A stretch of 32,273 bases of DNA, from positions 1-32,273 of the forward strand of contig JAVVFP010000001.1 in NCBI GenBank assembly GCA_032250495.1. Reading direction: 5' to 3'. Source of the DNA: Bacteroidota bacterium (GTDB lineage: Bacteria > Bacteroidota > Ignavibacteria > SZUA-365). Positions within the stretch are counted from its first letter, which is position 1, and each line of letters starts with the position of its first letter. The notes beneath the pieces were generated by a model. The model made no database searches, was not told the origin of the DNA, and was given only the letters and a program-made list of their open reading frames with translations. A program made the translations under genes and the position numbers. Below, piece after piece: positions 1-32,273 of this stretch.

Positions 1-1
1 C

Positions 2-1897
2 CTTACGGCGGCAATGCTGTGCGGCACCGCATCCCTGGTGGCACAGGAAGCGGTCGGGGATTCGACCGGTATACGGGACAGCCTCGCCACAGCGGGTCCG
101 GGATCGATCTCACTGGGTTTCGAGCGCAACGTCAACACCTTTCTCTGGGATTTCGGGGGAAATTATCGCTTCGAGGAAGGACCCTGGCAGATGACGGCGG
201 ACGAACGCTTTCAGCGGACACTCATCCGCACCGACCGCAGTACGGTCAAGGACGAACAGAGTTTCCGTCTCGATGCCATGCGCGAGCTGTCGAAGAATCT
301 CGCCGTGACCACTTCCTTCTCCTCCTTCATATTCTCCGACAATCGCGCACTCGCACTCAACGATCTTTCCACCAACAAGGCGCTGGCAGGCGTGCGATGG
401 TCACCGCTCGCCACACTGCAGGTCACACCGATGGCGGGGGTGAGCGTCGACAATCAGCAGGGCATAGAAGACCTCGGACTGATGTATGCCGGTAGCGCCA
501 CGCTGCACGACCTGGTGCTGGGACGCAACGTGGCACGCGCCGATCTGTACGCGTCGGCGGAGTATATCGATCCCCGCTTTCAATCCGAACAGCGCGGCAG
601 TGCGGATCTGCTCGCGAGCTTCGGCAATGAGAGCCTCAACCACACGCAGCTGACCATTCGGAACGTGCGGCGTGAATTCTATCTCGCGTACGATTCCACG
701 CTCGAAGCACAGACCGGTACCGGTCACCCGATTGAATCTCGGGACGAACGCATCGTCTCGCTCTCCAACACCCTGCGGTATCAGCTGTTGCGTCCCCTGG
801 ACCTGGTTGCCACCGTGGACCTGTCACAGCGTGACATTTCGCGCGCGCGCGCGGCTCGGCGCATAGACGACGAAAACCCCTTTTTCGACAACGACATCAG
901 TGAATTCCATCTCAACGGAAACCTCCAGTTGCGATATCACAATGGAGCAGGGACGCACGGCATGCTGCGCGTGGAAATCAATGAAAGGGACGAACAGCAC
1001 AGCATCTCTCCCTTCGAGGGCGCATCGAGCGTGAGCATCGCCCGCCAGGAACTGCTCGAGGAACAGAAGAACAACACAATACGACAGACGCAGCTCGCAC
1101 TGCAGCTGTCACAGGCCGTGAGTCGTCGTGACACGCTCTCGCTGTCCGCTTCGACGGTGAAAATGCAGTATGACACACCGAGCGACGAAAACTTCGACGA
1201 CCGCGACGAACTTTTCGTCCTCGCGGGCCTTCGCTGGGTGCACCGTTTCTCCCCGTATTTCCAGGCGTCCCTCAGCGGCGACGTCAACCTGCGGCACACG
1301 GTGTTCATTTTCGCAGAACGTAGTGCGAACAATACGTGGAACCGCGTCATTCGCCTCGCGCCTTCGACTGAGCTGCGCATCGGGCAGGGCGTGATCAGCC
1401 GCAACAGCGCGGAGATCGTGGCGAACTACACCGTGTATGATTTCGAAAGCGCGGCGGTCGCGCAGCGGAGTTATTCAATGCGGCAGCTCACGGTCAGTGA
1501 TTCCACCCTCGTACATCTCGGAGCGGACTTCTGGGCCGAGATGCAACTGCATGTCCGCGTCTACGAACGCGGGGAACTGCGCTGGACGGCTTTCACCGTG
1601 CGGCCCGTACAGTTCTTCGATGAGCGCACGATGTCGCTCTCGCTGCTCTGCCTGCGCGGCGATGTTCGCGCCACCGCCGGGTTCCGACTTTTCGAGCAGC
1701 GACGCTATCGCTACGAGGGAATAGAACGTACGCGAAGCGGGCTGCTACGCAGCTACGGTCCCACGGCGAGCCTGCGCTTTCATCTGTCGGGAATGGCGGA
1801 TATCATTGCGGAGGGGTGGTATCAACTCACCTCCGAGGGCAGCGGGGCGACCCGTACGACGCCGAACCTCTCGCTGCGTCTTCTCTGGAATCTGTGA
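2..1897 (+). CDS. hypothetical secreted / putative outer-membrane protein, 5' end cut by the window edge
   Basis: The frame is open from nt 2, with no stop before the ATG at 14. The first residues ..LTAAMLCGTASLVAQE look like the end of a signal peptide. The product exceeds 627 aa, has no long hydrophobic helix, and ends in amphipathic strand-like segments (..LSLRLLWNL). No family motif was recognised. Confidence 0.6.
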   Translation, partial: LTAAMLCGTASLVAQEAVGDSTGIRDSLATAGPGSISLGFERNVNTFLWDFGGNYRFEEGPWQMTADERFQRTLIRTDRSTVKDEQSFRLDAMRELSKNLAVTTSFSSFIFSDNRALALNDLSTNKALAGVRWSPLATLQVTPMAGVSVDNQQGIEDLGLMYAGSATLHDLVLGRNVARADLYASAEYIDPRFQSEQRGSADLLASFGNESLNHTQLTIRNVRREFYLAYDSTLEAQTGTGHPIESRDERIVSLSNTLRYQLLRPLDLVATVDLSQRDISRARAARRIDDENPFFDNDISEFHLNGNLQLRYHNGAGTHGMLRVEINERDEQHSISPFEGASSVSIARQELLEEQKNNTIRQTQLALQLSQAVSRRDTLSLSASTVKMQYDTPSDENFDDRDELFVLAGLRWVHRFSPYFQASLSGDVNLRHTVFIFAERSANNTWNRVIRLAPSTELRIGQGVISRNSAEIVANYTVYDFESAAVAQRSYSMRQLTVSDSTLVHLGADFWAEMQLHVRVYERGELRWTAFTVRPVQFFDERTMSLSLLCLRGDVRATAGFRLFEQRRYRYEGIERTRSGLLRSYGPTASLRFHLSGMADIIAEGWYQLTSEGSGATRTTPNLSLRLLWNL

Positions 1898-1959
1898 GCA
1901 GGATTTTCTACTTTACCTGAAAGCATCCCATCCAGGAGGGTTCCGATCTGAGCAAAGCC

Positions 1960-2373
1960 TTGATGACAAAGTCCATCAGCATCCCCAGTGTCCGCACCAA
2001 CATCAGCCTGGTCGAAGCATTCATCCTCGAGATACACGACGCGGTTTCACTGGAAGAATCCGTCCTCGACCGTATCATGATTTCCATCACCGAGGTTGTC
2101 AACAACGGGATCATACACGGCAACCAGGCCGATCCCGACAAGCAGGTGCATGTATCCTGCAGCTGCTATGATGACCGTGTCGATTTCGTGATCCGCGACG
2201 AAGGCACCGGTTTTCGTCCGGAGGACATTCCCGACCCGCTCGCAGAACCCAACCTGCTCAAGGAGGGCGGCCGCGGCGTACTGATCGTCCGTTCCATGAT
2301 GGACCGGGTCGATTTCCGCCACACAGAACGCGGCATGGAAGTGCATTTATCCATCCGACGCTCCGAGGACTGA
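1960..2373 (+). CDS. RsbW/SpoIIAB-type anti-sigma factor serine kinase (GHKL/HATPase_c fold)
   Basis: The N-box-like ITEVVNNGIIHG, G1-like RDEGTGF and G2-like EGGRGVLIV motifs lie in a 137-aa protein, the typical size and layout of anti-sigma regulatory kinases. The start is TTG 1960 or ATG 1963. Confidence 0.75.
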   Translation: MMTKSISIPSVRTNISLVEAFILEIHDAVSLEESVLDRIMISITEVVNNGIIHGNQADPDKQVHVSCSCYDDRVDFVIRDEGTGFRPEDIPDPLAEPNLLKEGGRGVLIVRSMMDRVDFRHTERGMEVHLSIRRSED

Positions 2374-2410
2374 GTCCCCCTCCCATCTTCACCGACCACA
2401 GGAAAAGTAC

Positions 2411-3442
2411 ATGCCCCACCGTCCCTATGTGCCCGGAGACGAAACCCGTCTCATGACCATACAGCGCTTCATCGCCCAGGAAGAACGCATGCATCCCGGG
2501 GCCACCGGAGAATTTTCCACGCTTCTCCGCAACCTTGCACTCGCCGTGAAAATCGTATCCCGTGAAGTCCGGCGTGCGGGACTTGTGGATATTCTCGGCC
2601 GCGCTGAGAGCACGAATCCGAGCGGTGAAGACGTAAAGAAACTCGATGTGTTCGCAAATCACATGATCATCAACGCCCTGGAGAGCGGCGGACAGCTTTG
2701 TGTTATGGCCTCGGAAGAAAACGAATCCATCATCCCCATACCCGAGGAATTTCCCTGTGGCAAGTACGCGATGCTCTTCGATCCCCTGGACGGGTCCTCG
2801 AATATCGAAGCCAATGTCACCATCGGCACCGTGTTCTCCATTTTCCGCCGTGTGAGCGAAGGCTGCCGCGGTACGGAAGCGGACGTGGTGCAGCCGGGAC
2901 TCAAGCAGATTGCCGCGGGTTATGTGATGTACGGATCCAGCACCATCCTCGTGTTCACCACCGGTAACCGTGTGCAGGGCTTCACGCTCGATCCTACCAT
3001 CGGATCCTTCCTTCTGTCGCATCCAGACATGACCATCCCTTCCCGCGGCAGTATATACAGCGTCAACGAGGGAAACCGTCTGCAGTGGGACGAAGGTTTC
3101 CTGCGCTATATCGCATACCTGCAGTCCCACGACACGACACTCGGGAAACCGTACAGGGCCCGCTATGTCGGATCCATGATCGCCGACGTGCACAGGACGC
3201 TGCTCTATGGCGGCATCTTTGCCTACCCGGCGGACAGCACCAATGGACACGGGAAACTCCGTCTCATGTATGAAGCAAATCCCATGGCGTTTATCATCGA
3301 GCAGGCGGGGGGACGCGCCACCGACGGTACCAGGCGTCTCCTGGAGATCGTACCGACAGATGTACATCAGCGCGTGCCCGTGTTTCTCGGCAGCACCGAA
3401 GATGTGCGCGAGGCGGAAGATTTCATCGCAGGACGCCGCTGA
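2411..3442 (+). CDS. fbp: fructose-1,6-bisphosphatase class 1
   Basis: Class I FBPase hallmarks are present: TIQRFI..EE, GEFSTLL, DPLDGSSNIEANV.IGT.FSI, YVGSM.AD.HR.L..GGIF.YP and YEANPMAFIIEQAGG.A.DG. The alternative start at Met15 (2453) is not excluded. Confidence 0.95.
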   Translation: MPHRPYVPGDETRLMTIQRFIAQEERMHPGATGEFSTLLRNLALAVKIVSREVRRAGLVDILGRAESTNPSGEDVKKLDVFANHMIINALESGGQLCVMASEENESIIPIPEEFPCGKYAMLFDPLDGSSNIEANVTIGTVFSIFRRVSEGCRGTEADVVQPGLKQIAAGYVMYGSSTILVFTTGNRVQGFTLDPTIGSFLLSHPDMTIPSRGSIYSVNEGNRLQWDEGFLRYIAYLQSHDTTLGKPYRARYVGSMIADVHRTLLYGGIFAYPADSTNGHGKLRLMYEANPMAFIIEQAGGRATDGTRRLLEIVPTDVHQRVPVFLGSTEDVREAEDFIAGRR

Positions 3443-3457
3443 CAGGGGCGCAGCCAA

Positions 3458-4228
3458 ATGAGGATCTCGCTCACCACCCTGTCGCTCGCCGTTCTGCTCC
3501 TGGCCGTCCATCCGGCGCAGGCGCAGCGATCCGCGGGAGACCGCGCCAACATCGACCCGCTGTTTCTTGTCGATATGCCTGTCGCCGGCATTCTTCCGGC
3601 GACCTCCGGTTCGGTGGAGACCTATCTCTATCCTGACGGCGGCGTTCTCGCAACCTTCACCTACGGTTTGATCACCAACCTCAATGTCGGCGTCGCTTTT
3701 GGCGGAACCCGCCTGATCGGCAGCGGCGGAATTACCTGGAACAATCTCCCGGGGGTGAACGTGCGCTTCCGCGCCATGGAGGAAAGCATGCGCAAGCCGG
3801 CCATTGTCGTGGGTTTCGATTCACAGGGTCATGATGGATGGTTGAAGGGCGCGCGGCAGTACGTGATGAAGTCACCAGGCTTTTTCGTCACCGCCAGCAA
3901 AAATTACCAGCTGCTCGGTACCATCAGCTTTCACGGAGGTGCCAACTATACGCTCGAACGTCATGACGGGGATATGGATCCGAACATTTTCCTCGGCGCC
4001 GAGAAATCCCTCGGCCCCATAACCTCCCTGTTGCTGGAATACAATTTCGCGTTCGACAATGACAGGGATCAGCGTGGCATCTTCAACGGAGCGCTCGGAG
4101 CCGGGGTTCGCGTTTCCACGAATATCGGTTTCAACCTGGATGTGCTCTTCAAAAACCTCCTCACCTCGGATTTCGCCTACGACAAGATTATCCGTGCCGT
4201 TCGGCTGCAATACGTACGATATCTCTAG
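3458..4228 (+). CDS. hypothetical secreted protein, probable small outer-membrane beta-barrel
   Basis: It has a clear signal peptide (MRISLTTLSLAVLLLAVHPAQAQ), an alternating hydrophobic/polar pattern, and a C-terminus ..RLQYVRYL. It starts 15 nt after the fbp stop. No family was recognised. Confidence 0.65.
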   Translation: MRISLTTLSLAVLLLAVHPAQAQRSAGDRANIDPLFLVDMPVAGILPATSGSVETYLYPDGGVLATFTYGLITNLNVGVAFGGTRLIGSGGITWNNLPGVNVRFRAMEESMRKPAIVVGFDSQGHDGWLKGARQYVMKSPGFFVTASKNYQLLGTISFHGGANYTLERHDGDMDPNIFLGAEKSLGPITSLLLEYNFAFDNDRDQRGIFNGALGAGVRVSTNIGFNLDVLFKNLLTSDFAYDKIIRAVRLQYVRYL

Positions 4229-4420
4229 CGTTGTCCATTATTTCGCACAGATATCGTCCTCTCTGGAGGTCACTTCGCATCCCCTTTCCCGGACACATAA
4301 AAAGAAGTAGCTTTTATGCAGCGGACAGAGCCATTTTCTCCCCCTGTCTGGGTGACAATTACGGCATGAAATTTGTTTCCTACTATAGTAGAGAAAACAT
4401 CGAAACCGATGAGGTGTGTC

Positions 4421-5422
4421 ATGAAACGATCAAATAACCTGCTACTCGCGCTCGCATCCGTCGTGCTGCTTGTCGGAACCTCCGGCTGCTACACACAGAT
4501 CGCCGTACGCGACGACTATCCCCGATACGAAGAATACGACTACGCGGACTACTCCGAGACCTATGAAGACACGCTCGGAAATGTCGTCACAAACAACTAC
4601 TACTACGACAGTTATCCCCGCACGTCGGCATATTTCGATTTTTACTACCCGGTGCGCTGGGGTTCCTACTGGTCCATGCATTATGATCCCTGGTACAGCT
4701 ACTACAGTCCTCCGTACTGGGGCTACTACAATCATTACTGGGATCCCTTCTGGTACGGACACTCCCCGTACTGGCATCGTCCTTACTACTATCCGCACAG
4801 CTGGGCCTATTACGGAAGCGGCGGGGGCGGCGGCTACTATTATGGTGGCGCCGTGCTCACAACGCGCCACACCGGTTCCCGCGTGCGCACCACCGGTGTG
4901 ACCCGCAGTATCAGCTCCAGGTCACGCTCAGTGGGAGCGACGCGCTCTGCAACCACGCGCTCGCGCGTTTCCCGTGTGACTGACGATGGACGCAGTTCCG
5001 TACGCTCCTCGACCACACGCAGTGGAAGCTACGAGCGTCTCAACAGGAGCTCGCGCGAATCGATCAACAGCACGCGTTCGCAGTCCGGCTCACGCTCCAC
5101 CTACGAGCGTGCACGAAGCAGTTCCGGCAGCTCGCGCGAATCGACACGCTCGCGGTCGAGTTCCGGCAGCTCGCGCGAATCGACGCGCTCAGGGTCGAGT
5201 TCCGGCAGCTCGCGCGAATCGACACGTTCGTCCACCCCGCGCTCGCGCAGCTCTTCGGGCAGCGGACGAAGCTACACACCGTCATCGCGTTCGGGAAGCA
5301 GTTCCTCGGGCAGCGGGCGGAGTTATTCACCACCCTCGCGCAGCTCCAGCGGAAGCAGTGGTCGTTCGTCCTCCGGCGGCAGCCGTTCGTCGAGCGGCGG
5401 CAGTCGCAGCCGTTCACGCTGA
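4421..5422 (+). CDS. lipoprotein with a Tyr/Trp-rich segment and an Arg/Ser-rich low-complexity tail
   Basis: MKRSNNLLLALASVVLLVGTSGC is a signal peptide with a lipobox-like TSGC. GAGG lies 6 nt upstream of ATG 4421; the ORF track's longer start at 4373 is TTG. GC-rich third codon positions support this frame over the overlapping alternative-frame ORFs. Confidence 0.75.
   Translation: MKRSNNLLLALASVVLLVGTSGCYTQIAVRDDYPRYEEYDYADYSETYEDTLGNVVTNNYYYDSYPRTSAYFDFYYPVRWGSYWSMHYDPWYSYYSPPYWGYYNHYWDPFWYGHSPYWHRPYYYPHSWAYYGSGGGGGYYYGGAVLTTRHTGSRVRTTGVTRSISSRSRSVGATRSATTRSRVSRVTDDGRSSVRSSTTRSGSYERLNRSSRESINSTRSQSGSRSTYERARSSSGSSRESTRSRSSSGSSRESTRSGSSSGSSRESTRSSTPRSRSSSGSGRSYTPSSRSGSSSSGSGRSYSPPSRSSSGSSGRSSSGGSRSSSGGSRSRSR
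5120..5236 (+). repeat. 3 x 39-bp in-frame tandem repeat inside the lipoprotein gene
   Basis: The units run 5120-5158, 5159-5197 and 5198-5236 and share agttccggcagctcgcgcgaatcgac(a/g)cg, encoding SSGSSRESTRS(R/G)S. Looser repeats follow: about 48 bp x 2 near 5250-5345 (SSSGSGRSY(T/S)P..SRS) and about 21 bp x 2 near 5350-5400 (GRSSSGGS/RSSSGGS). Confidence 0.9.
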
Positions 5423-5559
5423 TCGAGTGGAGAACCCCGATCGCACGAATGTGCGATGACAGAAGCTGCTCCGTCAATCGCTAGTAATGTTTCGAAGAGA
5501 AATTTGCACCCGTTCCGGATCTGACACACCTCGTCGGAATGGTTCATCAGGAGGTCACC

Positions 5560-7071
5560 ATGAAACGCGCAGTATCTTTGCTTTTCTTTTTTCTCATCGC
5601 CTGGTCCACGGAATCGCAGGCCCAGGTGATTGAAGACGCCCTGCGTCTCTCGCGGCCCGGTAGCATTGTCGGTACACGAAGTGCTGGCATGGGGAACGCG
5701 TTCATCGGACTCGCCAACGACGCGACGGCGTTGTACTGGAACCCGGCCGGACTCGGTCAGCTGCGCATGCGCGAGTTTTCTCTCGGACTTTCGAACAACG
5801 GAATGAGCAACGACGCCACGATGTTCAATATGACCACGAACGGGGACAACAGCGGGACGGTGCTCACCAATCTTAATTTCGCCGTTCCCTTTCCCGTGGT
5901 GCGCGGCAGCTTTGTTCTTGCCGCCGGGTACAACCGCCTCCTCGATTACAACGGCGCGATGATGGTGGATGTTTACAATCCCGAGAGCTCCATTCAGGCC
6001 TCGCTGTTCAACGACGACATCGATCTGGATTTCGCGTGGAATCTCGGACTCGAAGACGTGCTGGTCGATTCCCTTCTCGATGAAGGCCTGCCGGGCTGGC
6101 TCGCCATTCCTGTCGCCAACCGCGTGCAGCAGACCATTGACGTCGAGGAAGAAGGCGGACTCAACCAGTGGTCCGTCGGTGGGAGCACCGAGCTCGCCCG
6201 GGGAGTGATGGTCGGCGCCGCACTGAACGTGCTCAGCGGTTCTTACCGCTACGAGCGCCTTTTCGTCGAGCGCGACATCAACGGTGTCTGGCAGGGCTCG
6301 ATTCTCGGCATCAATCCGAACAGCGACGACTCTGATCTTCTCCGCACTGATTTCGAGGAACTGGAATTGCTCGAGGAGATTCAACAGGATCTTTCCGGCT
6401 GGAACATGCGCTTCGGTTTCCTTTACAATTACCGCGACAAGGCGCGTTTCGGCGTCTCGATACAGACGGCGAGCCGGATCACGGTCAACGAGGATTACTA
6501 CAAGTCGGGGAACAGCTACTTCGGCGACGGCTCCGGAGAAGGGTACGACCTCACATTCGAAAACCACAACTACGAGATCATCACGCCCGCGATTTACGGT
6601 TTCGGCGCTTCTGTCACGCCCGTGGAATTCGCCACGGTATCCGCGGATTTCGAGCTGGTCGATTTCTCCGAGATTGAATTCGATGCAAGCAACGACCTCG
6701 ACGCGCTCACGCTCAGTGATTTCAACCGTGACATCCGCAACACCTTCCGCGCCACGAATAACTTCCGCATCGGTGCTGAGTTTCTCGTTCCGAACACGGG
6801 ACTCGCTCTCCGCGGCGGATTCGGCTACCGCTATTCGCCGTACGAAGCCGACGAAGGGAAGAGTGAATACGACGTGACCTCGCTCTCCGCCGGACTCGGT
6901 TACCGCTTCGATAATAATTTCAGCATACAGGCTGCGTACGTGCACGCGAGTTACGAGACCTTTGCCTACAATTACATCGATCCGGATCTCGACGTACCTG
7001 AATCCGGCTTCCGCGTGGACCAGGAAATCACCCTGTCGCAGCTCATGTTCGGCGTGGTCTACCGCTTCTGA
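5560..7071 (+). CDS. outer-membrane beta-barrel protein, FadL/PorV-like (OMPP1/FadL/TodX superfamily-like)
   Basis: AGGAGG lies 6 nt upstream of ATG 5560. The signal peptide is MKRAVSLLFFFLIAWSTESQAQ. The N-terminal motif SAGMGNAFIGLANDATALYWNPAGLG is typical of FadL-like and PorV-like barrels, and the C-terminus ..MFGVVYRF ends in Phe, as in outer-membrane proteins. Confidence 0.6.
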   Translation: MKRAVSLLFFFLIAWSTESQAQVIEDALRLSRPGSIVGTRSAGMGNAFIGLANDATALYWNPAGLGQLRMREFSLGLSNNGMSNDATMFNMTTNGDNSGTVLTNLNFAVPFPVVRGSFVLAAGYNRLLDYNGAMMVDVYNPESSIQASLFNDDIDLDFAWNLGLEDVLVDSLLDEGLPGWLAIPVANRVQQTIDVEEEGGLNQWSVGGSTELARGVMVGAALNVLSGSYRYERLFVERDINGVWQGSILGINPNSDDSDLLRTDFEELELLEEIQQDLSGWNMRFGFLYNYRDKARFGVSIQTASRITVNEDYYKSGNSYFGDGSGEGYDLTFENHNYEIITPAIYGFGASVTPVEFATVSADFELVDFSEIEFDASNDLDALTLSDFNRDIRNTFRATNNFRIGAEFLVPNTGLALRGGFGYRYSPYEADEGKSEYDVTSLSAGLGYRFDNNFSIQAAYVHASYETFAYNYIDPDLDVPESGFRVDQEITLSQLMFGVVYRF

Positions 7072-7092
7072 CATATGACGATACACACCCCG

Positions 7093-7126
7093 ACCCCGCG
7101 GCTGCTTGCTGTCGCGGGGTTTTTTC
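7093..7126 (+). terminator. rho-independent terminator after the FadL-like gene
   Basis: An 8-bp GC stem, accccgcg (7093-7100) with cgcggggt (7113-7120), encloses a 12-nt loop and is followed by a T6 run. Confidence 0.8.
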
Positions 7127-7244
7127 TTGCTGATCCGCCAGCGGTGCCGCGCCATACCGGACCACTTCCTACGTTGCTTTATAATGCATGTCCCACTATA
7201 TTGCCTAGCTTGAATATCTGTTCTTTCTTCGTGGAGTATCAAAC

Positions 7245-9350
7245 ATGGCTATGATGACCAAAATGCGCGACAATGCGCACGTTTTCATCGTCGCATTCAT
7301 CGTGGTTTTCGTCGCCTTCTGGGTTATAAGCGACGTCGATCTCGGTTCCATTATGCAGGGGTCCGTCAACGAGATCGGCAATGTCGGCGGTAAATCCATC
7401 ACGTACCAGGAATACCAGGCCGTAGTCGACCGCGTTGCCGAGCAGCGTCGACAGGAGAATGGAGGCCGGGAACTGACCGAAAACGACTTTATGCAGATTC
7501 GCGAGCAGGTCTGGAATGACTTCGTCACCCAGGCAATCGTGGAAAACGCGATAGAGGAATTCGGCATCACCGTCTCCGACCAGGAGATAACCGACTGGGT
7601 ATGGGATCTGCGCAACCCCCCCGAACAGCTGGCCCAGTATTTCATGGACAGCACCGGTCGTTTCAATGCGCAGAATTACGAGCAGTTCCTGCGGAATCCG
7701 GGTCCGGAAAACGAGGAAGCGCTCATCGCCGTAGAGCAGCAGCTCAAGTCCGAACTGCTGCGCTCGAAGCTCACCAACGTGCTCACATCCTCGGTCATCG
7801 TTTCCGAGGAGGACATACGCTGGAAGTACATTGAGAACAACATTGATTTCAATGCCAGCTATGTTTTCTTCGATCCCCGCGTTTTCGCCGCAGGCGACAC
7901 CAGCGAACCGACGGACGCGGAATACAAGGCCTACTACGAGAAGAACAAGGATCGTTTCAAAATCGACGATATGCGCGTCCTGCAATACGTTCTTTTCGCC
8001 GACAGTCCCTCCAAGAGCGATACTGCGGCCATCGTCAATGAGCTGAACACCATTACGAATCTCGTCAGCGAAGGCACGGATTATCTCGAGCTCGTCGAAC
8101 TGAACTCAGAGGTACCCTACGACAGTACCGTGTGGACCACACGGGATAATGTCGCAGAGCCCGTCGCCGAGCAGGCATTTTCGGCTCCGGTCGGCTCCAT
8201 CGTCGGCCCCATTCCCAACGAGACGGGTCTCTCCCTGTTCAAGGTGATGGACGCCCGAGAAGGGGAGAACACGCTGTACAGTGCTTCGCACATTCTGCTG
8301 CGCACCGACGGCGGTCAGGATGACGCGGCACAGAAAGCCAAGGCCGAGGAAGTTCTCGCCCGGGCAAAGTCCGATGAGGATTTCAAAAAACTCGCCGCCA
8401 TGTATTCCGAGGAACCGGGCGCAGCCGAGCGTGGGGGAGCCCTTCCCTGGTTCGGCAAGGGTCGCATGGTAAAGGAATTCGAAGACGCCGTCATGAACGC
8501 CCGCGCCGGTCAGATCGTCGGCCCGGTCAAGACGCAGTTCGGATACCACATCATCAAGGTAAACGGTTCCTCGAAGCGCGAAGTCAAGCTCGCGGAGATT
8601 CGCATGTCCATCCGTGCCGGATCGCGCACGATGGAGGAAATCTTCGAACGCGCCCGCAACTTCGCTTACTTCGCGAATGAAAACGGCTTCGAAGCGGAAG
8701 CGGAGGCGCAGGGACTCCAGGTTCAGGAGACCCCCGAGTTCGCGCGCCAGACAGGATCTTACGTCCCCGGCATTGGCACAAGTCCGGCGATGCTGCGTTT
8801 CGCTTTCGAGAACAGCGTCGGTGACATAAGTGAAGTACACCGTGCTAGTGGCGGCTATGTCGTAGCCATGATCGCGGACGAACGCGATGCCGGCTATCGT
8901 CCCCTCGACGAGGTTCGGGATCAGATCCGCGCACAGGTGGTATATGAGCGTCAGATCGAAAAAACGCATGAAATCGCCCGCCAGGTCGCCGGTAGCGGCA
9001 AGTCGCTCGAGGCTATCGCCGGAAGCGATCCGAAACTCAACGTGACAACGCCACCGCCCTTCAAGCTGCAGAACGGCATCCCCAATATCGGGCCCGACCA
9101 GGCCTTCATCGGTCGCCTTCTGAAACTGAACGTCGGTCAGATGACCGAACCGTTCCGCGGTCTTCGTGGCATTTACGTCGCGAAACTCGATGCGAAATCC
9201 GCCTTCGACGAAACCGCTTACAAAGTCAAGAAGGACGAACTGCGCAAGCAGCAGCTTTCCAGCCTGCAGAACGAGTTCATTCAGTCGTGGATCGAGCAGA
9301 AGCGGGACGACATCGAAATCGTTGACAACCGCTATCGTTTCTTCCGCTGA
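7245..9350 (+). CDS. ppiD: periplasmic chaperone / peptidyl-prolyl isomerase, PpiD-like (SurA-N plus parvulin domain)
   Basis: It has an N-terminal membrane anchor (AHVFIVAFIVVFVAFWVISDV). A parvulin rotamase domain is present: ASHILL....EEPGAAERGGALPWFGKGRMVKEFEDAV....GQIVGPVKTQFGYHIIKV. The 701-aa length matches PpiD-type proteins. Confidence 0.85.
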   Translation: MAMMTKMRDNAHVFIVAFIVVFVAFWVISDVDLGSIMQGSVNEIGNVGGKSITYQEYQAVVDRVAEQRRQENGGRELTENDFMQIREQVWNDFVTQAIVENAIEEFGITVSDQEITDWVWDLRNPPEQLAQYFMDSTGRFNAQNYEQFLRNPGPENEEALIAVEQQLKSELLRSKLTNVLTSSVIVSEEDIRWKYIENNIDFNASYVFFDPRVFAAGDTSEPTDAEYKAYYEKNKDRFKIDDMRVLQYVLFADSPSKSDTAAIVNELNTITNLVSEGTDYLELVELNSEVPYDSTVWTTRDNVAEPVAEQAFSAPVGSIVGPIPNETGLSLFKVMDAREGENTLYSASHILLRTDGGQDDAAQKAKAEEVLARAKSDEDFKKLAAMYSEEPGAAERGGALPWFGKGRMVKEFEDAVMNARAGQIVGPVKTQFGYHIIKVNGSSKREVKLAEIRMSIRAGSRTMEEIFERARNFAYFANENGFEAEAEAQGLQVQETPEFARQTGSYVPGIGTSPAMLRFAFENSVGDISEVHRASGGYVVAMIADERDAGYRPLDEVRDQIRAQVVYERQIEKTHEIARQVAGSGKSLEAIAGSDPKLNVTTPPPFKLQNGIPNIGPDQAFIGRLLKLNVGQMTEPFRGLRGIYVAKLDAKSAFDETAYKVKKDELRKQQLSSLQNEFIQSWIEQKRDDIEIVDNRYRFFR

Positions 9351-9415
9351 TCCCCGCGGAACTTTTCGGCCGTTCTTCCCATTGTCAGGAATAGCGAAGA
9401 TCTGCTGAATACGAA

Positions 9416-10153
9416 TTGAGGAAAAGCATGCAAATCCCCCGGTGGAGTCATACGTATACCGTACTGCGCCGGGGGATTTTCTTATCCGTCCTTCTTATAC
9501 TTCCGTGCCGCGAGGCGCTGGTCTCGCAGCCACGGCTGCACGCGATTTCCGTTTCCGCGGGACTGATAGAAGATTCGCGCATCTTCGTTTCCCCGCAATC
9601 ACCCGATCCGGTCGAGAGGCAGCGCACTACCAACCTCGGTGCGACCACGGGCTACGGCGCCAGTTATCGCTACCGCCTGTACCAATCCGTCACACTGCAG
9701 CTGCACGGCGAATTCGTGCATACGCGCAGCAGCTCACGTGATTTGGCCGGGACGCGAATGGAGAACGGTTTCGATATCTGGCTGCTGGAAGTGGCCGGTA
9801 TGTTTTCACTTCCGTTCAGCTCCGACCGCTTCGAGATGTATGTGGGAGGCGGAGCGGGAGTGTATGTCGGACGCCGCAGTTATGCGGTCGCGGACGCCAT
9901 ATCGGAAACAGTATCAGCTGTTCCCGCATTCGGCATACATATTCTGGTGGGGGCGGAATACCTGTTGACGCGCCATCTGGGCATTCGCGCCGACGTTGTC
10001 TTCCGTGATCCCCAGATGTCCGTCGAGAACCGTTTTCGTCAGTCCTCGGTGACCGCCAATGGTATCGTGTACGAACTCGGGACCGCACCATTTCTCTCAC
10101 ATGTCAACCTCAACGGAAACATCTACTCCCTGGGAGTTTCCTGGCACTTCTGA
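9416..10153 (+). CDS. hypothetical outer-membrane beta-barrel protein
   Basis: It has a hydrophobic N-terminal signal-like segment (GIFLSVLLILP), a repeated amphipathic strand pattern, and a C-terminal ..YSLGVSWHF (terminal Phe). The start is TTG 9416 or ATG 9428. Confidence 0.6.
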   Translation: MRKSMQIPRWSHTYTVLRRGIFLSVLLILPCREALVSQPRLHAISVSAGLIEDSRIFVSPQSPDPVERQRTTNLGATTGYGASYRYRLYQSVTLQLHGEFVHTRSSSRDLAGTRMENGFDIWLLEVAGMFSLPFSSDRFEMYVGGGAGVYVGRRSYAVADAISETVSAVPAFGIHILVGAEYLLTRHLGIRADVVFRDPQMSVENRFRQSSVTANGIVYELGTAPFLSHVNLNGNIYSLGVSWHF

Positions 10154-10183
10154 CCGGCCGCGCACTGGCGGCAGCATTTCCCC

Positions 10184-11815
10184 TTACATTTTTTCCGGCG
10201 CCGCAATCCCGATAATGGAAAAACCGTTCGCCAACACCTGACGTGCTGCCTGGCAGAGCGCGATGCGCGCAGTGCTGAGTTCCCTGTCCTCGGTCACGAC
10301 GCGGCAATCATGGTAAAACCTGTGGAACGCCGTCGCCACGCCGTGCAGGTAGGTACAGATATGCTGTGTCTCGTAGGTGCGTGCGGAGAGCTGTATGATG
10401 TCCCCGAAGCGCAGCAGCTCTTTTATCAGCGCAGTCTCCGACTCGTGCGTCAGCAGTTCGAGTTTCGCCGCGCCACCTGCGGACATGCCTTCGCTTTCCG
10501 CGAAACGCAAGATGCTTGCAATGCGTGCATGGGCGTACTGCAGGTAATACACCGGGTTGTTCTCGCTCTGCTCCTGCGCGAGACGGATGTCGAATTCCAG
10601 ATGTGAACTGGCACCGCGCATGATGAAAAAATAGCGGACCGCATCGCTGCCGACATCATCGATCAGCTCGTCGAGCGAATAGACATTGCCGGAGCGTTTG
10701 CTCATCTTCACCGTTTCCCCTTCGTTGACGAAACTCACCATCTGGTGTATGATGACGTCGACATGGTCGGTGGAGAGACCGAAGGAACGCACCGCGGCAA
10801 GGACATCGGGAATGGTGGCGATGTGATCAGCGCCGAAGATATCTATGATGCGGTCATAACCGCGGAGAATCTTGTCCTTGTGATACGCAATGTCGGGAAG
10901 GCGATAGGTCGGTTCCCCGCTGCTCTTTACAATCACCCGGTCCTTGTCCGCACCGAACTCCGTGCTTTTCAGCCACACAGCGTCATCCTTGTCATAGGCC
11001 AGTCCGTTCTCGCGGAGGTCTGCAAGCACTGCGTCAATTTTCCCATCCCTGTAGAGGCTGTCCTCGTTGAAAAACACGTCATGCTTGACCTGCAGCCGCT
11101 TCAGCGTCTCCTGTATGGTCGCGAAGCACCAGGTCTCTCCCGCCGTGCGAAAGAAATCGAGATCAGCCTCCATTTTCGCATCGCCGTGCGCATCGGCAAT
11201 ATTCCGTGCAATATCACGAATGTAATCCCCGGCGTAATGCACGTTTTCCTCGCTTTCCTTTTCACCGAACAGCGCCCGGTAGCGCTCGCGCACGGTGATG
11301 GCGAGGTTTTGCATCTGGTTTCCGGCATTGTTGAAGTAGTATTCCCGCGTCACCTTCCATCCGGTGCGTTCCAGCAGCGCACAGACGGTCTCCCCGATGC
11401 ACACCTGCCTCCCATGTCCGGCATGCAATGGTCCCGTAGGATTTGCGCTCACCCATTCGACGTTGACCGTCCTTCCTCCATGCAGGTCTGTCGCGCCGTA
11501 GCGATCCCGCTGCTCCAGGATATAGGAGACGCCTGCGTAGAGGTGATCAACGGAAAAACGGAAATTGATGAATCCCGGGCCGGCGATCTCAACGGCCGCA
11601 ATTTTCCCGCTGTCGAGTTCAAGCCTGTCGACGAGATCCTGTGCTATCTGGCGGGGATTTTTTTTTGCGACGCGCGAGAGAGTCATGGCCACATTCGTGG
11701 AGAGATCCCCGTGATCGGCGATTTTTGGTTTTTCGAACTGTATGTCTGCTGAAGCGGGGTCGAAGCCGAGAGCGGCAAGAGCCGTCTCGATGCACTGTTT
11801 CAGGTATTGTTTCAT
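10184..11815 (-). CDS. argS: arginine--tRNA ligase
   Basis: Class I signatures are present: SANPTGPLHAGHGR (HIGH) and KMSKRSG (KMSKS). An Arg-tRNA-synthetase N-terminal domain and a DALR-type C-terminus ending ..APEKM complete the match. The product is 543 aa. Confidence 0.95.
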   Translation of the reverse strand: MKQYLKQCIETALAALGFDPASADIQFEKPKIADHGDLSTNVAMTLSRVAKKNPRQIAQDLVDRLELDSGKIAAVEIAGPGFINFRFSVDHLYAGVSYILEQRDRYGATDLHGGRTVNVEWVSANPTGPLHAGHGRQVCIGETVCALLERTGWKVTREYYFNNAGNQMQNLAITVRERYRALFGEKESEENVHYAGDYIRDIARNIADAHGDAKMEADLDFFRTAGETWCFATIQETLKRLQVKHDVFFNEDSLYRDGKIDAVLADLRENGLAYDKDDAVWLKSTEFGADKDRVIVKSSGEPTYRLPDIAYHKDKILRGYDRIIDIFGADHIATIPDVLAAVRSFGLSTDHVDVIIHQMVSFVNEGETVKMSKRSGNVYSLDELIDDVGSDAVRYFFIMRGASSHLEFDIRLAQEQSENNPVYYLQYAHARIASILRFAESEGMSAGGAAKLELLTHESETALIKELLRFGDIIQLSARTYETQHICTYLHGVATAFHRFYHDCRVVTEDRELSTARIALCQAARQVLANGFSIIGIAAPEKM

Positions 11816-11854
11816 ATGATGTCGGCCGGGGAGAAATCAGTTACTGGATGAGTA

Positions 11855-12202
11855 TCAGTCGTCTTTCACGCGCGTGACCGGGGCATCTCCCCAGAGCCGT
11901 TCGATGTCGTAGTACGCGCGGGTTTTCGGCGTGAAGACGTGGACGACCACATCGACGAAGTCGAGAAGAACCCATTGGAGATTCTCGAATCCTTCCTTGC
12001 GCCACACCTTGGATCCGCGTTCGCGCGTCCCGTCGACCACGGCATCAGCAATCGCCTTCACCTGCGTATCCGATTCACCGCTGCAGATCACAAAAAAATT
12101 TGTCACGTCCGATAAGCCGGTCAAATCCAGCACCAGCACATCCTGGGCTTTCTTTGTCAATGTCAGTTCCGCCGCATGGCGGGCGAGTTCTTTTGCTTCC
12201 AC
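11855..12202 (-). CDS. rsfS: ribosome silencing factor RsfS (iojap family)
   Basis: The 115-aa product carries LVLDL...S.VTNFFVICSG.S..QVKAIAD and W.LLDF.DVVVHVF....R.YY.IE.LW, the characteristic RsfS/iojap pattern. Confidence 0.9.
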   Translation of the reverse strand: MEAKELARHAAELTLTKKAQDVLVLDLTGLSDVTNFFVICSGESDTQVKAIADAVVDGTRERGSKVWRKEGFENLQWVLLDFVDVVVHVFTPKTRAYYDIERLWGDAPVTRVKDD

Positions 12203-12223
12203 AGCGATCCTGTTTCGTGAGCG

Positions 12224-12697
12224 TTATTCCGAGGGCCTGAGTTTCTCGTAGTCGCGTCCTATGACCACGGAAACGTTCAAATAATAATCGGGATTTATCT
12301 GCTGTACGATGTTGCTTTCATCTATGCCCAGCGCATAGGCGACTTTTCGGGCTGCGGCGAGATCGCCGGTACGGTCGATGACGAGCGATTGCTCGACGTC
12401 GAAGGTCTTGTAATTTGAAGACTGCACGACATCAAAATTGCGCTTGCGCAGAAAATCCGTGAAATCCTGCGCGATGCCTGAAACGCCGCAGCCATTGAGC
12501 ACATCCAGCTGAATGATCTCGCCGGAAGCATCCCCCTTGTTCGCGTTCTCCGTCTTCCAGTCCACCGGCTTGTTCACGATGGAATTCGTGATGAATGAAT
12601 ACAGAAGGAAAAAGACGACGACGCTCAGAAGCGCGATGAGAATATTGAGAAAGAGGCTTTTCGGACTCAGTTGCTTTTTCTTGTTGACCCTTGTCAT
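12224..12697 (-). CDS. membrane-anchored LytR_C domain protein
   Basis: A TM segment (LNILIALLSVVVFFLLYSFI) is followed by VLNG.G.SG.A......L....F.V......N......S.V.., as in the LytR cell-envelope-related C-terminal domain. I prefer the start at MTRVNKKK (12697), because the longer ORF (to 12775) would overlap the upstream gene. Confidence 0.7.
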   Translation of the reverse strand: MTRVNKKKQLSPKSLFLNILIALLSVVVFFLLYSFITNSIVNKPVDWKTENANKGDASGEIIQLDVLNGCGVSGIAQDFTDFLRKRNFDVVQSSNYKTFDVEQSLVIDRTGDLAAARKVAYALGIDESNIVQQINPDYYLNVSVVIGRDYEKLRPSE

Positions 12698-12761
12698 ACC
12701 CAAATATACGAAAAAAAGCCGAGCACAAGACCCGGCTTCCATCTCTGTCGTCAATCGTTCC

Positions 12762-13277
12762 CTACCATTCGTCATCCCCGAAGGACGGGAAAAGTCCCAC
12801 GCTGTTGTACATCCCGTACCGACCGTAGCCGCCGTCGTACGGGTTGTACGTCCCGTAGGGATAGGCGCGGTACTGAAGGCTGATTTTCATATCCTTGCGC
12901 GGCTCATAATCTATGCTTGCGCGGCGGAGAAAGACGCCGGAAATGTCGTTCTTGAACATCTGGCTCGCAGAACCGAAGGGAGAAAACATCATCGATATGT
13001 CGGCACGAACGGAAAGTGGCTCAGAAATCCGGTAACGCAGACTGTTCGTGTACATGGAAACACCGAGCCCCTGATCTCCCATCATTCCGTAACTCAAAGA
13101 AAGGCTGTGGCGCATCTGAAGGTTCTCCGGGTGGAAAAAACCCAGAATGGCGCCACCGCTCTCCTGGTAGACACCTTCGGCCACCGAAGGTCTGCGTGGC
13201 TCCTCGCCGCGAAACTGTGCCGGGAGCAGCATCGGGAAGAGGAGAAGCAGGAATAGTGGAGGGATAATGCGCTTCAT
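12762..13277 (-). CDS. hypothetical small secreted protein
   Basis: The internal Met at 13277 gives a clean signal peptide (MKRIIPPLFLLLLFPMLLPAQ). The Gly/Tyr-rich C-terminus is YPYGTYNPYDGGYGRYGMY. No family was recognised. Confidence 0.55.
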   Translation of the reverse strand: MKRIIPPLFLLLLFPMLLPAQFRGEEPRRPSVAEGVYQESGGAILGFFHPENLQMRHSLSLSYGMMGDQGLGVSMYTNSLRYRISEPLSVRADISMMFSPFGSASQMFKNDISGVFLRRASIDYEPRKDMKISLQYRAYPYGTYNPYDGGYGRYGMYNSVGLFPSFGDDEW

Positions 13278-13486
13278 GGAAAACCATCTTTGTCCAGAAA
13301 AACAGTACTGAATTCTACGCAGCCGGGTGATAAAAAACAAGTCACACAGGCGTCACACGCGCACGCGCGCAGGCGACAAACGCCAGGCACTGCACGGCAG
13401 AAAAAACTTCGAAAAATTATTCCACCGTAAGTCTTTACGTTGCGTGTACTTTGAAAAAATCAAGTCCCGAACGAAATATTTTCATA

Positions 13487-13515
13487 TTGAAATTCACTTC
13501 CGCGGTCTCTATACT
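13487..13515 (+). promoter_or_regulatory. candidate sigma70-type promoter upstream of dnaA
   Basis: TTGAAA (13487-13492), an exact 17-nt spacer and TATACT (13510-13515) are read directly from the sequence. A perfect DnaA box lies about 28 nt downstream of the -10 element. It is unknown whether this organism uses E. coli-type -35/-10 elements. Confidence 0.35.
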
Positions 13516-13542
13516 AGTCCACATCCACAGAGCGTTTTTCAT

Positions 13543-13551
13543 TGTGGATAA
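13543..13551 (-). promoter_or_regulatory. perfect DnaA box (TGTGGATAA, the reverse complement of TTATCCACA) upstream of dnaA
   Basis: This is an exact 9-mer match to the consensus. Degenerate boxes lie nearby: acatccaca (13521-13529) and atatccata (about 13573-13581). Confidence 0.7.
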
Positions 13552-13789
13552 GTTGTGAGTAACACCCGTTGATATCCATACACGGCGTCGCATCCGGTTC
13601 CTGTCGGCCACATTCCCGCCGCGTAACCACGAGACACCTCTGTCTATTTTTTTCTAAGACACGTTAAACAAAGGATTTAGCGCGATACGCGCCGAATTCT
13701 GTGGGGTGTTGTGTTTTCTCTCCGGAAACGGCCGATTCGTGTCAATAATAATGACTCCTCATCTGAAATCTGTGAATAACTCCTTGCCC

Positions 13790-15217
13790 ATGAACGTCCT
13801 CACCGAGACTCCCGCGGTCACTGCCTGGAAAGACTGCCTCGAATTCGTCAAACCGCAGCTCAAACCACTGACGTTCAAAACCTGGTTCGAACCCATTATT
13901 CCGACAAGCCTCGAAGGGGGGCTCCTCACCGTGGAGGTTCCCAGCACATACTTCTACGAGTGGCTCGAGGAGCATTATTTCGACCTCATCCAGGCTGCAC
14001 TTTTCGACGTCCTGGGTCAGGACGCGAAGCTGCAGTACGCGGTGAAAGTTCCGCGAGACGATGGTGCATATTACACGCTGGAACACAACCCTTACCCCGT
14101 GGGCGGAGACGGGCAGCCGGAGAAGACGAACGGCGGCATGCGTTCATATGTGCAGCAGCCCCAGTTGAAGCGGGAAGAGCCGTTCATCACCAATCTCAAC
14201 CCTAAATTCACCTTCGAGAGTTTCATCCGCGGGGACGGCAACCAGTTCGCGCGTGCGGCTGCGCTCAATGTCGCGAACAACGCCGGGGAAACCGCTTTCA
14301 ACCCTCTGGTGCTCTATGGAGGAGTCGGGCTGGGAAAAACGCATCTCATTCAGGCCATCGGCAACTACGTCTCAATGAACAATCCCCGCAAGCGCGTCTA
14401 TTATGTCAGCAGCGAGAAATTCACCATTGATTTCGTGGAAGCGATAGAGAAGAACAACACGATAGATTTTTCCAACTTCTACCGAAGCATGGATGTTCTC
14501 ATCGTCGACGACATCCAGTTTTTTTCCGGAAAGGAGCGCACGCAGGATACATTTTTTCACACGTTCAACACCCTGCACCAGCTCAAGAAGCAGATAATCC
14601 TCTCTTCCGATCGTCCGCCGAAAGATCTTGTCGGACTCGACGAGCGCCTCATCTCCCGTTTCCAGTGCGGATTGACGGTCGATGTGCAGCCACCGGATCT
14701 CGAAACCCGCATTGCCATCCTGAGAAAAAAGGCGGAAGGGGACCACATCGATATTCCACAGGATGTCATCGAGTTCATCGCCTCGAACGTAAAATCCAAT
14801 ATCCGCGAACTCGAGGGCTGTTACATAGGACTGATCGCCCGGCATACGCTGGAACAATGCGAGCTTGACGTAGCCCTGGCGGAAAAAGTGCTCAGGAACG
14901 TCATCGATTCAGAGAAAAAGGATATCACCGTCGAGCAGATCCAGAAAATGGTGGCCGATCACTTCAAGATTTCAGAGAATTCGCTGCGCGCCAAAACCCG
15001 GAAGCAGGAAATTGTGCTTCCGCGCCAGGTCGCGATGTTCCTTTCAAAAAATCTGACGCGTGCTTCTCTCAAGACAATAGGCCTTCATTTCGGTGGCCGC
15101 GATCACAGCACCATCATCCATGCGTACAAGACAATTGAAAAAGCAATGGAGCAGGATGACAGTCTGCGTTCTCACGTAGAGCACCTGGAAAAGCAGATAT
15201 CCTACATATCGCGCTGA
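13790..15217 (+). CDS. dnaA: chromosomal replication initiator protein DnaA
   Basis: The match includes Walker A (GGVGLGKTHL), Walker B (LIVDDIQF), sensor motifs and the C-terminal DNA-binding HTH (..PRQVAMFLSK.LT..SL..IG..FGGRDHSTIIHAYK.I). I prefer the start at MNVLTE.. (13790, 475 aa). Upstream in-frame starts at 13751 and 13706 are possible. Confidence 0.95.
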   Translation: MNVLTETPAVTAWKDCLEFVKPQLKPLTFKTWFEPIIPTSLEGGLLTVEVPSTYFYEWLEEHYFDLIQAALFDVLGQDAKLQYAVKVPRDDGAYYTLEHNPYPVGGDGQPEKTNGGMRSYVQQPQLKREEPFITNLNPKFTFESFIRGDGNQFARAAALNVANNAGETAFNPLVLYGGVGLGKTHLIQAIGNYVSMNNPRKRVYYVSSEKFTIDFVEAIEKNNTIDFSNFYRSMDVLIVDDIQFFSGKERTQDTFFHTFNTLHQLKKQIILSSDRPPKDLVGLDERLISRFQCGLTVDVQPPDLETRIAILRKKAEGDHIDIPQDVIEFIASNVKSNIRELEGCYIGLIARHTLEQCELDVALAEKVLRNVIDSEKKDITVEQIQKMVADHFKISENSLRAKTRKQEIVLPRQVAMFLSKNLTRASLKTIGLHFGGRDHSTIIHAYKTIEKAMEQDDSLRSHVEHLEKQISYISR

Positions 15218-15504
15218 CCTCTCCACAAACGGTGGAATACCCTGTGGATAACGAAAGAAGGCAACCTCCCAACTGTGGAAAGTTGCCTTCTTTCGTTTAT
15301 ACTCTTCACGCGCATTGCGCCGAAGTTATCCACACACAAGAGGCACACAGCTTGTGCACATCAAGTTTTTCATGAGAATAAATCCAGTTATCTGCTTTCA
15401 CTGCAACACTTACCTCCCAGTATGCGGACTTATCCACATATCCACATGACTAACAACAATAACATATTTTTTCCATGAGAAATGAATGTGAATATAATTA
15501 GGAC
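15218..15504. other. candidate oriC (DnaA-box cluster plus AT-rich unwinding region) between dnaA and glnD
   Basis: Perfect boxes are tgtggataa (15243-15251), ttatccaca (15326-15334) and ttatccaca (15430-15438). A one-mismatch box, atatccaca, lies at 15438-15446. Two-mismatch boxes lie at 15218-15226, 15274-15282 and 15504-15512. A strongly AT-rich tract at about 15447-15500 (aacaacaataacatattttttcc..gaatataatta) stands out in an otherwise GC-rich genome. Confidence 0.7.
15252..15300 (+). terminator. dnaA terminator-like hairpin
   Basis: A perfect 14-bp stem, cgaaagaaggcaac (15252-15265) with gttgccttctttcg (15282-15295), encloses a 16-nt loop and is followed by tttat. The T tract is weak. 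Confidence 0.55.
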
Positions 15505-17880
15505 GTGGATATGAGACCGCTGCTCGAGAAAACGGAAAACATCCTGTCTGTCAAGGAACTGTGGAAAACCTGTGACGGAACGGGAGTCCTCTGTCTGTGT
15601 GTCTCCGGAAGTGTGGCGCGGGGAGAGCACACGGAGCATTCCGATACGGATTTTCTGCTGCTGCACGAGGAAGGTAATAGCGCGGCAGCGCGGGCTCAGG
15701 AAGTGATACGACGCATGCACGTGGATCTGGACCATGTCAGCGTCGTCAGCCGTTCTCTTGAGCATTGCCGTGCGATGATGCAGGAAGACATGCGCTCCTG
15801 GGTAGCACAACTGGACGCGAAATTCGTAACAGGGAGCATTTCTCTGTTTGAAGCGTTCAGAGAGGATATGTGCAGACAGGCAGAGCAGTCGGGCGAGAAG
15901 TTGCTCACGCGTCTTGATGACCTCACACGTGAGAGGCACGTGCAGTACGGGGAAACGCTTGCGCTCCTGGAACCGAACATCAAGAACAGCGCGGGAGCAC
16001 TGCGCGACATTCACACCCTGTATTACGTGGCGCTTCTCAGCATGCACCGTGAGTTCCCATGCAGCGAAGGTCGGACATGGCCGTCGGTAGCGGACATGCT
16101 TTCATCGCTGCAGTTGCAGAAGCAGCGGCGCGAACAACTGCTGCTCGCCTATAGTTTCCTGCTTTCCGTCCGCGCTGCGATGCATGCCTGCAGTGGACAC
16201 CTGCACGACACCCTGGATTTCGACCTTCAGAGATCAGTGGCTGCGCAGCTCGGCTACGGCAATGAGACGGACAAAAGAGGTGTTGAAAAATTCATGCGCG
16301 ACTACTATCGCCATGCACACACCGTTCACCTGGCACTGCAGCTTGTTTTTTCCGATAGGAGGCAGGGGCAGGGTGACAGCAGAGTGGATGCAGTCCGGGA
16401 GTACTCGCAGGAAAGTGCTGCGGAAGAAATAATGGAGGTGTTTCTTGCGTCCTGCAGGGAAAGAAAACACGTGGATATCAGTCTCGTACGGATTATCGAT
16501 GTGAGAGAGGATATGGATTTTTCTTCCCGCATATGCCTGACACTGTTCGATGATATTCTGCATGAGCGTCAGCATGTATACCGGACACTCTCCCGCATGC
16601 ACGAGATGCGCATTCTGGGGAGGATATTTCCTGAATTCCAGGCGCTGACCCACTTTTTCCAGCACAACATCTATCACTTTTTCACTGCGGATGAACACAC
16701 GCTTCGCTGCATACGCACCTGCGAATATTTGCGGGAGAAGGAAGAACATGTGTCCATGGTTCTGCGGGAAATAGAAGATATTTCTGTTCTCTATTATGGG
16801 CTCCTGCTGCACGACATAGCGAAACCGCTCGATATTCAACGCCACGAGATAGCAGGCGCGGACATCACGGATGAAATACTCCGCCGTTTCTGCCGCAGCG
16901 ATATAAGCGAAGACGTTCGTTTCCTTGTACGTGAGCACCTGAGCATGGAGCAGCTGGCCTTTCGAAGGAATTTCAAGGACAGGGCTACGCTCTCTCCCTT
17001 CGTCGCACGCGTGGAAACATTGCCGAGACTGCAGCTTCTCTACGTGCTGACCTACGCGGACATGTCGGCGCTGAATCCCGGCGTGCTGACAGAATGGAAA
17101 AAAGCGCTGCTTGCGGAATTGTACGAGGAGGCCCGCATGCTTCTTCTCCCGTCCGGGAGGGAAGAGGAGGTGGCAGGACACGGAAACTCGACGGTGGAAC
17201 CGGTTTCGAGTATGGATCATCATGGTTTTCAAACAGCCGTGCAGGATATTCTCGATGGGGAACTCATGCGCATGCATGTCACGCATCATCGCGCGTACTC
17301 CGAAGTAACCGTCTTCTGTGTCGATCGTCCCCAACTGCTTTCCCGCCTTTCCGCGGCGTTTTTCGGCGCGGATACCTCCATCGTCGACGCGGTGATCGAA
17401 ACGAGAAATGAAGTCGTCATCGACATGTTCCGCGTGGTGGATATCATCAGCGGAAAACACCTCTCCGCAGAACAGACCCGTGCGCTCCGCAGCCATGTGC
17501 GTTCCGTCTGTTCCGGTGAACTGGACGTGGAAGCACTCTATCGTTCGTGCAGGAACAAGTGGAAACGGCGCCTGCGGAAACTGCCGAAGGACAACGTAAA
17601 GACGGCGGTGGAATACATTTCGCACACGGATGACGACGGCCGGCAGCTTACAATCATCGAAGTGTACGCCCCGGATACTTTCGGACTGCTCTATCGGCTC
17701 GCGGCGGAAATATCCGTATTTGGATTGAACGTCGTATTTGCCAAAATTGCGACACGGGTGGACGGCGTGGTCGACAGTTTCTATATCGTGGACGCCGAGG
17801 GAAAGCCGCTCGTGGACGCCGGTCGAAAGGATATGCTCCGTTCACGCCTCCTGGATAGAATTTTGGAATTGACGCAATAA
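15505..17880 (+). CDS. glnD: [protein-PII] uridylyltransferase / uridylyl-removing enzyme, GlnD-like (NTase + HD + 2 ACT)
   Basis: The NTase motif is GSVARGEHTEHSDTDFLLL. The GlnD-specific LEPNIKNSAGALRDIHTLYY and the HD domain (..LLLHDIAKP..) are present. Two C-terminal ACT-like modules are visible (TVFCVDRPQLLSRLSAAF.. and IEVYAPDTFGLLYRLAAEIS..). The start is GTG 15505 or ATG 15511. Confidence 0.85.
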   Translation: MDMRPLLEKTENILSVKELWKTCDGTGVLCLCVSGSVARGEHTEHSDTDFLLLHEEGNSAAARAQEVIRRMHVDLDHVSVVSRSLEHCRAMMQEDMRSWVAQLDAKFVTGSISLFEAFREDMCRQAEQSGEKLLTRLDDLTRERHVQYGETLALLEPNIKNSAGALRDIHTLYYVALLSMHREFPCSEGRTWPSVADMLSSLQLQKQRREQLLLAYSFLLSVRAAMHACSGHLHDTLDFDLQRSVAAQLGYGNETDKRGVEKFMRDYYRHAHTVHLALQLVFSDRRQGQGDSRVDAVREYSQESAAEEIMEVFLASCRERKHVDISLVRIIDVREDMDFSSRICLTLFDDILHERQHVYRTLSRMHEMRILGRIFPEFQALTHFFQHNIYHFFTADEHTLRCIRTCEYLREKEEHVSMVLREIEDISVLYYGLLLHDIAKPLDIQRHEIAGADITDEILRRFCRSDISEDVRFLVREHLSMEQLAFRRNFKDRATLSPFVARVETLPRLQLLYVLTYADMSALNPGVLTEWKKALLAELYEEARMLLLPSGREEEVAGHGNSTVEPVSSMDHHGFQTAVQDILDGELMRMHVTHHRAYSEVTVFCVDRPQLLSRLSAAFFGADTSIVDAVIETRNEVVIDMFRVVDIISGKHLSAEQTRALRSHVRSVCSGELDVEALYRSCRNKWKRRLRKLPKDNVKTAVEYISHTDDDGRQLTIIEVYAPDTFGLLYRLAAEISVFGLNVVFAKIATRVDGVVDSFYIVDAEGKPLVDAGRKDMLRSRLLDRILELTQ

Positions 17881-18719
17881 TGTCTCCTTCTTCCCGCATA
17901 CCATCCTGGAACATTCCGCACAGGCAGAAAAGTATCGGTGTGTTCGATTCCGGTATCGGCGGTCTCACCGTCGTGCACGCGCTGATGAAACACCTGCCTC
18001 ATGAGAATATCACGTATTTCGGGGATACGGCGCGCGTCCCATATGGAAGCAAATCCGCTGAAGTCGTACGTGAATACGCCTTCGAGGACACTCGTTTCCT
18101 CATGCAGCAGGGAGTGAAAATAATAGTCGTCGCCTGTAATACCGTATCCGCCGTGGCGATAGATGATCTCAAATCACATTTCGATATCCCCATCGTCGGG
18201 ATGATTCAACCCGGGGCTGCCGCAGCCTGTGCCGCGAGCCGGAATAAACGTATCGGAGTCATCGGCACATATGCCACCATTGGCAGTGCATCCTATCCGC
18301 GTGCACTGACACGCTGCAACAATTCTATCGCTTCGTATTCCGCCCCCTGTCCACTCTTTGTACCGCTCGCAGAGGAAGGATGGGGAGAACATCCCGTCGC
18401 GGCATCGGTGGCGGAAGAGTACCTGGCGCCACTGCGAAGGGAGCACATAGATACCCTCATTCTCGGGTGTACCCATTATCCAATACTGCGTAACGTCATC
18501 CAGAAGGCGATGGGACAGGAGGTCATGCTTATTGATTCAGGGGAAGCCGCGGCGATAGAAGTGGAGAGACTGCTCGGGGAAAATGACTTGCTCAATACAT
18601 CGACGCAGCAACCGAACTATGCCTTCTTTGTCTCCGATGTTCCACAGAAATTCAAGCAGCTCGGGGAAATATTTCTGAATAAGTCCGACCTGCGTGTTAC
18701 GAAAGTGCACCTTGCCTGA
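17880..18719 (+). CDS. murI: glutamate racemase
   Basis: The matching motifs are IGVFDSGIGGLTV, the catalytic Cys motifs VVACNT.S and LGCTHYP, and YFGD.AR.PYG. The ATG overlaps the glnD stop as TAATG. Confidence 0.95.
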   Translation: MSPSSRIPSWNIPHRQKSIGVFDSGIGGLTVVHALMKHLPHENITYFGDTARVPYGSKSAEVVREYAFEDTRFLMQQGVKIIVVACNTVSAVAIDDLKSHFDIPIVGMIQPGAAAACAASRNKRIGVIGTYATIGSASYPRALTRCNNSIASYSAPCPLFVPLAEEGWGEHPVAASVAEEYLAPLRREHIDTLILGCTHYPILRNVIQKAMGQEVMLIDSGEAAAIEVERLLGENDLLNTSTQQPNYAFFVSDVPQKFKQLGEIFLNKSDLRVTKVHLA

Positions 18720-18837
18720 GGCCGTTTTTCCAAGTTTTCACGGCAGCATATAATTCGCTAAATTTATCACGACTTATTTTTACAAACCGGTTTTTTAACG
18801 GTTTGGAATACATATATCACGAAGCAGAGATGCGATA

Positions 18838-20946
18838 ATGAGTGCAGAAGAAAAGGAAAAGGGACAATCGTTTCTTTTCGAAGAATTTGAGGCAGTCACC
18901 AAGAAGAGGTGGCTGGATCTGGTAAAGGAAGATTTGAAGGGGGCGGACTTCGACAGGAAACTCGTCTGGCAGAGCTATGAGGGATTTTCCGTTCAGCCAA
19001 TGTATTTCCGTGAGGATATGGAGAAGCTCGCGCACCTCGGCACACTTCCGGGTTTCACGCCATATCTGCGTGGCAGCCGGAAGGCGGGCAGCGGCGCGCA
19101 GACCTGGTCCATTTCCCAGACACACGACGCCTCGGAACATGATACGCTCCTTGAGGAAATCCGCCTTGCTGTCACGGGGGGACAGCGGCGCGTGGGACTG
19201 CGCTTTCACCCGGTGCTGCGTGAGGCGCAGGATGTTCAATCCATGCACAACGCGCCCGCCGGTGGTGTCTGGATCACTTCCTCGGACGCATTCGGCGCCC
19301 TGTGCGCGTCCATGCCCGCAGTGGATGGAATAGACCTTTACGCGGGCCTGTCCTCTCCCATGTTCACCGCAGCGGCGGCGGACGCGAAGCTGAAAGGAAT
19401 GCATGCGCATTACGATCCGGTTACCATGCTCGCGACATCATCTTCTCTGCCCTGGACGCTGGAAACCGCCTTCCGTCTGATGGCCGATGGTATTCGTTTC
19501 GCTACGGACGAGCTTCCTGACAGCACGGTGGTCGGGATCAGCGGCGAGCCATGGCATAACGCCGGTGGCAGCGCTGTGGAGGAAATAGCCTGTGTGCTCG
19601 CCACGGGAGTCGAATATCTCCAGCAGCTGCAGCAGCGTGGCGTGGAAGTGAAACGTGCCTCGCGATTCATGCGCTTCACTTTTCCGGTGGGCAGCACGTT
19701 CTTCATGGAAATAGCTAAACTCCGCGCCATACGCGCGCTCTGGACGCGCATTGTCGAGGAATTCGAAGCGGGTGCGAGCGCCGCTGCTCCCATGCACATG
19801 CATGTCTGCGGATCTCGCTGGAGCAAAACCGTGTACGATCCCTATGTCAACATGCTGCGCAGTACGGTGCAGGCGATGGCAGGCGCGATTGGTGGAGCAG
19901 AGAGCGTGGATATTGCACCGTTTGACGACGTTGCCGGAAATCCAGGTGTGTTTTCGCGTCGCATCGCGCGCAACGTGCAGATAATACTACAGGAAGAGGC
20001 GCGTCTCTCGCAGGTCAGTGATGCCGCGGCCGGTTCCTATTACGTCGAGCAGCTGACCGATTCCATCATGCGTCATGCGTGGAGTATGTTCCGCGAAATC
20101 GAAACACGGGGCGGAATAGTTTCCGCGCTGAAGGACGGTTACATCCAGCAGCGCCTCGGAGATACTGCGGACAGGAAGCGGGAGAATATATCCCGTCGTC
20201 GCGACGTCATCGTCGGCACAAACAAGTACCCGAATCTCTCCGAGAAAGCGCTTCCCGCCGCCGGCAAGGCTCCGACCGCGAACACGACTCTCCAGGAACG
20301 ATACCATTCGTTACTTGAAGAACGTGGCGATGCTGCGGCCGCACGGGCGGCGTTCATTGCCGCTGTCGAGGATGAGAACGCGAACCTCGTGGCCTCCATG
20401 CGCGACGCGCTCGCCGCTGGCATGACCATCCCCGAACTGCACGCGGTACTGCGCGCAGCGGAAACGGATACTTTCACCGTCGAAGCGATACCGGTCTTCC
20501 GTGCAGCCGAGCAGTTCGAGGCGATGCGCGCGGCCGTGGAACGGTGTGAGAAAAAACCGCGCGTGTTTCTGGCCACGTACGGAGCAGTCAACTGGAGCCG
20601 TGCACGCGCAACCTTCGCTTCCGGTTTCTTCGGTGCGACCGGCATGGAAATCGTGGACAATCTCGGTTTTCCATCAGCCACGGCGGCCGCAGAGGCCGCG
20701 ATCGAGCAAGACGCCGACATCGTCGTTGCCTGCAGTGAGGACGAAATGTACCGGGAGACGATTCCGGATATCATGGATTCGCTCCGCGCCTCGCCACGAC
20801 CGATGCTGCTCATCGTTGCCGGTAATCCCGTCGACGACCTGTCCGCACTGCGTGAGGCGGGCGTCCATGCGTTCATTCATGTCAAGGCCGATGCCGGTTC
20901 CATTCTTGCCGGCATTATCCAGACACTCGGAATCGAAATTCAATAA
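18838..20946 (+). CDS. mutA: methylmalonyl-CoA mutase small (beta) subunit
   Basis: The 702-aa product has a mutase-family core (F.M.....[23 protein letters not shown]). Its C-terminal Rossmann-like domain lacks the DxHxxG cobalamin-ligand motif. It lies directly upstream of the large subunit, the classic mutA-mutB arrangement. Confidence 0.85.
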
Positions 20947-20963
20947 GGCAGGAAGAAACAGAA

Positions 20964-23135
<2,172 letters not shown>

Positions 23136-23179
23136 GATGCTGAGCAACGGCACAGGCGATTGCCTGCGCCCGGAAGGAG

Positions 23180-23232
23180 AAACGTCATCTCAAGGTGCGC
23201 TGTGCGTGCAGAGATGACGTTTCCATTTTCCA
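23180..23232 (+). terminator. terminator-like hairpin after mutB
   Basis: A 12-bp stem, aaacgtcatctc (23180-23191) with gagatgacgttt (23211-23222), extends by gg/cc across a 2-nt bulge. The loop is 19 nt and the flanking sequence is ccattttccatt. The loop is long and the T tract is interrupted. Confidence 0.45.
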
Positions 23233-23308
23233 TTGAATCTGACGACCTATTTGAATACACTATGTGTGTTGCTTCCAATATTGCCTTTTCGTCTGAAGGG
23301 ATGACGCC

Positions 23309-26300
23309 ATGAAAACGATTTCCCTCGTCCGCGTACTGTTTGCAGCCATGCTTCTGGCCGGTGTCTCACCGACGTTGCCGGCACAGACTATTTCATACAT
23401 GCTGCCGGATATCGGCAGTCCGGGAATGAACACGCTCGTCGAGTTCATCGCACCGCATGACGCGTTCGGGAATTTCGGGAGCGATGGACTGTATCTGAAT
23501 AATCCCGGGGATGCGCTGCGTCTACGCTGCGCCGATGCGAACGACACAGGTCTCGTCGTCATCGGTCCCTTCATGGTTTCATGGGACGGGCGCCTGGTAT
23601 CCGCGCAGGTATTTGTGCGGCCCGACGCTGATCCCCCGAGCAGCAACTGGCAGTCCGTCGGAGCGCAGTTCCAGGTACCGATCGAGTTCGTACGCAACGG
23701 CACCCCGGGAAACAGCGAGATGTTCTACGTGGTGCGTCCGCAGCCGGCCATCGTCAAATCGGGGGACGGACTGCTCGGTTCGGGCGGGACCTGGGGACTG
23801 CGATCGCCGCGCGGTGCGATGATCGTCGACAGCATGGTGCTCCGTGGCAGCAGCTACGGTGTGTCGACCGCGGACTGCGATGCCGGCACGCCCGGGAACC
23901 AAGGATATCTTCCGGTCACCATCATTTCACGCGGTCCCGTACGCATGGAGAGCAGCGCGACTCTCTCTCTCGACGCCATGGGAAAGCATGCCGGTCCGGG
24001 TGGCGGCGGTGGCGGTGGAAACTTCTGTGACTTCACCGGTGACGGAACGGACGGGGGTGATGGTTTTACCGGTGGTGGACGTGGCGGACGCAACCGCGCA
24101 GGCAACCCTTTCGGCAGTGACGAGTACCGGAATCCCGGTACGGGTTCGGGTCCACCCGTGGGCAGTACGGGCGGCAGTCTCAACGGCGTCCCCGGTGGCA
24201 ACTCTCCCGCATACGAGGCGTCCGGCGGGGGAACGGGCCATCCCTTCGGCAGTTCCGGCGAAGGATGTATCAGCGGATCGGGCTGCAATCCCCCGGGCGG
24301 ATACGGCGGCGGCAGCGGTCAGCAGCAGACTCTGGCCGGTGGCGGCGGTGGATATTCCACCGAAGGTTTCTCCACGAAGAACGGGAATGGCGGCAAGGTG
24401 CACGGCAACGACGCCATCATACCGCTCGCCGGAGGATCCGGCGCCGGCGGGGGCAATCCCCAGCTGGGTTTCGCATGTTCCGGTGACGGCGGCGGCGGTG
24501 GCGGTGCGCTGAAACTTTCTGCACCCGTGATGGAGGCCAAACTTTTCACCGCCTACGGTGCGCCGGGTGCCAATGCCGCCAGTGGAGACGGGGGGTCGGG
24601 TTCGGGAGGAGCCATACACCTTGGATCCAAGCTATCTTCGTCAGCAATTCAGCCCAGGGCCGGCGGTGGTTTCGGACCTGGTGGTTTCGGCGGGGCGGGA
24701 CGCATACGCATGGACGGTCCGATCACGGTGCCCCCTCCCGGTCTGGCGGTGGTTGAAAGCATGTTCACCGGTCCGTCCACGGATACCTCGCAGTACGTAC
24801 CGCGCAGCTTCACGCTGACGGGGACGGGCAACGGCGAGGACATTCACCTGTTCATGAAATCGGAGCGCGAACCCTGGACGGAAATAGCCGTCATCAGCGG
24901 GTACGGCAGCAACTGGTCGCACAGCATAACACTTCCACCGGTCGAAGGATATTATTACCTGGCGGCGCTGCAGTCTTTTCCCACGCCGTCCTCCGATCCC
25001 TGGGTGGCGCGTCCCGCGTACGTTCCATCGCAGTCGGCTGCGAATATTTTCATTTTCCGTCCGGTCCCTGCCATCGCCGCCGATCCCGCGCGCAGTCTTC
25101 CCGGGATACGCTGCGAAGACAGCAGCATAGACACGGTGACGGTAGGCAATACCGGTGAGGGAATGCTGCGCATACCGGACGCGCGTTTCCTCGGTGGGAG
25201 CAGCGGTTTCACCTTGCTGCAACCGACGGTTTTTCCGATCGACATCGCCCCGGGTGAAACACGTTCGTTCGTCGTTCGTTATGACCGCGTACCGGGGAGC
25301 AGGGGAGTGCAGCGCGACACGCTGCAGATCCTGAGCAACAGTCCGGGAGCGAGTCCCTACAACATCGTTTTCAGCGTCGACGTCGACGTGGCATCATTCG
25401 CGTTCGACGAAAGCGTCCTGGCATTTCCCGATCTTCTGCTGTGCGAAGGCACAAGCGTGGACACGAGCGTTGTGCTCACCAATACGGGAACCGTGCCGCT
25501 TCTTCTGCTGCAGCCCACACTGGACAATTCCTCGTTTACTCTTCTGCAACCGGCACCGGCCGCATTTCCCCTGTCGCTCCCACCGGATTCTTCGCTGCGG
25601 GTGCAGCTGCGTGTCACGCATACGGGAACGGGATCCCTCGCCGGACTGCTGGAAGTTCGGACGGATGCCAACGGATGCAGCCTGAACCGGCAGGTCATCC
25701 TTTCCGCGAACGCGCGGGACGCGGTGCTGACCGCCACGGACCTCGCGCCATTTCCGACGCTTCGCTGTGCCGGGGAATTTGCGGATACGACGCTCATACT
25801 GCGCAACGATGGCGACGTCCCCGTCACGGTAACGGCACTGACTTCGTCCCTTCCGGCATTCCAGGTGCTGTCCCCCGCGGTACCGGTCACCCTGGGCGTA
25901 GGCCAGCAGGTCAGCGTGCGGCTGCGCTTTGTCCCTTCCTTTGCCGGTGCGTTCCAGGGACTGCTGACCGTGGAAAGCATGCCGTGCGCACAGCTGCTTA
26001 CCCGTGTGCTCGATGGGCGTCGCGATTCGCTCGGTCTGCGTGCGGATGCGGTGGATTTCGGCGTGCGCCGGGCCGCCACACTGCCGGTAACCGAGACCAC
26101 CGTGCTGCGTAATACGGGCAGCATCCCCGTCACCGTGACAGCCGCGGCTTTCGCCCCGCCGTTTCGTGTGAGTGCCGGATTGCCGGTGACGCTGCAGCCT
26201 GGCGACAGCACGGAAATAGTGCTGCAGTTTGACGACAACGGTATGGACGGTCCATACGCGGGACGCATCGCGCTGGAACATGCGCCGTCCTGTGACAGCG

Positions 26301-27001
26301 TATTCGTCGATGTGCAGGGTCGGCGTGCCACGGCGCGCGTGGTGCTGCGGACGGACACCGTCGTCGCCGCTCCATCGGACGTTATCGAATTGCCCATCTA
26401 CCTGAGCAACGCGGAAAACCTGCAGCTGTTCGGCGCGACATCCATTACCGTGGATCTCCGGTACAGCGCAAGCGTGATGTCACCGCTGTTCGCGGCCGGG
26501 GGAATCCTGGTCGGCGACGATCGTGTGATCACGCTCGATCTTCCCTTCATCACGGATGAAAACGACGTAGCGCTGCGCCTTCCGTTCATGGTCACACTGG
26601 GACTGCAGGATGAAAGCGTGCTATGGCTCGAGCGCGCGGAAGCGGTGGGCGGTGAACTGACCATCGAAGTCGAACACGGGCGCATCATGCTCACGGAAAT
26701 CTGCCGCGAGGGCGGTGACCGTTTCTTTGACGGATCGGCGTCCGTCGCCCTCAGGCCCAACCGTCCCAATCCCTTCAATCCCGTCACGGAACTGTCCTTC
26801 GACATCATCGAGGCGGCGCGTACACAACTGCTGGTATTCGACATGCTCGGACGCCGCGTCGTGACTCTTGTCGACGACGTCCTGCAGCCGGGCAGTTACA
26901 CCCGCTCCTTCGACGGGTCACGGCTTCCCTCGGGAATGTATATCGCGGTACTGAAGACGGCGACTGTCACCAAGACGCGTCGCATGCTGCTGGCAAAGTA
27001 A
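23309..27001 (+). CDS. large secreted multidomain protein with C-terminal type IX secretion sorting domain
   Basis: The signal peptide is MKTISLVRVLFAAMLLAGVSPTLPAQ. A Gly-rich block spans about 23980-24720. Four tandem modules of about 105 aa span about 25085-26340, each carrying C..(S/F).DT..(V/L)..N(T/D)G..P. The last 80 aa or so (about 26750-26998), NRPNPFNP.TELSF.......LLVFDMLGRRV..L......PG.Y...FDGS.LPSGMY...L......TRRMLLAK, match the T9SS Por_Secre_tail-type CTD pattern. Confidence 0.85.
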   Translation: MKTISLVRVLFAAMLLAGVSPTLPAQTISYMLPDIGSPGMNTLVEFIAPHDAFGNFGSDGLYLNNPGDALRLRCADANDTGLVVIGPFMVSWDGRLVSAQVFVRPDADPPSSNWQSVGAQFQVPIEFVRNGTPGNSEMFYVVRPQPAIVKSGDGLLGSGGTWGLRSPRGAMIVDSMVLRGSSYGVSTADCDAGTPGNQGYLPVTIISRGPVRMESSATLSLDAMGKHAGPGGGGGGGNFCDFTGDGTDGGDGFTGGGRGGRNRAGNPFGSDEYRNPGTGSGPPVGSTGGSLNGVPGGNSPAYEASGGGTGHPFGSSGEGCISGSGCNPPGGYGGGSGQQQTLAGGGGGYSTEGFSTKNGNGGKVHGNDAIIPLAGGSGAGGGNPQLGFACSGDGGGGGGALKLSAPVMEAKLFTAYGAPGANAASGDGGSGSGGAIHLGSKLSSSAIQPRAGGGFGPGGFGGAGRIRMDGPITVPPPGLAVVESMFTGPSTDTSQYVPRSFTLTGTGNGEDIHLFMKSEREPWTEIAVISGYGSNWSHSITLPPVEGYYYLAALQSFPTPSSDPWVARPAYVPSQSAANIFIFRPVPAIAADPARSLPGIRCEDSSIDTVTVGNTGEGMLRIPDARFLGGSSGFTLLQPTVFPIDIAPGETRSFVVRYDRVPGSRGVQRDTLQILSNSPGASPYNIVFSVDVDVASFAFDESVLAFPDLLLCEGTSVDTSVVLTNTGTVPLLLLQPTLDNSSFTLLQPAPAAFPLSLPPDSSLRVQLRVTHTGTGSLAGLLEVRTDANGCSLNRQVILSANARDAVLTATDLAPFPTLRCAGEFADTTLILRNDGDVPVTVTALTSSLPAFQVLSPAVPVTLGVGQQVSVRLRFVPSFAGAFQGLLTVESMPCAQLLTRVLDGRRDSLGLRADAVDFGVRRAATLPVTETTVLRNTGSIPVTVTAAAFAPPFRVSAGLPVTLQPGDSTEIVLQFDDNGMDGPYAGRIALEHAPSCDSVFVDVQGRRATARVVLRTDTVVAAPSDVIELPIYLSNAENLQLFGATSITVDLRYSASVMSPLFAAGGILVGDDRVITLDLPFITDENDVALRLPFMVTLGLQDESVLWLERAEAVGGELTIEVEHGRIMLTEICREGGDRFFDGSASVALRPNRPNPFNPVTELSFDIIEAARTQLLVFDMLGRRVVTLVDDVLQPGSYTRSFDGSRLPSGMYIAVLKTATVTKTRRMLLAK

Positions 27002-27008
27002 GCGCGCT

Positions 27009-27038
27009 GTGCCGGGGCCGTGCCGGGGCCGTGCCGGG
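27009..27038. repeat. 11-bp direct repeat, about 2.7 copies (gtgccggggcc)
   Basis: gtgccggggcc occurs at 27009-27019 and 27020-27030, and a partial copy gtgccggg at 27031-27038. The repeat begins just after the T9SS-cargo stop codon. Confidence 0.85.
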
Positions 27039-27130
27039 TGGGACAGGGAGATTGTCGGCAGAGAGGCGCGTGAAGGGCGTCGCTCCGTGGTGTTGCAAAT
27101 ACTGCACTGATTCGCCAAATTACTTTCTCC

Positions 27131-27217
27131 GCTCGAGTGGCGGAATTGGCAGACGCGCTGGACTCAAAATCCAGTGGGGTAAAACCCGTGCCGGTTCGAT
27201 CCCGGCCTCGAGTACCA
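27131..27217 (+). tRNA. tRNA-Leu (anticodon CAA), class II with long variable arm, CCA encoded
   Basis: I folded the cloverleaf by hand. The acceptor stem is gctcgag with ctcgagt. The D arm is gcg-gaattggcaga-cgc. The anticodon stem ctgga/tccag holds the loop ctCAAaa. The long variable arm is tggggtaaaacccgt and the T arm is gccgg-ttcgatc-ccggc. The discriminator is A, followed by CCA. Confidence 0.9.
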
Positions 27218-27218
27218 G

Positions 27219-27251
27219 AAAAAAGGCCCTGCAGACTGCAGGGCCTTTTTC
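27219..27251. terminator. bidirectional rho-independent terminator
   Basis: The perfect palindrome aaaaaggccctgcag-a-ctgcagggccttttt (centre at 27235) has an A-run on one side and a T-run on the other. It lies between the 3' end of the tRNA (+) and the 3' end of the convergent minus-strand gene that stops at 27295. Confidence 0.85.
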
Positions 27252-27294
27252 TTGCGGCGTACGCGTTTTCGGCGTTCGTGTCTTTTTATCTCCC

Positions 27295-28170
27295 TCACCG
27301 GGCCCAGCGCACGGAGATCGAACCCACGCCGGACTGAAGGTCGAGCAGGACCTTGCGACTGCTGCTTGAGAAGTTTTCCGTCGCATAGATATTGTCGCTG
27401 CGCCTGACAAAACGGTACATCGATTCAGAGCTCAGCAAGTGGTCACTGGTCATGGCCTTCGCCCCGACGCCTTCCGGTAATGTGATGACCATGGATCCCA
27501 CGCCGACGTCCGACGAGATGCGTGTGCGCGAGGGAAGGGCTCCCGTGCAATCCAGTTTGTAGCTTCCGAGTCCGCCTTCGAATTCAAGCTGCCGGAACCG
27601 CAGATTGCCCAGATGTCTCGTCTGTACGGAGCCGACGCCGGCAGAAATCGACACTTTGTCTATGATCTGCCGATTGGGCCTGTCGACGCTCATTCGCACG
27701 CTGCCCGCGCCCGCATCGAGTCGCAGTCCCTTCACATGCAGTCCGGTGAGATCCAGGGAGGCCCTGCCCGCCCCGAGCGTTACGTCGAACTCTATCGGTA
27801 CACGGTCGTTCATGTGCACATACCACGTGCGCGAGTCTCTGCCCTGCAGCAGGCATGCGAGCGCATTCATGTCTTCAGCGCCCTCCGTATTGATATCGAG
27901 CGTGAGATATCCTATGCCGTCCTCAACATGGTAATCCACCTGAATGTCGGAGGCCTTCGCGTTCTCCCCGTTTTTTTCCCTGATCTGCAACAGCGCGTTT
28001 CCTCGTCCGCGTTTGAGGTACAGCGTGCCAAAACCGCCATTGATCGTGGCGACGACTTCACGCGCACCGTCGAGTGAGACCGTACGTGTGAAAGCCTCCT
28101 GCGCACTGACCGGCAAGGTAAAGAGTGCAGCGAACAGGAAGGCTGTCGAATATTTCAAAAATCCGTTCAT
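27295..28170 (-). CDS. secreted protein with periodic G-x-G-S strands (toastrack / DUF4097-DUF2154-like putative adhesin fold)
   Basis: The signal peptide is MNGFLKYSTAFLFAALFTLPVSAQ. Seven spaced copies of a (hydrophobic)-x-(G/A)G-x-G-(S/T)-(hydrophobic)-x-(hydrophobic) strand motif are visible: INGGFGTLYL, LGAGRASLDL, LDAGAGSVRM, ISAGVGSVQT, FEGGLGSYKL, SDVGVGSMVI and LQSGVGSISV. The family assignment comes from pattern memory only. Confidence 0.5.
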   Translation of the reverse strand: MNGFLKYSTAFLFAALFTLPVSAQEAFTRTVSLDGAREVVATINGGFGTLYLKRGRGNALLQIREKNGENAKASDIQVDYHVEDGIGYLTLDINTEGAEDMNALACLLQGRDSRTWYVHMNDRVPIEFDVTLGAGRASLDLTGLHVKGLRLDAGAGSVRMSVDRPNRQIIDKVSISAGVGSVQTRHLGNLRFRQLEFEGGLGSYKLDCTGALPSRTRISSDVGVGSMVITLPEGVGAKAMTSDHLLSSESMYRFVRRSDNIYATENFSSSSRKVLLDLQSGVGSISVRWAR

Positions 28171-28294
28171 GCGTTCTCCTGGCGTTTCATGCTATGCATA
28201 CGGAAAAAATGCGATTGTGTTTCGTCGCCGGTTCTTGCTACATTGATTTGCAGAATGGCGTTTTGTAAGTTCCAATAATAACAAGTTCAGGAGC

Positions 28295-29119
28295 ATGTTA
28301 CCTCAACTGGAACTTGACACATCGGCCGTTGCGGAACTTCTTACGGGGTTTGTGCGCAACGAAATACGGCGAACCGGTCTTTCCCGGGCGGTCATCGGAT
28401 TGTCCGGGGGAGTGGATTCTGCCGTGTCCGCTTTCCTGACGGCGAATGCGCTGGGTCCGGAAAACCTCCTGTGCGTGATGATGCCATACAGGACGAGCAG
28501 TGCCGACAGTCTTTCGCACGCAGAGCTTGTTGTCGATCAGCTCGGCATACGAAGTGAAACGGTGGATATCACGACCATGGTGGATTCGCTGGTCACCACA
28601 GATCCGGACATGTCCAGATTGCGCCGGGGAAACATCATGGCGCGCGCACGTATGATCGTGCTCTACGACCGATCCTCCCGTGAAGCGGGACTGGTCGTTG
28701 GTACCGGAAATAAAACCGAGATGCTGCTTGGATACAGCACCTTGTTCGGTGATTCGGCCTGTGCGATCAATCCCCTCGGTGATCTGTACAAAACGCAGGT
28801 ATGGGCTCTCGCGAGGCAGCTCGGCGTTCCGGACGCCATCGTGGACAAGGACCCGAGCGCGGACCTGTGGACAGGGCAGACCGACGAGCAGGAACTCGGT
28901 TTTTCGTATCGCGAAGCGGACGAGATATTGTATTTCATGATTGACGAACGCATGGACGACGAACAGCTGCAGAAGAAGGGTTTCGATGCAGCGCTCGTGG
29001 AGAGTGTCCGCCGCATGGTGCGGCGCAACCAGTTCAAACGCCTGCCGCCCGTGATCGCGAAGGTGGGGTATCGCACGGTGAACGCCGATTTTCGTTACCC
29101 GCGGGACTGGGGAACGTAG
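28295..29119 (+). CDS. nadE: NH3-dependent NAD+ synthetase
   Basis: The PP-loop GLSGGVDSAV is present, together with the NadE core (..RRGNIMARARM..LY.......GLVVGTGNKTE.LLGY.T.FGD.ACAINP.GDLYKTQV..LAR.LG.P). The 274-aa length fits the family. Confidence 0.9.
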   Translation: MLPQLELDTSAVAELLTGFVRNEIRRTGLSRAVIGLSGGVDSAVSAFLTANALGPENLLCVMMPYRTSSADSLSHAELVVDQLGIRSETVDITTMVDSLVTTDPDMSRLRRGNIMARARMIVLYDRSSREAGLVVGTGNKTEMLLGYSTLFGDSACAINPLGDLYKTQVWALARQLGVPDAIVDKDPSADLWTGQTDEQELGFSYREADEILYFMIDERMDDEQLQKKGFDAALVESVRRMVRRNQFKRLPPVIAKVGYRTVNADFRYPRDWGT

Positions 29120-29173
29120 CAGCGGCAGTGATCGTGTGAGCGACGGACCTGGAGATTTGATTTACACACAACC

Positions 29174-31255
29174 GTGGACAAGGATATGTTCGAACGGAAA
29201 ATTGAAGAAACCATTGCCTTCCTTCTGAAGGAAACCATCGCTGATCAGGACAGCATTACTTCCCGGCAGATTTTCGCTTCCGAAATCCCAGAGGCGCTCA
29301 AGCGCATGTTCGAGCAGGACGTCGACATCTGGGTGGTGGAGGAGCGCGCGCGCATGACGCAGTCGCCGCATTTCCGCTATGAGGACAGCGACATCGTCGG
29401 CCTGTTCGAGCAGATCATTCTTCGCGTCCGCGAACACGCCGTTTTCAGCAGGAACGAGTACGTTGAGAGACTGGAGAAGAACGTCAAACTGCTGTTCAAC
29501 TATCTATGCCGTCCCCAGTGGACGTTGCAGAAATACCTGTTCGCGGATCGCGAACATGCCGCGACGGACGACATCGTCGATGGACTGCGGTATTTCTGGA
29601 ACTATGAGTATTACCGCATCATTCTCCAGGAATATTTCAACAAGAAAGATCTGACTGTCATGCAGGCGCGGAAGTTCGGTGAACTGCTCAATCATATCGA
29701 CAGCGAGGTGGTGCGCAATTTCGACAGCCGCAAGCTCGCGCACCTGGCCGAACCGATTTTCACCCTCTTCTCGATCGGTTCGGGATCGGAGGAGAAATTC
29801 GTGCCCGTTGAAGCGCTGTCGATATTTTTCGACGACAAGAATCTGCTCTCCATCGTCGAGCGCCTCGACCGGGAAAAGGAGCTGCGCGAACAGATAACAC
29901 TGCATGACCTGGTCATGGTCATCAGCGAAGTGGATTTCACGATGAGCTTCGATATCTCCGCCATTGTCAACGAGCACGTCCATCAGGCAGGTGTCATGAA
30001 ACCTGAGCGAAACGTTACCGCGGGCGAGGACTTCGAGGTGCCTGAAATTACGGCCCCCGAACACGAGGAAGAGGACAGGCGTGAGATCGGTCACGAGGAT
30101 GGCGATCTCGACTTTGTGATCACCGATGAGGAAGACGCCGTTGTCGAGCAGCATTACGACAGTATTCCGTCGATGGAAGACGATCTTCTCCTGGAAGAAG
30201 ACGCCGTGGATGAAGATGCGTTGGCGACAACCATCGAAGCGGAAGAGCAGTACGCGGCGGAAGATACCGCGGACACCGAAACAGACGATGCGCTGCGCAT
30301 CAGCGACGAGGAATACATCGAGGACGATGATTCGATGCAGGACGATTTCCCTTCCGATGCAGGTGCGTACGGAGAGACCCTTCTCGAGGATAACGAAGAA
30401 TTGCCCGACATGGATGATTACGACTCGACGGTTGAGACAATACTGGATATTGAGCAACAGCTCGAGGAGCAGGACACCATCCCCGACCTGTCCCTCGAGG
30501 GGGAGCAGGAGGATGAAAACGAGGATTACGCGCTGGTCGAAGAGGAGATGCACGACAGTTCCGGTGCGCAGTACGGGGGAAATGCGGGTCACGCCGGTGC
30601 AGGGTCATCTGTGCTCGACGATCTGCCTGATATTTCACTCGAGGAGGAGGAGGACTCGTCACCAGAGCCTGGTGAGGACAACGCAGAACTTGACATCGAC
30701 TGGGAAAAGGAGGCGGAGGACATCCCGGACATGGATCTCGAGGAGACGGCTGACGAAGGAAAAGCCTTGCCCGATGACAGTATTCCGGGGATCTCCCTGG
30801 AGAATGAGGATCAGCTTAAACCCGCGGAGGAATTGCTCGGAGAGCTTGATCTTGATCTCGACGATCTCGACGAAAAAGAGAGTCCGTCTCCGCGCAGGCA
30901 CAACGACATTCCCATCGTGGAAGAAGAAGTGCCTGAGGCGCGGAGCAGCGCCCGCACGGAAGAGCCCACCGACGACGATACCCCCTCGCGCCCCGTGCAG
31001 GAGGTCGTTGCAGAATTTGGTGATCTCAAGCAGCTTATTCCCGCGGGCGACAGAAAAAAATACGTCAAGAAGCTATTCCGGAAGGATGATGAAGCCTTCG
31101 ACCGCGCGATGAACGTGCTGAACGGAAAGGCGACATGGCGCGAGGCCTCCGAATACATTGACGAGCTATTCATCAAGCATGACGTAGACATGTATTCCCG
31201 TCTTGCGGTCAAATTCACCGATGACGTGTATAAGCGTTATCTCAACGAGAAGTAG
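29174..31255 (+). CDS. hypothetical protein: N-terminal globular domain, ~320-aa polyacidic linker with repeated [IL]P-x-hydrophobic-x-L/D-E motifs, basic/helical C-terminal domain
   Basis: A single long ORF has GC-rich third codon positions. The start is GTG 29174 or ATG 29186. The stop TAG at 31253-31255 lies 6 nt before the obg start. No family was recognised. Confidence 0.75.
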   Translation: MDKDMFERKIEETIAFLLKETIADQDSITSRQIFASEIPEALKRMFEQDVDIWVVEERARMTQSPHFRYEDSDIVGLFEQIILRVREHAVFSRNEYVERLEKNVKLLFNYLCRPQWTLQKYLFADREHAATDDIVDGLRYFWNYEYYRIILQEYFNKKDLTVMQARKFGELLNHIDSEVVRNFDSRKLAHLAEPIFTLFSIGSGSEEKFVPVEALSIFFDDKNLLSIVERLDREKELREQITLHDLVMVISEVDFTMSFDISAIVNEHVHQAGVMKPERNVTAGEDFEVPEITAPEHEEEDRREIGHEDGDLDFVITDEEDAVVEQHYDSIPSMEDDLLLEEDAVDEDALATTIEAEEQYAAEDTADTETDDALRISDEEYIEDDDSMQDDFPSDAGAYGETLLEDNEELPDMDDYDSTVETILDIEQQLEEQDTIPDLSLEGEQEDENEDYALVEEEMHDSSGAQYGGNAGHAGAGSSVLDDLPDISLEEEEDSSPEPGEDNAELDIDWEKEAEDIPDMDLEETADEGKALPDDSIPGISLENEDQLKPAEELLGELDLDLDDLDEKESPSPRRHNDIPIVEEEVPEARSSARTEEPTDDDTPSRPVQEVVAEFGDLKQLIPAGDRKKYVKKLFRKDDEAFDRAMNVLNGKATWREASEYIDELFIKHDVDMYSRLAVKFTDDVYKRYLNEK

Positions 31256-31261
31256 CATAAC

Positions 31262-32242
31262 GTGTTTGTAGATCAAGTAAGCATTTCGGTTCGCTCCGGA
31301 AAGGGTGGCGCGGGGTGCGTGAGCTTTCGGCGCGAAAAATACGTGCCCAAGGGCGGCCCGGACGGTGGAAACGGCGGCCGAGGCGGGGATGTGATTCTCG
31401 TGGCGAACGGCCAACTGCACACCCTGCTCGATCATCGCTACAAGCGCGAGTACGAGGCGCAGAGCGGCGCGCCCGGCGAACCCTCGCGGCGTAGCGGCAA
31501 GTCGGGTCGCGACCTGCGCATTGAACTTCCCGTCGGAACGGTTGTCCGTGATGAGCGCAGTGGTGCGTTGATCGCCGACCTCGTCGAGAACGGACAGGAA
31601 TTCGTCGTCCTCCGGGGTGGCATCGGGGGCAGGGGAAACGCCGAATTCGCCACGGCAACAAATCAGGCGCCACGCCGCTCCGAACCCGGAAGGGAGGGGG
31701 GAGAGGTGCAGCTGCAGCTCGAACTCAAACTCATAGCTGATGTCGGCCTGGTCGGTTTCCCGAATGCAGGGAAATCCACGCTGATCTCCGTCATCTCCGC
31801 CGCACAGCCGAAGATTGCGAACTATCCGTTCACTACGCTCGAACCGAATCTGGGTATCGTGCGCTACAGGGAATACGACAGTTTCACGGTGGCAGATCTC
31901 CCTGGACTGATAGAGGGCGCGCACGAGGGAAAGGGACTCGGCCATCAGTTTCTCCAGCACGTCGAAAGGACACGCGTGCTCGCGATGCTCATCGACTGCA
32001 TGTCGGAGGATTACCCGGCGGATATCGAGGTGCTGCGCAACGAGCTGTCCTCCTACAGCAACGAGTTGGCGGTGAAACCCTGGTTCATCGCGCTGTCCAA
32101 AACGGACACGGCGGATGAAGAAATACGCGAGCGCATGGACGAGCTGCCTTCACGTTACGATGTCCCCGTCGTGGCATTTTCTTCCGTCAGCCAGGAGGGA
32201 ATCAACGCACTCAAGGATTTGATGTGGCGCATGATCACCTGA
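31262..32242 (+). CDS. obg: GTPase Obg/CgtA
   Basis: The Obg-fold N-terminus is FVDQV.I.V.SG.GG.G.VSFRREKYVPKGGPDGG.GG.GGDV. The G domain carries G1 GFPNAGKST, G3 DLPGLIEGA and G4 LSKTD. The start codon is GTG. Confidence 0.95.
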   Translation: MFVDQVSISVRSGKGGAGCVSFRREKYVPKGGPDGGNGGRGGDVILVANGQLHTLLDHRYKREYEAQSGAPGEPSRRSGKSGRDLRIELPVGTVVRDERSGALIADLVENGQEFVVLRGGIGGRGNAEFATATNQAPRRSEPGREGGEVQLQLELKLIADVGLVGFPNAGKSTLISVISAAQPKIANYPFTTLEPNLGIVRYREYDSFTVADLPGLIEGAHEGKGLGHQFLQHVERTRVLAMLIDCMSEDYPADIEVLRNELSSYSNELAVKPWFIALSKTDTADEEIRERMDELPSRYDVPVVAFSSVSQEGINALKDLMWRMIT

Positions 32243-32273
32243 CACCGGCGAAATACCTGCGCGTCCTTTTCCT

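Follow-up and report, generated by a model that had tools for sequence, protein, structure and literature searches.

A conserved family of tyrosine- and tryptophan-rich lipoproteins encoded beside FadL-family outer-membrane barrels in Ignavibacteria-type Bacteroidota

What could a bacterial lipoprotein do whose mature chain is built from a block crowded with tyrosine and tryptophan and a tail of serine, arginine, glycine and threonine? The question is raised by a gene in the stretch of DNA analyzed here, 32,273 nucleotides from a Bacteroidota bacterium, which is called the window in its full length. A sequence-only reading had pointed to this gene and had described its mature product as almost entirely low-complexity. 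The strongest functional clue was missed by that reading and lies next to the gene, which is invariably paired in the genome with the gene of a FadL-family barrel and in most cases with that of a 12-stranded barrel as well.

The lipoprotein gene and its product

The features of the gene, all on the forward strand, are the following:

4361 to 4428, + strand: conserved 5' region of the lipoprotein gene (alignment of five upstream regions)
4409, + strand: alternative in-frame ATG start of the coding sequence (MRCVMKR...)
4421 to 5422, + strand: lipoprotein coding sequence, 333 amino acids plus stop, internal stops 0 (open reading frame and translation)
4421 to 4489, + strand: signal peptide with lipobox, residues 1-23, the codon of the lipidated Cys23 at 4487-4489
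4487 to 4501, + strand: C-Y-T-Q-[LIVF], candidate docking motif, more strongly conserved in the family than any other stretch
4490 to 4576, + strand: acidic Tyr-containing head segment, residues 24-52, RDDYPRYEEYDYADYSETYED
4577 to 4852, + strand: hyper-aromatic block, residues 53-144, with a Gly/Tyr run at its end
4853 to 5419, + strand: polar polycationic tail, residues 145-333, Ser/Arg/Gly/Thr
4880 to 4909, + strand: motif S-R-V-R-T-T-G-V-T-R at the head/tail junction, family consensus R-x-R-T-x-G-x-T-R
5120 to 5230, + strand: 39-nt tandem repeat inside the tail, 2.8 copies, 91% identical (Tandem Repeats Finder)
5321 to 5344, + strand: S-Y-S-P-P-S, a short conserved tail motif

The gene is genuine and under purifying selection. 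Synteny is full in three other genomes (L002-L004), where homologues lie in the same frame and position, and the frame 4421 to 5422 is the only one open in all four syntenic homologues. Every indel among the homologues is a multiple of three, and dN/dS amounts to 0.13-0.21 overall, to 0.07-0.09 in the aromatic block and to 0.18-0.36 in the tail. An artefact or a wrong frame, the latter named by the sequence-only reading itself among the ways in which it could fail, is ruled out by the conserved frame, the low dN/dS and the closed alternative frames. An apparently tail-less homologue (P0001/L001) is actually encoded on a frameshifted low-coverage contig, in which the tail goes on in frame +1. 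When the proteins of the window were looked up by exact sequence, no record came back.

The five aligned upstream regions come from genes with saturated synonymous sites and share two conserved elements. AACCGATGAGGTGTGTCATGAAACG at 4404-4428 is near-invariant and covers both candidate start codons, and ACGGCATGAAATTTGTT at 4361-4377 holds a TTTG similar to a Bacteroidota promoter element, and is thereby a putative promoter site.

The N-terminus of the protein, MKRSNNLLLALASVVLLVGTSGC, has a cysteine at residue 23 and passes a coded PROSITE-style lipobox rule (basic N-terminal region, hydrophobic core, [LIVMFWSTAG]2-[LIVMFYSTAGCQ]-[AGS]-C, Cys at about 15-35), as had been claimed from the letters. 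In the 115 residues 30-144 (nt 4510-4850) there are 32 Tyr, 8 Trp and 3 Phe, exactly the numbers that had been estimated before, and the aromatic strings quoted earlier are present in the translation. These 43 aromatic residues compare with a maximum of 20 per 115-residue window in 17 other genes of the window (binomial P ~8e-18 at a local background of 8.4%). The first 45 mature residues carry a net charge of -7 (family median -8), and the D-Y-S-E-T-Y-x-D motif of the acidic segment is kept among closer members.

The tail is of a different make. Residues 166-333 (168 amino acids) comprise 74 Ser, 34 Arg, 19 Gly and 13 Thr with about 5% hydrophobic residues, and the chain ends in a C-terminal G-G-S-R-S-R-S-R motif. 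The composition thus stands as first described; the length of about 190 residues does not, as it is 168 when counted from residue 166 and 180 when counted from R-x-R-T-x-G-x-T-R near residue 154. The 39-nt repeat encodes SSGSSRESTRSR(S) units whose copy number varies among L002-L004, and Tandem Repeats Finder detected no repeats in the aromatic block.

A conserved family of Ignavibacteria-type Bacteroidota

The lipoprotein belongs to an undescribed and unnamed conserved family of Ignavibacteria-type Bacteroidota. Because a word-indexed single-sequence search gave one homologue only, exhaustive and profile searches were required; these yielded 37 clusters at E <= 1e-3 (exhaustive phmmer) and 99 clusters at E <= 1e-5 (profile search). 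All of the clusters are annotated as 'hypothetical protein', and those members that carry a taxon name belong to Ignavibacteriales, Melioribacter or MAGs of Bacteroidota. Searches of Pfam-A and NCBIfam with the window protein and 29 members matched no family of any kind at E <= 0.01, and a PDB profile search with the head matched no solved chain at E <= 0.1. Membership in an already characterized family, which would have spoken against the sequence-only reading, was thus not found, and its suggested link to YXWGXW/WXXGXW repeat proteins gained no support either, provided that the two libraries contain such a model. The strongest weak row of the PDB search, sticholysin at E = 0.11, is noise. 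Literature searches retrieved no earlier description of a tyrosine-rich or disordered lipoprotein in Ignavibacteria.

The architecture of the family is constant and consists of the lipobox, C-Y-T-Q, the acidic segment, the Tyr/Trp/Pro block, R-x-R-T-x-G-x-T-R and an Arg-rich tail of variable length, with mature lengths of 240-424 residues across loci. The lipobox rule is passed by 46 of the 51 members, and G-C is invariant. Conservation culminates at the processing site, where G22, C23, Y24 and T25 never vary among the 51 sequences and Q26 is kept in 92% of them; CYTQ occurs in 47 of the 51 members and CYTR in the other 4, and lipobox plus CYTQ is the top gap-free 7-mer of the family alignment. 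The family head contains 22% Tyr and 6% Trp at a net charge of -8. The aromatic block keeps the motifs Y-Y-P, Y-D-P-W, Y-W-D-P-F/W and Y-P, and [YWF][DNS]P[WFY] occurs 85 times, compared to 10.9 in shuffles. In detail, the conserved positions (51 sequences) are Y75 (100%), Y76 (94%), P77 (98%), P90 (92%) and W91 (86%), followed in the second part of the block by W100 (86%), Y107 (94%), P109 (98%) and P125 (98%). As conservation reaches 86-100% at specific Tyr, Trp and Pro residues, the block is not plain low complexity.

At the junction R156 is conserved in 98%, G159 in 84% and R162 in 100%. Behind it the median tail contains 15% Arg versus 1% Lys and 7% hydrophobic residues at a net charge of +18, carries the motifs S-Y-S-P-P-P and a C-terminal G-G-x-R-x-R, and terminates in Arg in 46 of the 51 members. 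The combination of a Tyr-rich with an Arg-rich block, noted beforehand for the single protein, is therefore conserved family-wide by composition.

A structure prediction had been proposed as a check, and AlphaFold2 run on the 51-sequence alignment gave a mean pLDDT of 49 with secondary structure only in the signal helix (residues 5-21, pLDDT 84-93), the mature chain being predicted as entirely unstructured. The description as almost entirely low-complexity does less than justice to the head, with its conserved positions. The low pLDDT may also reflect a fold that AlphaFold2 missed, given a shallow and biased alignment.

The flanking barrel genes

Two barrel genes enclose the lipoprotein gene, and a terminator-like site follows them:

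3458 to 4228, + strand: upstream secreted protein of 256 amino acids, a predicted 12-stranded outer-membrane beta-barrel
5539 to 7071, + strand: downstream FadL/TodX-family outer-membrane barrel of 510 amino acids, the invariant genomic partner
7092 to 7121, + strand: terminator-like hairpin after the FadL-family gene, 11-bp stem with 8 G-C pairs and a T tract (consensus scan)

In each of the 35 testable loci the next gene downstream, on the same strand, belongs to the FadL family, while the genes further out are not the same from locus to locus. In 26 metagenome loci, from a scan based on an 8-sequence alignment, the gap between the two genes, measured between stop-to-stop ORF limits and not between called starts, is 4-35 nt in about 10 and 69-542 nt in the others, apart from 4 in which it is negative (overlap). 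The consensus scan put a strong terminator-like site behind the barrel gene and none in the stretch that separates it from the lipoprotein gene. Following the hairpin there is a SurA-like gene, and the idea of an operon for OMP biogenesis was dropped, as this adjacency is limited to close relatives of the window and the terminator-like site lies in between.

The downstream barrel reaches 58.5 bits with Pfam PF03349 (Toluene_X) at a cutoff of 29.7 and hence falls into the FadL/TodX (OMPP1) family. Its PDB profile search was headed by TbuX (2e-9), followed by CymD, 9hiv_F, TodX, FadL and PorV, where 9hiv_F is a chain that we take to be BamG of a Bacteroidota BAM structure. Since the top scores belong to hydrocarbon channels such as TbuX and TodX, the barrel may be an ordinary transporter. 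For most orthologues the best NCBIfam match is BamG (NF053685), which stays below the threshold: 58 bits in the window and 46-88 in five orthologues at a cutoff of 250, with only positions of about 111-380 of the model covered. The N-terminal region scores 38-53 bits with the PorV/PorQ family model at a cutoff of 90.

The upstream barrel gene precedes the lipoprotein in 26 of the 35 loci and is missing in 9. AlphaFold2 predicts 12 strands for its product (pLDDT 84.6), and the best Foldseek matches are FapF, the invasin beta-domain and NanC at TM-scores of about 0.45-0.5. The 256-residue protein of the window has no Pfam match even at E <= 10; its distant relatives P0218 and P0219 reach PF06082 with 28.6 and 25.4 bits against a threshold of 24, over model positions 10-141 of 658, and hhalign of the barrel family with E. 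coli YjbH gave a weak match (31% probability, E = 5e-4). Distant relatives of the upstream barrel in the loci L010 and L011 stand alone, without a distinct middle gene. GfcD/YjbH proteins are made of two barrels, a canonical one of 12 strands and a laterally open one, and their operon also encodes a low-complexity secreted protein (GfcA/YjbE) and a lipoprotein (PMC11494523). A possible likeness to the present locus lies in the relatives of the upstream barrel that pass the Pfam cutoff for YjbH (PF06082), in the first part of its N-terminal barrel region; unlike in the GfcD/YjbH system, however, no polysaccharide genes are linked to the cassette and the FadL-family neighbour lacks YjbH similarity. 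The idea of a split GfcD/YjbH was not adopted, the weak likeness being confined to the upstream barrel (5.8% probability for the FadL-family neighbour).

Possible functions

Because the barrel gene always directly follows, the lipoprotein and the FadL-family barrel probably work together. The reading that we prefer, tentatively and as plausible rather than probable, is that of a disordered lipid-anchored outer-membrane protein which serves as a dedicated partner of the downstream FadL-family barrel and mostly also of the upstream 12-stranded barrel. Once lipidated and carried across by the Lol system, the protein would have its acyl chains in the outer membrane, and the invariant N-terminus together with the aromatic block might bind to the barrel wall or to the membrane interface. 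Both would probably become ordered only upon binding, which would explain conserved positions despite the lack of a predicted fold of the free chain. The variable tail (Arg >> Lys, net about +18 to +29) might project away as a polycationic tether or brush, whose bulk charge, together with some short linear motifs, would bring it into contact with negatively charged polymers of the envelope (peptidoglycan, lipid head groups or LPS), roles which we infer from its charge and composition. The Bacteroidota rule for surface export of lipoproteins requires at least two Asp/Glu at +2 to +7 after the cysteine (PMC12578637). None of the 51 members follows this rule, and a single acidic residue is present in two of them; the rule was derived from Bacteroidia and Flavobacteriia and may not apply to Ignavibacteria. 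As this signal is absent, an inner-leaflet anchor with a periplasm-facing tail is favoured, being the least secure step of the model.

The model for such a partnership comes from recent cryo-EM work, which showed that FadL-family barrels of Bacteroidota serve as holding platforms, for lipoproteins in the case of BamG-BamH and for secretion cargo in that of PorV; BamG, BamG2, PorV and PorQ all hold partner proteins, and the conserved N-terminus of BamH docks on BamG together with its lipid (PMC12611786, PMC12578637). The docking proposed here would parallel the lipidated N-terminus of BamH that is wedged into BamG. Like the BamH-BamG and BamH2-BamG2 pairs, the locus combines a conserved N-terminus beside the lipidated cysteine with a co-encoded FadL-family barrel, 14-stranded in those pairs (PMC12611786, PMC12578637), and by this analogy a physical complex may be formed, gene adjacency being no proof of one. 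BamH is however a folded two-domain surface lipoprotein with a carbohydrate-binding-like fold and an acidic export signal, and the window protein has neither such a signal nor a predicted fold. Against the parallel it may thus be noted that one partner is folded and surface-exposed and that the other is without predicted fold and export signal.

Several rival explanations exist. If the barrel next door is BamG itself in its Ignavibacteria form, or a paralogue like BamG2, the lipoprotein could take a BamH-like place in OMP biogenesis and its aromatic block might mimic or bind aromatic-rich OMP signals. BamG as the top NCBIfam match, the SurA-like chaperone gene that follows in the window, and the fact that bamG and bamH are neighbours in many deep lineages of the FCB group, Ignavibacterium album among them (PMC12611786, Supplementary Table 1), point this way. 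We nevertheless regard it as quite improbable, as the BamG scores lie far under the cutoff with partial coverage of the model, 9hiv_F scores lower than TbuX, the SurA adjacency is not kept in distant loci, and the lipoprotein has neither the predicted BamH-defining fold nor, in its head, similarity to any chain of a PDB library that contains the BAM complex. The same ranking of TbuX, CymD and TodX, the Toluene_X score and the strict co-encoding of the pair would fit a true FadL/TodX transporter at whose lateral opening the aromatic chain picks up substrates of a hydrophobic or aromatic kind (fatty acids, hydrocarbons) or passes them on, with Arg residues binding carboxylates. This appears distinctly unlikely, because the loci lie among housekeeping genes and not in catabolic operons, a basic tail of 160-290 residues would have no obvious role, and we know of no FadL/TodX system that has been reported to need a lipoprotein.

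Other explanations start from the chain itself, which, in keeping with what the sequence-only reading had proposed, may reach the cell surface, possibly through or alongside a flanking barrel, and form a gel-like layer by Tyr-Arg contacts that would bind anionic polymers (LPS, exopolysaccharide, extracellular DNA) or mediate adhesion. In FUS-family proteins Tyr and Arg act as 'stickers', and the block grammar of the lipoprotein matches this rule: as in FUS-type prion-like and RGG proteins, a Tyr-rich disordered block stands beside a Gly/Ser block rich in Arg and not in Lys, and compared by composition alone this holds across the lipoprotein family. The lipoprotein differs in being bacterial, secreted and lipidated, in an aromatic density of 31% in its head versus about 10-15%, and in having Trp and Pro at fixed positions. 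A surface layer would further be consistent with the predicted disorder of the whole mature chain, with the flexible Tyr/Gly/Asn-rich extracellular loop of Bacteroidota BamA, with the resemblance of the upstream barrel to types that conduct or house unfolded polypeptides (FapF, invasin beta-domain), and with the characterized FadL-family barrel partners of Bacteroidota, all of which are surface-exposed (PMC12611786, PMC12578637). We consider it unlikely all the same, since position-specific conservation and short linear motifs argue for specific binding and not for bulk material behaviour, the 12-stranded barrel is missing from 9 of the 35 loci, and the absence of the acidic export signal is a mild argument against the simplest version. 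The chain might also be a secreted subunit of a fibre or amyloid, with the 12-stranded barrel as its exporter in the manner of Fap or curli, or be cross-linked through dityrosine as in Tyr-rich coat proteins. Its richness in Tyr and Gly and the first rank of FapF in the Foldseek search agree with this; the TM-score of about 0.48, however, is generic for 12-stranded barrels, the upstream barrel is absent in a quarter of the loci and its relatives occur alone elsewhere, no oxidase or peroxidase gene is linked, and in contrast to functional amyloids (CsgA/FapC) the aromatic block has neither repeat units nor predicted strands and the protein is lipid-anchored. Such a fibre is thus highly improbable. 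A more far-reaching reading is that of a lipoprotein that never folds by itself and is threaded or held by the FadL-family barrel, with or without the 12-stranded one, while its Tyr/Trp head and Arg tail form a self-associating condensate- or brush-like layer; improbable as this is, it would if true represent a barrel-dependent way of displaying lipoproteins that differs from export by the signal known in Bacteroidota, and also the first use of the Tyr-Arg sticker grammar in an envelope protein of bacteria.

A further comparison is offered by lipid-anchored envelope proteins with a functional disordered segment, among them RcsF and other outer-membrane lipoproteins with disordered linkers. The disordered segment of RcsF can thread through a barrel (OmpA/C/F) or lie against it. 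In BilRI of Aggregatibacter the whole chain is disordered (PMC5383217). Both resemble the window protein in being lipid-anchored with a disordered segment that is functional, and both differ in being short and not aromatic-rich, without a dedicated co-encoded barrel or any sequence relationship.

The locus therefore suggests a further FadL-type pairing across Ignavibacteria-type bacteria, with a partner of extreme composition. Should the pairing be physical, it would raise the questions of how a barrel recognizes a disordered, hyper-aromatic chain, how positions can stay conserved without a stable fold, and whether self-association driven by Tyr and Arg is used in bacterial envelopes. About 100 clusters of 'hypothetical proteins' are hereby gathered into one family worthy of a name, and cultivable relatives are available in Melioribacter and Ignavibacterium.

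A last comparison concerns the type IX secretion system, in which the pairs PorV-PorU and PorQ-PorZ likewise use FadL-family barrels as holders of partners, in line with the sub-cutoff match of the neighbour's N-terminal region to the PorV/PorQ model. PorU and PorZ are large folded proteins, unlike the window lipoprotein, which is without a T9SS C-terminal domain. The window does encode a T9SS cargo protein with a Por_Secre_tail domain, at 23309-27001.

Composition and reality of the lipoprotein gene

4421-5422, + strand: lipoprotein coding sequence, translating to 333 residues
5120-5230, inside the Arg/Ser tail: 39-nt tandem repeat, 2.8 copies, 91% identical, encoding SSGSSRESTRSR units

The N-terminus of the protein (MKRSNNLLLALASVVLLVGTSGC followed by YTQ) passes a PROSITE-type lipobox rule with residue 23 as the lipidated Cys, in agreement with the lipobox-type signal peptide of the sequence-only reading. 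The aromatic count given there was exact, residues 30-144 holding 32 Tyr, 8 Trp and 3 Phe (43 of 115; binomial P ~8e-18 against a background of 8.4%), and windows of the same size in 17 other genes of the contig contain at most 20 aromatic residues. The tail, described as almost only Ser, Arg, Gly and Thr with no hydrophobic core, is about 5% hydrophobic, with 74 Ser, 34 Arg, 19 Gly and 13 Thr in residues 166-333, and the compositional observation is confirmed. As the number of SSGSSR(E)ST units varies among four close homologues, the tail evolves through gain and loss of repeat units.

The gene is real. A scan covering one genome per species returned three homologues, L002 (an 'Ignavibacteria bacterium' MAG), L003 and L004 (both 'Bacteroidetes' MAGs), each with a full-length ORF of 320-328 aa and the same architecture, and all three keep full synteny over the region matching window 14-15217. 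Identity to them is 47-53% for the lipoprotein, mostly 63-82% for its neighbours and 35-57% for the two weakest of these. All indels are multiples of three, the annotated frame is the sole one open in all four sequences, and the long alternative-frame ORFs are not conserved across them. With synonymous sites near saturation, dN/dS (Nei-Gojobori) is 0.07-0.09 in the acidic-plus-aromatic head as against 0.18-0.36 in the tail. Homologues with a conserved frame, whose absence had been named as evidence against the sequence-only reading, do exist. The single close match of the first search, the database protein P0001 (65% identical, without the tail), was rejected as a tail-less homologue, because a frameshift follows the aromatic block on a contig of 2.2-fold coverage. 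The frameshift makes the database protein end in unrelated sequence; beyond it, the next frame carries on with the conserved Arg/Ser/Thr tail (about 590-855 of the 855-bp contig from ENA ERZ794997, locus L001).

Two conserved elements were observed around the start of the gene:

4404-4428: AACCGATGAGGTGTGTCATGAAACG, the 25 nt that surround the start codon, nearly unchanged across five homologous loci
4361-4377: ACGGCATGAAATTTGTT, second conserved element, ~45-60 nt upstream

The coding regions of these five loci are saturated at synonymous sites. The first element includes an in-frame upstream ATG at 4409, and the TTTG of the second resembles a Bacteroidota promoter motif, which suggests nucleotide-level constraint on a translation initiation region or leader, or that the upstream ATG is in use.

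In an exhaustive phmmer search of 1.84 billion cluster representatives, residues 1-175 yielded 37 clusters at E <= 1e-3, mostly of 290-345 aa, and a profile of 29 heads yielded 99 at E <= 1e-5; all homology searches used the head and not the tail, and low-complexity E-values need caution. The profile-search clusters are called 'hypothetical protein' throughout, and by sequence-source names the organisms are Ignavibacteriales, Melioribacter sp., Melioribacteraceae and unclassified Bacteroidota/Bacteroidetes MAGs. Neither the protein nor any of the 29 members matches a Pfam-A or NCBIfam model at E <= 0.01, so that membership of a characterised family was not found and the suspected kinship with YXWGXW-repeat proteins is without support. 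No sequence-related solved structure was found for the family and literature searches returned no description of it. The family is previously undescribed, widespread in a whole bacterial class and compositionally extreme, and its cultivable relatives make it testable.

Conserved anatomy and predicted structure

Family anatomy in the 51-sequence alignment
Lipobox and N-terminus: G-C-Y-T invariant; Q 92%; then L/V/I/F
Head, ~124 aa: 22% Tyr, 6% Trp, 31% aromatic, 7% Pro, net charge -8
Junction R-x-R-T-x-G-x-T-R: R156 98%, G159 84%, R162 100%
Tail, median 157 aa: 15% Arg, 1% Lys, 18% Ser, 19% Gly, 7% hydrophobic, net charge +18

The lipobox/N-terminal stretch is the most conserved gap-free 7-mer of the family, and the negative charge of the head sits mostly in its first 45 residues. 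Y75 is invariant, Y76, P77, P90, Y107, P109 and P125 are conserved at 92-98% and W91 and W100 at 86%. The label 'almost entirely low-complexity' does too little justice to the head, where single Tyr, Trp and Pro positions are 86-100% conserved; the head is more than simple compositional bias. There are 85 occurrences of an aromatic-[D/N/S]-Pro-aromatic motif, as against 10.9 in shuffles that preserve composition, a count that mostly reflects how conserved two homologous positions are. The tail carries the motifs R-x-Y-S-P-P-P-S, S-P-P-P (98%) and G-G-x-R-G-G-x-R-R, and ends in Arg in 46 of the 51 members.

In 44 additional metagenome loci, tail expansion gives mature chains of anywhere between 240 and 424 aa. 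Lys-rich tails occur among them, and none of these members has gained a folded domain. In two sub-lineages (L017/L018/L034 and L022/L026/L028) the tails are far longer, with mature lengths of 384-424 aa; those of one sub-lineage are Lys-rich (15%) rather than purely Arg-rich, and the 12-stranded barrel gene is missing upstream in the L022/L026/L028 group.

AlphaFold2, given the 51-sequence alignment, predicts no structure for the mature chain (mean pLDDT 49, pTM 0.26), which lies below pLDDT 50-60 throughout, the signal-peptide helix being the only secondary structure. Low pLDDT combined with position-specific conservation suggests a chain that may be disordered alone and ordered on a partner or at the membrane interface; alternatively, its fold could be beyond the reach of AlphaFold2.

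Pairing with a FadL-family barrel

Gene order in the window
FBPase
3458-4228: 256-aa secreted protein
4421-5422, + strand: lipoprotein
5539-7071: 510-aa FadL/Toluene_X-family barrel
SurA-like PPIase
Small OMP
ArgRS, opposite strand

In five distant family members on long contigs only a three-gene core is kept, consisting of a ~255-272 aa protein, the lipoprotein and then the FadL-family barrel; the outer flanks differ (CysRS upstream; penicillin amidase or RsgA downstream), and adjacency to SurA is limited to close relatives of the window. A metagenome scan seeded with SGCYTQ[LI] gave 48 loci, 44 of them distinct, whose six-frame ORFs were searched with profiles of both flanking proteins. In all 26 loci with enough sequence the next gene downstream, in the same orientation, is the FadL-family one, and 17 of these loci have the 256-aa protein gene upstream; with nine earlier loci the totals are 35/35 and 26/35, counts that include related metagenome contigs. 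Where the upstream barrel is missing, unrelated genes take its place, and its distant relatives occur alone, without lipoprotein or FadL gene. In the window no terminator-like site was found between the lipoprotein and barrel genes, and a strong one follows the barrel gene (7092-7121). Because the downstream pairing is constant whereas the upstream one is not, and no terminator separates the two genes while one follows them, the universally conserved unit is the lipoprotein plus the FadL-family barrel.

The 256-aa protein is confidently predicted as a 12-stranded beta-barrel (pLDDT 84.6). Its top Foldseek ranks against the PDB are FapF, the invasin beta-domain, a COG4313 channel and NanC, with TM-scores of ~0.45-0.5 that indicate generic 12-stranded barrels. 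Two distant relatives pass the Pfam YjbH threshold at model positions 10-141 of 658, the start of the GfcD/YjbH N-terminal 12-stranded barrel (PMC11494523), and hhalign gives the family 31% probability against E. coli YjbH. As the FadL-family neighbour has no similarity to YjbH, a 'split GfcD' origin of the barrel pair is unsupported. In both barrel proteins the likely signal peptide cleavage (AQA/QRSAG, 3458-4228; SQA/QVIED, 5539-7071) exposes an N-terminal Gln, which fits the 'Q-rule' reported for Bacteroidetes signal peptidase I substrates (PMC5837995).

The downstream barrel scores 58.5 bits in Pfam (cutoff 29.7). In NCBIfam it and five orthologues match BamG best, at 46-88 bits and thus below the cutoff of 250, followed by the PorV/PorQ family (38-53 bits, cutoff 90, mainly in the N-terminal region). 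Its profile finds TbuX (2e-9), CymD, 9hiv_F (7e-5; apparently the OMP of a Bacteroidota BAM structure), TodX, FadL and the PorV N-terminus among PDB sequences. It is a FadL-family barrel, of a subfamily that these searches do not place.

Tyr and Trp favour interfaces. Two 2025 papers show a platform role for Bacteroidota FadL-family barrels: the surface lipoprotein BamH is bound by BamG, with the highly conserved lipidated N-terminus of BamH wedged against the barrel and its acyl chains packed between BamA and BamG; BamG2 and BamH2 form an operon, and PorV binds T9SS cargo (PMC12611786, PMC12578637). In addition, many deep FCB lineages, Ignavibacterium album (IALB_1455/IALB_1454) among them, have bamG and bamH side by side (PMC12611786). 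By analogy, the invariant pairing, the near-invariant residues after the Cys and the positional conservation without predicted fold find their best explanation in a dedicated pair of lipoprotein and barrel, an explanation that we favour tentatively and at somewhat less than even odds. The C-Y-T-Q N-terminus and the aromatic/Pro block would bind the barrel or the membrane interface, the variable-length Arg-rich tail would project as a polycationic tether or brush to anionic envelope polymers, and its short conserved motifs (S-Y-S-P-P-P, C-terminal G-G-x-R-x-R) may make specific contacts. The acidic surface-export signal of Bacteroidota lipoproteins is absent in all 51 members, for which reason we lean towards a tail facing the periplasm; this is insecure, since the export rule may not hold in Ignavibacteria and the characterised partners of FadL-family barrels are all surface-exposed (PMC12611786, PMC12578637).

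Among the other explanations, a surface condensate or adhesive coat is unlikely. The composition follows the Tyr/Arg grammar of eukaryotic condensate formers, as invoked from the sequence, which is a resemblance only, and the missing export signal speaks mildly against the simplest form of a surface coat. Slightly less probable still is an accessory of hydrophobic-substrate uptake. The protein appears closest in function to BamH-BamG-type pairs; however, it differs from BamH in having no predicted fold, export signal or sequence similarity, so that tests of BamH membership failed, and with the barrel also under the BamG cutoff a BAM accessory is improbable. A fibre or amyloid substrate seems very improbable. 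We would class the protein as a putative lipoprotein partner of a FadL-family barrel or, in wider terms, as a disordered lipoprotein of the outer membrane. The family is tied to a topical class of outer-membrane machinery, through a function that we infer.

Other features of the window

14-1897: 627-aa ORF ending ...LRLLWNL
11816-15217: probable origin region
13706-15217: dnaA (Pfam Bac_DnaA)
18838-23135: a pair of neighbouring genes for methylmalonyl-CoA mutase, one of the large and one of the small subunit type
23309-27001: 1230-aa protein with Ig-like/ASH-type repeats and a C-terminal Por_Secre_tail match
27131-27214: single tRNA gene

The 627-aa ORF has no Pfam or NCBIfam match, occupies the same position in L002-L004 at 67-70% identity, and could encode another outer-membrane protein. 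The presence of dnaA, a G+C content that falls to 0.51-0.53 from 12 to 16 kb and a minimum of cumulative GC skew at ~14-15 kb suggest that the window probably spans the chromosomal replication origin. The Por_Secre_tail match (24.2 bits) is just under the 27-bit cutoff; the 1230-aa protein is a probable type IX secretion cargo, and the organism therefore probably has a T9SS. At gathering threshold, Rfam matches nothing in the window but the tRNA gene. The second methylmalonyl-CoA mutase gene carries a B12-binding domain, and the pair represents ordinary metabolism.

Follow-up and report, generated by a model that had tools for sequence, protein, structure and literature searches.

A family of obg-linked proteins with two helical domains and a variable, usually polyacidic linker in the Ignavibacteria/Kapabacteria group

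Obg is a universal and essential GTPase with reported roles in 50S assembly, ribosome anti-association, the stringent response, replication and persistence, and its regulation as well as this multitude of roles are so far poorly explained. In many bacteria it is a two-domain protein, and these bacteria have no counterpart of the gene described below. Obg is described as a factor for 50S assembly and anti-association that in E. coli shares its expression with the genes of ribosomal proteins (PMC4028186; PMC9545696). Other Obg proteins carry a variable, partly disordered C-terminal domain (CTD), an accessory module on the Obg core of which E. coli ObgE provides an intrinsically disordered example (PMC9545696).

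We describe here a gene, X, that encodes an acidic protein and directly precedes obg in a stretch of 32,273 nucleotides (the window) from a member of the Ignavibacteria. The X protein resembles the Obg CTD in being a largely disordered accessory, found beside an Obg that lacks a CTD, but it is a separate and far larger protein with two folded domains and shows no similarity to any Pfam Obg domain. The family to which it belongs is undescribed, coupled to obg and restricted mainly to the Ignavibacteria/Kapabacteria group. The explanation that we favour, still tentatively, is that the members of this mainly Ignavibacterial and Kapabacterial family are made together with Obg and probably work with it. 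The presence of X beside obg across two bacterial classes makes it a specific candidate for a partner dedicated to Obg.

Gene X and its pairing with obg

The open reading frame at 29174..31255 on the forward strand, proposed in the first-pass annotation, is real and its TAG stop ends at 31255. Translation, however, almost certainly starts not at the proposed GTG (29174) but four codons 3' of it, at the ATG at 29186, since the homologues all begin with MFE... and the database copy of the same protein counts 689 aa. Gene X thus runs from 29186 to 31255 (+) and encodes 689 aa plus stop, in agreement with the list of reading frames, the homologue starts and a translation check. The protein has no membrane anchor.

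The stop codon of X is separated by a spacer of 6 nt (31256..31261, +) from the GTG start of obg at 31262, exactly the gap that had been reported, and a search of the window for an RNA element or terminator-like site between the two genes returned none. The obg gene itself (31262..32242, +) encodes 326 aa comprising the Obg fold and the G domain, as identified by Pfam (GTP1_OBG, 1.5e-60) and NCBIfam (ObgE). The Pfam model of the Obg C-terminal domain (OCT, PF09269) matches neither X nor the Obg of the window, which is covered by the GTP1_OBG and G-domain models only.

The linkage, first noted for the window, extends to the homologues. Among the 122 loci with a complete X, obg is the next gene on the same strand in 119, and in the other three the contig ends within ~250 nt of the X stop. 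The distance from the X stop to the obg start has a median of 5 nt (99 gaps of at most 20 nt; 24 one-base overlaps), and is often tight enough for translational coupling. The pairing occurs in over a hundred Ignavibacteria/Kapabacteria species, and downstream of X a FecCD-like permease is found in addition to obg. The upstream neighbour differs between clades: nadE in the clade of the window, sdhCAB in the Melioribacteraceae and, in another clade, the gene of a TPR protein of 1,200 aa. A constant link to obg amid changing upstream genes fits co-expression as well as a functional link with Obg; conserved adjacency can, however, reflect co-regulation alone.

The 110 Obg proteins encoded next to X all lack a C-terminal domain and end a median of 3.5 residues past the G domain. 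Where short tails are present (10-42 aa), they are basic, not acidic, and their length correlates only weakly with that of the X linker (rho -0.22); the idea that the linker stands in, in trans, for an acidic tail that Obg lacks was therefore rejected. A functional replacement of the CTD by X is something that we could only infer, and it is not required, because many bacteria manage with a two-domain Obg and no X.

A family without described relatives

An exhaustive profile search with the N-terminal domain of X retrieved 897 cluster representatives at E<=1e-3 and 567 at E<=1e-10, the clusters being defined at 50% identity. Such an exhaustive search was required, as a word-indexed protein search with the same domain alone returned one fragment only; the family-wide alignment was likewise too divergent for a genome scan, for which subfamily alignments were used instead. 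X of the window is 42-89% identical to its relatives L001-L006, whereas identity between clades drops to ~20-30%. Both the N- and the C-terminal domain are present in 154 of the 184 collected proteins, the remainder being mostly short or truncated (fragments, judged by length), so that the terminal domains are conserved far beyond this genome. The layout of N-domain, linker and C-domain is common to nearly all complete representatives. A search for the C-domain in other architectures returned only fragments of the X family, and one seemingly stand-alone copy proved to be a split gene (ORFs of 431 and 122 aa). A divergent branch (L022 and L023) consists of the N-domain only and has no obg neighbour.

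The first-pass annotation recognised no family, and the searches bear this out. Nothing significant was found in Pfam (scanned with X of the window plus 72 other members of the family), NCBIfam or PADLOC; X of the window has no PADLOC match, and another protein (P0089) has an AbiEi match at chance level (E 0.004, 14.7 bits). Neither the single sequence nor a 148-sequence profile significantly matched the PDB sequences, and Foldseek found no significant fold match in the PDB (two models) or in BFVD. The family, with its ~900 clusters, is thus described by no domain database, and its fold is without a solved relative in the Foldseek comparison with the PDB.

Named homologues are all 'hypothetical', with the exception of a protein of Stygiobacter electus (A0AAE3P493 / WP_321536396.1) that carries the automatic UniRef name 'TerB-C domain-containing protein'. 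This name raises the possibility that X is a stress-response protein of the TerB-N/TerB-C type (PF13208 / PF15615). TerB-N/TerB-C proteins are described as likewise having a variable middle between an N-module and a C-module, the latter bearing conserved acidic residues (bioRxiv 10.1101/2021.07.23.453527). Acidic residues are abundant in X as well. The Pfam models themselves, however, match neither X of the window nor any of the 72 other members scanned: hmmscan against Pfam-A gave no TerB_N, TerB or TerB_C at E<=1 in X of the window, the Stygiobacter protein and nine other Ignavibacteriales homologues, and no TerB match at E<=0.01 in 62 further members. The gene context differs too, since the operon with an AAA+ ATPase and an SF-II helicase that is described for TerB-N/TerB-C (bioRxiv 10.1101/2021.07.23.453527) is absent and the neighbours of X are nadE, sdhCAB or the TPR protein, obg and the FecCD-like permease. 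Acidic or coiled-coil proteins have received a TerB-C assignment as well, one example being SepT, in which this assignment and an SMC call overlap (PMC10653889); this would fit with the UniRef name being a label driven by composition, which it probably is. As Pfam did not reproduce the name the lead was dropped, and we regard a TerB-type identity of X as hardly credible.

The two folded domains

AlphaFold2 predicts a three-part layout for X, in which a helical N-domain and a helical C-domain flank a disordered linker. Both folded domains exceed a pLDDT of 90 in two independent models, the pTM values of which are 0.51 and 0.74. The N-domain (29186..29986, +; residues 1-267) is all-helical with a pLDDT of 90-98, in line with the earlier proposal that residues ~1-280 are globular and helical. 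Residues E3, N105, R109, P110, F119, Y140, Y142, D172, P207, D217 and K218 of this domain are nearly invariant across the family. The C-domain (30986..31252, +; residues 601-689) forms a helical bundle (pLDDT 92-98) and is the best-conserved part of X, being near-identical within the clade of the window and following the family consensus DLxxxI..K..KK.F..D......A...LN....W.EAS..IDE.F....VDPYS..A..FTD....RY. throughout. The last ~85 residues had been described as helical and rich in Lys and Arg; they are indeed helical, but not basic, as the C-domain is slightly acidic across the family (median charge -6).

Since neither of the folded domains is basic, direct RNA binding by X is unlikely. The same property led us to reject an arrangement in which an acidic tail autoinhibits basic nucleic-acid-binding domains. 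The nearly invariant polar and aromatic residues N105, R109, D172, D217, K218 and W651 suggest a specific binding surface.

In the model the N-domain is built from six EF-hand-like units of helix, short strand and helix. The paired units of helix, short beta-bridge and helix are shared with the EF-hand proteins (troponin C, calmodulin, NCS-1/frequenin, obelin and the calmodulin-like domain of CDPK), which are the best Foldseek matches for both models of X, albeit not significant (E 0.06-2, TM 0.1-0.3). In contrast to these proteins, X has no canonical Ca2+ loops, no Pfam EF-hand match and no detectable internal repeats, the latter according to profile-profile comparison of its helix-loop-helix pairs (hhalign probabilities <16%).

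The likeness brings up the reading that X is a buffer or sensor of divalent cations (Mg2+/Ca2+), in which cations required locally for GTPase activity or ribosome assembly would be bound by the EF-hand-like modules together with a polyacidic tract like that of calsequestrin. In its favour are the nature of the best fold matches (troponin C, obelin, NCS-1, calmodulin and CDPK), all of them Ca2+-binding EF-hand proteins, and the net charge of the linker, which reaches -216. Against it, those matches lack significance (E>=0.06), the consensus loops of the family are devoid of the DxDxDG ligands, and the PROSITE pattern of the EF-hand loop (PS00018) occurs in merely 2 of 322 family sequences, once within the linker, and not at all in X of the window; moreover, members with linkers of 9-22 aa have no polyacidic tract to hold cations with. 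A role in cation binding therefore appears improbable, and identity with a Ca2+-binding EF-hand was rejected because the canonical loop pattern is absent.

The core of the family consists of two conserved, confidently folded helical modules (N ~265 aa, C ~80 aa), between which lies a disordered linker of freely variable length that is polyacidic in most cases. According to the explanation that we favour, the two modules would be the acting part, most likely in protein binding; their helix-loop-helix pairs resemble EF-hand peptide-binding modules without the Ca2+ loops. The target would probably be Obg itself or the late 50S precursor on which Obg acts.

The polyacidic linker and its motifs

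The disordered polyacidic linker between the two domains occupies 29987..30985 (+; residues 268-600), with a pLDDT that is mostly below 50 in AlphaFold2. Residues ~284-605 had been called overwhelmingly Asp/Glu; acidic residues do dominate, but the adverb is too strong for a linker of 333 aa that holds 125 D+E (38%) next to 13 K+R, at a net charge of -112. Across the family the linker measures 9 to 670 aa and has a median net charge of -64 (up to -216), the charge being conserved and the sequence not. In some lineages it counts only 9-22 residues and thus lacks the polyacidic tract. The polyanionic linker may act through its charge and reach, as an RNA-like tether for basic ribosomal proteins or other basic surfaces, or as an entropic spacer.

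Seven motifs of the form [IL]-P-x-hydrophobic had been pointed out at residues 331, 410, 436, 484, 517, 537 and 579 (in the 693-residue numbering), and all are present. Their core [IL]P[DGSI][ILMV] occurs seven times in the linker against a mean of 0.17 in 20,000 composition-preserving shuffles, none of which reached seven. All copies lie on the forward strand. IPSMEDD (30164..30184) is only moderately conserved, as are LPDMDDY (30401..30421) and LPDISLE (30623..30643). IPDLSLE (30479..30499) is kept within the clade at ~70% identity, or ~80-90% by residue class. IPDMDLE (30722..30742) and IPGISLE (30782..30802) were covered by the same motif count and clade conservation analysis, and IPIVEEE (30908..30928) has a conserved DIPI core. 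No tandem repeat was found at the DNA level beneath the motifs, so that this origin was rejected.

Acidic-hydrophobic short linear motifs are known from the C-terminal tip of SSB (DDDIPF) and the C-terminal peptide of FtsZ (D-I-P-x-F-L). The copies DDLPDISLE, EDIPDMDLE and NDIPIVEEE of X resemble these in that I/L-P and a hydrophobic residue come after a stretch of acidic residues, but in X the motif is present in multiple copies and is followed by more acidic residues. A free C-terminal acidic motif like the SSB tip is not found in X, where all seven copies are internal (residues 331-585 of 693).

Among close relatives at 45-80% identity the I/L-P motifs are kept, and three further islands that the first-pass annotation had missed are conserved at least as well. 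In 28 close relatives LDFVITDEE (30107..30133, +) is 90-100% conserved, as are most positions of KPAEELLGELDLD (30818..30856, +). IDWEKEAE (30695..30718, +), immediately 5' of the fifth motif copy, shows 70-100% identity per residue (90-100% by class) in the same number of relatives, and AlphaFold2 predicts a weak helix at this island. The enrichment of the I/L-P motifs is limited to the clade of the window, none being detected in the Kapabacteria, the Melioribacteraceae and the other subfamilies. The proposal of a multivalent docking scaffold consequently holds in part: the conservation in close relatives speaks for it, but a family-wide role is contradicted by the lack of enrichment elsewhere, and since the linker shrinks to 9-22 residues in some lineages, multivalency of the motifs is not the core function of the family. 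The I/L-P motif set is a clade-specific addition, and the scaffold idea is applicable to the linker of this clade only. There the linker would have gained some ten conserved short motifs of acidic and hydrophobic residues, the seven I/L-P copies among them, and with these extra, possibly multivalent, docking sites.

In polar hub proteins such as PopZ and HubP/FimV, an acidic disordered spacer lies between a folded module for interactions and a C-terminal domain that is small and helical. As in X, the acidic disordered region of these proteins changes in length and sequence between lineages, and X could be a cytoplasmic scaffold or hub in their manner, with clients bound at one end, an acidic disordered spacer in the middle and oligomerisation through the C-terminal domain, that shares its operon and growth-rate regulation with obg without functional contact. 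The folded end, the acidic disordered region and the small conserved C-domain fit such a hub, and motifs specific for a clade are what one expects of interchangeable client docking sites. Besides, obg operons elsewhere contain functionally unrelated genes, e.g. yhbE in E. coli and spo0B in Bacillus. We nevertheless consider a hub unlikely: neither in sequence nor in fold was a likeness of X to PopZ or HubP/FimV detected, Pfam has no match, some members of the family (for example MBI5020355.1, 354 aa) are practically linkerless, and the constant genomic partner of X is obg instead of polarity genes. The maintenance of this adjacency across deep divergence while the other neighbours change is unusual for mere co-regulation.

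The favoured explanation, an X that is made and probably works with Obg, can be extended to a lineage-specific Obg cofactor. Its EF-hand-like domains would clamp Obg or the 50S precursor, and its linker would be an rRNA-mimicking or, in the clade of the window, multivalent tether, perhaps one that forms condensates, by which basic proteins of the large subunit are collected, with the module of the Obg CTD being supplied in trans. This extension is speculative and in our view quite doubtful; if true, it would make X the first case of a protein cofactor specific to a bacterial Obg. The cultured Melioribacter, Ignavibacterium, Stygiobacter and Rosettibacter offer hosts in which X is testable. The span of linker lengths, from 9 to 670 residues, forms a natural series in which the contribution of a polyacidic disordered linker to two constant folded domains can be studied. 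Every clade has linker motifs of its own.

X and obg in the window and in related genomes

The first-pass annotation had placed an open reading frame for an acidic protein (here X) at 29174..31255 (+). The frame is real; its proposed GTG start at 29174 is not borne out. Since all homologues begin with MFE... and the database record of the window protein itself has 689 aa, the true start is almost certainly the ATG at 29186, four codons further downstream. The gene lies between nadE (28295-29119; NAD synthase, Pfam 1.4e-76) and obg (31262-32242; Pfam GTP1_OBG 1.5e-60; NCBIfam ObgE). The reported 6-nt gap holds, with the X stop TAG ending at 31255 and obg starting with GTG at 31262, and no terminator-like site was found between the two in the window. 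Two long reading frames over the acidic region, at 29504-30592 (-; 362 aa) and 30126-31112 (+; 328 aa), were rejected as genes: they arise from the GAN-rich codon usage of X.

Genome scans yielded 129 X loci. Of the 122 loci with a complete X, 119 have obg next to it, downstream and in the same orientation; in the other three the contig stops no more than about 250 nt past the X stop. The distance from X stop to obg start has a median of 5 nt and is at most 20 nt in 99 loci, with a one-base overlap in 24. The 5' neighbours are not conserved: the window clade has nadE and a secreted protein of 291 aa there, the Melioribacteraceae have sdhC-sdhA-sdhB, and another clade has a 1,200-aa TPR protein. 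A FecCD-like permease is frequently found 3' of obg (87 loci). As the neighbours vary and obg is constant, the gene orders argue that X and obg are a two-gene unit, kept through rearrangement of all surroundings and despite divergence of X to 20-30% identity across clades. Adjacency and spacing fit the co-expression at which the first-pass annotation had hinted; the pairing is tight and the two genes are probably translationally coupled. Reviews state that E. coli obgE is expressed together with two genes for ribosomal proteins (PMC9545696; see also PMC4028186).

As comparative evidence, adjacency over 119 loci is strong, and it opens a testable way into the study of an essential GTPase that is still poorly understood. 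Our favoured, though tentative, reading is that X and Obg work together, late 50S assembly or stress signalling by Obg being the most plausible settings. That X is instead a hub or scaffold protein, merely co-regulated with obg, seems unlikely to us.

The C-terminal domain is absent from all 110 complete X-adjacent Obg proteins, which end a median of 3.5 residues past the G domain. Reviews describe this domain as variable, and that of E. coli as intrinsically disordered (PMC9545696). In one clade Obg carries basic tails of 10-42 residues; at L025, L029, L033, L035, L036, L039 and L049 the tail is Lys/Arg-rich and 19-42 residues long, and the adjoining X linker is shorter (59-141 aa). Elsewhere Obg stops directly behind the G domain. 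Since such Obg tails as do occur are basic, the idea that X compensates for an absent acidic one was dropped.

In a Chlorobiota-labelled MAG (locus L006) a frameshift at about 7100-7115, within the X C-domain, lets the open frame continue into obg. It is probably an assembly error, possibly a pseudogene, and the resulting gap of -990 is an artefact and no true overlap. The 291-aa protein (27295-28170, -) has a signal-peptide-like N-terminus and no Pfam match; it is syntenic 5' of nadE in L001, L002, L003, L005 and L006, at 36-81% identity.

Family membership and distribution

When the N-domain was run in a word-indexed search, a single fragment came back; an exhaustive profile search gave 897 cluster representatives at E<=1e-3, of which 567 reached E<=1e-10. 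Both N- and C-domain are present in 154 of 184 collected proteins, and most of the others are short or truncated and are taken by us as fragments. The first reading recognised no family, and this is upheld: X has no match in Pfam, NCBIfam or PADLOC, nor, as single sequence or profile, among PDB sequences, and Foldseek gave nothing significant. No test placed X in a known family, and the family is missing from the domain libraries searched; we rate it and its gene pairing as outside known kinds, with a putative function. Members are named "hypothetical protein", except for one automatic UniRef label, "TerB-C domain-containing protein", on the Stygiobacter electus homologue. That X is of the TerB-N/C type is the reading suggested by this label, and we consider it very improbable: Pfam gives no TerB-type match for that protein (E<=1) or for 71 other members. 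TerB-C calls are on record, too, for other proteins of acidic or coiled-coil character (PMC10653889).

Close relatives of the window (N-domain identity 42-89%) are MAGs named Ignavibacteria, Bacteroidetes or Chlorobiota. Further subfamilies occur in Candidatus Kapaibacterium/Kapabacteria, in the Melioribacteraceae and Ignavibacteriaceae, with the cultured carriers Stygiobacter electus, Rosettibacter primus and Melioribacter sp. Ez-97, and in additional "Bacteroidota" MAGs. A few records are named Alphaproteobacteria, Armatimonadota or Acidobacteriota, automatic MAG labels that may not be the true sources. A divergent low-GC branch (L022, 3998-5961; L023, 3432-4502) has the N-domain and an Asp/Asn/Glu-rich acidic tail, without C-domain or obg neighbour; by eye, the gene after X in L022 resembles a sigma-70/ECF-type sigma factor. 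In a Melioribacteraceae-like MAG (L130, 2702-4369) X lies directly after sdhA and sdhB and is split into 431-aa and 122-aa frames; this split accounts for P0189, the one collected protein that looked like a C-domain standing alone.

Folded domains, linker and putative role

In an AlphaFold2 model built with a 148-sequence family alignment, the segments 1-267 and 601-689 reach pLDDT 90-98; most of 268-600 stays under 50. The N-domain is modelled as all-helical, with six helix/short-strand/helix units, and the C-domain as a small helical bundle. The linkerless homologue P0089 (Ignavibacteriales MBI5020355.1, 354 aa) shows the same elements (mean pLDDT 93.5; pTM 0.74; the pTM of neither model decides the packing of the two domains). 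Nearly invariant are E3, N105, R109, P110, F119, Y140, Y142, D172, P207, D217 and K218 in the N-domain and F631, W651, A654 and F677 in the C-domain. The C-terminal domain is helical as first described, but charge-balanced (net +1) rather than Lys/Arg-dominated. The notion of a linker autoinhibiting basic nucleic-acid-binding domains was abandoned because the folded domains are not basic.

Foldseek gave zero matches to the PDB at E<=0.001 for either model and none to BFVD. The top PDB matches were always EF-hand proteins (CDPK, troponin C, obelin, NCS-1, calmodulin; E 0.06-2, TM 0.1-0.3); a canonical Ca2+ loop occurs in just 2 of 322 family sequences, and profile-profile comparison detected no internal repeats in X. 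The models weakly suggest EF-hand-like helix-loop-helix pairs without Ca2+ binding, and we read the fold as one without a solved relative. A cation buffer or sensor is improbable, given the missing Ca2+ loops and the existence of linkerless members.

The linker, described as overwhelmingly Asp/Glu, is indeed acidic (net charge -112), but Asp and Glu make up 38%. Across the family, linkers span 9 to 670 residues, usually with 20-45% Asp+Glu and a median net charge of -64. All seven reported I/L-P motifs were recovered at the positions assigned to them. The core [IL]P[DGSI][ILMV] occurs seven times in the 325-residue acidic stretch, against a mean of 0.17 in 20,000 composition-preserving shuffles, none of which reached seven; no DNA tandem repeat was found beneath the motifs. 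Enrichment of I/L-P-x-hydrophobic is confined to the window clade, where L001-L006 have 3-8 copies and about 1 would be expected; Kapabacteria, Melioribacteraceae and the other subfamilies show the motifs at chance level. Among 28 clade sequences (45-80% identity) the linker consists of conserved islands amid unconserved acidic filler, namely MKPERxVTAGxDFxVP, LDFVITDEE, DTIPDLSLE, IDWEKEAEDIPDMDLEE, KPAEELLGELDLD and NDIPIVEE; several I/L-P copies are merely moderately conserved. Enrichment and conservation in this clade alone argue that the motifs are genuine, selected short linear motifs, yet a clade-specific addition. Judging from these comparisons, the core function of the family must lie in the two folded domains. 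In a joint action of X and Obg, X would bind via its helix-loop-helix domains, the polyanionic linker would serve as a tether or spacer working by charge, and the window-clade linker would add further docking motifs.

Other subfamilies appear to carry linker islands of their own. Three Melioribacteraceae sequences (L086, L100, L109), inspected by eye, seem to share the island (I/V)T(Y/I)K(P/Q)....I.V, e.g. ITYKP....I.V, followed by acidic residues; it is unlike the window-clade motifs and bears no relation to them.

Other features of the window

dnaA (13706-15217, +; flanks 11815-13706; Bac_DnaA 2.3e-68, DnaA_N, DnaA_C) lies where GC is lowest in the window (0.50-0.53 vs about 0.59), and a replication origin may therefore be near. 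A GlnD-like uridylyltransferase gene with HD and ACT domains (15505-17880, +) stands upstream of two adjoining methylmalonyl-CoA mutase genes (18838-23135, +), of which one has a B12-binding domain and the other lacks it; these are ordinary metabolic genes. Both ARAGORN and Rfam identify a tRNA-Leu (CAA) at 27131-27217 (+), and the reading frames listed across it are translation artefacts. A 1,230-aa protein (23309-27001, +) combines a long N-terminal half rich in Gly with several Ig-like domains of the ASH/HYDIN/DUF1573 type and a C-terminal sorting domain for type IX secretion (Por_Secre_tail).
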